Of a DNA stretch of 64,000 nucleotides, positions 1 to 64,000 are shown piece after piece. Below the pieces are notes generated by a model. The model searched no databases. It worked only from the letters and a program-made list of their open reading frames with translations, and had not been told where the DNA came from. Position 1 is the stretch's first letter; every line of letters starts with the position of its first letter. This DNA comes from Macrostomum lignano (taxonomy: Eukaryota). The stretch lies in NCBI GenBank assembly GCA_002269645.1, contig NIVC01000819.1, forward strand, positions 62,001 to 126,000. Reading direction: 5' to 3'. A program made the translations under genes and the position numbers.

Positions 1-104
1 TCAGAGACCTGTTGCCGTGACTGCAGACAAAGCAACCAAACGTAAAACAAATCTAACCACCACCAACTAGTTGCCGATTTTTTTTTTTAAAAATTCCTTA
101 AAAA

Positions 105-779
105 ATGGATGCTCAAAATTCTCTTTATGATCCGAACGCTCCCACAGCACCTAGTGTACCTAGTGCACCCCAATATGAGCAACAAAAACTCTACCCCGTC
201 ATTACTTGTAACTCTCAGCAGTTTCGACTGGTGGAGATTCAAAAAATGCGTGATGATCTTGAAAAAAATATTTTCCACAACACAAAGAAAATTAAGCGCT
301 ATGACAACCACTGTAAATTTTTCGACTACAGCAATATGATTCTAGGATCTGTGTCTGTTCTAACTGGGTCTGCTGCAGCTGTCTCAGTGTTGCCAGCCAT
401 CACAGCCCAATCGCAATCCCTCGGCTCTGTGGGTGCTGCATGTGGACTTATTTCAGCAATTACTGGAGCATTAGCGCGAAACAGGCGAAAAAAACTAAAG
501 CAGCTACAGGAGAAGCAAGTAAAAGAGAAAGGGTGCACACTTCAATCATAGGGTACATTTCAAGGGCAATCGAGATAAGTTCATTTCAGAGGATGAGTTC
601 AAAACCATTCAGGATCTTTATGAACAATCAATTCGAATGAACTTGAACATGGTCGGTACTGATGACATGAGTCAGCTGAAAAATGAACTCGAGAAAGTTT
701 TTCAACATTATGTGGAAAGAAAGTCGGCGAAAAATTCGGCAAGAAATTCGGCAAGAAGGACGACGAGAATGCACAATGA
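105..779 (+). pseudogene. Copy A conserved membrane-type accessory protein (homolog of 34742-35467), frameshifted
   Basis: ORF 105-551 matches the copy B protein (QQKLYPVITCNSQQFRLVEIQKMRDDLEKN...). Single-G losses near 530 and 570 break the frame. Homology continues to a TGA at ~777-779. Confidence 0.8.
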
Positions 780-782
780 ACC

Positions 783-1183
783 CTATGAAACACAGCCAAG
801 AATAATTTCCTTGTAGGTCTTTCGTGTTTTGGTCATTGCATACAAAACAGTCATGCACAGCTCACCGCAAATATCACTGCTAAGACCTTGGAGAATAAAG
901 TCTGAGCGATAAATTTTTTTATTATTTTTCCCTTCATATAATTTCTTAGCTCTTCTGGTACTGCCGTCCCATAGCTATCGAAGTAATAACACTTGTGCTT
1001 GCGATCGGGATCAATCACCCAGCAAACCCAATGAGATCCTGGCTTATCGGTGGTGTCAAAGTTCATGATGCCGCATTCTTTTCTTAGAGGAAAATCAGGC
1101 AGAGTGTCCCTCATAAATATTCCTCTAAAGTTTGGGATTTCCAGTTCGTTAGCCAAATCTTCGAGAAAGTTATTTGTCGTCAT
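783..1183 (-). pseudogene. Copy A adenain-like cysteine protease, one frameshift
   Basis: ORF 851-1183 has GSHW and YFDSYG. An A-run near 920 is one base shorter than in copy B, shifting off the Q...CG part. The homologous stop is at 783-785. Confidence 0.88.
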
Positions 1184-1257
1184 TTTTATGAGTTTTATTA
1201 AACTTTCTCTTAAACCTAAACCTAATCTCCTAATCTCCTAAACCCAACCTCCACCTC

Positions 1258-4200
1258 CTAAACCCAACCTCCTAAACCTAATCTCCAGTGCCCGAACGGT
1301 AGACTGTTAATATTGTCATCAAAAATGAATCTCTTGTTATCTGCACCTGACAGTCCAATCTTCTTTTGCTGAATTGTGTGAATAATATGGTTTTTAGATT
1401 GTAGCTTTGAGAACTCATGTGATGTCTTTTTGTTGCAATTCAAGGCGTCTCTGTATTCAGCTTCATTAATTTCCTTCCTAACCACACGTTTCGGAATTCC
1501 CTTTGATTTTTTAATTGGGTCTGACGACTCACATTTTACAAAATAGGACTTTGCTCTCAACCCAATGAATTCAGTGATTATGTCACCAGCAATCTCGTCC
1601 TTCATTTTCCCAATCACTTTCTTGTTAGTGCGTCAAACACTTGATCGCCATTCTGTGTCCTGAAAGATTCATCATACTCAGACAAGTCAAACAAATCTTT
1701 TTGCTGCAGCATGTCCTGATAAATGTCTTCTGTTTGAATGTCCATAATAAAACTGTCTGTGTCAGTGTACAAGAGTTTCATTTTATCCTTGTACTGCTGC
1801 TTCATGCCATAGAAGAACTGGTACATCAGACGTTTTGATTCGTCGAGAACAGTGACACCTGTATAGATCGGCTTGCGCAGCGTCACCTTGGTTTTGTAAA
1901 ATATGATCACACCTAAGTAGCTATTAAAGATATGGAGTTCTTTGAATGTTGGCTTTGACATATTTGCCTGAATAACAGCAGGCTCTGATGAGGTAACAAG
2001 TTTCAGGTTTGTTCTTTTCCGCTCATTCTCAAGAGTCTTGCCATAGACAGAGTTGTTGGCCAACTTAAAGAGGTTCTTGTCAAAGTCGTTGGTTGCTTTG
2101 GTCCTAAACTGGGTATTCTTATCAATGTAGGGTTTCATCCACGCTTCCTCTGTAAATGTAAGAGCCCTGTGAACTTTGGTGACCCTGCAACCAAGTGAGA
2201 TAAAATACTGAAGCAGTTTGTAATGGATTTTGTAACGTGTCTTGTTGTTTAGATTCTGTGTTAGTTTCTCTGTATGTTCTTTTTCTGTTCCTGACAGGTG
2301 CCAAGTTCCATTATTATCATTGGGAGTTTCGATTATTTTCGGGCACTTGATGTTCTCTGGGAAGGGTGGAAAGTCAGAGAAATAGTCGTGAAGCTCTGGT
2401 GGAATGTAAACATCAACCTCATAAATGGCAGCCAATGAAAAGTCCTGTTTGAATTCTGATGAGGGTAGCCATCGAAAATCTCTAACTGGAAGATCTTGAC
2501 TCATCGCCCACCCGTAGAGATTATTAGCGTCCAAGTAAGTAATGTAGTTTGAGGGCTGCTCCTTATTGTAAGATTCAATGTAGGGATTGTTTGCTTTTGC
2601 ATACCTGTTAACGCAAATTGAGATCCCCCTCGCTTTGACGATTCGACAAAATTGTACATGTCAATGTCTGTAAGAAGTTCAATGTACCAATCTGGATCTT
2701 GATCCCATTTCATTTTAAGCAAAGATTCCCAGCTAGTGGCAGGCAGAGACACATAATGTGCTGGATCGAGGCCATATGCTGTGTACCAGGTGTATCTGAA
2801 GGTTTCAAACACATCAGCCAGCAGAAACACATCTGTGAAGAGGTAAAGCAGGTGATACTGGAAGAAGTTTTGACAATTAAAGTAATTATAGACATGCTTC
2901 GCGTGCTCATAGTCTTTGTCAGAGATTCCAGAGTCTGTTAGCTTTGAAAAGAACTTCTCCTGTGGTGGTAAACCTTCTTCAAATACGTGATACCCAGTAA
3001 TATTTCATAGGGGTAGAAGCCTTTCTTTCTTAAAAGTTTAAATGATTCATCACTGTTGTAATTTTACTTGCAAACATCTTTGTATATGTACATTGTTCAT
3101 CTTTTAGATTCTTGCTTAGTTCGTCTAGACTGGCAGCTAGAAATTGATATGAATCCTTCAGTCTTATTTTACCTGTACCCGAATTATCCTGTTTAATATC
3201 AACACACTTAAACTTCTCCTTGTTCTCTGCGATGCAATCAAGGTGTATGTCTGGAATCATGCCGATTTTTTCAACTATTAAATGCATGTCATAGTTCTTT
3301 GCGTTGTGACAAAATATCGTTAGATCATGAATGTTCGATTTTAGCTTTAGATTACAGGTGTTATGCGCTGCACCTCTAAATTTCCCAGTAAAGTGGCAGT
3401 GGTCCCTAACGGTGGGGTTTTTAATATCAGTGCAAGTTAAATGTTTCCTGCAGATGTGGCAATGAGTTGCTGATAGGAAATTGCTTTCATCCTCCTCAGT
3501 CATCATTATTGGAACAGGTTGAAGGGTGCTAATAACTTTTTGCAACTCTAACATTCTGGCAATAAACTGCTCCACACACTGCTCTCCAAAGAAATAATTA
3601 TACTCAACAAGTCCTTTTGTATTAATAAAGGCATATGCTACTGAATTGGGGACATGTTTTTGAGTTTGAGTTTGTTTTTGAGTTGGAGTTTGTTTTTGAG
3701 TTGGAGTTTGTTTTTGTGTTTCCGGCATGATTGAGCATTCGAAATCAGCATATACAACAAATGGGAGCTTCTCCATCTTGTGATAGTTCTTAAACCGGAG
3801 ATACTTCTCTTCAGCTGAAGGAAGAGAGCAGTTTGTCGGGTGATCCTCGCATGATAATTCATGCTCTGTTAGTTTTTCAAAGCGTTCAGGTCCACTGTAA
3901 TGCTTAAGGCACAAGCGGCAGATGGCAACAGCCTCGTGATGATTATTCAACTGCTTGTGAATGAGTCTTGAAAGATCTTTAATCCAAACATAGTGAGCCT
4001 CCTCTAGTAAATTACCAATCACTAGAAGATCCACTTCAGTCCGCCTTTTCCCCTCAGGATCTAAAACGTCTTTGCTACATCTGACCGGTTGAACTTTCTC
4101 AGTTTTTTCACTCCACTCAAAGACTGTGATTCTAATTTTGTTATTAAACACTTCTTCTAGCTTTGGGATCTGAGAATCGCCAAGCCTCCTTTGTCAAACC

Positions 4201-5127
4201 TGATTCCCTTCTTTTCGCATTCGATGAGATAGTAGTTGAAATAATTTTGATAATTTGAGGTTCTTTCGGGGTGGTGAGGGACACTATCATAAAGAAGTGC
4301 AGAAAGAACTGCCCATAGAGCACAGCAATTGTCTTTATTTTTAACATTTATGCAAGCTTTTTTGCCGGCTAGCTTATGCGGGAGCTCTATATAAGAGGAG
4401 GCTTTAAGTGGGTCATATTTCATGACCATGACAGTCGCTCTTTGAATCCCTCCCACGACCCATCCGGAACCTCTGGATGTAAACGCTTCAATTTTCTTAG
4501 TGACATCTTGAAGGAAAGGATCCAGTGTGTCAGTAGGGGTGAATGGCTTTGCCTTTGTTGTCATGTAATACTCGAGATGCTCAGTGGGTTTTGCAGGCAT
4601 ATAAAACGCAATCTTGAATGATATCTGTAGTTTAAAGGTCTTGCGTGTTTTGAGTGTGTGATCAACAACTGATTGGATGCTGTCTTTATAGTCGTAGATG
4701 TTTGCGGTGGTATCCTTAATTGGGATTGTGTACTCTATGTAATGTTCTGTAAACTTCCTCTGTGCAAAATTAATCTCTTCAATGGCAAGCTCCGACTCTT
4801 TTAAATGGATTAATTGCTCTAATTTTCTTGTTCCTGCTTATTTTGTGGGTACTTTGCTTTTTCACCAGTGAGAGTTTCGTATTTGTTAACTAAGTTGCGA
4901 CTCCTCTCTTGGTGTTCCTTTGCAGAATTTTTTATAGGCGCATACTGGTTGGATTCTAATTGATTGATGATTTCCAACTGTTTTTCATAGCTTCCCAGGT
5001 GACCAGGGTCTGTGTTAAACGTTTGTTTACATGCTTCTCTTAGTGAATTACTTTTGTCTTGAAATGAGACGCCTTTTGAAAAATGATATTTGTTGACTAA
5101 ATCTTTTGCTGGATTAGCTTTTGGCAT
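1258..5127 (-). pseudogene. Copy A protein-primed family B DNA polymerase, split by several -1 frameshifts
   Basis: Fragments 4819-5127, 4157-4600, 3030-4151, 2501-2830, 1614-2534 and 1258-1617. Motifs include VYADFEC, DHCHFTGKFRGAAHNTCN, DANNLYG, KLANNSVYGK and LLYTDTDS. Confidence 0.93.
3655..3720. repeat. In-frame 18-bp tandem repeat in copy A pPolB (encodes QKQTPT x3)
   Basis: TTTTGAGTT(T/G)GAGTTTGT repeats. The insertion is absent from copy B (ITPTQKH) and preserves the frame. Confidence 0.8.
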
Positions 5128-5252
5128 TTTTTTCTCTAAAATAAAAAAAAATTTTTGAGGGTGACCACCCTGATAGAAAAGTTGAACTGTTTCTACATCC
5201 TATAAGTAGCGCTAGGTTTATGAAGCTGGATAAAGTGGGGTTTTAAACCTCA

Positions 5253-5711
5253 TCACATGCGCATTATTGTAAACCCAGCATTGTGCAGTGTCATGACGGC
5301 TCTGACAATGTCAGACTTGCTTACAGAATTTTCATGCTCAAAATCATCACGATCGGGGCAGCCCTCAGGGCAGCCCTCTCCTGCCTTAATTGTTATACCT
5401 TTGTCTCTTGCAATCTTTTGCAATTCAAGCTGGTGGGCTCTATCATTCCCAGCTTTAACAGCAGTTGCTACACCTCCAGCTACACCACCTGCGGCACTTA
5501 CAGCGCCTGCAATAATTGGGATAAGAGCTGCTAATGGTAGGATTCCTCCTGACTTTTCATCTGTGATGCTGTGTCTTTGCTCATTACACTGAAGTATTTG
5601 CTGCGTGGGATCGATTTTTACTTTGATACCTTTAATTGATATAAGACCTGGTTTCTTTGATTCAATGATTTTATTGAGTTTATTGATGGTTCTGGTTTCA
5701 ATCTTTGTCAT
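5253..5711 (-). CDS. Copy A 152-aa virion-type protein with GG|ILPLAALIPIIAGA hydrophobic segment
   Basis: Intact ORF, highly similar to 29817-30272. Confidence 0.85.
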   Translation of the reverse strand: MTKIETRTINKLNKIIESKKPGLISIKGIKVKIDPTQQILQCNEQRHSITDEKSGGILPLAALIPIIAGAVSAAGGVAGGVATAVKAGNDRAHQLELQKIARDKGITIKAGEGCPEGCPDRDDFEHENSVSKSDIVRAVMTLHNAGFTIMRM

Positions 5712-5727
5712 TTTTTATTTTAATATT

Positions 5728-6765
5728 TTAATTAATTTCCGTGTCAGCTGGTATCACTAGGAGTTCAGCTCTAGTGAATGACCGCGTGGGGGATTTAGGG
5801 TTAAAGGCCTGAGATAAAAAGTAATAGTCACTGGAGTCGGAGGTAAAATGTCTGTCTATTTTATGTACATCAAGGCTGAAGTATGGATCTGTAGCTCTTC
5901 TTTTGGTGTCTTTCTCTAGCTCTCCAGGTAGATATAAAAAGCGTAGAAACTCAGAGTTTGTCAGTATGTATGGTGATTCAACTCCTGGAAGCTTAGGGTA
6001 GTTCGAGGTGTGTTTTGTGTTGTGTGTGTTGTGTGGGGTTGTCGTGTTGTTGTCTGTTTTATGAGATGACTTAAGTTCGACAGTGTCTTGTTTAATTGCA
6101 TGGGACGGTTTCAATCCAGTCATACGTGTGACTTCATTGTTCAGTTGCTCTATAACAGTGGGGAGCCGGTCTGTCCATTTTGAATAGTACTGACCACTTT
6201 TTAGTTTCAGCTCCTCAGCTGTCTGCTTAGTGAATAGCCTCTTGGCTAGAGTTAGATTGAATCTCTCAACGTACGCTTGGTCTCTGTGCAAGTTTGTTCT
6301 GCCATAGCGAATCTCTGTATTGTGCTTTTCCATAAGGGATTTCACTGCACCCATGAATTCCTTACCCGGGTCGGTCATGAAAATTTCAGGGTAACTAAGG
6401 GGTGAGTTTTTATAAATATCTTGCAGTGCGCTGGCAACAACCTCTGACTTCTTCGTGTTGAGTGGGCGAGCTTCCTTATATCTGGAAGCAACGTCTGTAA
6501 TTGTAAGAGCATACTTGTAGCCCGAGTCATTGGGGAGAAACAAAAGATCTGCTTTTTGCGCTTCATTAGGTTTATAGATGCTAAAGTGAGGTCTTGTAAA
6601 TTTTACTGGTGGGAAATAGACTTGAAAGACAGCCTGCTTAGAGAGCCACTTTTCTACTCTAGCTTTTGGTTCCTTGCTTAGTTCTGCGAGTTTGGTGACT
6701 GCATTTTTTCCTACAAAGAATCCTTTGTCGCTGTAGTAGAGTTTTTTAAGTTTCTGATCTGTCAT
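5728..6765 (-). CDS. Copy A retroviral-type (rve) DDE integrase
   Basis: 345 aa with ADLLFL...TDPGKEF...VERFNLTL giving the DDE triad, as in Polinton integrases. Confidence 0.95.
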   Translation of the reverse strand: MTDQKLKKLYYSDKGFFVGKNAVTKLAELSKEPKARVEKWLSKQAVFQVYFPPVKFTRPHFSIYKPNEAQKADLLFLPNDSGYKYALTITDVASRYKEARPLNTKKSEVVASALQDIYKNSPLSYPEIFMTDPGKEFMGAVKSLMEKHNTEIRYGRTNLHRDQAYVERFNLTLAKRLFTKQTAEELKLKSGQYYSKWTDRLPTVIEQLNNEVTRMTGLKPSHAIKQDTVELKSSHKTDNNTTTPHNTHNTKHTSNYPKLPGVESPYILTNSEFLRFLYLPGELEKDTKRRATDPYFSLDVHKIDRHFTSDSSDYYFLSQAFNPKSPTRSFTRAELLVIPADTEIN

Positions 6766-6796
6766 TTTTTTTTAAAATAAAATTTAAAATAAAATA

Positions 6797-7267
6797 ATGC
6801 AACACTCTGGTGGTAAGTTAGATTCACATGGACTGATAGAAAAGCTTCCTCATCCAAACAAAGGCTGGACACTTCCCGGCTATAAATATTGCGGGCCTTT
6901 GAATCCACTTGAAGTACAGTTAGATAAAAACAATAATCCAAATCCTGGGCATGAGCCTGTGAACGAGCTAGACTCTGTCTGCATGTGGCATGACATCAAG
7001 TATAGAGATTTTCCTGAGGAGAAGAATCGGTGGGACAAAGAAATGCTTAAGAGACTAGACAATATAGGGGCTTCAAGCGGATTTCGTGAGTCGATCGCTC
7101 GGAAGCTAGTTAAAGCTGTTATTTTTGGTAAGTCTAAGTTGGGGTTGGGGGTGTGCGGCGGGGGTGGGTGCACAGGGAGAGAGGGCGGGGTGGGCTTTGT
7201 ACTGCACGCGCCAAGGAAAAAAGTAGGAGTTCTGCTGAAAGAGCTGGGGGTTGAGAGAGCAGAATGA
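6797..7267 (+). CDS. Copy A protein with parvovirus VP1u-type phospholipase A2 domain
   Basis: LPGYKYCGPLN Ca-loop, EPVNELD and HDIKY catalytic motif. Confidence 0.88.
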   Translation: MQHSGGKLDSHGLIEKLPHPNKGWTLPGYKYCGPLNPLEVQLDKNNNPNPGHEPVNELDSVCMWHDIKYRDFPEEKNRWDKEMLKRLDNIGASSGFRESIARKLVKAVIFGKSKLGLGVCGGGGCTGREGGVGFVLHAPRKKVGVLLKELGVERAE

Positions 7268-7544
7268 TTCAAGCAAGAATATTCAGCTCATTCTTTTGAG
7301 AGACAACTGGAAACATTTTTAGAGAAATTATTTTTTTCGGAGGATGAGCACCCTGGGTTTAGGTAATTAAAGTCTTTGGGATCTGGTTTCGCGAATTGAA
7401 TGATCGACTTTACTACATGTACCAAATTAAAGGAAGACTTCCAAAATTGATATTAATAATTAACTATTATAAAACAATATATTTGAAATTAAATAAGATA
7501 AAAATTTAAATTAAGAGAAATACCGAGAATTTTCAGTGTAGTTA

Positions 7545-7800
7545 TAGAAAAATCGCAACTTTTCCTGATCGTTCAGGATTTTTATTCAGGATTTTTTTTC
7601 AGACATTAACATTACTAACTACTAACAGTAGAAAAATCGCAACTTTTCCTGATCGTTCAGGATTTTTATTCAGGATTTTTTTTTCAGACATTAACATTAC
7701 TAACTACTAGCTAACAGTAGAAAAATCGCAACTTTTCCTGATCGTTCAGGATTTTTATTCAGGATTTGTTAGTTCCTGAAGTAGCAGTAGAAAAATCTTA
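7545..7800. repeat. Three ~84-89-bp direct repeats with CCTGA-TCGT-TCAGG hairpin cores
   Basis: ATCGCAACTTTTCCTGATCGTTCAGG starts at 7552, 7636 and 7725. A partial fourth unit lies at ~7785. Confidence 0.9.
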
Positions 7801-7861
7801 ACTTAACATTCAAGAGTAAATAAAATAAATAATGTTACTCATCTACTACCGAAGCGTTATT

Positions 7862-8675
7862 CTATTCCATATTTGTTTCGTCCAACAGATCGTCATCTTC
7901 TTCTCCTTCAAATACAATCTCCAAATCAACCTCTAGTTTCGAACAAAAATTGTCGTCTTGGTCGGCTTCTTTTTCGATCGTTTTCTTAAACGCTAACAAC
8001 GTCTCCATTGAGTATCCAGTCAACGCCAGATTAGGATATTTTCTCATAAGATTATGGAATGTGAATAGCCGCTCGGCAAACTTTATCCCAATGTCCAACC
8101 GCTTGGCCGCCACTTCTGTGCTCACCCCTAGTTGATTTTTCAGTTCGGCCTGAACTTCAGCCTGCTTTTTCCTGGCCAAACAGCTAAGTGTTTCTATCTC
8201 GGCGATGAACATTTCAAGGGTGTTGAATTGCAGTCGTTTGCCGTCCACATCAGCTTGAACAGGTTCCATACAAAGATTTTTAGCCTCGGAGAACCTAAAG
8301 GAAAGAATATTGGATCACATTGTGAATAAGGTCAAAGGTTTGCTTGCAAAAATATCCAATCTATGTCCAATTTCTAAAAATAAGCAAGACTTACCTCGTT
8401 TTAATCACCAGCTGTTCGTTTTTTATTGAATTAATTTTTTGCTTCAAGCGAGCTAAAAACCGAGCTTTCCGGTCTTCTTTATCTTGAGTACAAGATTTCT
8501 CTTTCTCCGAACGCTCTTTTCTTATAGAATTTACGTCTACTTTTTGTAAAATTTTTAAAAGTAAAGCTCTTTCGTGATCTTCTAGATTAGCAATGGCGAT
8601 TGCCGTACTGGCGGAATCTTTACTACTAATACTCCTTAGCGTATTCAGAATTTTTACAGCGTCGCTGGAACTCAT
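7862..8675 (-). CDS. Copy A accessory ORF-X, predicted spliced (exons 8675-8395 and 8294-7862; ~237 aa)
   Basis: ORF 8391-8675 ends at AG|GTAAGT. An acceptor TCTTTCCTTTAG at 8295 restores phase 2 and reads in frame (RFSEAKNLC) into ORF 7862-8269. The intron is 100 bp. Confidence 0.65.
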
Positions 8676-9184
8676 GACGAGGCGGAGCGGACCCTGCCGG
8701 CGGGGTAGGCGGGCTGGGGCGAGGGGCGGTGTGAATCGGCTGTTTATATACCATTGGTGTGGGCTCGGGAATCCATGGATTCTCTTTTTATTCTAGAATA
8801 TTCTAGAATAAGGGAAACCCACAGATTTTCTACTTATAGCCAGTATTTTCTATTAATGGTTGATTGGGGTTGCCTGGGAAAACGGACGGGTTATGTAAAG
8901 AACTAGGAAGACTACTGAAAGAGTTGGGGGGGGGGGGTTGAGAAGGTTGGGGGTTTAAACAAGGAACTAAATGGGCGTTTCTGAAGCTAGGCAAGGGATC
9001 CTTTGAGCTAGTTAAGGCTTGAGCTGGGCAAGCTTTTTCTCTATGCTGCACACGCCACTCGCGCTATGATAAGAAACAGCTGCCATACCCATTCCGCTAT
9101 CACCCACCCACCACACAGCAAAATACCATGCGTAAAAATATCTATTAATGCAGTCTTAGTCTTAAAGCGTTTTGTAGCGACATT

Positions 9185-9502
9185 CTACAATTGCCTAATG
9201 ATTTCTGCAAAGTTATAGTAGCTGTCGTAATCTTTTACGTAGGTTACTCCGTACTTATGAAACCAGTGTCTTTGAAGAGCTAGATTAATATTAGGGACAT
9301 TGATATCAACATCGGGCCAATATTTTCTCATGTACTCGCTGCATTCTAGTTTGCATCGGTACTTGGATTTGTACAATGGATGAGGCTGAGTATAATAAGA
9401 ACCTGGAGAGACAACTGGAAACATTTTTAGAGAAAATTTAGATTTTTTCAAAGGGTAAGGACCCTGCGCTGATGATTTAAAGTCTTTGGGATGTGGTAGC
9501 AC
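9185..9502 (-). CDS. Small TIR-associated ORF of unknown function (copy A)
   Basis: Homologous to 41259-41522, with conserved MFPVVSPGSYY, YKSKYRCKLECSEYMRKYWP and DSYYNFAE. Confidence 0.6.
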   Translation of the reverse strand: MLPHPKDFKSSAQGPYPLKKSKFSLKMFPVVSPGSYYTQPHPLYKSKYRCKLECSEYMRKYWPDVDINVPNINLALQRHWFHKYGVTYVKDYDSYYNFAEIIRQL

Positions 9503-9890
9503 GTTGCGGATTGAATTTGGGGAGAAGAATGCAGATTATTTTCTGATTGTTTCGAAGATGCTATGGGTGGATGTCAGTGGATTATGTCTGTGTCAATGAA
9601 CATAACAGGTGTTAGTGGACATCTGTTATGCACTGGTTCTGTCAGGGATAATATGGATGGATTTAATACGATTATGTTCGAAGTTTTCGGAGCAAGTGCG
9701 ACCCCTCCACTTTTTCATGATTCTGTCGGGGATAATATGGATGGATTTAATGGGATTATGGAGGACGTTTTGTGAGCGAGTGCGACCCCCCTTTTTTTTC
9801 TGATTCTGTCAGGGATAGTATGAATGGATTTAATGGGATTATGGAGGACGTGAAAAATTTTGTCCCAGAAGCCCCCTCATGCCTTCTACT
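9300..9890. repeat. Terminal inverted repeat region of copy A
   Basis: Homologous to copy B TIRs. It contains three GATTCTGTC(A/G)GGGATAATATGGATGGATTTAAT-like subrepeats. The inner boundary cannot be defined without the other end. Confidence 0.8.
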
Positions 9891-10775
9891 CACCCACATC
9901 ATTGTCTAAGCCAACTTTGGCCGAAAAGGATCAAGGGGCCCTGGCGGAAGAAACATTCTGTCTTATACAAGGTCTACAGGACGTCATGCAGGACGTGGAC
10001 GCTCCATTGTGGTTTAATTGGACCCAGGGGTTCTAACAGTGTCTGAAGCTGTTTTCAAATGCACATTTTGGCATGCAATGTAGCGGATATTATAAACCAT
10101 TAATTATTCTCAATTGCTACGGAACTTCGCCAACCAATTCAGGAGAGAAGTCCATCGCAAGGGCAGCGTGAGTTTCTCAAATACAATCTCATATTTCTGG
10201 TTGGGCTCAGCTGATTCAACGCAGATCAACCAACTGTGTGACACGTCTTCGAGCTTGCTGTATTTTCATACTCGCGATGTTCCAATCGCAATTCCTCTTG
10301 GCTGACTGTAGGCTGCGCTGAAACGATGAATGTCAAATGCCAGAGAGCTGTACCAGTGGATGCGCCGGAACTGTAAACCTGCTGTTTACTCAAATGAATA
10401 TAATCCACTGTGAGCTCACACGTCAGCTGGGAGTCCAGACAGACACACGATACCTGACTCTGAACAAGCCAGCGTCAGGAATTTCCAAAGTCCGGAGTCA
10501 AAAAGCATTGTGAATTTCGACTGAGCTCGAATCCGGCCAGGCATTTAACTAAGGCAGTTAAATGGTGAGTAATGTCTGCTCAGCTGAGTAGCATATTCTA
10601 GTAGTTCTGCAGAATTCGCATCCAACAGGTTCAGTGTAGAATTTATTGTAGATAAAGGAATGATACACCATTTTAAAGGCTGGGTAACATATGTTATAAT
10701 GACAAAATCAAGTCATTACCTGCAGTTATCTCCAATCTGCACTGGCAATGCATTCAGCTGGGCTTATGTGCTTCA

Positions 10776-11453
<678 letters not shown>

Positions 11454-12010
11454 TTAAGTTGGCCGGATTGCTATTGTGAAGTTTCACGGACCCGAGGGCT
11501 GGATGGAGAGACTTCGCGAGCCGCGACTCCTGCTGTAAAGCATACACAGTGCACTGCTGGTTTCTTCTCTATATCAGATATTGCTCTGGCTTTTTCTTGT
11601 CGCGAGAAGATTCCTTAGAGTCTAGTTGTTCTCAGAGCCAGTGAACTAGAAAGCAGATATCGACAGACTCTCTAGTCCAGAGCACCATATGAACAAGCTT
11701 TTGAGAAAATTCCAATGCTGGCAGGGCACCGCATTGGCAGGAAGATGCGACTCTTCGTGGCTTTTCTGTTTTTTTCCCTTTTTCATTGAAGTGAATTTTT
11801 TTCTAAGTTTAGCTGCTCTGCGCTCTTTGAAGACTCGAAATTGAGAGTACGGAATGACCTGGCAACTGATTCCTATGGTACTCTCACAAGCACTGGGCCG
11901 TTTTTGCTTTCTTGTCTTTGCCATTACACAGTGGCCGTACTGAATAGAATTGTGGGACCAGTCAGCAAGATATACAAAAATTCAAGACACATGTATATGC
12001 ATGTCAGTCA

Positions 12011-12350
12011 GGGGGACATAGCCTAGAGGTCTGGCGCGGAGCTCTGATGTGCCAGCGGCCCAGGCTCGATTCCGAGTGCAGTCAAATTCATTTCGGGCTA
12101 AATTGGAATATCGGCTTGGCCCCGCTCGTGCAATTAACGCCCTTGAGGCCCAACCCCCAAGGCGCAGTGAAGTGTACATGCTTAACGATAAATAAAGTTA
12201 GGGCCACTGTACACTCCTGTGTGAGTGTGTGCCTGTGTGTATGACTGCGTACGTATCCGCGCGCTTGTGTGTCTGCTCAGGGGAGTCGGCGGAATGGGCA
12301 GCAATGCCTTTCGCCGGTTGTGCGACAAAGTGGCTTAATAAAGTGCATGT
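12011..12350 (+). mobile_element. tRNA-related SINE family B copy
   Basis: Near-identical to 22505-22864 and to the reverse of 50995-51358. It has a B-box-like GGCTCGATTCC. Confidence 0.75.
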
Positions 12351-12890
12351 TAGACAAGAGTTGGACTTGCGTTTTGCATTTCCTTTCATTGCTGTATTCC
12401 CTTTTCTGCCTCATTCAGTAATGAGGATTTTTAGCAGATTCCAGTCCAGTTGCTATGCTGAAAAGTCCCTGACCGGCTGCATTGCTCAAAGTCCATTAAC
12501 CTGCACGAAAAGAGTAGAGTGAAGTAGTCAGATTTTGCTGCAACAATGGGAGCAGTGGCTATTGTCCCTTTGATTCCGGCATGTAGGATGAGAGCTGGTC
12601 CCTTTCAGGAGACTGCAGAGAGCTGAAAAGTCTCAATGAGGTCTAAAAATGGGTCTCCTAATGGTTCGCGATTGCGCGCACAATAAAAGGTTGAAAAAGT
12701 CGCCAACAATGCGCTGGACTATTGGATACTTTTCGATTCAGTCGACTTTCTATGCGTTATCTGCGTCACAGATGCAAATTTTCACTATACTACTTTTAAC
12801 TGAGTAGTAGTACATGGAATATAGTACATGGAAATTAATCTCGGTGAACAAGAGGCAAAAGCGTATTTGTTGAGTTCACTGCTAGGGTGA

Positions 12891-13140
12891 GGGGACTGTA
12901 GCCTAGTGGTTAGAGCGTCGGACTCGCGACTCAAAGGTCGGGGGATCGATTCTTGGCAATTTTTCCTTGAGCAGATACTTAACTCTCTGCATTGCTTCAG
13001 TTCACTCAGCTGTAAAATGGGTGCCAGCATTAGCTGGGGTAATTGAGGGTGTGTGTGGCGACCCGCCAGTCCTTGGACTGAACAGGACGCAGCCTTTAGA
13101 TGCGCCGCGCAATAGCTGCGGCTGAGCTGTCGGCTGCGGG
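12891..13140 (+). mobile_element. tRNA-derived SINE family A copy with CORE-like central domain
   Basis: A box TAGCCTAGTGG, B-box-like GGATCGATTC, and ...CTTAACTCT...CTTCAGTT...CTGTAAAATGGG resembling the CORE-SINE domain. Other copies lie at 26381-26669, 50008-50310 and ~20362-20462. Confidence 0.8.
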
Positions 13141-13929
13141 TGCGTGGCTGCGGGTCCGATGTCGCTTTGACATGCAGCGCCATGTCCTTCCCCCCGCCCC
13201 ATTTCGAGTCCGTCCGGTTGGGGTTCGGGTGAATTCAGTGAAAGAGTTTCGGACAATGGTTAATAAGTTCAGAGCACTTTGAGGCAGCTGTCGCTATTCA
13301 AAGCAGCGCTTTCAGGAGAGAACAATGGTAGCCGAGGGAAGGAAGTTGCTTTGTAATTCCTGAGCCGCTGAAGCTAGGAAGTTTAAAATCGTGAAAAAAA
13401 TGCCCACCGCATCATTGATCCGTTCTGGGTAGCAGTGGCTCTGGCAGCATCCTTTGACTCTCTTCATTCGATCCCCCCAACTCTTACGTCGGGTAAAAGT
13501 GGGGGTTGGGAGTTTTTGTGTTTTAAAAAATCCCTAGTGAGGGGGGTTGACTGCAAGTTATAAAGTTTAGAAACCATATTCCGGACTGTAATCATGCGAT
13601 TGGGGTCTATTCATTTAGTATCATTCAATGTCAATGTCGAAATAGCGTAAAAAACACTGGAGTAGAACAACACTAACTGTTTGAATTTCATTGGAGTTCG
13701 GTTTTAGTCGCGTAAAAACATTCAACTCGATTGTACGTCCTCTGTTGGAGGCTGTTTTACTAGATTCACGGAATTCGCAAGGACCTCGGGCGCTTTTGAA
13801 GTTATAATTTAAAACTCTAAAAGTTATGGCTATTTATCAGTTTTCTCAAGGTTCTATTGCTGAAAGTCAAAATGGATTAATTGAGTGCTCATTGATTGTT
13901 CATTAAAAAATAAAAAAATTGAACCGACG

Positions 13930-14240
13930 CCTCTGGTGCTGGCGCCTCTTGGTTCTGGCGCCAATAGTGCTGGCGCCTCTTTTGTTTCTGGCGCCTCTGG
14001 TGCTGGCGCCTCTGGTGCTGGCGCCTCTGGTGCTGGCGCCTCTGGTGCTGGCGCCTCTGGTGCTGGCGCCTCTGGTGCTGGCGCCTCTGGTGCTGGCGCC
14101 TCTGGTGCTGGCGCCTCTGGTGCTGGCGCCTCTGGTGCTGGCGCCTCTGGTGCTGGCGCCTCTGGTGCTGGCGCCTCTGGTGCTGGCGCCTCTGGTGCTA
14201 AAGCCTCTGGTGCTAAAGCCCCTGGTGCTAAAGCCCCAGG
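13930..14240. repeat. 15-bp minisatellite (TCTGGTGCTGGCGCC)n
   Basis: About 17 near-perfect tandem units. Confidence 0.95.
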
Positions 14241-14748
14241 TAAAAAAATACTTTTTTTAGAAAAAGTCGATACATACATGTACATGTTTTATAGGAAATA
14301 TATCGTACCTTTATTTGAAAATGATTCACAAAAACTGTGAATAAAGCTCTTTAGTTTTAGTTTAAAAGTGCTTCTACATGTAAATCGAAAGTAATTTTCT
14401 TGACCAAGAAGCTTTTAATCCCTTCAATGCGGCATTAAAGGCTTAAAAAGTTTCCGGCGCCATTAAATCCATTGAAGATTTCATAAAAGCCTCCAAATTC
14501 AGTAATTGCATGGGTCGCAGTCGCGTGGGGGAATTTATTTGCTCGCTTTTAGCGCGCAGGATGCGGCGTAAAAGTGCGTCGTGCAAACCAGGTTGAGTTG
14601 GATTGGTGAACTATTTTCTTTTGTTTTACTCAGACGATCCCCTACGGTATGTCAGCTGTTTTGAGAAGTTAAGCTTGGTTCCGAATATCAGGTTGAATAT
14701 CACTTGGCTCGTACTTCCTGCTTCCGCTTGCTTTATTGACCGTCAGGC

Positions 14749-15499
14749 TCACGGCTTCACCCAGACCCACTGGGCCTCGCTGGCGACCTCGCCGGGCACA
14801 GCGGCGAATCTCATGAGGCGGCACATCCGGCTGGACTGCACGAAGGCGCAGGCGAGGCAGTCCGGGCTGCGATGGCAGGCGGCGGCGCACTCGAAGACTC
14901 CCGTGGCCTCCTGGCTCCAGTAGGTGCTGTTCTCTGGCTGTCCAGGCGCGGTGGTGAGCATCGACTTGGTTGAGGCCACGCGCTTGAAGAGGCCGGTCTC
15001 TGAGCAGCAGCACAAATTGAGAAATGTAGATGGGAATCTTTAGCTAAATGACCAGGAAATTTTTCTTACCGGGGGCATAGAAGTTCTCATAAATGGAGTT
15101 TCTATGGAAGCCGCCGCAAATCTGGCTGCTGTTTCCAACGCAGTCTTTGTCACACTCAGAATCTGATAGAGCGGCTCCGTGCAGTCCGTAGCTGTTGTCG
15201 CAGAAGCAGAAGGCTTCCGCCTGCAGACCGAAGTAGCGAAATCTGCCCAGGGCGCAGAGGCTGCTGCAGCTCTCGATGGTGACGGTGGCCATATTGAAAA
15301 AGTAGGCTAACTCAATCTTATCGGTGAAAGGACCAATGGTCTTCAACCCAGTCAGGCCTTTCAAATCTCTATTGCTGCTGCTGTCAACAAAGCAGCCGAT
15401 GTATCCGTGATGCAGCACACTTGGCTGACTCATCGCCACCAGGAACAGCAGGGCCAGAGGCACGGATAGGAGGACAGTCAGGTGCACGGAGCGCTGCAT
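14749..15499 (-). CDS. Secreted WSC-domain + PAN/apple-like protein (exons 15499-15070 and 14999-14749)
   Basis: Signal peptide and WSC pattern (YIGCF.D...C...C...YFGLQ...CFC...C...C.G...CGG). A 70-bp phase-1 intron (G|GTAAG...CTCAG) joins an exon with CAAAC...C.AC.F...CRL. Confidence 0.82.
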
Positions 15500-15743
15500 G
15501 CTGGCGCACCAGCTGTTACAGTAAGCTGGATGAAGACTGGAGGCTGCTGGAACCCTTTGACTAGATTACAGGCAAGCTGGGATACCTCTCAGACAGATGT
15601 GTATTATATGCGGAATTCGTCACAAAAAACAATGGCATGAATCGATGTGGTGCAGATGAAATTTTATTGGTTGCTGCGATTTGCGGGGCTTAGTGACACT
15701 TTAACTCTCCCGAGGCAGGCTGGCGAGCTGTTAAGACTGGTTA

Positions 15744-15757
15744 GTTTCCATGGTAAC
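15744..15757. promoter_or_regulatory. Candidate RFX X-box GTTTCCATGGTAAC
   Basis: Matches the X-box consensus and lies ~245 bp upstream of the WSC gene ATG. A single motif could be chance. Confidence 0.35.
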
Positions 15758-17149
15758 CAGCAAGGCACAACCGGCTTAGCTTCCACGGCTGACACGGCTA
15801 TAGTGGCTCGAAATTTCCAGAATCTGCGGATCGCCTTCAGGAAGCTGAAGCGCGCGCGAAAAACAGCGAAGTTCTCTGCATGACTGCTGTGACTCCGAGC
15901 AACACGGGGCGGTCAGTTTTAAGCTGTACGAAACCAAGTGAAGCTACGGATGTTGAGTTCCAGCAGGCCCCCTACAGAGAGCGGCTCGGCCATTGCCTTG
16001 AGAGCCATAAAAATACCAACTGTCTTAACCGAAACTGCCTGCTCTCTCAGCAACGTCCGAATTTCGAATAGAATGATATACAGAAACCACTATTATCCAG
16101 GCCCAGCCAACTGACCTTTGTGGCTCAACTCGCTAAGCAGACATTTTCTTTAGAAATCTCCAGAAAAAGATGTTGCTATTGGACAGGTTGGACAGGAATT
16201 TTCTTGTGGCTTGCCAGAATACACAGTTTCACACTATCTACTCGGTCGTCTTGACAACAAAAACTGTTTACAGCTGTTGACTTAAAGCTTGGGGGGAGGG
16301 GCAGGTGAATTTTTACTCCATCGGTTGTTTGCAAACTTAATGGAAGCAGCCGATGAATGCTTGTATTGAAGCAGGGAGATGGGGAGGGGCGGGCACACTA
16401 AGAGAGAGATGAATAGCGAGACTCAGGAAACTGAGACAACTGCCAGATACAATGAGACAGCCCGGTGCGGTGGTCCAGGAAGTCAAAGTTGTGGCTAACA
16501 ATAGGGGGGGGGGTTGGCTTGATCGGCAGCGAGTGTGGCGCAACTGGGAGCTCAGTTGAGGAAGGAAGAGTTCGATGTGAGCGCATTCGGGATGCTGGAT
16601 TCATTCAGCGCATTGCCATTGTGTTGAATGGATTGACTGGTCAAGATTGACAGCTGTGAGCTGTAGACAAACGATTGTCGTAAAAATAGCATCTTTGATG
16701 ATGCAAGCGAGAGCTGGGGCTGGCTGGCAGACCACGCTTTTCATTTTAGCAAATGCTGATTCTGTCAAACGAGCGTCTCTGACAAAAAAAGTAGTTATAT
16801 TTTAGTGTAACGATTCCTCCTCAAGTTGAGACCGCTGTCTGCTGGTTTTATTTTTTTCGTACAAGCTACGGAGACGGGGGGAGCTCTGCCTGAAGTTGTT
16901 TTACTTAGCAAGTACAGCGCACGACTTCTGAGCTCGGGTGGGGGCGGGGTGGCAACGGCAGGCAAAGAAAATTATGGAAATCACATCCGGCCACGAAAAT
17001 TCTCTTCTAACAAAATGCTTTTCTTTTTTCCTTGAGATTTTTCAAAAGAAATTACAAAGAAAAATGTATAAAAAAGCTTGGAAGTGGGAGAATAAATAAA
17101 GCAAAACATCAGGCAGCGGCGAGCCAATCGATCAAATGTTCAGCTCCTC

Positions 17150-18392
17150 TCATTCCTCATCACCCTCCTCCACAAACTCGAACTCGCCCTCTTCGCCCTC
17201 GCCCTCGCCTTGGTCCTTGGCCTTCTTCTTTGGCCCCTCCTGCCGCGGCACGTCCTCCATCATCTGGCGCTGGGTGCCGGTCACCGAGTTCACAAAGATG
17301 CCGTCGCCGTTCTTCAAGCCGAGGTACTTCGGCGTCGAGTTGAAGCTGATCATAGCGCAGGGCGTCTTGTTGAGCTCGCCGTAGATGTTGCCGACGTCCA
17401 TGAGGCCGTAGAAGCCGTCCCGGCAGAAAATGATGTTGGGGTTGCTCTCCAGTCCCATTCTGGACAGGAATGCGTTCAAGGCCATCTTGATTGGCGCTAG
17501 GCGCAGCATTTTGAAGCGCAGTTTCAGAGTCCATTTGTGCACCTGATCCTCCGCGTACATGTTCACGTCCGGCGCGTTCTTCTTCTCCTCGACTACCGTG
17601 CTCTCCCAGTTGCGCTTCTGCACTCGGAAGTAAAGGAACACCCAGTCGTCAAGGCTCTGCTTCACTATCTCTCGGGACATCGCTCGCCGAGAGCACTGCT
17701 CGGCGTTGCTGACGTTCGTGTCGAGCCATTCAAAGCCCTGCTGCTGCTGCAAAATCTCCTCTATCGGCATGTCCGGATAGTCTTCGGTGAACAGAGCGTC
17801 CGGAGGCTGGGGCACGATCAGACTGCGCAGAGCGATGCCCTGCGGAATCTTGAGGTGCTCTGCGGGTTTGGGGGATCGTTTCGGGGCTTCTGGGAAACCA
17901 GTCTGAAGAGGAGGGCGACTCTGTCTCAGTTCCTGGGTTTTCTTCAATTGTAAGCTAGTAAGCTGAATGTAAGGCCAGCTTACCAACCACGCGCAGGTCA
18001 ATGTGGTCCTGCTCCATCCGGGTCTGATTGTAATTAAACACTACAGGCTCTTCCTGCTTCTGCTGCTCAAGTTGCTGCAACTGCTGTGGCGGCAGCGCCA
18101 GGAAGCGCGTCGGTCCAACCTGAGCGTTCTGGTTGGTGTTGCGCGGGTCGGCGAAGGTCCCGGCCGAGTAGGCGTCGAACAACTTCTGCATGGCGGCCGG
18201 GTCCCGCCTGGTCAGGTGGCGCTCAATGCGGTGCAGACTGCGGTGCACCTGGTCGCGGACCACAGTCTCCAGGATCGGCGACATCGCCTGCTCCAGGTGG
18301 CCGAGGACAGCCGAGGACAGGCCGGACAGATCGAAGCCTTCGGCCAGGCCGGCCGGGCCGCTGTCGGATCCGCTGGGTGACGAAGTTGCCAT
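17150..18392 (-). CDS. Host protein with C-terminal divergent SUMO/Rad60-like ubiquitin-fold domain (probable intron 17983-17890)
   Basis: KLRFKM...PIKMALNAFLSRMGL...IIFCRDG...TPKYLGLKNGDGIFV parallels the SUMO pattern. The G|GTAAG donor and TTTCCCAG acceptor are phase-compatible. Confidence 0.55.
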
Positions 18393-19079
18393 GCCGCGCG
18401 CGGGGTCTTTTGAGCAGCCAAAGGTGTGGTGCTTCCAATAAAGTGAGTAGTTATAAATTTGAGCTGAACAACTGAGAGCCTTATTTGATTAGAGTGAGCC
18501 AGCTGTGAATGCAGTAGGATGAACTAATGCGGTTCCCAGCGCGCAAATAATCTCAATTCAGTTTTGTCTACGGCCGAACCTGTGCCGAATTTTTCGGAAC
18601 GCAAAAGTGAGACTTGCTTCTCAAGCAAGAAGAAATTATGGTAATGTACTTATTATCAGAAAAGACAATTGAAAAATTCGAAACGTTTAACAAAGATGTC
18701 TGAGTTGATTTTAGGATAGATAAATAAGCACTCATGGTATAAATTTGACAAGAAGTATATTTTCGCAAAAATGCAATGCTAACAAACAAATAATGTCAAT
18801 GATGATGCGTCAGAAGTCATGGCCTAGCGTAACAAGTCTAAAAGTGTTTAAGAAATTAAGTACAGCAGTAGTGTGAAACTATCGCACTTTTTGCATAAAA
18901 GTACTCAAAACTATTGACGAAGAAACTCTTTTAATAAGAAAACTTATTCACAACCAAAATTAATTCGAAACTTTTCATCACTTTAGAAAGCTTCCTATCA
19001 ATAGGAGAAAACAAAAATACAACGCCCGCCCCAAAAGGCACAAAAACCTCAGCAAGCCAGCTCCCGAAAAATGTTGACA

Positions 19080-19420
19080 GAGGCACCGATGTGAATGGTA
19101 GGGGCGCCATAGTGGATTATAGAGGCGCCGATGTGGATTCTAGAGGCGCCGATGTGGATTCTAGAGGCGCCGATGTGGGTGCTAGGGGCACCGATGTGAT
19201 GTGGGTGCTAGGGGCACCGATGTGATGTGGGTGCTAGGGGCACCGATGTGATGTGGGTGCTAGCGGCGCCGATTTGGATGCTAGCGGCGCCGATGTGGAT
19301 GCTAGCGGCGCCGATGTGGATGCTAGAGGCGCTGATGTGGGTGCTAGGGGCACCAATGTGTGTGCTAGGGTCGCCGATGTAGATTCTAGAGGCGCCGATG
19401 TGGATGCTAGGGGCGCCGCC
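19080..19420. repeat. ~21-bp minisatellite (GATGTGGATGCTAGCGGCGCC)n
   Basis: Tandem degenerate units. Confidence 0.9.
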
Positions 19421-19613
19421 CACTTGTTTTCTTGAGGTTCCAAACTAATTATAATTCTGAAGTGCATTGGAGCAACTAATTAGAAACACCCGATGGCTAA
19501 AGTAAATTTTGACTTTTTGAAAAAAATATGAATGACTCCTAGAAGCTGCAGCGAACAGCTCGATGTGTCCAACAAAAGCCAAGTTCACCGTGTCCTTAGA
19601 CTTCGAAGATGTC

Positions 19614-22270
19614 TCAAGGCGACGCCAGAAGGAATTCGTGCCGCAGCAGCTCCTGGGCGGTGGGGCGGCTCGCCGGCTCGCGCCGCAGGCAGGTCGCGTA
19701 GAACTCGGCCGCCGGTTCGGAGAAGCCCTGCGGCAGAGCCGGAGGCTCCGGCGAGCCGCGACCGATGGCGAACACGGCGGCCAGGGGCGGCATGTCCGAG
19801 TAGGGCGGCAGCGTGGTGGCCATCTCGAGCAGCGTGCAGCCGATGGCCCAGCAGTCCGACTTCAGCTGCTGACCGTCGCCGTCTCTGGCAGCCGCGGTTG
19901 CAGCGCCGCCGCCGAACGCAAGCACGAGCTCCGGGGCCAACCAGTAGGGCGTGCCGTTCAGCGAGGCCGCGTCCAACGAGGCGGCGGCTGCCAGAGCCGG
20001 GGGTTGATCACCGCCCCCACTGCCGCCGCCAAGGTGTTGGTGCAGCCGGCGGGAGCAGCCGAAGTCGATCAGTTTGACAACTCCCGCGTCCGACACCATG
20101 ATGTTGTGGCCCTGCGGGTGTGCTGGGAGCTGTAAATCAGGGCGACAGTCAGCCCGCAGCCAGCGAGGAGGCATCAGTCAGACCCATTCCGCTGACCCCC
20201 TGAGCACTACTCAATTCTCAGACTGCCAAAATCTTCCAAGGATGCAACAATATGCTACTGAAATGTCATAACAGTTTAAATAGTACTATACGAGTATGAC
20301 AAATTTGGGTTTTTTCAGTAATCTTCGGTTAGCTTGATTTTGCTATTAGTAACCTACCTATTAATAGGCAGTTGTGAAATCCACAGCTCAGCCGCAGCCA
20401 TTGCGCGGCGTATCTGAAGGCTGCGAACGGCTGTTCAGTCCAAGGACTGGGAGGTCGCCAAGTTGCTAAGCACTAGGCGACAAATCTCAATTTGTTTATA
20501 AAATAAATTGAGAATTCTGCTTAACACTTTTCTATGATTAGTTTAAATGACACATTTGTAACTCGAAGAAAGACCCGGATCTTCTTACCTTGATGTCTCC
20601 GTGCAGGATGCCGTTCTGGTGCAGGAAGGCCAGCCCGCTGACTGCCTGGCCCAGGTAGCCGCGGCACTGCCGCTCGGTCAGGGCGCCGAAGCGGTCCAGC
20701 AGACTGCGGATGCTGCCGCCAGGCACCAGCTCCATGGCGATGTGAAATTCTCCGTCAGACTCTCGGGTGCCGAACAACTGTACGATGTTCGGGTGGCTCA
20801 TGCAGCTCAGGATGTCCACTTCTCGCCGGATTCGGCGGAGCTCGGCTGCGCAGTCGACAAAGACTCGTTTGACAGCGATGATGCGACCGCAGTCGGTGAG
20901 GCCCTGGTGTACGCTGCCGTAGCTGCCGCGGCCCAGCAGGGGACCCTGGCGCCACTGCAGCAGTGAGTCGCTGCTGGCCAGGTCTTTGTTGCTACTGTCG
21001 CTTGATGGTTTGAGGTCTCTGTTGCTACTGTCGCCTGATGGTTTGAGGTCTTTGTTGTTACTTTCGCCTGATGGTTTGAGGTCTTTGTTGCTGCTTTCGC
21101 CTGATGGTTTGAGGTCTTTGTTGCTGCTTTCGTCTGATGGTTTGAGGTCCTTGTTGTGACTTTCGTATGATGGTTTGAGGTCTTTGTTGCTGCTTGCGCC
21201 TGATGGTTTGAAGTCTTTGTTGTGACTTTCGTATGATGATTTGAGGTCTTTGTTGCTGCTTTCGTCTGATGGTTTGAGGTGCTTGTTGTGACTTTCGTAT
21301 GATGGTTTGAGGTCTTTGTTGCTGCTTGCGCCTGATGGTTTGAAGTCTTTGTTGTGACTTTCGTGTGATGATTTGAGGTCTTTGTTGTTGCTTTCGTTTG
21401 ATGATTGGAGGTCTTTGTTGCTAGTGGCGTTTTGCGCAATCAACCTATTTAAGGAAATCACACGTGTTGAGTGTCGATCAGCTACTCTAATAATTCCAAA
21501 GCAGTTTAAATCTTCGAGAGTTACGTTGAAACAGACAGAAAAGTCGCAACAAATCTGTGCCTGACAAAAAATGCTAGGATAACCGATAAAAGTAATATAG
21601 TGGTGATTCTTTCGTGGACGCTTGCCTCTATTTGCTCGCTAATGGAGGCAGAGAGGATTTTACATAAAAGTTTAAATTACAGAGGATATTTACCATTCAG
21701 GCATATTCACCTTTCAACTCCCGTTGCCACAGCGTTGCTACCCAGCAGAGCCGAACTCGACTCTGGACTCGGCGCAATTTTTGACTTCTCCGCCGGCTTT
21801 TTCAGTGGCGATTTTGTCGCTCCGTTTTTGCGCCTCTTCTGCAGAAAGTCTTTCACGGCGGCTCGGTGCTCTGCCGCTTGCTGCGTGGCTGCCGTGTCTG
21901 GGTGTCCCGCGACGGGACCACAGCGAGGCAGCTTCTTGGGGCCGGAGATGGCGGCGGGCATCGAGGTTGCGGCGGAGGTGGAGGCGGAGGCGGGGTGCTC
22001 GCTTGATGATGACGCAATTTCTCCAGCAGTAGCAGGCGAGTCGGATGGCAACTGTAGAGTAAGTGACATGGCGGGTCGGTCGGATGGCAACTGTAGAAAA
22101 AGTGACATGGCGGGTCGGATGGCAACTGTAGGAAAAGTGACATGGCGGGTAGGATGGCAACTGTGGGATAAGTGACATGGTGGGTCGGATGGCAACTGTA
22201 GGATAAGTGACATGTTGGAGCTGGGACATTCATTTTTGTCGTTTAGAGTTTGCAGAGTGCCATTTTCCAA
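19614..22270 (-). CDS. MAP3K19/YSK4-like STE-family Ser/Thr kinase (exons ~22280-21711, 21444-20589, 20111-19614; 5' end incomplete)
   Basis: LGRGSYGSV, IAVK, MELVPGGSI, HGDIK|GHNIM, KLIDFGCSRRL, GTPYWLAPE and KSDCWAIGCT. Both introns are GT-AG and phase-matched. Confidence 0.85.
20990..21420. repeat. 33-bp coding tandem repeat (SNKDLKPSGES) upstream of the kinase domain
   Basis: About 12 units, in frame with the kinase exon. Confidence 0.9.
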
Positions 22271-22504
22271 CGAGATTTTTCCTCAGAAACAAAAGTTTAT
22301 GCATTCTTAAAACCAGCGCAATGATATCTTTTGTTAAGTCTATTAAGTTATAGCCTGCATTCCTAGGTACGACTTTCAGCTGAATTTCATGCAAACAATG
22401 GTTATTTTATTACAAGTGGGAACAGTTGATTTTAGCTTCACGTCAGAAAATTGGGGCATTGCTGGCAAAAAATACCAGTTGGCAAATTTCACAGGCCAAG
22501 TTTC

Positions 22505-22864
22505 GGGGCTGTAGCTCCAGGTCCAGCGCAATGCTCTGATGTGCCAGCGGCCCAGGCTCGATTCCAAGTGCAGTCACATTAATTTGGGGCTAAATTGGAT
22601 TCTCGGCTTGGCTCTGCTCGTGCAATTAACGCCCTTGAGGGCCAACCCCGAGGCACAGTGAAGTGTACATGCCTAACGAGAAATAAAGTTACGGTCGCTG
22701 TACACTCCTGTGTGAGTGTGTGCCTGTGTGTATGACTGCGTACGTATCCGCGCGCTTGTGTGCCTGCTCAGGGGAGTCAAAGGAATCGGCAGTAATGCCT
22801 CTCGCCGGTTGCGTGACAATGTCGCTTAAAGTGCGCTAGGGTGCACACAGTCCCTTGCCTCTAA
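22505..22864 (+). mobile_element. SINE family B copy whose tail is the insertion target of Polinton copy B
   Basis: The intact copy at ~51000 ends ...GCCTCTAATAA. Here GCCTCTAA is followed by the Polinton, and CTCTAATAA resumes at 41868. Confidence 0.8.
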
Positions 22865-23348
22865 AGTAGAAGGCATGAGGGGGCTTCTGGGACAAAATTT
22901 TTCACGTCCTCCATAATCCACCTAAATCCATCCATATTATCCCCGACAGAATCAGAAAAAAAGGGGGGTCGCACTCGCTCACAAAACGTCCTCCATAATC
23001 CCATTAAATCTATCCATATTATCCCTGACAGAATCAGAGCAGGTGTCCACTGATACCTGTTATGTTCACTGACACTGACATCCACCCATAACATTTCTAA
23101 AACAATCAGAAAATAATCTGCATTCTTCTCCCCATGGGGCCCACATTCAATCCGCAACGTGCTACCACATCCCTAAGACTTTAAATCATCAGCGCAGGGT
23201 CCTCACCCTTTGAAAAAATCTAAATTCTCAATAAAAATGTTTCCAGTTGTCTCTCCAGGTTCTTATTACAAAACGCACGAGCCTAATTACAAATCCAAGT
23301 ACCGATGCAAACTTGAATGCAGCGAGTACATGAGAAAATATTGGCCCG
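22865..23348 (+). repeat. Left TIR of copy B
   Basis: Reverse complement of 41384-41867. Confidence 0.95.
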
Positions 23349-23363
23349 GCATGGATATCAATG

Positions 23364-25572
23364 GAGGGTTCATCGGAAGTCAGAGTTTAAGGCTACCGCC
23401 GCTCGTGTCAAAGGCCATTGCCTTAAACTCTGACTTCCGATGAGCATCATTGCTTAAAATTTCAAAACTCTTACGTAATCTACGCACTTTATGTACACTA
23501 TCGTGAATTCTTATCAGTCGATGCTTCTAAGGGGGTTTGAGATAAGGTTACCTCCACCTCGCCTATGTCTCACCTTTAAGTCGCGCACCTGAAGTCACCC
23601 ACCCCTTACTCTGCACCCACCCCTAAATTAATTACAAATATAAATATTTGCGTGTCTAGAGATCAAATCTCAGATAGAGAAAAGCGGACGGCTGCAGAGA
23701 TGGAGGCACCGCTCATTAATTGGAAGCATTTGCCCTGCAGTGAGCTGGGCAACGTGACTAAGGACGAATTGAATTTTGTTTCGGAGGCTTCTTACAATGA
23801 CAGAAGGGACGACGAGTTCGCTAGATTTCTCGAATTCATTCAAAAGGAGCCCGAGCCCGATGAGCATCTGCCGCTCCTGCAGGAAGGCGGCGTAGATATC
23901 AGCGCCATGGACATCGCCGAGATTGACAGCCTACCAGCAGACAGCAGGAAGCAGATGATCAGCCATGGACAGCGGTTCAGGACATTCCTCACAGAGGAAA
24001 ATCTTCAGCGCAATTTACAAACCATTCCGAATTCGGTGCTCAACCAATACATTCGCTACTTCTACTTTAAACTGAAGAAGATTGACGGCGAACCTTACTC
24101 GCCCGCATCGCTGGTGTGCATCAGGGCTGGACTGCAGCGCTATTTGCGGATGATCGAGAAGCTAACCGTTGACATCATCAATGGAGAAGACTTTTCTTCT
24201 GCAAATAGCATGCTGCGTGTGAAGGTTCGAGACTTTCACCAGAGTGGTGGGAGGACGCAGCAGTTTGAGCCAATCGAGGAGGGGGACATGAGGAAGCTGA
24301 TGATCTACTTCCAAGGCAGCACAGCTGAAGTTGAGCAGGACAAATTCTTATTCTACATCATATACAGCTTTGGCGAGCGAGGCCAGGAGCACCTCAAGTT
24401 CTTGAAGGATAGAAGCTCACTTCAATTGCACGTCGACTCTGATGGAAAGCCGTACTACTGTCTGCCTCCGTTGCCCTCGAAAAATAAGTCAGCAGATCCA
24501 GAGAAGGCCAAGAAGCAGCCGGACAACAAGCAGGCCAGAATTTACGACGTGGAAAAGGTGGAGAAATACCTCAAGCTGCTTCCAGTTACAACGAAGGACA
24601 ACAATCTGTTTCCTCGTCCTTTGGCCAGCCGCAACGATGGAGGCCCTGTTTTCTCCTCGAAGCAGAACCGTGGAGAGAATTATCTGAGTGGCTTCATGAG
24701 AAACTTGAGTACGAAGGCGGGACTTGCGAAGACCTACACGAATCATTGCATTCGGTAAGACTGATAAATTAATAATAGTAACTTTAATTATGTTATGATA
24801 CATGTTATGTTACCAGTTACTCATGAATCCAACTATATAAATTTGCACTCTAAAACAGGGTCACGCGAATATGCGATCTCGAGGCGGCAGGGCACAGCAT
24901 GAGCGATATAATGAGCATTACTGGACAGCTGAGCGAGCGAACGACTAGGAGGTACCTAGCCAAGCGTCGCGACCGGTCGCTTCAAAAGACGAGTGAGTCT
25001 GTTCAGGTGGCGTTGAATCGTCATGATCTAGAGCAAGAAGCTGGGCCACCCGAACATGCTGATGCTGTTGAGATTGTCGGTGAGACTGCAGTATCGACGG
25101 AGGTTAGTGTTAGCACTGAAGCTGCCTATTCTGTTGGTACGAAGTTTGCCTTCAACAATTGCACCTTTCACGGATGTTCCTTTAATTAGGCATGCAATCT
25201 TTACTTCTACAGGAATCAGCAAATTGTACTCGTAGAATTACTGAAAGAATAAGAACGACAGTCTAGTTTAATATTTTTTATTTAATGACTTTTAGTACTT
25301 TGCTCGACCAGTATGATGTTCATCACCGACAAAAATTTACATGATATACTGACACCAGCTGTGCTTTTTGTACTGTCGATTTTGCAATTCTTGTGCCAGT
25401 TTAATTATTTACATCTTAAAATAAACGTTTTGAATTGACTGGTGCAAAATATGCTTTGCAAGATGCTGGATAAAAACTGGCTTGAATTAATTGGTTGCAT
25501 TGGAATTGGAATTCTAGGCAATGGCCGGCCATTGCCATGGGTCATTGCCATGAGGAGAAATTTTGGGCAATG
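23364..25572 (+). mobile_element. Crypton-type tyrosine-recombinase transposon nested in the Polinton left arm
   Basis: Removing it restores GATATCAATGTCCCTAAT, the uninterrupted sequence at the other end. It is bounded by CAATG direct repeats (23359-23363 and 25568-25572) and has no TIRs. Confidence 0.85.
23700..25189 (+). CDS. DUF3504/Crypton-like tyrosine recombinase (exons 23700-24754 and 24859-25189; ~461 aa)
   Basis: LKKIDGEPYSPASL..IRAGLQRYL, FGERGQE, YTNHCIR, then after a 104-bp GT-AG intron VTRICDLEAAGHSMSDIMSITGQLSERTTRRYL. This gives the R...HxxR...(H>Q)...Y set. Confidence 0.88.
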
Positions 25573-25689
25573 TCCCTAATATTAATCAAGCTCTCCAAAG
25601 ACACTGGTTTGAAAAACATGGAGTAACCTATGTAAAAGATTACGATAGCTATTATAACTTTGCAGAAATCATTAAGCAATTGTGATTTC

Positions 25690-26224
25690 TCACATTCTCT
25701 CAATGATCAACGTCAATACAAACTCTTCACCGTTGAAATCAACACCCACCCCATCTTCAGTCTCAAACTGTAGCACAATCTCGTGAATCTCCTTATTACT
25801 CAATACAACTCTTTTCACTGGATTTGGTTTCTCTACCACCATCTGTCCTCCAGCTACAGAGTTGGAGATGTTGTACAAAATATTAGTTCGCTTTCCCTTA
25901 AATACCCAATCAAGACTGAGATTAGTTCTGATTAGAATATTCAAACCCTTTACAATGTCTGCTATATTGGGTGCTAAGAACAAACCGCGTACACTTTCCC
26001 GGGCCATGATAACGGCCCCCGTCGCTTGAGTGGCGGTCCGCGCCGCGGATTCTGCCTTATAAACTTTCTTCTCGAATCCTAATTCCCTATACCAAGTGTC
26101 ATCTTTAAACTCAACCTCCGCATTTTTGTGAACTTGCATGACCACTCTCATTACAGTGAGATCATAGGATAGTTTGACAGGGAACAGTTTTTTATCTGGC
26201 TTACTCGCATCAGGTGTCTCGAAA
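25690..26224 (-). pseudogene. 5'-truncated divergent second minor capsid (penton) gene
   Basis: Open frame homologous to the C-terminal ~60% of 40340-41197 (FETPDASKPDKKLFPVKLSYDLTVMRV...LTLIIERM). Homology stops abruptly at ~26224. Confidence 0.85.
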
Positions 26225-26380
26225 TATAAGCCGAAACATTAAATTCTGCATTATCTAATAATAAATCAGCACATGGACAAACTCATCTAAATTAAATATC
26301 AGCAAAGCTGGTTTGAAGATTGTGTCTGTCACTTTTTATTTAGAAGAATGAGTAAATAGCATATCATAATTAATAAATTG

Positions 26381-26669
26381 ATAATTGATTACCAATGGGC
26401 AGATGTGCAACCGACAGCTCAGCCGCAGCTATTGCGCAGCTCATCTGAAGGCTGCTACGGCTGTTCAGTCCAAGGACTGGGGGGTCGCCATACACACACC
26501 CTCAATTACTCCAGCCAATGCTGGCACCCATTTTACAGCTGGGTGAACTGAAGCAATGCGGAGTAAAGTTCCTTGCTCAAGGACACAAATTGTTGCAGTG
26601 GGATCGGGAATCGAACCCCCCGACCTTCAAGTCGTGAGTCCGACGCCCTAACCACTAGGCTACAACCCC
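26381..26669 (-). mobile_element. SINE family A copy inside Polinton copy B
   Basis: tRNA-like head with TAGCCTAGTGG and GGTTCGATTCC. The body matches 12891-13140. Confidence 0.85.
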
Positions 26670-26729
26670 TACAGCAGGTGGGGTTGTAGTATATCATAAA
26701 TAACATGTCACACACAGCTGGTACCAGAA

Positions 26730-27150
26730 TAGGAAAAATTTCAACGCGTTAGCCTTTTCTGGCCAATCGAACGCAAGCTAGAGCGTGCGTAAAATACAAA
26801 AATATTTATATACAAAATATACAAAATATACAAAATATACAAAAATATACAAAAATATACAAAATATACAGAATATACAAAAATATTTAACAAAAAAATA
26901 ATTGCTCTTGCAATAGGAAAAAATGCCAACGCGTTGGCTTTTTCTGACCAATCCGAAGCAGGCTAGCGCTTTCTATAAAAAATTCTTTCTTTTGCTTTTG
27001 CAATAGGAAAAAATGCCAACGCGTTGGCTTTTTCTGACCAATCCGAAGCAGGCTAGCGCTTTCTATAAAAAATTCTTTCTTTTGCTCTTGCAATAGGAAA
27101 AAATGCCAACGCGTTGGTTTTTTTTCTGACCAATCCGAAGCAGGCTAGAG
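26730..27150. repeat. Three exact-period 90-bp direct repeats with palindromic CCAACGCGTTGG cores, plus one degenerate copy and an (AAAATATAC)n tract
   Basis: Cores start at 26926, 27016 and 27106. A degenerate core TCAACGCGTTAG lies at ~26741. Confidence 0.92.
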
Positions 27151-27158
27151 TGTCTTTT

Positions 27159-27842
27159 TCAAACAAGTTGCTTCCATGACTGATCATCCTCAAGGATTTC
27201 AACTAATATTGACATATTAGCATTCAGATCACGAAGCGGCAGGGAGACTTGCTTAAGACCAGGGTATTCACTTTCCAGCTTGAATAACTTCATATAAAGA
27301 TTGGCCGACGAAACCTTGAGGTTTACTTTATCGAGAAGATAGTCAAAATTCTGTTTTCGGGCCTTTCTATCGTAGTTTTTGTTACCGTTTTTAAATGTCA
27401 ACAAAATTTTTCCACATTGGATCGCATGAAGCAGACCACTCTTCTGCGACCTTTTCAGACGAAGCAGAGCGCACTGCAGACGCTTTACCACATCACCGCC
27501 TTCATCATCGGAAGGTATCCCAACATCCGCTTGGGGAATTCGTGAGGCGGTGAGCTTCTGTTTGAAGTCTTCTTTGCGCTTAGCTCGCCGCTCTGCATTA
27601 AGCGCCGCCATGCGATCACTCGCCTCCTTCTTCTGCTGCCGCGTTAGAGTTAGGACTTCCATTTGCAGCGAATCTTCCTTGAGCCCGAAAAATCTGGCGA
27701 TCTTTTGTCTTTTCTCCGCAGCTCTAACTGGATCCTTGATTTCTGCTAAAGTCTCAGATAAGACCTCGCATAGTCTCTGTTTCGCTGTTTCGCCAGACAG
27801 GTTTAAACACCAATCAACATCCATAGATGAACTAGAAGCCAT
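27159..27842 (-). CDS. Copy B accessory ORF-X, 227 aa, putative helical DNA-binding protein (DUF3102-like, tentative)
   Basis: Intact ORF. AIQCGKILL.FK...F..LL..V.LKVSSANLYMKLF recalls the DUF3102 pattern from memory, unverified. It has patchy similarity to copy A ORF-X. Confidence 0.7.
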   Translation of the reverse strand: MASSSSMDVDWCLNLSGETAKQRLCEVLSETLAEIKDPVRAAEKRQKIARFFGLKEDSLQMEVLTLTRQQKKEASDRMAALNAERRAKRKEDFKQKLTASRIPQADVGIPSDDEGGDVVKRLQCALLRLKRSQKSGLLHAIQCGKILLTFKNGNKNYDRKARKQNFDYLLDKVNLKVSSANLYMKLFKLESEYPGLKQVSLPLRDLNANMSILVEILEDDQSWKQLV

Positions 27843-28230
27843 TACGGTTTCGGTCGAGCAGCAGAAGCGTAAAGTAGTTGCACATAAAAAACTATAATCT
27901 GTCGCTTCTGTTTCTCAGTGCACAATGCGTGTGAAGATATAGAGAGCTAAAAATCGTTTTCAAATGTACATGCGCTTGTATCTACGCGAAATTTCTGTTA
28001 CTAGCTGTTGCGTTCGATCGATTAAGCCACCCACCCGCTGCTCTACACAAGCACCTAACACCAGCAAAGCGAGCTAAGACTCCCAAGCTCACTCTTTCCT
28101 TTCCTAAGATTGTATGGACAAAATTCCTAGCAATACATTCGCAAAAATCGATTTCCCAATTTTTAAAAATGCAGCTGCTGCGTTTGGCCAGGGCTGAGAA
28201 TAATACGCTCGTAGTTAAACCCTTCCCGAC

Positions 28231-28731
28231 TCAAACGTCTCTCTCTACCCCCAGCTCTTTCAGCAGTCTTCCTAGTACCTTGTGAGGTGCGCACAAAATA
28301 AACCCGGCTCCCGTGCGTTCGCCCTCTCTCCCCGTGCACTCGCCCTCTCTCCCCAAACACCCGCCCTCGGCGTACACCCCCAACCCCAGTTTTGTCTTAC
28401 TAAAAATAACAGCTTTAACTAGCTTCCGAGCGATCGACTCCTTCCACCCGCTTGAAGCCCCTATATTGTCTAGTCTCTTAAGCATTTCTTTGTCCCAGCG
28501 ATTCTTCTCCTCAGGAAAATCTCTATACTTAACGTCGTGCCACATGCAGACAGAGTCTAGCTCGTTCACAGGCTCATGCCCAGGATGTGGATTATTGTTT
28601 TTATCTAGCTGTATTTCAAGTGGATTCAAAGGCCCGCAATATTTATAGCCGGGAAGTGTCCAGCCTTTGTTCGGATGAGGAAGCTTTTCTATCAGTCCAT
28701 GTGAATCTAACTTACCACCAGAGCGCTGCAT
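28231..28731 (-). CDS. Copy B parvovirus-type PLA2-domain protein (166 aa from MQRSGG)
   Basis: LPGYKYCGPLN, EPVNELD and HDVKY. Confidence 0.88.
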   Translation of the reverse strand: MQRSGGKLDSHGLIEKLPHPNKGWTLPGYKYCGPLNPLEIQLDKNNNPHPGHEPVNELDSVCMWHDVKYRDFPEEKNRWDKEMLKRLDNIGASSGWKESIARKLVKAVIFSKTKLGLGVYAEGGCLGREGECTGREGERTGAGFILCAPHKVLGRLLKELGVERDV

Positions 28732-28761
28732 TATTTTATTTAAAATTTTCTTTTTAAATAA

Positions 28762-29799
28762 ATGACAGATCAGAAACTTAAAAAACTCTACTACAGCGAC
28801 AAAGGTTTCTTTGTAGGCAAAAATGCCGTTAGTAAACTCATGGAGCTGAGTAAGGAACCAAAAGCTACAGTAGAAAAATGGCTCTCTAAGCAGGCTGTCT
28901 TTCAAGTCTATTTCCCACCAGTAAAATTTGAAAGGCCCCATTTCAGTATTTATAAACCTAATGAAGCGCACCAAGCAGATCTTTTGTTTCTCCCCAATGA
29001 CTCAGGCTACAAGTATGCTCTCACAGTAATAGACATTGCTTCCAGATATAAGGAAGCTCGCCCACTCAAGACGAAGAAGTCAGAGGTTGTTGCCAGCGCA
29101 CTGCAAGATATTTATAAAAACTCTCCGCTCACATACCCCCAAATCTTTATGACCGACCCGGGTAAGGAATTCATGGGTGTAGTGAAATCCCTTATGGAAA
29201 AGAAAAACACAGAGATTCGCTATGGCAGAACAAACTTGCACAGAGACCAGGCTTTTGTGGAAAGATTCAATCTAACTCTAGCCAAGAGACTATTCACTAA
29301 GCAGACAGCGCAAGAACTCAAACTGAGTGCGGGGCAATACTATACCAAGTGGACAGAAAGACTCCCCATTGTTATAGAGCAACTGAACAATGAAGTCACA
29401 CGTATGACTGGATTGAAACCGTCCCATGCAATTAAACAAGACACTGTCAAACTTAAGGCAACTCAAAGAACAGACAACAATACTACAACCCCACACAACA
29501 CACACAACACAAAACACACCTCGAACTACCCTCAGCTTCCAGGAGTTGAATCACCATACATACTGACAAACTCTGAGTTTCTACGCTTTTTATATCTACC
29601 TGGAGAGCTAGAGAAAGACACCAAAAGAAGAGCTACAGATCCATACTTCAGCCTTGATGTACATAAAATAGACAGACATTTTACATCCGACTCTGGAGAG
29701 TATTACTTTTTATCTCAAGCCTTTAACCCTAAATCCCCCACGCGGTCATTCACTAGAGCTGAACTCCTAGTGATACCAGCTGACACAGAAATTAATTAA
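28762..29799 (+). CDS. Copy B retroviral-type DDE integrase
   Basis: HQADLLFL, TDPGKEF and VERFN; intact 345 aa. Confidence 0.95.
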   Translation: MTDQKLKKLYYSDKGFFVGKNAVSKLMELSKEPKATVEKWLSKQAVFQVYFPPVKFERPHFSIYKPNEAHQADLLFLPNDSGYKYALTVIDIASRYKEARPLKTKKSEVVASALQDIYKNSPLTYPQIFMTDPGKEFMGVVKSLMEKKNTEIRYGRTNLHRDQAFVERFNLTLAKRLFTKQTAQELKLSAGQYYTKWTERLPIVIEQLNNEVTRMTGLKPSHAIKQDTVKLKATQRTDNNTTTPHNTHNTKHTSNYPQLPGVESPYILTNSEFLRFLYLPGELEKDTKRRATDPYFSLDVHKIDRHFTSDSGEYYFLSQAFNPKSPTRSFTRAELLVIPADTEIN

Positions 29800-29816
29800 A
29801 ATATTAAAATAAAAAA

Positions 29817-30272
29817 ATGACAAAGATTGAAACCAGAACCATCAATAAACTCAATAAAATCATTGAATCAAAGAGACCAGGTCTTATATCAATAAAAGGT
29901 GCCAAAGTAAAAGTCGATCCCGTGCAGCAAATAGTTCAGTGTAATGAGCAAAGACACAGCATCACAGATGAAAAGTTAGGAGGAATCCTACCATTAGCAG
30001 CTCTTATCCCGATTATTGCAGGCGCTGTAAGTGCCGCAGGTGGTGTAGCTGGAGGTGTAGCAACTGCTGTTAAAGCTGGTAATGATAGAGCCCACCAGCT
30101 TGAATTGCAAAAGATTGCAAGAGACAAAGGTATAACAATTAAGGCAGGAGAGGGCTGCCCCGATTGTGATGATCGTGATGATTGTGAGCATGAAAATTCT
30201 GTAAGCAAGTCTGACATTGTCAAAGCTATCATGACACTGCACAATGCTGGGTTTACAATAATGCGGATGTGA
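29817..30272 (+). CDS. 151-aa probable virion core/membrane-active precursor
   Basis: LGG|ILPLAALIPIIAGAVSAAGGVA segment; intact in both copies. Confidence 0.85.
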   Translation: MTKIETRTINKLNKIIESKRPGLISIKGAKVKVDPVQQIVQCNEQRHSITDEKLGGILPLAALIPIIAGAVSAAGGVAGGVATAVKAGNDRAHQLELQKIARDKGITIKAGEGCPDCDDRDDCEHENSVSKSDIVKAIMTLHNAGFTIMRM

Positions 30273-30396
30273 TGAGGTTTAAAACCCCACTTTATCCAGC
30301 TTCATAAACCTAGCGCTACTTATAGGATGTAGAAACAGTTCAACTTTTCTATCAGGGTGGTCACCCTCAAAAATTTTTTTTATTTTAGAGAAAAAA

Positions 30397-33300
30397 ATGC
30401 CAAAAGCTAATCCAGCAAAAGATTTAGTCAACAAACATTTTTCAAAAGGCGTCTCATTTCAAGACAAAAGTAATTTACTAAGAGAAGCATGTAAACAAAA
30501 GTTTAACACCGACCCTGGTCACCTGGGAAGCTATGAAAAACAGTTGGAAATCATCAATCAATTAGAATCCAACCAATATGCGCCTATGCAAAATCCTGCA
30601 AAGGAACACCAAGAGAGGAGTCGCAACTTAGTTAACAAATATGAAACTCTTACTGGTGAAAAAGCAAAGTACCCACAAAATAAGCAGGAACAAGAGAAAT
30701 TAGAGCAATTAATCCATTTAAAAGAGTCGGAGCTTGCCATTGAAGAGATTAATTTTGCACAGAGGAAGTTTACAGAACATTACATAGAGTACACAATCCC
30801 AATTAACGACACCAACGGTACCACCGCAAACATCTACGACTATAAAGACAGCATCCAATCAGTTGTTGATCACACACTCAAAACACGCAAGACTTTTAAA
30901 CTACAGATATCATTCAAGATTGCGTTTTATATGCCTGCGAAACCCACTGAGCATCTCGAGTATTACATGACAACAAAGGCAAAGCCATTCACCCCAACAG
31001 ACACACTGGATCCTTTCCTTCAAGATGTCACTAAGAAAATTGAAGCGTTTACATCCAGAGGTTCCGGATGGGTCGTAGGAGGGATTCAAAGAGCGACTGT
31101 CATGGTCATGAAATATGACCCACTTAAAGCCTCCTCTTATATAGAGCTCCCGCATAAGCTAGCCGGCAAAAAAGCTTGCATAAATGTTAAAAATAAAGAC
31201 AATTGCTGTGCTCTATGGGCAGTTCTTTCTGCACTTTTTAGTGTACCTCACCACCCCGAAAGAACCTCAAATTATCAAAATTATTTCAAGTACTATCTCA
31301 TCGAATGCGAAAAGAAGGGAATCAGGTTTGACAAAGGAGGCTTGGCGATCTCTCAGATCCCAAAGCTAGAAGAAGTGTTTAATAACAAAATTAGAATCAC
31401 AGTCTTTGAGTGGAGTGAAAAAACTGAGAAAGTTCAACCGGTCAGATGTAGCAAAGACGTTTTAGATCCCGAGGGGAAAAGGCGGACTGAAGTGGATCTT
31501 CTAGTGATTGGTAATTTACTAGAGGAGGCTCACTATGTTTGGGTTAGAGATCTTTCAAGACTCATTCACAAGCAGTTGAATAATCATCACGAGGCTGTTG
31601 CCATCTGCCGCTTGTGCCTTAAGCATTACAGTGGACCTGAACGCTTTGAAAAGCTAACAGAGCATGAATTATCATGCGAGGATCACCCGACAAACTGCTC
31701 TCTTCCTTCAGCTGAAGAGAAGTATCTCCGTTTTAAGAACTATCACAAGATGGAGAAGCTCCCATTTGTTGTATATGCTGATTTCGAATGCTCAATCACT
31801 CCAACTCAAAAACATGTCCCCAACTCAGTAGCATATGCCTTTATTACTACAAAAGGACTTGTTGAGTATAATTATTTCTTTGGAGAGCAGTGTGTGGAGC
31901 AGTTTATTGCCAGAATGTTAGAGTTGCAAAGAGTAATTAGCACCCTTCAACCTGTTCCAATAAGTATGTCTGAGGAGGATGAAAGCAATTTCCTATCAGC
32001 AACTCATTGCCACATCTGCAGGAAACATTTAACTTGCACTAATATTAAAAACCCGACCGTTAGGGACCACTGCCACTTTACTGGGAAATTTAGAGGTGCA
32101 GCGCATAACACCTGTAATCTAAAGCTAAAATCGAACATTCATGATCTAACGATATTTTGTCACAACGCAAAGAACTATGACATGCATTTAATAGTTGAAA
32201 AAATCGGCATGATTCCAGACATACACCTTGATTGCATCGCAGAGAACAAGGAGAAGTTTAAGTGTGTTGATATTAAACAGGATAATTCGGGTAAAGGTGA
32301 AGGTTCGGGTACAGGTAAAATAAGACTGAAGGATTCATATCAATTTCTAGCTGCCAGTCTAGACGAACTAAGCAAGAATCTAAAAGATGAACAATGTACA
32401 TATACAAAGATGTTTGCAAGTAAAATTACAACAGTGATGAATCATTTAAACTCCTGAGAACCAAAGGCTTCTACCCTATGAAAATATTACTGGGTATCAC
32501 GTATTTGAAGAAGGTTTACCACCACAGGAGAAGTTCTTTTCAAAGCTAACAGACTCTGGAATCTCTGACAAAGACTATGAGCACGCGAAGCATGTCTATA
32601 ATTACTTTAATTGTCAAAACTTCTTCCAGTATCACCTGCTTTACCTCTACACAGATGTGTTTCTGCTGGCTGATGTGTTTGAAACCTTCAGATACACCTG
32701 GTACACAGCATATGGCCTCGATCCAGCACATTATGTGTCTCTGCCTGCCACTAGCTGGGAATCTTTGCTTAAAATGAAATGGGATCAAGATCCAGATTGG
32801 TACATTGAACTTCTTACAGACATTGACATGTACAATTTTGTCGAATCGTCAAAGCGAGGGGGATCTCAATTTGCGTTAACAGGTATGCAAAAGCAAACAA
32901 TCCCTACATTGAATCTTACAATAAGGAGCAGCCCTCAAACTACATTACTTACTTGGACGCTAATAATCTCTACGGGTGGGCGATGAGTCAAGATCTTCCA
33001 GTTAGAGATTTTCGATGGCTACCCTCATCAGAATTCAAAGGGACTTTTCATTGGCTGCCATTTATGAGGTTGATGTTTACATTCCACCAGAGCTTCACGA
33101 CTATTTCTCTGACTTTCCACCCTTCCCAGAGAACATCAAGTGCCCGAAAATAATCGAAACTCCCAATGATAATAATGGAACTTGGCACCTGTCAGGAACA
33201 GAAAAAGAACATACAGAGAAGCTAACACAGAATCTAAACAACAAGACACGTTACAAAATCCATTACAAACTGCTTCAGTATTTTATCTCACTTGGTTGCA

Positions 33301-34229
33301 GGGTCACTAAAGTTCACCGGGCTCTTACATTTACAGAGGAAGCGTGGATGAAACCCTACATTGATAAGAACACCCAGTTTAGGACCAAAGCAACCAACGA
33401 CTTTGACAAGAACCTCTTTAAGTTAGCCAACAACTCTGTCTATGGCAAGACTCTTGAGAATGAGCGGAAAAGAACAAACCTGAAACTTGTTACCTCATCA
33501 GAGCCTGCTGTTATTCAGGCAAATATGTCAAAGCCAACATTCAAAGAACTCCATATCTTTAATAGCTACTTAGGTGTGATCATATTTTACAAAACCAAGG
33601 TGACGCTGCGCAAGCCGATCTATACAGGTGTCACTGTTCTCGACGAATCAAAACGTCTGATGTACCAATTCTTCTATGGCATGAAGCAGCAGTACAAGGA
33701 TAAAATGAAACTCTTGTACACCGACACAGACAGTTTTATTATGGACATTCAAACAGAAGACATTTATCAGGACATGCTGCAGCAAAAAGATTTGTTTGAC
33801 TTGTCTGAGTATGATGAATCTTGCAGGACACAGAATGGCGATCAAGTGTTTGACGCCACTAACAAGAAAGTGATTGGGAAAATGAAGGACGAGATTGCTG
33901 GTGACATAATCACTGAATTCATTGGGTTGAGAGCAAAGTCCTATTTTATAAAATGTGAGTCGTCAGACCCAATTAAAAAATCAAAGGGAATTCCGAAACG
34001 TGTGGTTAGGAAGGAAATTAATGAAGCTGAATACAGAGACGCCTTGAATTGCAACAAAAAGACATCACATGAGTTCTCAAAGCTACAATCTAAAAACCAT
34101 ATTATTCACACAATTCAGCAAAAGAAGATTGGACTGTCAGGTGCAGATAACAAAAGATTCATTTTTGATGACAACATTAACAGTCTACCGTTCGGGCACT
34201 GGAGATTAGGTTTAGGAGGTGGAGGTTAG
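30397..34229 (+). CDS. Copy B protein-primed DNA polymerase B with Zn-finger/endonuclease VII-like insert; four -1 frameshifts as assembled
   Basis: Motifs as in copy A. Frame breaks lie at ~32424, ~32474, ~32860 and ~33040. Conceptual repair gives ...KGFYPYE...LLADVFETFR...RGGIS...YLDANNLYG...YTDTDS. Confidence 0.93.
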
Positions 34230-34335
34230 ATTCGGGCACTGGAGGTTAGACTCGGGCACTGGAGATTAGGAGATTAGGAGATTGGGTTTAGGTTTAAGAG
34301 AAAGTTTAATAAACCTCATAAAAAATGACATAAAA

Positions 34336-42510: not shown

Positions 42511-45500
42511 ATGGGGTATTCGAAATTATGCTTTTGCATTAGGCTTAAAACTTTAAAATTTTATCAAAGGCCAGACTTACTGTTTTGACTGTTTGTCTGG
42601 CTGAGAAGTCTGCTGAGTTGTGTTTTCTGGTTGCGCTTTCATGGACTTCAGAGCCAAGGTGTACCTTGTTCTAATCTTCTGCCTGAAAAGGAAAAAATAA
42701 ATAGTAGACAGTTCCAGGTATTGCATTTCATTGCATCTTACAATTAAGTCAAACTTATCTCTTCTAAAAATTTGATATTTTTTTAATTTCAAACAGTTGA
42801 TTAGAGTAAAACCTGATCTTATGATTTATTTCTCAGTTTATCGTCTTTTCATTTAGCTTTAAATGTATTTGGATTTAAGCCACTGGCACAACCAGAAATT
42901 CATTGAGGGGGGATTCCAGTGTTGAAGACCCAAAAAGGGGTGCTATGGGGGTTGGCTGACCCCTTTGCCCATTGGTTGCCCCTTATTAAAGCAAATACCT
43001 AGTTTTTATACCAAGCAGGCCAATTTACTTTAATAAAAATGCTCTTTGAAAAAGAAACTACTTGGTTAATATATTAGAATAGAACTAGTAGTAGTAACTT
43101 CATGATTTGATGTGCGCGAATACCAAGTTAAAAATTATCAATGAGAAATTAAACTTAAAAGGCTGCTACTATATATCGTAAAAATAATCATATTTATTGA
43201 TTAAGCATACATTTCTCTTCACTGACACACCCAGTTTCAAAACATAATAACTATTAATATTAACTGCATTAGGAGTTGTTTTTTTTCAATTGTTTCACAC
43301 ATTTTAAACAGGTTCGCTTTCTAATACAAACATACTTCAGTATTTTTGTGATCAGTTAGTGGAACTTTAAAAAATAACTCTAGCTTAAAAGCTTAATTAT
43401 GGCGCATAATACTAAAATATTCTAATAAACAAGCACAAAACGCTTTAAATTTGTTTTAACAAGTAAACTTTTTAAATTGCTGAAACTGCCAGTCCGTGGA
43501 ACGACCACCACCACAATGATCACAATTCACACGAGTTATTCTACATCTAATTCTACATCTGTCTGAGGTCAAGCTACTCAATTGTTTTTGGTATTTAGTG
43601 AAGTAAAATTGATTAGATTTAAAGGCTTTTCTTTTATAATTAGGCTTAGCCTAGCCCTATAAAATTGATTGGTTATTGACTTAGGCCCATGCCTTTTTCC
43701 AATTCCCCATTGGCTTATGAGATGTGTCTACTACTAGGCCTATTATACTAGGCCCGTACTACTTAGTGTTGGCTAGAAAACCCAGAAATTTTCCTTAGCC
43801 CCTTGCATTTATTGATGTTGTATAGCCTAGGCCTAGTAAGGGTTGAACATCAGCTTTGGCATTAGCATAGGCCTAGCCTATGAATTGTCTTAATTGCCCT
43901 GGCCTGGTACACCTAAAGCCAAATAGAGAATTGAGATGAAAAATATTTAATATGGGCCAGGTGTTCAGTAATAAAGGTGATTATTTTGATAGAAATAAAA
44001 GCTATGCTTTTCACATTTTAAGGGTAAGTAACCTTCCTCTTAGGCTTAGGCTAAATTGATAAGAGTTAGCCCTATGACTTGTTTTTTAACTTTTAATTAA
44101 GCTTAGGGCCTAGCCTAGGGCCTAGTAATAGGCCTACTAATAGCCCTATTGTTATTAGGCCTGAACAACATGATGAAAAAAAGAATATGAATCTTTGATT
44201 TAAATCAGTGAGTTTGATTGTTTGAAGTCAATAGGCCTATTTATAATTTAAACTTTAAAACTTAACATTTTAATAGAGATTTTATATTGCTACATAAGCC
44301 TACAGCCCTATTAGGCCTTAAAATGTCTTAGTCTAGACCTAGACCATAATAAGAATCCTACCTAGGCTGTCCTAGGTAAGGCTAGGCTAGGCTAGGTTAG
44401 GTCTAAAATTATAAGATAGGCCCTAAGCCTATCTAATAGTAATTAGTAATAAATAATAACATAAGTATCAAATTACAAAGCTTATACCTTAATCAATAAA
44501 ATAATTTTTGATTTTATTTGTTTGTATTTTTATTTATATAATTTTTTCTCTATCTGCTATTTTTTATTTTACTATCTTTTTTATTATATATTTTGTTTAT
44601 TTAAACTTTAAGTCTTAGGCCTATATTAATTCTTTAATTAATCTTTACTACAAATTGTTTTTTGATCTCAACATTTTGTTTTATATAATATGGTCATCAT
44701 ATGGCTCTATTAATTAAATACTAACTTATAAGCTTCCCTATTGAAATAAGTTTAAAAAACCTATGGATATGCAATATATGGTCTAAATCTAATAGAGATG
44801 CTCATTTAATAAATAATAGAGAAATGAAAGCCAAAATCAATATATAAGTAAATTATTGTTATAGCCAACACATTTTAACACAAGCAGTCATTTTCAAGGC
44901 TTGCACTCATGATTCACAATTCTATATATTTAAATAAATAAAGAAAATTGAAAACTGTATAGGGCAATAGATAAATGGGTTCAGTCTAGTTGATAATTGT
45001 ATACTAAAAGACAAAAATAAATTAAATTATTAAACCATCACAGAACAAACACAGAGCTAACAATATTGGCAGGAAGAGAGCCACACACCCATACCAAGCC
45101 TGAATCAATTACTAGCAATGCCATCATGATTGCTAGCATAAATGTCTATATCAATTGTAGCCTCCTTGCAGACTGGGTATTAGACCTTTATCAGAATAAG
45201 GCAATAGAAGCTTATCAGTATTGCCGCCTTGCTCTTGCATTCAAGGAGCTTGTCTGTGGCCCAACTCCAGCTGCACTTGTTATTGGTTAAGTTGAAGGTA
45301 TAGTTGATCTAGTAGGAGTTTGAGTGTCATTACCTTTTCTTCCATTACAAATCAAAATGCCAATGCTCATTGATTATTTTTTATGTAACCAAGTCTACTA
45401 ATATCATTATATTGTATCATTAAGACTTTAATTTATTTTGTTTTAAAGTTGCAAACCAGACAACAGTAGCAGCAGACAAAGTACAATCAATAGATCAAGG

Positions 45501-45959
45501 AGAGTAAAAATTAAAATGGCTGATTAAAACTTGCAGTTTTAAATGCATTTTTGATATGAAATTCTCTGTTATTATGATTTACACAAAATATTCAAAGTAG
45601 TATCAAGTTAGATTTTTCAAAAAAAGTCTAATTTTGAATGTTTGAAGTTTAGTTAAAGGCCTATTGGCATCTTGTATAAATTTTTGATAGGCCTGTTTTA
45701 TAATTTAAGATTTACCTTTAGGCTTTAGACTAAGGACTTTTATGAGTATAATGAAAAGAAACGATCAATTAATTAAACACTGCCTATTTTTATCATAGTT
45801 AGCTTAAATTTATTATGAATTCCTTAATACTGTAGGTGCAGCCCAACTCTCCTGCAAAGCAAGCTGGTCTTCAGCCATATTTCGACTTTATACTAGCTAT
45901 TAATGGGCAGCATGTGGTAAGAAGCTTTGTGTTCTTGCTTTTGTAGTCCTATAAATTTG

Positions 45960-47230
45960 TAGACCTTTGGCGTCTGCGGTGCTAAAATAAATGCTTGCCT
46001 TCGGCGCCAAAATGAGTGCCTGTCTGCGGCGCCAAAATGGATGCTTGGCTTCGGCGACAAAATAAGTGCCTTGTCTGTGGCGCCAAAATGGATGCTTGGC
46101 TTCGTCGCCAAAATAAGTGCCTTGTTTGTGGCGCCAAAATGGATGCTTGCCTTCGGGCCCCAGTGGTGTGATTCAGGCACGAATTCGCGCCAGGCGCGAA
46201 AATGGCGCGAATGCGCGAATCCTGGGGGTCTGGCGCGAAATTTTGTGGAACCATGGGCGCGAAAATTGCATTCTTATTTTCTGCTTTTTACACTTATTCT
46301 CTTGTCAGATAGTATGAGATACAAGAATGTCATAGCTTAGGAGATTAATCTAACAAACTGAGTTCAATCTTTTGTCTGTGTTGTCTGGTTTGTTTGTTGT
46401 CTGGCTTGTTTGTTATCTGGATTGGACAAATCACAAGTATAATTCCGGATTATTTTGCAAAATTATGCATCTTCAAAAGTGTCATCAATTGACTTTTTTG
46501 GCTGTCAGTAGAATATTATTGGCATGGCGCGAAATTTGGCAAACTTTCCAATCACACCACTGCCTTCGGCGCCAAAATAAGTGCCTGTCTGTGGCGCTTA
46601 TATAGATGCTTGCCTTCGGCGCCAAAATAAGTGCCTGTCTGTGGCGCCTACATAGATGCTTGCCTTCGTCGCCAAAATAAGTGCCTGTCTGTGGCGCCTA
46701 AATGGATGCTTGCCTTCGTCGCCAAAATAAGTGCCTGTCTGCGGCGCCAAAATGGATGCTTGCCTTCGGCGCCAAAATAAGTGCCTGTCTGTGGCGCCAA
46801 AACGGATGCTTGCCTTCGGCGCCAAAATAAGTGCCTGTCTGCGGCGCCAAAATGGATGCTTGCCTTCGGCGCCAAAATAAGTGCCTGTCTGTGGCGCCTA
46901 AATGGATGCTTGCCTTCGGCGCCAAAATGAGTGCCTGTCTGTGGCGCCTAAATGGATGCTTGCCTTCGGCGCCAAAATAAGTGCCTGTGCGGCGCCAAAA
47001 TGGATGCTTGCCTTCGGCGCCAAAATGAGTGCCTGTCTGCGGCGCCTAAATGGATGCTTGGCTTCGGCGCCAAAATGAGTGCCTGTCTGTGGCGCCTAAA
47101 TGGATGCTTGGCTTCGGCGCCAAAATGAGTGCCTGTCTGTGGCGCCTAAATGGATGCTTGGCTTCGGCGCCAAAATGAGTGCCTGTCTGTGGCGCCTAAA
47201 TGGATGCTTGCCCTCGGCGCCAAAATGAGT
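45960..47230. repeat. 50-bp (2 x 25) GGCGCC-containing minisatellite in two blocks (45960-46160 and 46540-47230)
   Basis: Unit GCCAAAATAAGTGCCTGTCTGTGGCGCCTAAATGGATGCTTGCCTTCGGC. Confidence 0.93.
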
Positions 47231-47330
47231 GGTTTTCCAAAATAGATCCTCCGTGCAAAATTAAACTTCTCTTAGTCTAGCCTAGCCAAAATATCTTCAC
47301 CTGCAGACACCGGAACGGCAGCTGCACTCA

Positions 47331-47861
47331 TTGCTGAGGCCGACTGCTCAAGCTCTGTCCTCAGTTGACCTCACCGTGTACAGCAGTAAGCAGCGCACGG
47401 TCCGCCAGGTTCACGTTGACCTGGCCTCTGGCTCGGAGCCTGGCAGCGGCCAGGGCCTCCTTGGCGTCAGCGTGCGTCTGTGCTGCAGCGCCGGCCAGCC
47501 GGCCTTGGCCTGGCGCGTGCTGGACGTGGCGCCAGGCTCCCCGGCCAGTGTGGCCGGCCTGCGCCCCGACAGCGACTTCATTGTTGGCGGGGCCGTTGTC
47601 GTGGACTGCGATGCCGCCGACTGCAGAACAGGCTCCGCTCCGCTGCACACGCACGAGGACCTGTTCGAGCTGATCGAATCTCACGCAGCTGCCCAGTCCG
47701 CGCTGCAGCTGCACGTCTACTGCAGCAGCACTGAGCAGTTCCGCCTGCTGACCGTCAGGCCCGACCCCAACTGGGGCGGCGACGGCGCTCTGGGCTGCGG
47801 ACTGGGCTACGGATATCTGCACCAGATTCCCGATGGCGGGGCAGCCTCTGAGTGCAGCTGA
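47331..47861 (+). CDS. GRASP55/65 (GORASP-family) tandem PDZ region, partial
   Basis: VYSSK..TVR.V, GQGLLGVSVR, WRVLDVAPGSPA..AGL.P.SDFIVG and WGGDGALGCGLGYGYLHQIP. Confidence 0.88.
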   Translation: MLRPTAQALSSVDLTVYSSKQRTVRQVHVDLASGSEPGSGQGLLGVSVRLCCSAGQPALAWRVLDVAPGSPASVAGLRPDSDFIVGGAVVVDCDAADCRTGSAPLHTHEDLFELIESHAAAQSALQLHVYCSSTEQFRLLTVRPDPNWGGDGALGCGLGYGYLHQIPDGGAASECS

Positions 47862-47904
47862 TCAGGTTGGAGTTCTTGCTTCGGCTCAGTGCTAATCCAG
47901 GTCC

Positions 47905-49130
47905 TTCAGCGGCCATCCTATCTCCCGTTTAGATCCTTCAGTGGCCATTCTATCCCCCTGCTAGAGCCTTCAGTGGCCATTCTATCCACCTGCTAGAGCC
48001 TTCAGTGGCCATTCTATCCACCTGCTAAAGCCTTCAGTGGGCATTCTATCCACCTGCTAGAGCCTTCAGTGGGCATTCTATCCCCCATTTAGATCCTTCA
48101 GTGGGCATTCTATCCCCCCAGCTAAAGCCTTCAGTGGGCATTCTATCCACCATTTAGATCCTTCAGTGGGCATTCTATCCCCCATTTAGATCCTTCAGTG
48201 GGCATTCTATCCCCCATTTAGATCCTTCAGTGGGCATTCTATCCCCCAGCTAAAGCCTTCAGTGGGCATTCTATCCCCCAGCTAAAGCCTTCAGTGGGCA
48301 TTCTATCCACCATTTAGATCCTTCAGTGGGCATTCTATCCCCCATTTAGATCGTTCAGTGGGCATTCTATCCCCATTTAGATCCTTCAGTAGGCATTCTA
48401 TCCCCCAGCTAAAGCCTTCAGTGGGCATTCTATCCCCCAGCTAAAGCCTTCAGTGGGCATTCTATCCCCCATTTAGATCCTTCAGTGGGCATTCTATCCC
48501 CCATTTAGATCCTTCAGTGGGCATTCTATCCCCCAGCTAAAGCCTTCAGTGGGCATTCTATCCCCCAGCTAAAGCCTTCAGTGGGCATTCTATCCACCAT
48601 TTAGATCCTTCAGTGGGCATTCTATCCCCCATTTAGATCCTTCAGTGGGCATTCTATCCCCCATTTAGATCCTTCAGTGGGCATTCTATCCCCAGCTAAA
48701 GCCTTCAGTGGGCATTCTATCCCCAGCTAAAGCCTTCAGTGGGCATTCTATCCCCCATTTAGATCCTTCAGTGGGCATTCTATCCCCCATTTAGATCCTT
48801 CAGTGGGCATTCTATCCCCCAGCTAAAGCCTTCAGTGGGCATTCTATCCCCAGCTAAAGCCTTCAGTGGGCATTCTATCCCTCAGCTAAAGCCTTCAGTG
48901 ACCATTCTATTCCCCATCTAAAGCCTTTATTGGGAATTCTATCCCCATCTAAAGCCTTCATTGGGAATTCTATCCCCCATCTAAAGCCTTCATTGGGAAT
49001 TCTATCCCCCATCTAAAGCCTTCATTGGGAATTCTATCCCCCATCTAAAGCCTTCATTGGGAATTCTATCCCCCATCTAAAGCCTTCATTGGGAATTCTA
49101 TCCCCCATCTAAAGCCTTCAGTGGGCAGGA
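47905..49130. repeat. 32-bp minisatellite (TCCTTCAGTGGGCATTCTATCCCCCATTTAGA)n
   Basis: About 38 units with two alternating variants. Confidence 0.95.
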
Positions 49131-50007
49131 TACCCTTCAAATGATGTATAAGTAAGTAGGGATCGCTTTGAGCCCGCACAAAAATGCAATGCAATATCGG
49201 GATTTGCACTGTAGACCATCTTGCCAGCTTCAAACCAATTCCAGCTGTCAGGTTGTTACTCAATGCCAGTGCTATAGCAGTAAAGCTTTCGATAGCTCCC
49301 GACTGACAGAAGAGCTCAAACAAAATTCTTAGGGTCGGGTTTAACGCAAGCTGACAGAGAAGTTTTACTGACTCATTGATCCCAATGCCCGCACTGCTTG
49401 TACTGGCTTGGTCAGTTTAGCCAATGCGCTGAATTCAGCTGACTTTGCAGTCCCTATCGGTGCAATATAATCTTTTCTACGCTGTTTCTGATAGCTCCCG
49501 ACAGAAGCGCGCCTTTGGCAACTGACCAGTGCGGCTGTTGGGTTTAACAGAAACTGACATTACTGCTGGCTTTGCCTACTTCTAGTAGAGTTTGCCGCTT
49601 TTAAATTTTAATCAGATATCAAACCGATGGATTTCTCGGGGCTGAGAATAGTCTACTCATCAGTAGTCTGGTGCAGTTCATATTATTATTTTGGAAATTG
49701 AATTCCCATGGCCTGTTTTGCCAATTACAGCCTGAGCCAGTCCGACAGACCTCCACTTCGAACTCTGCATCGATTTGAAACTGATTTTTGACCTGCTGCT
49801 TGTTCATACAGCTGGTGTGCTAAAATTTCAACTCATTTTTTTACTATTTTTATGCTGCTGATTTTACAAAATTGTGTGAAGTGCCCTTTTTTGACAAAAT
49901 TTTACTTTGATAAATATACATCGATACAAATAGTTGTCTTTATTGCATATTTACTGAGAAACTGTGTAAAAATCTGGTTCATCAGGCATTGAATTGTTGC
50001 TATAATA

Positions 50008-50310
50008 ATAATAATTGATTACACCTATCCTAATATGGCCAGATATGCAACCAACAGCTCAGCCGCAGCTATTGCGCGGCGCATCTGAAGGCTGCGTACG
50101 GCTGTTCAGTCCAAGGACTGGGGGGTCGCCACACACACCCTCAATTACCCCAGCTAATGCTGGCACCCATTTTACAGCTGGATGAACTGAAGCAATGCAG
50201 AGTTAAGTGTCTTGCTCAAGGACACAAATTGTTCCAGTGGAATCAAGAATCGAACCCCCGACGGCCCGACCTTTCAGTCGTGAGTCCGATGTTCTAACCA
50301 GTGGGCTATA
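50008..50310 (-). mobile_element. SINE family A copy
   Basis: Matches 12891-13140; (ATT)n tail. Confidence 0.82.
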
Positions 50311-50994
50311 AGTAAGCTATCAATGCCTTGCTATAATCATCCAGCTTCCTCTGTTGGCCCATCATGTGTTATCCCGGGTGCAGCTTGGCATCTGCAGTTG
50401 TCGATCTGATCCGAGTCGAAGCGAGAAGTGTGCGCAACACGTCTGTGTAATCTGATCGGCTGTCTCCGCTCAATCAGCTGATCGATCATCGCCACTTTAG
50501 TCTTTCGCAACGACTACTACATCTTCCTTGCTTTAGTGTCTACAAGTGTTAAAAAGTACATCTGAATCTTTCCTGAGCTTGACCAATCGAGTTCAAGCAA
50601 CGGCCAATTGGCTTTGCTTGCTGAGAGGAGCATTTAGTTGACAGCTGGTGTTATCAAATACAGCCGAGGCCTGCTGAAATGCGACCGGCTGTCGCTAACA
50701 TGGCCTGTTCGGCCGGCTGGCGGCCCCGGTCTGCGTCCTTCCGAGTCGGCGACGCGACCGACTCGCCCGCACTGCGTACTGAAATTGAAGGCTCGACTGC
50801 CGCCGCTGTGTATGCCTCCGTGCCTCAGCTGTCTCGGGTTGTCTCGCCAGAAGGCCGCTCCTGTCAGCTGTGTCAGTTTGAGCAGGATGAAGGTACATGC
50901 GTCTTGTTTGAGCAATTTTTATCAATAAACATGCTTGAACTTTTCGACTACATCTTCGTGTACAGCATCCTGCCACCCGCGGAACTTCAATGAA

Positions 50995-51358
50995 TGATTT
51001 TTTTATTAGAGGCATGGGGGTTGTGTGCACCCTGGCGCACTTTAAGCGACAGGCACACAACCGGCGAGAGGCATTACTACCCATTCCGCCGACTCCCCTG
51101 AGCAGGCACACAAGCGCGCGGATACGTACGCAGGCACACACTCACACAGGAGTGTACAGCGGCCCTAACTTTATTTTATCGTTAGCGGCATGCACACTTC
51201 ACTGTGCCTTGGGGAGTTGGCTCTCAAGGCCGTTAATTGCACGAGCAGAGCCAAGCTGAGATTCCAATTCAGCCCCAAATTAATGTGACTGCACTTGGAA
51301 TCGAGCCTGGGTCGCTGGCACACCGGAGCCTGCGCTAGACCGCTGGGCTACGGCCCCC
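50995..51358 (-). mobile_element. SINE family B copy (intact tail)
   Basis: Reverse complement matches 22505-22864. Confidence 0.78.
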
Positions 51359-53319
51359 CTTTCCATGAATGATAAGTGCCGTTAAATGCCTAAAATATAG
51401 GGGCTATTAGACTGAACACTGAAGAAATCTGAAGTTAAAGAGCTGTTATTCTTCTTTCAACAGCCAGGTCCTTGATCTTGGGTTCCGTCCAAACAACAAC
51501 CTGTAAAGCAGGACGCTCGCAAATCTTGCGCAAGTGTTTTTTGGAGGCCGGTTTTCGATGCAGCATGCAAGAGAAAGAGATAAGGAAGTTTTCAGCTTTT
51601 GCTCGTATAGCTCAAAATTCAAAATACTTCACCTGGACTTCTGGATTCCAAATGAGACAAGTTTTTTGAGAGAAGGGCAACAGGAGCTGAGGAACACTGA
51701 GACCTGACGAGTCCCCCTGAGGCCCTGAGCGTCATAACTTCGATGGATTTTTGTTGGTCGCTAGGGGCTAACGGAATGGGCTGGAACGCATCTACTTCCA
51801 CGCTGCATCCGCCAGACAATGCCACCTGTAGCTGAGTCAAAGCGCTGAATAAGGTTTCGCAATAGACTAATCAAGGACCATTGTAGTATAACAGGTCGTA
51901 AAAATCAAAGGTCGTGTAAATTTTGGAGGACTACTTCCCGAGAAAATCCTACTGCGAATTAAGATAGGAAAAAATCATTTTTTATTAGATTGATCTGGGG
52001 CAGTGAAGGTTACAATTTGTCAAATTTAGCTGTGTAAACTTAGAGTTTCATTTTTGGTAAGCCATTATTGCAGGTATAATTCCATTTCAATGCATATTAC
52101 AAGTTCGGGCCACATACGCTCGTACATTGCACAGTTTTTGCTTGTAACTTTTGGGCTTATGAAATAAAAAGAAAACAATATGAAAATGAAACTTTAACTA
52201 CACAGCTACATGTAAATTAAATAGCCACAACAGAGTAACATACTGTGGATGCTAAATTAAAAGAAGGAACTTGGCTTGCTTTCCGGTCTCGGTTAAAGCA
52301 TTTCATAAAAAAATAGCTTGGTAGACTTGCATGCACCTCGGTCTAAGCACAGGTTTCTACATGCTTTTACTTTGCAATTTGGAAGTTCAGAAGGTGAGAT
52401 ATTGAGAATTTAAGGGCAAATAAAAATTAAAATTTTCTTCTCTCTCAAAATTTTGTGCCATTTTCCTGGCACAAAATTGGCACGATTTGAGAGTGTCGAT
52501 GGGCAATACAAATGCAATCACCAGTCCGATCATATTTAACGCTTCAGTCAAAGGATTCACTCGACGGAGTGTCTGCTCTGCCGCTCTCATTCCCACTAGC
52601 GCATGGGGCCTTAGCGACAGCTTGAGCACACAAATGCACGATTTTTTAATTGGATTTGTCAGCATTCCGTGCTGTGGTCATTTCCACAATTCGTTGGAAT
52701 TCCCACTTGTAAAATGGCTTGAATAGAAGCATGAAACATGCGATTGCTGGCTTCATGGACTGTTAAAGCGAATGGACGCCTGCACGCATGAAGGGTGTAA
52801 AATTGAAAGGGTTCGGCTTGAAGCATTTCGCAGTAACTAAAATGCACAGCAAGCGAATAGTAAACGAAAAGAGTCCGGTTTGTAGTTTAACAATGAGGCC
52901 GGTGCGCTCAAAGCGTCTACGGTTGATGGTAAACTTTTTCGGTCACTTAAATCTACAAACTCTACCTAGTAACCGGAATTCTGACATTTTTGGCCACTCG
53001 TGGGTCAACTTACAACTGGCAACTTTTTCGTCTACTTTTAATATGAATCATACAGTGAGTGCATGGTACAGACTATAAGACGCAAAAATTTCGGCTCATG
53101 GTCGCCATGCACGGTCAGGTTAACTTCTTATACAGGTTTCTTCGAATCTTACCTGAAATATACATAGCTTGACATGTAATTCTCATAGAAATCAAATTAC
53201 GAGTACTGGGTAAATTCTCGTAATCCGCCTATCAGTGGCCGGAAAATTCCGACCCTCGGTCCGTTGAAACTTTACAATAGCAACCCGGCCCGCTCAATGT
53301 TTATTTCTCTTCTCAGTGC

Positions 53320-53475
53320 TCCTCTCTAATCTCCTCTCTCTTCTCTCCTCTCTTCTCTCTTCTCCTCTCCTCTCCTCTTCTCCTCTCCTCCTCTCCTCTC
53401 CTCTCCTTCTCCTCCCCTCCCCCCTCTTCTCTCCTTTTCTCCTCTCCTCTCCTCTCCTCCCTTCTCCTCTCTTCC
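53320..53475. repeat. Polypyrimidine microsatellite (CTCCT-like)
   Basis: C/T-only tract. Confidence 0.9.
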
Positions 53476-54096
53476 ATTCCAATATACTAAAAATGGTCTG
53501 TCTGTGTCTATGTGATCGATTAGAGAAAAAATGGCTGGACCGATTTTGTTCGAACTTGCACTGTTCGATCAGAAATTTTCCCGTGACTGTACATGCATCG
53601 TGGCTAAGAAATTGCTCGATGCTAAAGGCATTAAATATTCGAAAAACATGCTTTTTTGCAAAGGTCAAGCAAACTTTTCGACTTGAAATGCATTGTAAGA
53701 ATGCTAGAGAAAAAACTGACTGGTTGAATTCTGATTCTGAAATAGATTGCATCATAACTGAATTGTAACTCCGACTTGAATTGAAAATGCAGTGTGGAAG
53801 CGTAGCACCAGACTTGATTTAAATTGCGTAACCATATTGTTAACTGATACTGACTGACTGAGAAACTGATTATGTCATAACTGCTTCGTGTGATTTACTC
53901 TATGCTTGGATTTTAAAGTGTTGAATTATATAAGTGCAAAATTTGATGTTATCAAAACGATGAGAGCTAGCCTAGAGGTGAACAAACTGAACTGCTAAAT
54001 GCAGCGACGATGGTTCGAATTTTCGTAGAGTGGAATTTTTTTTAATTAAAGCTTTTCAACGTCAGGAAAACTAAAAGACTTTTTAAAAGAAGAGTA

Positions 54097-57000
54097 ATGT
54101 AAAAATCATAGAAGCGTCATGTAAACAATCATAGAAGCGTCATGTAAACAATCATAGAAGCGTCATATAAACATCATAGAAGCGTCATGTAAACAATCAT
54201 AGAAGCGTCATAATAACAATCATAGAAGCGTCATGTAAACAATCATAGAAGCGTCATGTAAACAATCATAGAAGCGTCATGTAAAAAATCATAGAAATGC
54301 CATGTAAACAATCGTAGAAGTGTCATGTAAAAACCCATAGAAGCGTCATGTTAACAATCATAGAAGCGTCATGTAAACAATCATAGAAGCGTCATGTAAA
54401 CAATCATAGAAGCGTCATGTAAATAATCATAGAAGCGTCATGTAAACAATCATAGAAGCGTCATGTAAACAATCATAGAAGCGTCATGTAAACAATCATA
54501 GAAGCGTCATGTAAAAAATCATAGAAATGCCATGTAAAAAATCATAGAAGCGTCATGTAAAAAATCATAGAAGCGTCATGTAAAAAATCGTAGAAGCGTC
54601 ATATAAAACTCATAGAAGCGTCATGTAAAAAATCGTAGAAGCGTCATAATAACAATCATAGAAGCGTCATGTAAACAATCATAGAAGCGTCATGTAAACA
54701 ATCATAGAAGCGTCATGTAAATAATCATAGAAGCGTCATGTAAACAATCATAGAAGCGTCATGTAAACAATCATAGAAGCGTCATGTAAACAATCATAGA
54801 AGCGTCATGTAAAAAATCATAGAAATGCCATGTAAAAAATCATAGAAGCGTCATGTAAAAAATCATAGAAGCGTCATGTAAAAAATCGTAGAAGCGTCAT
54901 GTAAAAATCATAGAAGCGTCATGTAAAAAATCATAGAAGCGTCATATAAAAATCATAGAAGCGTCATGTAAAAAATCGTAGAAGCGTCATAATAACAATC
55001 ATAGAAGCGTCATGTAAACAATCATAGAAGCGTCATGTAAAAAATCGTAGAAGCGTCATATAAAAATCATAGAAGCGTCATGTAAACAATCATAGAAGCG
55101 TCATGTAAACAATCATAGAAGCGTCATGTAAACAATCATAGAAGCGTCATGTAAAGATCATAGAAGCGTCATGTAAACAATCATAGAAGCGTCATATAAA
55201 AATCATAGAAGCGTCATGTAAACAATCATAGAAGCGTCATATAAAAATCATAGAAGCGTCATGTAAAAAATCATAGAAGCGTCATGTAAAAAATCAGATA
55301 AGCGTCATGTAAACAATCAGAGAAGCGTCATGTAAACAATCATAGAAGCGTCATATAAAAATCATAGAAGCGTCATGTAAAAAATCATAGAAGCGTCATG
55401 TAAAAACCCATAGAAGCGTCATGTAAACGATCATAGAAGCGTCATGTAAACAATCATAGAAGCGTCATGTAAACAATCATAGAAGCGTCATGTAAATAAT
55501 CATAGAAGCGTCATGTAAACAATCATAGAAGCGTCATGTAAACAATCATAGAAGCGTCATGTAAACAATCATAGAAGCGTCATGTAAACAATCATAGAAG
55601 CGTCATGTAAACAATCATAGAAGCGTCATGTAAATAATCATAGAAGCGTCATGTAAACAATCATAGAAGCGTCATGTAAACAATCATAGAAGCGTCATGT
55701 AAACAATCATAGAAGCGTCATGTAAAAAATCATAGAAATGCCATGTAAAAAATCATAGAAGCGTCATGTAAAAAATCATAGAAGCGTCATGTAAAAAATC
55801 GTAGAAGCGTCATATAAAAATCATAGAAGCGTCATGTAAAAAATCGTAGAAGCGTCATAATAACAATCATAGAAGCGTCTTGTAAACAATCATAGAAGCG
55901 TCATGTAAAAAATCGTAGAAGCGTCATATAAAAATCATAGAAGCGTCATGTAAAAAATCGTAGAAGCGTCATAATAACAATCATAGAAGCGTCATGTAAA
56001 AAATCATAGAAGCGTCATGTAAAAAATCGTAGAAGCGTCATATAAAAATCATAGAAGCGTCATGTAAAAAATCGTAAAAGCGTCAAATAAAAATCATAGA
56101 AGCGTCATGTAAACAATCATAGAAGCGTCATGTAAAAAAATCATAAAAGCGTCATGTAAACAATCATAGAAGCGTCATATAAAAATCATAGAAGCGTCAT
56201 GTAAACAATCATAGAAGCGTCATGTAAACAATCATAGAAGCGTCATGTAAACAATCATAGAAGCGTCATGTAAACAATCATAGAAGCGTCATGTAAACAA
56301 TCATAGAAGCGTCATGTAAATAATCATAGAAGCGTCATGTAAACAATCATAGAAGCGTCATGTAAACAATCATAGAAGCGTCATGTAAACAATCATAGAA
56401 GCGTCATGTAAACAATCATAGAAGCGTCATGTAAATAATCATAGAAGCGTCATGTAAACAATCATAGAAGCGTCATGTAAACAATCATAGAAGCGTCATG
56501 TAAACAATCATAAAAGCGTCATGTAAAAAATCATAGAAATGCCATGTAAAAAATCATAGAAGCGTCATGTAAAAAATCATAGAAGCGTCATGTAAAAAAT
56601 CGTAGAAGCGTCATATAAAAATCATAGAAGCGTCATGTAAAAAATCGTAGAAGCGTCATAATAACAATCATAGAAGCGTCATGTAAACAATCATAGAAGC
56701 GTCATGTAAAAAATCGTAGAAGCGTCATATAAAAATCATAGAAGCGTCATGTAAAAAATCGTAGAAGCGTCATAATAACAATCATAGAAGCGTCATGTAA
56801 AAAATCGTAGAAGCGTCATATAAAAATCATAGAAGCGTCATGTAAAAAATCGTAGAAGCGTCATAATAACAATCATAGAAGCGTCATGTAAACAATCATA
56901 GAAGCGTCATGTAAAAAATCGTAGAAGCGTCATATAAAAATCATAGAAGCGTCATGTAAAAAATCGTAGAAGCGTCATAATAACAATCATAGAAGCGTCA

Positions 57001-60000
57001 TGTAAAAAATCGTAGAAGCGTCATATAAAAATTATAGAAGCGTCATGTAAAAAATCGTAGAAGCGTCATAATAACAATCATAGAAGCGTCATGTAAACAA
57101 TCATAGAAGCGTCATGTAAAAAAATCATAAAAGCGTCATGTAAACAATCATAGAAGCGTCATGTAAACAATCATAGAAGCGTCATGTAACAATCATAGAA
57201 GCGTCATGTAAACAATCGTAGAAGTGTCATGTAAAAACCCATAGAAGCGTCATATAAATAATCATAGAAGCGTCATGTAAACAATCATAGAAGCGTCATG
57301 TTAACAATCATAGAAGCGTCATGTAAACAATCATAGAAGCGTCATGTAAACAATCATAGAAGCGTCATATAAAAATCATAGAAGCGTCATGTAAACAATC
57401 ATAGAAGCGTCATGTAAACAATCATAGAAGCGTCATGTAAACAATCATAGAAGCGTCATGTAAACAATCATAGAAGCGTCATGTAAACAATCATAGAAGC
57501 GTCATGTAAAAAATCATAGAAATGCCATGTAAAAAATCATAGAAGCGTCATGTAAAAAATCATAGAAGCGTCATGTAGAAAAACGTAGAAGCGTCACATA
57601 AAAATCATAGAAGCGTCATGTAAAAAATCGTAGAAGCGTCATAATAACAATCATAGAAGCGTCATGTAAACAATCATAGAAGCGTCATGTAAAAAAATCA
57701 TAAAAGCGTCATGTAAAAAATCATAGAAGCGTCATGTAAACAATCATAGAAGCGTCATATAAAAATCATAGAAGCGTCATGTAAACAATCATAGAAGCGT
57801 CATATTAAAATCATAAAAGCGTCATGTAAAGATCATAGAAGCGTCATGTAAACAATCATAGAAGCGTCATGTAAAAAATCATAGAAGCGTCATATAAAAA
57901 TCATAGAAGCGTCATGTAAACAATCATAGAAGCGTCATGTAAAGATCATAGAAGCGTCATGTAAACAATCATAGAAGCGTCATATAAAAATCATAGAAGC
58001 GTCATGTAAAAAATCATAGAAGCGTCATGTAAAAAATCAGATAAGCGTCATGTAAACAATCATAGAAGCGTCATGTAAATAATCATAGAAGCGTCATGTA
58101 AAAAATCATAGAAGCGTCATGTAAAAAATCATAGAAGCGTCATGTAAAAACCCATAGAAGCGTCATGTAAACAATCATAGAAGCGTCATGTAAACAATCA
58201 TAGAAGCGTCATGTAAACAATCATAGAAGCGTCATGTAAATAATCATAGAAGCGTCATGTAAACAATCATAGAAGCGTCATGTAAACAATCATAGAAGCG
58301 TCATGTAAACAATCATAGAAGCGTCATGTAAACAATCATAGAAGCGTCATGTAAAAAATCATAGAAATGCCATGTAAACAATCGTAGAAGTGTCATGTAA
58401 AAACTCATACAAGCGTCATGTAAACAATCATAGAAGCGTCATGTAAACAATCATAGAAGCGTCATGTAAACAATCATAGAAGCGTCATGTAAACAATCAT
58501 AGAAGCGTCATGTAAATAATCATAGAAGCGTCATGTAAACAATCATAGAAGCGTCATGTAAACAATCATAGAAGCGTCATGTAAACAATCATAGAAGCGT
58601 CATGTAAACAATCATAGAAGCGTCATGTAAACAATCATAGAAGCGTCATGTAAACAATCATAGAAGCGTCATGTAAACAATCATAGAAGCGTCATGTAAA
58701 CAATCATAGAAGCGTCATGTAAAAATCATAGAAGCGTCATGTAAACAATCATAGAAGCGTCATGTAAACAATCATAGAAGCGTCATGTAAACAATCATAG
58801 AAGCGTCATGTAAAAAATCATAGAAGCGTCATGTAAAAAATCATAGAAGCGTCATGTAAAAAATCATAGAAGCGTCATGTAAAAAATCGTAGAAGCGTCA
58901 TATAAAAATCATAGAAGCGTCATGTAAAAAATCGTAGAAGCGTCATAATAACAATCATAGAAGCGTCATGTAAAAAATCATAGAAGCGTCATGTAAAAAA
59001 TCGTAGAAGCGTCATATAAAAATCATAGAAGCGTCATGTAAAAAATCGTAGAAGCGTCATATAAAAATCATAGAAGCGTCATGTAAACAATCATAGAAGC
59101 GTCATGTAAAAAAATCATAAAAGCGTCATGTAAACAATCATAGAAGCGTCATATAAAAATCATAGAAGCGTCATGTAAACAATCATTGAAGCGTCGTGTA
59201 AACAATCATAGAAGCGTCATGTAAACAATCATAGAAGCGTCATGTAAACAATCATAGAAGCGTCATGTAAACAATCATAGAAGCGTCATGTAAATAATCA
59301 TAGAAGCGTCATGTAAACAATCATAGAAGCGTCATGTAAACAATCATAGAAGCGTCATGTAAACAATCATAGAAGCGTCATGTAAACAATCATAGAAGCG
59401 TCATGTAAAAATCATAGAAGCGTCATGTAAACAATCATAGAAGCGTCATGTAAACAATCATAGAAGCGTCATGTAAACAATCATAGAAGCGTCATGTAAA
59501 AAATCATAGAAGCCATGTAAAAATCATAGAAGCGTCATGTAAAAAATCATAGAAGCGTCATGTAAAAAATCGTAGAAGCGTCATATAAAAATCATAGAAG
59601 CGTCATGTAAAAAATCGTAGAAGCGTCATAAAACAATCATAGAAGCGTCATGTAAACAATCATAGAAGCGTCATGTAAAAAATCGTAGAAGCGTCATATA
59701 AAAATCATAGAAGCGTCATGTAAAAAATATAGAAGCGTCATAATAACAATCATAGAAGCGTCATGTAAAAAATCATAGAAGCGTCATGTAAAAAATCGTA
59801 GAAGCGTCATATAAAAATCATAGAAGCGTCATGTAAAAAATCGTAGAAGCGTCATAATAACAATCATAGAAGCGTCATGTAAACAATCATAGAAGCGTCA
59901 TGTAAAAAAATCATAAAGCGTCATGTAAACAATCATAGAAGCGTCATGTAAACAATCATAGAAGCGTCATGTAACAATCATAGAAGCGTCATGTAAACAA

Positions 60001-63000
60001 TCGTAGAAGTGTCATGTAAAAACCCATAGAAGCGTCATGTAAATAATCATAGAAGCGTCATGTAAACAATCATAGAAGCGTCATGTTAACAATCATAGAA
60101 GCGTCATGTAAACAATCATAGAAGCGTCATGTAAACAATCATAGAAGCGTCATATAAAAATCATAGAAGCGTCATGTAAACAATCATAGAAGCGTCATGT
60201 AAACAATCATAGAAGCGTCATGTAAACAATCATAGAAGCGTCATGTAAACAATCATAGAAGCGTCATGTAAACAATCATAGAAGCGTCATGTAAAAATCA
60301 TAGAAGCCATGTAAAAATCATAGAAGCGTCATGTAAAAAATCATAGAAGCGTCATGTAAAAAACGTAGAAGCGTCATAAAAATCATAGAAGCGTCATGTA
60401 AAAAATCGTAGAAGCGTCATAAAACAATCATAGAAGCGTCATGTAAACAATCATAGAAGCGTCATGTAAAAAATCATAAAGCGTCATGTAAAAAATCATA
60501 GAAGCGTCATGTAAACAATCATAGAAGCGTCATGTAAAAATCATAGAAGCGTCATGTAAACAATCATAGAAGCGTCATATAAAAATCATAAAAGCGTCAT
60601 GTAAAGATCATAGAAGCGTCATGTAAACAATCATAGAAGCGTCATGTAAAAAATCATAGAAGCGTCATATAAAAATCATAGAAGCGTCATGTAAACAATC
60701 ATAGAAGCGTCATGTAAAATCATAGAAGCGTCATGTAAACAATCATAGAAGCGTCATATAAAAATCATAGAAGCGTCATGTAAAAAATCATAGAAGCGTC
60801 ATGTAAAAAATCAGATAAGCGTCATGTAAACAATCATAGAAGCGTCATGTAAACAATCATAGAAGCGTCATGTAAAAAATCATAGAAGCGTCATGTAAAA
60901 AATCATAGAAGCGTCATATAAAAATCATAGAAGCGTCATGTAAACAATCATAGAAGCGTCATGTAAACAATCATAGAAGCGTCATGTAAACAATCATAGA
61001 AGCGTCATGTAAAAATCATAGAAGCGTCATGTAAACAATCATAGAAGCGTCATGTAAACAATCATAGAAGCGTCATGTAAAAATCATAGAAGCGTCATGT
61101 AAACAATCATAGAAGCGTCATGTAAAAATCATAGAAGCGTCATGTAAACAATCATAGAAGCGTCATGTAAAAATCATAGAAGCGTCATGTAAAAATCATA
61201 GAAGCGTCATGTAAACAATCATAGAAGCGTCATGTAAACAATCATAGAAGCGTCATGTAAACAATCATAGAAGCGTCATGTAAACAATCATAGAAGCGTC
61301 ATGTAAAAATCATAGAAGCGTCATGTAAACAATCATAGAAGCGTCATGTAAACAATCATAGAAGCGTCATGTAAACAATCATAGAAGCGTCATGTAAACA
61401 ATCATAGAAGCGTCATGTAAAAAATCATAGAAGCGTCATGTAAAAATCATAGAAGCGTCATGTAAAAATCATAGAAGCGTCATGTAAAAATCATAGAAGC
61501 GTCATATAAAAATCATAGAAGCGTCATGTAAAAAATCATAGAAGCGTCATAAACAATCATAGAAGCGTCATGTAAACAATCATAGAAGCGTCATGTAAAA
61601 ATCATAGAAGCGTCATGTAAAAATCATAGAAGCGTCATGTAAACAATCATAGAAGCGTCATGTAAACAATCATAGAAGCGTCATGTAAAAATCATAGAAG
61701 CGTCATGTAAACAATCATAGAAGCGTCATATAAAAATCATAGAAGCGTCATGTAAAAATCATAGAAGCGTCATGTAAACAATCATAGAAGCGTCATGTAA
61801 ACAATCATAGAAGCGTCATGTAAAAATCATAGAAGCGTCATGTAAACAATCATAGAAGCGTCATGTAAACAATCATAGAAGCGTCATGTAAACAATCATA
61901 GAAGCGTCATGTAAAAAATCATAGAAGCCATGTAAAAAATCATAGAAGCGTCATGTAAAAAATCATAGAAGCGTCATGTAAAAAATCATAGAAGCGTCAT
62001 ATAAAATCATAGAAGCGTCATGTAAAAAATCATAGAAGCGTCATAAAACAATCATAGAAGCGTCATGTAAACAATCATAGAAGCGTCATGTAAAAAATCG
62101 TAGAAGCGTCATATAAAAATCATAGAAGCGTCATGTAAAAAATAGAAGCGTCATAAAACAATCATAGAAGCGTCATGTAAAAATCATAGAAGCGTCATGT
62201 AAAAAATCGTAGAAGCGTCATATAAAAATCATAGAAGCGTCATGTAAAAAATCATAGAAGCGTCATAAAACAATCATAGAAGCGTCATGTAAACAATCAT
62301 AGAAGCGTCATGTAAAAAATCATAGAAGCGTCATGTAAACAATCATAGAAGCGTCATGTAAACAATCATAGAAGCGTCATGTAAACAATCATAGAAGCGT
62401 CATGTAAACAATCATAGAAGCGTCATGTAAAAATCATAGAAGCGTCATGTAAAATCATAGAAGCGTCATGTAAACAATCATAGAAGCGTCATGTAAAAAT
62501 CATAGAAGCGTCATATAAAAATCATAGAAGCGTCATGTAAACAATCATAGAAGCGTCATGTAAACAATCATAGAAGCGTCATGTAAACAATCATAGAAGC
62601 GTCATGTAAACAATCATAGAAGCGTCATGTAAACAATCATAGAAGCGTCATGTAAAAATCATAGAAGCGTCATGTAAACAATCATAGAAGCGTCATGTAA
62701 AAAATCATAGAAGCGTCATGTAAAAATCATAGAAGCGTCATGTAAAAATCATAGAAGCGTCATGTAAAAAATAGAAGCGTCATATAAAAATCATAGAAGC
62801 GTCATGTAAAAAATCATAGAAGCGTCATGTAAAGATCATAGAAGCGTCATGTAAACAATCATAGAAGCGTCATGTAAAAAATCATAGAAGCGTCATGTAA
62901 AAAATCATAGAAGCGTCATGTAAACAATCATAGAAGCGTCATATAAAAATCATAGAAGCGTCATGTAAACAATCATAGAAGCGTCATGTAAAAATCATAA

Positions 63001-64000
63001 AGCGTCATGTAAAATCATAGAAGCGTCATGTAAACAATCATAGAAGCGTCATGTAAAAAATCATAGAAGCGTCATATAAAAATCATAGAAGCGTCATGTA
63101 AACAATCATAGAAGCGTCATGTAAAGATCATAGAAGCGTCATGTAAACAATCATAGAAGCGTCATGTAAACAATCATAGAAGCGTCATGTAAAAAATCAT
63201 AGAAATCATGTAAACAATCATAGAAGCGTCATGTAAAAACATAGAAGCGTCATGTAAACAATCATAGAAGCGTCATGTAAACAATCATAGAAGCGTCATG
63301 TAAAAATCATAGAAGCGTCATGTAAAAATCATAGAAGCGTCATGTAAACAATCATAGAAGCGTCATGTAAACAATCATAGAAGCGTCATGTAAACAATCA
63401 TAGAAGCGTCATGTAAAAATCATAGAAGCGTCATGTAAAAATCATAGAAGCGTCATGTAAAAATCATAGAAGCGTCATGTAAAAAATCAGAAGCGTCATG
63501 TAAAAATCATAGAAGCGTCATGTAAAAATCGTAGAAGCGTCATAAAAATCATAGAAGCGTCATGTAAAAAATCATAGAAGCGTCATGTAAAAAATCATAG
63601 AAGCGTCATGTAAAAATCATAGAAGCGTCATGTAAAAAATCATAGAAGCGTCATGTAAACAATCATAGAAGCGTCATGTAAAAAATCATAGAAGCGTCAT
63701 GTAAAAAATCATAGAAGCGTCATGTAAAAATCGTAGAAGCGTCATATAAAAATCATAGAAGCGTCATGTAAAAATCATAGAAGCGTCATGTAAAAAATCA
63801 TAGAAGCGTCATGTAAAAATCATAGAAGCGTCATGTAAAAAATCGTAGAAGCGTCATATAAAATCATAGAAGCGTCATGTAAAAAATCGTAGAAGCGTCA
63901 TAATAACAATCATAGAAGCGTCATGTAAAAAATCATAGAAGCGTCATGTAAAAAATCGTAGAAGCGTCATATAAAATCATAGAAGCGTCATGTAAAAATC
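54097..64000. repeat. 23-bp satellite array (AATCATAGAAGCGTCATGTAAAC)n, about 430 units, running off the right edge
   Basis: Continuous tandem units with no spacers. Confidence 0.98.

Follow-up and report, generated by a model that had tools for sequence, protein, structure and literature searches.

A predicted helix-turn-helix protein and its candidate cognate palindromic array in Polintons of Macrostomum lignano

Polintons of Macrostomum lignano carry a gene, here called ORF-X, whose protein very probably binds its own palindromic site. The protein has a predicted HTH (helix-turn-helix) domain and likely binds, as a dimer, the palindromes behind its own stop codon. At roughly even chances, ORF-X is a stress-induced on-switch that works with a cognate array resembling the hr arrays of baculoviruses, through type-specific channels that also serve gene-less elements in trans. 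The first-pass annotation had proposed that a DNA-binding protein co-evolves with the array it binds, and the predicted HTH, clade-linked sites and joint transfer of gene and site all agree with that proposal.

Two Polintons, A and B, lie in the window, the 64-kb stretch of DNA that was analyzed (Table 1). Element A has one terminus at 9890 and is otherwise only partly inside the window. Element B is complete, with 499-bp TIRs, AGTAG ends and a flanking 6-bp target duplication (CTCTAA); pPolB, rve integrase, protease, ATPase and capsid genes between TIRs with a 6-bp TSD identify it as a Polinton/Maverick of the alpha adintovirus-like kind. A Pfam scan of the window Polinton genes identified integrase, protease, A32 ATPase, double-jelly-roll (DJR) capsid, pX-like and PLA2 genes, and pPolB of element B was called from ORF content rather than by Pfam. 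According to the available text of the adintovirus paper this complement is the alpha adintovirus gene set, and the likeness includes pPolB, rve, an adenain-type protease, A32, DJR capsid, PLA2, pX-like, TIRs and the 6-bp TSD (PMC8502044). The gene map bears out the earlier observation that the ORF-X/array module is inverted relative to the integrase between A and B.

Several other features of these elements were observed. The TIRs themselves contain 84-bp repeats (9633-9851 and 41696-41858), which every family-1 element shares and which differ from the ORF-X arrays. In A, B and other copies alike, the polymerase gene (1258-5127 in A, 30397-34229 in B) is split at comparable positions (the POLN/POL gap), and the split may be an intron or a programmed frameshift instead of decay. 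An independent 2.2-kb tyrosine-recombinase (YR) transposon, presumably Crypton-like, has inserted into element B next to the inner edge of its left TIR (23359-25573); many copies with 94-100% identity occur elsewhere in the genome, and it is absent from C1330, the sister copy of element B. Another penton fragment, diverged (73%) from the first, also lies at the left end of B, together with subterminal sequence and a SINE-like insert (25568-26225, 26395-26665). The diverged fragment suggests that the XB cassette may have arrived with the end of another element.

Table 1. Features of the ORF-X modules and their host elements in the window.
Feature	Positions	Strand	Remarks
rve integrase, element A	5728..6765	-	PF00665
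PLA2-like gene, element A, convergent with ORF-X A	6797..7267	+	PF08398, E 2.6e-14
Array A, 2.6 x 84-89 bp, TCCTGA-N4-TCAGGA dyads at 7563-7578, 7647-7662 and 7736-7751	7545..7770		repeat span 7545-7767
ORF-X A exon 2: long helix, predicted helix-turn-helix/ParB-DBD-like domain, acidic tail	7862..8294	-	alignments, P0002 model, fold searches
ORF-X A intron, 100-nt, GT-AG, in-frame	8295..8394	-	skipped in contigs of X1, X5, X6
ORF-X A exon 1: N-terminal helices, charged long helix	8395..8675	-	
TATA box and CCAAT box, ORF-X A promoter	8744..8757	-	TATATAA 75 nt before ATG
Presumed four-unit heat-shock element (TTCnnGAAnnTTCnnGAA), perfect, upstream of ORF-X A	8791..8808		sequence, scan
Subterminal region and TIR of element A	9185..9890		
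Polinton element B: TIRs, pPolB (in pieces), protease, ATPase, capsid genes	22865..41867		
Degenerate fourth unit of array B, core 26741-26752	26715..26790		
Array B, 2.7 x 90 bp, dyads CCAACGCGTTGG at 26926, 27016 and 27106	26902..27148		
ORF-X B, 227 aa, single exon, B clade	27159..27842	-	no HSE, no acidic tail
PLA2-like gene, element B, tandem to and upstream of ORF-X B	28231..28731	-	92% to A copy
rve integrase, element B	28762..29799	+	

A single ORF of about 230 aa beginning M(A)SSS had been described next to PLA2 in both elements. An ORF-X is present at this place in both, but ORF-X A is a two-exon gene encoding 237 aa. Its intron of exactly 100 nt is missing from contigs of 3/4 runs (X1, X5 and X6, from three studies) and retained in X15; these intron-skipping contigs are the evidence for splicing. 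None of the runs is registered as RNA, and their RNA origin is a guess. Intron-less paralogs and the annotated protein P0002 are continuous across the splice junction. The promoter contains a perfect four-unit repeat that fits the consensus of a heat-shock element (HSE), and the protein ends in an acidic tail (charge -12). At the start of ORF-X B no HSE was found in a promoter scan, and its C terminus lacks an acidic tail. Across the family an HSE is present at 10/17 ORF-X starts examined and absent from 7/17. The last 30 amino acids have a net charge of -6 to -15 in 9/9 A-site types tested; B types and XG have no acidic tail.

Direct repeats of 84-90 bp had been reported behind each ORF-X stop codon, and both arrays are present, with 2.6 copies in A and 2.7 copies plus a degenerate fourth unit in B. 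They were also said to be unrelated in sequence, each with a dyad core. This was correct, as they have nothing in common beyond a 13-nt match (E 0.14) and each has three intact dyads. Every unit of array A contains a minus-strand AATAAA, and no Rfam match was found for the arrays. Dyads with equal arm length arose in 374/2000 shuffled units for A and 65/2000 for B. One dyad alone is near chance; the evidence lies in the comparison across types. Within the window the A motif occurs three times, all in array A, and AACGCGTT four times, all in array B; no A or B sites were found at other promoters there. The exact XA site occurs 12 times in the genome, 12/12 beside the four XA genes, and the exact XB site 25 times, 25/25 beside eight XB genes.

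The A and B proteins had been described as highly diverged with shared patches. BLASTP of XA directly against XB gave no significant match (E 0.32), and the relationship emerged from profiles instead. When the A and B clades were compared profile against profile with database homologs included, the C-terminal 63 columns matched with P=92% and E 6.6e-7; without the database homologs P was only 7.5%. By this comparison A and B are remote homologs, visible only at the profile level. Searches of the 764-Mb genome with four queries gave at least 54, 96, 91 and 59 ORF-X matches (overlapping sets), from which 23 types were drawn for a tree. There are at least 23 types, distributed across two Polinton families. 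A profile search of 1.84 billion protein representatives returned 55 matches. Among the 20 that were looked up, 3 clusters were from M. lignano and 17 were unnamed or 'hypothetical' proteins of ENA, Logan or JGI, and these homologs show by their similarity that the family is not confined to M. lignano. Locus searches for homologs outside Macrostomum found no relative. Single-sequence searches of Pfam, of a 5.8-billion-protein set with XB and of PDB sequences were empty, and Atlas gave leads only. PHROGs yielded 8 weak single-member matches. Pfam applied to 61 family members gave scattered weak HTH matches, with PF17762 in 1/61 (E 0.007).

Structure models were used to examine the proposed DNA-binding fold. 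P0002, which is 46% identical to XA exon 2, gave a model (pLDDT 92) with a helical N terminus, a long charged helix, a long helix at 113-152, an HTH at 156-182 and trailing helices. Of 48,161 chains compared, KorB is structurally closest to this model (Z 6.1, rmsd 3.0, 79 aa), and the ten best of 401 re-aligned Foldseek candidates all belong to the ParB/KorB/Noc/VirB/Spo0J group. By Foldseek's own scoring no match to the P0002 model had E<=0.001 (best E 0.9). The XB model (pLDDT 85) matches Spo0J (Z 5.2) and KorB (Z 5.0) at ranks of only 7 and 16. All these structural scores, Z 5.0-6.2, fall below the trust level of the tool (Z<8). The ParB alignments are confined to residues ~113-230. An N-terminal ParB/Srx CTPase domain is absent, as both models are all-helical over the N-terminal 90 residues, and no ParA/SopA ATPase partner was found among 15 window proteins scanned, in which the sole ATPase is the A32 packaging type. 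The fold matches listed include neither a Rep winged helix nor an EBNA1 fold. A BFVD fold search gave no IE1 among the matches listed and none at E<=0.001, and Pfam gave no IE1 match. These models predict a DNA-binding fold, as had been anticipated. ORF-X likely contains an HTH, and its domain is closest to the ParB/KorB DNA-binding domain, although that match is weak and ParB ancestry is unproven.

To what extent the site changes with the protein was assessed across genomic copies. Nearly every intact ORF-X type has a palindrome behind the gene, single or arrayed, with periods of 18 to 181 bp. Eleven types have the A-site class, TYCTG-N5-7-CAGRA or an inverted pair. The B-clade class, AACGCGTT, is found in three types whose proteins are 27-37% identical, the E-clade class has ACATG...CATGT outer arms (4 types), and XG has a palindrome of its own kind. 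A motif of the own clade lies no more than 900 nt away in 18/18 types, compared with 0, 1 and 0 matches for the three motifs in 169 kb of background; because these 18 types also supplied the three patterns, the 18/18 and the permutation p are circular. A held-out set of 20 regions lay outside the pattern definition. In it the A motif is present in 7/8 copies of A-site types and 0/11 non-A regions, and one broken XA2-like copy is without it. Nine regions of new types match none of the three patterns. XM carries TTTACGAAGCTTCGTAAA in a 119-bp array, 2/3 copies of XN have a related dyad, and XP has another palindrome; no clear palindrome was found in the held-out regions of XO and L140. XK, an E-clade protein, has a foreign B core inside its site, and both held-out XK copies miss the E pattern, one of them having the B core.

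On the tree of 23 types the eight site labels need seven changes, which is the minimum. As kin share labels, this shows clustering only, and linkage alone could explain the concordance. The recognition helix reads I-x-x-K-[FYK]-[AGT]-[EQ]-R in 11/11 A-site types, and XG and XP, which have other palindromes, differ at its residues. Between XA and XA2, XA3 or XA4 synonymous sites are saturated (pS 0.80-0.90, pN 0.23-0.27) and the dyad arms are still kept. Arms are conserved and spacers variable across unrelated repeat periods (18, 70, 84, 89 and 181 bp). In these alignments the class of site goes with the protein clade and with the recognition-helix residues, also where synonymous divergence is saturated. 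The expected co-variation is found between site class and clade; XK, XO and L140 count against it. The XA3 array unit (L047, L046, L050) is itself HSE-like, with 15/18 positions matching the promoter HSE, and cross-talk of A-type proteins with heat-shock factor through this unit is possible.

A single slot behind the subterminal promoter can hold different ORF-X types; alternatively these stand in tandem with PLA2 or occupy the penton end. The second Polinton family, whose polymerase is 25-34% identical, has its own slot that holds XA6, XA8, XD, XG, XI or XJ. XD is 92% identical between the two families from 17 nt before the ATG to the end of the palindrome pair, and at XI and XA8 loci alignability resumes just past the site. 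These boundaries of similarity show that gene and site are transferred together. Inactivation of the old XA2 site after XD replaces XA2 was rejected as a general rule, as 4/4 sites are altered in L065 and the sites are intact in L137, L165 and L166. On contig C2523 of G000, XA2 and XA4 cassettes lie 15 kb apart (L042, L045), likely at opposite ends of one element. Elsewhere in G000 (C273, C1391, C1113, C2447/C1450; L061-L064, L079, L080), broken ORF-X types and Polinton fragments form clusters in the same orientation, which could be nested insertions or piRNA-cluster-like traps.

Many copies of the site have no gene beside them. There are 81 XA2 sites in the genome, spread over 33 contigs, and on 15 of these contigs an ORF-X match lies alongside. 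The other 18/33 loci, without ORF-X, were examined together with two XD controls. All 18/18 gene-less loci have mixed XA2+XD arrays, 17 have no HSE, and most have another gene, ORF-Y, instead. Seven were traced further. Five of these reach the far TIR with a full gene set and no ORF-X match, one ends at the contig end, and one was not followed to its end. One of the five, the element on C522, has XA2 and XD sites at one end and XF and XE sites at the other, four site types in all, and no ORF-X. ORF-Y, of about 100 aa and apparently spliced, lies between PLA2 and the array (L147-L164, e.g. L149:3092-3397). It has 28 matches in the genome, belongs to no Pfam family and shows no homology to ORF-X. 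The five full-length elements indicate that ORF-X is dispensable in cis and that sites are kept and mixed without it. Strict linkage of gene and array, as first assumed, does not hold. Arrays in complete elements without ORF-X fit a cis site served in trans, and cognate binding is not refuted by them. Copies of ORF-Y in gene-less elements are 87-95% identical, which points to a recent expansion in which the arrays may be hitch-hiking neutrally.

As an on-switch, ORF-X would be induced by heat-shock factor from the subterminal promoter and would bind its cognate array. A-type proteins would then activate transcription through the acidic tail, the array serving as hr-like enhancer. A given protein and its site would form a private channel, and gene-less elements would gather several site types and be turned on by helpers acting in trans. 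Proteins of the B clade, without the tail, may work differently. Counting against the on-switch is the dN/dS of 0.68 between XB and an 83% relative.

Cognate binding might instead serve a complex that tethers, partitions, replicates or packages the excised linear genome, by the logic of EBNA1/FR, ParB/parS or adenovirus packaging signals. The ParB-type DNA-binding domain as best fold match, the position of arrays 2-4 kb from a terminus and a B clade without activation tail would suit such a role, and retention and collection of sites in gene-less elements suit any positive role in cis. We nevertheless consider it rather unlikely. Neither model has the ParB N-terminal CTPase domain, the sole ATPase in element B is of the A32 packaging type, and complete elements spread without ORF-X. 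Polintons have a protein-primed polymerase and initiate replication at their termini. The HSE promoter suggests an inducible switch, and heat-shock promoters together with acidic tails in A-site types favor transcriptional activation over episome maintenance. The iteron-like maintenance role suggested by the first-pass annotation is disfavored on these grounds. It is improbable that ORF-X is a repressor conferring type-specific immunity or negative autoregulation, as in lambdoid immunity regions or KorB. One conserved slot with many specificity types would be expected of such a system, the top fold match KorB is a repressor, and A-type half-sites resemble the HSE repeat, so that ORF-X might compete with heat-shock factor. 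Yet the sites lie behind the gene with none in promoters, the tails are acidic, and it can be argued that an element which loses the gene has little to gain from acquiring four repressor sites.

The match between ORF-X and array could also be mere linkage, with arrays that are host-factor sites or 3' processing signals which unequal crossing-over has multiplied. The AATAAA in each A unit, the HSE-like XA3 unit, the persistence of arrays without ORF-X and single dyads near chance are compatible with this, as are ACGCGT and CCAAT words in B, presumably common host-factor sites. It is made quite improbable by arms that stay conserved with variable spacers despite saturated divergence and unrelated periods, by sites that change with the recognition-helix residues, by a transferred unit that stops right behind the site, and by the lack of an Rfam match. 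Units of a gene plus downstream palindrome that are exchanged and inverted, and a YR gene inside element B, recall integron-like cassettes with palindromes as recombination sites. This idea was rejected and is largely excluded. The YR gene belongs to a separate 2.2-kb transposon with many dispersed copies that is absent from the sister copy of B, and the sites are type-specific, with no site common to all cassettes.

The logic of a regulator with its array is already known from other viruses and plasmids. In baculoviruses, according to the available text of the two papers, hr are arrays of 3-8 short palindrome-bearing repeats that act as enhancer and origin (PMC4535591), and the immediate-early protein IE1 stimulates promoters through 28-mer palindromes (PMC2834656). 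ORF-X resembles IE1/hr in being a viral protein with an array whose short repeats each contain a palindrome. It differs in that no sequence or fold link was found, one array lies directly behind the gene whereas hr are dispersed, many specificity types are co-resident, and the carrier is an integrating linear Polinton. In the models the HTH and trailing helices of ParB, Noc, KorB, SopB and VirB align with ORF-X over 70-90 residues (Z 5-6.2). The match is weak, and ORF-X, a spliced eukaryotic gene with a Pol II promoter, has no CTPase domain or ParA partner and has different site sequences. EBNA1/FR, LANA/TR and papillomavirus E2/LCR combine a virus-encoded dimeric binder with a multi-copy palindromic array, as proposed for ORF-X. 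ORF-X differs in its predicted fold, with no EBNA1 fold among the matches listed, and in its presumed heat-shock promoter and type switching. Lambdoid immunity modules are exchangeable regulator-plus-operator units with many specificities in one slot; ORF-X is eukaryotic, has sites downstream of the gene and shows signs of activation, not repression. In ParB/Noc, specificity is switched by a few residues, as stated in the available part of that paper (PMC7383237).

No earlier description of such a module in Polintons was found, in line with the first-pass annotation. The available text of the adintovirus paper and its supplement mentions no DNA-binding regulator or palindrome array (PMC8502044). 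The literature searched, of which this paper, PMC11296320, bioRxiv 10.64898/2026.06.19.733378 and an IE1 preprint (10.64898/2026.05.26.727872) were available in part, contains no Polinton HTH/palindrome module and no Polinton-encoded regulator or cis-regulatory site; subscription journals, Repbase and bioRxiv supplements lay outside its scope. With unnamed Adintoc families and Repbase ORFs outside the comparison, the points of note are that such a module occurs in animal Polintons, how many candidate orthogonal types it has, and that gene-less elements collect its sites.

These results bear on how animal Polintons switch on and whether they leave the chromosome as viruses. They offer a candidate protein, a site, a presumed inducer (heat shock) and a laboratory host for stepwise work, as well as a natural panel of at least 23 candidate orthogonal protein/palindrome pairs with a readable recognition-helix code. 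Tentatively, and at somewhat less than an even chance, the family would be a ParB-like HTH switch tied to the host heat-shock response, with dozens of orthogonal protein/site pairs swapped between families and complete gene-less 'eavesdropper' elements collecting sites for activation by helpers, that is, prophage-like induction and cheating in an animal genome. If this reading is true, the gene-less elements exemplify helper/cheater dynamics in endogenous DNA viruses.

Follow-up and report, generated by a model that had tools for sequence, protein, structure and literature searches.

Within the Macrostomum lignano genome, a 2.2 kb insert with a tyrosine recombinase gene splits a reading frame in one arm of a Polinton, which raises the questions of what the insert is, whether it travels with its virus-like host and by what reaction it moves. 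The window analysed here is the whole stretch of 64,000 nucleotides around it (GenBank assembly GCA_002269645.1, contig NIVC01000819.1, positions 62,001 to 126,000 of the forward strand), and the features discussed are collected in Table 1. A first-pass annotation had described the insert as an intron-containing Crypton nested in a Polinton arm, and all of its statements about the sequence held on re-checking. Though the nesting had been prominent in that description, it is ordinary, and the novelty lies in the structure of the ends of the element.

Table 1. Positions in the window of the Crypton, its recombinase gene, its end structures and its host
Feature	Position	Strand	Remarks
Host Polinton, adintovirus-like gene set	22865..41867		6 bp duplication CTCTAA; inverted arms
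Crypton element, family A	23359..25572, core to core	+	Copies 94–100 % identical share both end points
Left crossover core O (CAATG), target-derived	23359..23363	+	Left cores compared at 32 loci
Left terminal hairpin	23359..23452	+	Perfect 24 bp arms 23370–23393 and 23420–23443; loop inverted, 24 bp deletion
Inner core I' (CATTG at 23416), right hairpin arm	23413..23422	+	Partner I deleted here; solo modules end at I
O' (CATTG) and arm L	23448..23462	+	Complementary to the element's right end
Tyrosine recombinase exon 1	23700..24754	+	R in FGERG, H-x-x-R in NHCIR
GT-AG intron, 104 nt	24755..24858	+	Removed in contigs from runs X3 and X14
Exon 2, to stop codon	24859..25189	+	TGQ and catalytic Tyr
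Subterminal palindrome, 20 bp	25517..25536	+	Imperfect in family B
Right end R, core CAATG at 25568	25558..25572	+	Unchanged in 27 exact copies
Uninterrupted target core, opposite Polinton arm	41369..41373	-	Inside 78-codon frame 41495–41259

The insert is a young Crypton

The insert is a real and young Crypton DNA transposon. A DNA search of the same genome gave at least 105 matches, from 40 scored candidates, and 27 exact right ends were located at 18 loci with unrelated flanks. The bodies of 24 copies differ by 0–5.8 %, the youngest by 0–0.6 %. Other genomic copies thus exist, and many near-identical copies at unrelated sites bear out the proposal of a young Crypton with a 5 bp crossover core. 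CAATG stands at both junctions (23359 and 25568), as first noted, and provides the 4–6 bp direct repeat looked for in a Crypton, with one of the two cores derived from the target. The pre-insertion site is indeed visible, both in the opposite Polinton arm (41369–41373) and in a neighbouring Polinton copy (9298–9302). When the left core O was compared at 32 loci, selected with an AATG-like anchor, its first base was C in 25, T in 6 and A in 1, and one core read CATTG; right cores retain the element's own C.

The sequence GGCCATTGCC was correctly placed near both ends (23413 and 25527), and its left occurrence is part of the left terminal hairpin. The palindrome noted at 25518 is present, but its true extent is 20 bp (25517–25536) and it is imperfect in a sister family. 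The two outer ends of the element are not inverted copies of each other; an inverted copy of the right end sits approximately 115 bp inside the left end. The statement that Cryptons have no TIRs is thus a poor fit to this lineage, where the left end is a long hairpin with the inverted copy of the right end inside. Cryptons have been described as lacking inverted repeats, and for those of animals no terminal repeats were found (PMC3212892 and PMC13465315, each in part).

The element is most like the CryptonA side of the Cryptons (Goodwin 2003; Kojima and Jurka 2011), sharing a single gene, which contains an intron and encodes a tyrosine recombinase with the R, H-x-x-R and Y residues, a 5 bp core at both ends, non-autonomous derivatives, weak matches to the QRICH1 domain and DUF3504 in two distant homologues, though no subgroup is claimed. 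It differs in the long left hairpin, in the internal inverted copy of 13–24 bp of the right end, in the Q that replaces the second H and in a protein that does not match DUF3504. The recombinase (R-H-R-Y) is the sole gene in the 2.2 kb, and there is no reverse transcriptase; DIRS and Ngaro elements, which have a reverse transcriptase and split or inverted long repeats, were ruled out on these grounds, together with the retention of an intron.

Further families were found at approximately 74, 57, 53 and 41–50 % protein identity among the 150 scored of 963 candidates from a protein search, and the stretches compared were 28 from family B, 32 from more distant families and then 10 more family B sites. 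One search pattern was dropped, as its 17 places (6 Cryptons, 11 unrelated) were not above the control (28).

Several further arrangements were seen at these loci. Cryptons of one family insert into the AATG motifs of another, in many cases at the inner core of a hairpin, and form clusters (L109 right end, L117, L120, L124, L098, L135, L141, L143 and also one metagenome contig). At L090 and L091, a family B right end is joined to an internal CAATG approximately 215 bp into another copy, giving a truncated tandem dimer. TCTATGG/CCATAGA recurs near both ends and in the flanks in many families (B–G, e.g. L049, L096, L110 and L120) and is possibly a binding site.

The recombinase gene, its intron and its product

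The spliced recombinase ORF is intact, as reported, with exons 1 and 2 together encoding 461 aa. That length was attained in 11 of the 20 copies examined and 459 aa in one more, and the other eight are broken. The intron is 102–104 nt long in all 20, and its precise removal is seen in one contig each from runs X3 and X14, which come from two studies, among the contigs of eight runs, none of which is recorded as RNA. Because the intron is retained in the copies, movement does not include an RNA step. The family B intron has the same position as that of family A and a different sequence; the intron follows NHCIR or NHSIR in families A, B and D, and several related families (L108–L123) have no intron in the recombinase gene.

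The replacement of the usual TGH by TGQ is confirmed in this copy, but it is not an oddity. Nine of 12 family representatives have TGQ, two have TGH and one gave no match, and TGQ was rejected as a sign of decay since it is a trait of the lineage. The recommended HMM search with DUF3504 was unsuccessful for this copy: the two exons were scanned apart, with the homologue P0006 standing in for the whole spliced protein, and neither exon matched even at E 1. Two of nine homologues, both distant, matched DUF3504, one of them above the cut-off; matches to the QRICH1 domain were weak and below the cut-off, and homologues matched Phage_integrase weakly. The predicted model of P0006 (pLDDT 68, from an alignment of 10 sequences) best resembles Cre (E 6.5e-10, as against 3.4e-6 for IntI). 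The closest named proteins are from Macrostomum lignano and are 46–52 % identical. Judged from its sequence, the copy in the window may supply enzyme and is itself probably immobile, as its own hairpin has lost 24 bp.

The host Polinton is an ordinary target

The host is like Polintons and adintoviruses in its long inverted arms and 6 bp duplication, and it includes matches to an rve integrase, protease, A32 ATPase, jelly-roll capsid, PLA2 and protein X. A polymerase-like region is split over frames 30283–32457, 32450–32986 and 33006–34229, with a match below the cut-off, reflecting decay or assembly error. The identity of the arms does fail shortly before the insert, with 478 of 479 positions matching up to 23343 and differences at 23349, 23351 and 23353. 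Beyond the insert, the two arms agree at 89 of 114 positions, and the left arm agrees with the neighbouring Polinton copy at 100 of 111. As the arms diverge with or without the insert, it sits where they part anyway.

The first-pass annotation had proposed that the Crypton hitch-hikes in the Polinton, which would serve as a vehicle for its spread. In favour of this, the host is a young Polinton with a full set of structural genes. However, only one of the 18 Crypton loci lies in a Polinton arm, and the site occupied here has 303 exact empty occurrences and one filled; elsewhere the family has inserted into satellites, dispersed repeats and AATG motifs within other Cryptons, and the split of the polymerase-like region over three frames also counts against the proposal, which we regard as extremely unlikely. 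The same counts (one filled, 303 empty) establish that the recombinase is not a fixed part of this Polinton family. The nesting is likely to be one ordinary target event that occurred by chance. Though some Polinton-like viruses carry YREC integrases (PMC12220804, in part), the recombinase here is separate from the Polinton.

The surroundings of the insert include further repeats. Another Polinton from this family occupies 1–9890 in the opposite orientation, is 91–99 % alike and has its frame breaks elsewhere. Just inside the arms of the host are diverged inverted paralogous frames (25690–26238 and 40322–41197) with approximately 73–76 % DNA identity and no Pfam match. A repeat of approximately 290 bp, likely a SINE, is found at 26395–26690, within the Polinton, and also at 12897–13137, 20363–20460 and 50035–50311; its tRNA-like part (26599–26669, minus strand) gave the sole Rfam match, and ARAGORN found nothing. 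Another, of approximately 310 bp, is present at 12027–12338 and 22519–22829, in direct orientation and 10.5 kb apart, and at 51212–51329, and members of this repeat family are a Crypton target at two sites (L007, L011, L031 and L070). Long tandem arrays with units of 22–23, 25, 32 and 9 bp lie in 54031–64000, 45970–49300 and 10772–11500.

A conserved hairpin at the left end

The main feature of the element, overlooked in the first-pass annotation, is the hairpin at its left end. In the intact copies L003 and L004 the left end is a 118 nt imperfect hairpin. It opens with core O and a bulge, followed by a perfect stem of 32 bp that contains the inner core I. Next come an upper stem with bulges, two GA pairs and a loop of four bases, after which the sequence passes through I' and the partner arm to O' and arm L.

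Hairpins first came to light when the regions upstream of 32 distant genes were searched blindly for inverted repeats, and their folding z scores range from -8 to -21 against shuffles in six families. The stem sequences of families A–F and H are different, but all have a common apex on the top strand, GA-stem-c(GNA or GNNA)g-stem-GA, in which the stem is 4–6 bp and the loop is closed by C-G. The loops seen were GTA, GCA, GAA, GGTA, GCTA and GTTA, and none of the tetraloops is of the GNRA type. Among the copies fetched, the apex motif is present in seven of 12 family groups, and the other five have half an apex (three) or none (two). Four relatives from metagenomes share 28–32 % identity, and two of them (L133 and L135, 28–29 %) have a complete hairpin, in which the loop is GTTA, L134 has a hairpin remnant and L132, with only 168 bp of flank, has none. 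The motif occurs once in 2 Mb of random sequence and is absent from the remaining 61.7 kb of the window. In 10 apices, picked with the motif in view so that the compensation statistics lean towards it, both partners vary at nine of the 11 pairs, and pairing is kept in 93 % of cells, which was reached by none of 500 shuffles. By eye, the 5' arm is longer by 2 nt at the bulge beside core O in all six families scored. Some Eulor repeats are also described as hairpins.

When arm L was compared with the reverse complement of the right end in eight elements, the two sequences from one element agreed at 8–14 of 15 positions (mean 10.6), compared to 4.7 across families, and this self-match was equalled by one of 40,320 permutations. 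Because of this complementarity, the stem would run through the core if the two ends were joined. The structure is a hairpin of the type found in attC and CTX attP, namely imperfect, built around the core, conserved in shape and with unpaired bases. The computed energies of the top and bottom strands differ by a small gap, 0–8 kcal/mol, which counts against a preference for the folded top strand, in a model that leaves sheared GA pairs unscored. In DNA, a GNA loop with a closing C-G pair is unusually stable (PMC3201870, in part), and the title of a reference listed there counts d(cGNNAg) among the stable DNA tetraloops.

A hairpin of this kind might instead work at the RNA level, regulating or terminating the transcript of the recombinase gene, and take no part in the DNA reaction. 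RNA, too, forms stable tandem GA pairs, and the intron-free contigs extend into the right arm of the hairpin or beyond the right end of the element. However, the hairpin starts at the first base of the element and its base is the crossover core, its loops are of DNA types, with tetraloops that are never GNRA, the type preferred in RNA, and the intron kept in the copies indicates movement without an RNA step. A role confined to RNA is thus very unlikely.

In the published model (PMC3212892 and PMC13565253, both in part), a Crypton moves as a double-stranded circle by two strand exchanges, and the inverted repeats would then be arrays of sites for the recombinase or a host factor, with folding either incidental or an aid. 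GGCAATG-like motifs recurring at I, I', O', R and the right palindrome are consistent with such arrays, as is the predicted Cre-like fold of the recombinase, and inverted repeats L and R would co-vary equally as paired protein-binding sites in a duplex. However, binding sites have no need of compensated stems of at least 30 bp, a fixed bulge, GA pairs and GNA loops on one strand, and a costly hairpin has been kept although it is altered at 14 of 16 family A and nine of 26 family B loci. We consider the duplex circle an unlikely explanation for this lineage; rather, the substrate of the recombinase is likely to be one strand of the element in folded form instead of a plain duplex, with AATG cores as targets.

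A proposed folded single-stranded attachment site

A proposal that would accommodate these features is that a deep lineage of animal Cryptons transposes via a folded single-stranded attachment site and is the first eukaryotic counterpart of attC and CTX attP. In it, the right end of the same element, lying beyond the circle junction, would complete the stem of a strand-biased hairpin, and a single recombination would be finished by host replication. We give this reading a probability of approximately 0.55, slightly better than even.

The left hairpin would fold when the top strand becomes single-stranded, on the lagging strand or in a cruciform, with the GNA or GNNA loop and the GA pairs favouring folding of this strand. 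O' and L would then pair with the right end R and its core, and one strand exchange would yield a top-strand circle with the core in a bulged stem, as in attC or CTX attP. The 2 nt bulge would set the choice of strand. A single exchange with a (C/T)AATG target in duplex DNA, followed by host replication, would produce the insertion and the core duplication. No circle junction was found in the contigs of eight runs or in the assembly, though contigs drop rare forms and cannot show absence. According to a 2026 review (PMC13565253, in part), the mechanism of Cryptons lacks experimental demonstration and a double-stranded circle is assumed. As the ends and the core of this family are defined, its enzymes intact and some of its copies very young, and as its conserved structure is open to mutation and rescue, the question of mechanism is directly testable.

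The likeness to integron attC and the attP of phage CTX extends to an imperfect inverted repeat around a tyrosine recombinase core, unpaired bases and strand-skewed features, and the folded single-strand substrate known there is predicted here. In contrast to both, this element is eukaryotic, has its own enzyme, uses a loose 5 bp core as target and encodes a recombinase with a predicted fold closer to Cre than to IntI. Helitrons, Replitrons and the IS200/IS605 elements also have a terminal hairpin and likely a single-strand step, but they use HUH nucleases, whereas this element has only a tyrosine recombinase and duplicates its core.

CryptonF-1_cRei of Chlamydomonas likewise ends in a 5 bp motif and targets a near-identical one, but its core is CACCG/CAYCG and a hairpin is not mentioned in the available part of its description (PMC9977147). 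That element excises cleanly and gains copies (PMC9977147, in part), which would fit a single exchange followed by replication. No hairpin in a Crypton was found in the literature searched, which included PMC3212892 with its supplements, PMC13465315, PMC5753468, PMC11872487, PMC12220804 and a Starship preprint (10.64898/2026.09.21.753150), all in part; Repbase, Goodwin 2003, Poulter and Butler 2015 and the supplements of that preprint were beyond its scope. If the proposal is correct, recombination via a folded single strand extends beyond bacteria, copy gain alongside clean excision in Cryptons is explained and the apex motif becomes a marker for locating Crypton ends.

Loop inversion, scars and probable by-products of the hairpin

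At the 16 near-full loci of family A, scored by eye, two hairpins are whole, one is nearly whole and 13 are scarred, and the loop is in the standard orientation at six, inverted at six, mixed at one and unscorable at three. Family B, examined at 26 loci, has 15 whole hairpins in the standard orientation, two whole and inverted and nine scarred. Inverted loops were found at four of 20 family B loci, in copies that are 1–3 substitutions from the majority in 1.94 kb and have no common marker. All five whole copies of family E share one loop orientation, and in each of the 11 groups of sister copies from a single locus the orientation is uniform.

Scars are concentrated at the apex, and some of the inserts are copied from adjacent sequence, in a manner that we interpret as resembling repair by end joining. 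Sister copies with the same flank differ in damage (L083 is whole and L137 deleted, and L038/L048 differ from L040); hence much of the damage occurred after insertion. No scar is common to different loci, and damaged hairpins therefore seem not to found daughters. Two explanations for these changes were weakened: scarring at each insertion, because sister copies differ and the younger family has mostly whole hairpins, and loop inversion by the recombinase at the inner core, because family B has CAACG there and yielded no solo module among its matches, yet has inverted loops.

Both loop orientations arise as products at the ends of parvoviruses and poxviruses, which have hairpin-capped forms, and the hairpin could similarly be a signal for replication or resolution, with a cruciform converted to a hairpin-capped linear form, or a primer for the second strand. 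Both orientations are common in young copies (six versus six in family A, four of 20 in family B), and at L085 a fold-back duplication starts from the apex and has copied approximately 530 bp of host flank, as might be expected of such a signal. On the other hand, whole hairpins are mostly of one orientation (15 versus two in family B, five of five in family E), sister copies agree in it, damage also arose after insertion and no head-to-head or tail-to-tail dimers of the whole element were seen, making a replication signal improbable. With a folded attachment site, the inverted loops, scars and solo 34 bp modules look like side effects. The chromosomal hairpin would be fragile, its loops inverting and its centres breaking before end joining, and in family A the inner CAATG could serve as a second crossover point and leave 34 bp modules behind.

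Solo modules of this length, running from O and ending exactly at I, are present in AATG targets at four loci. Among 66 pattern matches for family B at the loci examined, none was a solo module (the left end of L077 lies outside its stretch). The tandem joint of 34 bp modules was also found in contigs of three runs. The hairpin appears to be a source of breaks in the host DNA, fold-back duplications and new tandem repeats.

Three related structures were observed. The 34 bp end modules form arrays of 13 (L031:2694–3140) and three (L043:1036–1142) identical units at one insertion site, the empty form of which is at position 22817 of the window, and these represent a minisatellite born from a transposon end. 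In L085, L128 and L129 (G000:C4035:18871–22365), the inverted duplication from a family B apex includes parts of the element as well as the host flank and has 100 % identity. The left end of L071 consists of six tandem 69 bp units, each combining the right arm of the hairpin with the beginning of the body.
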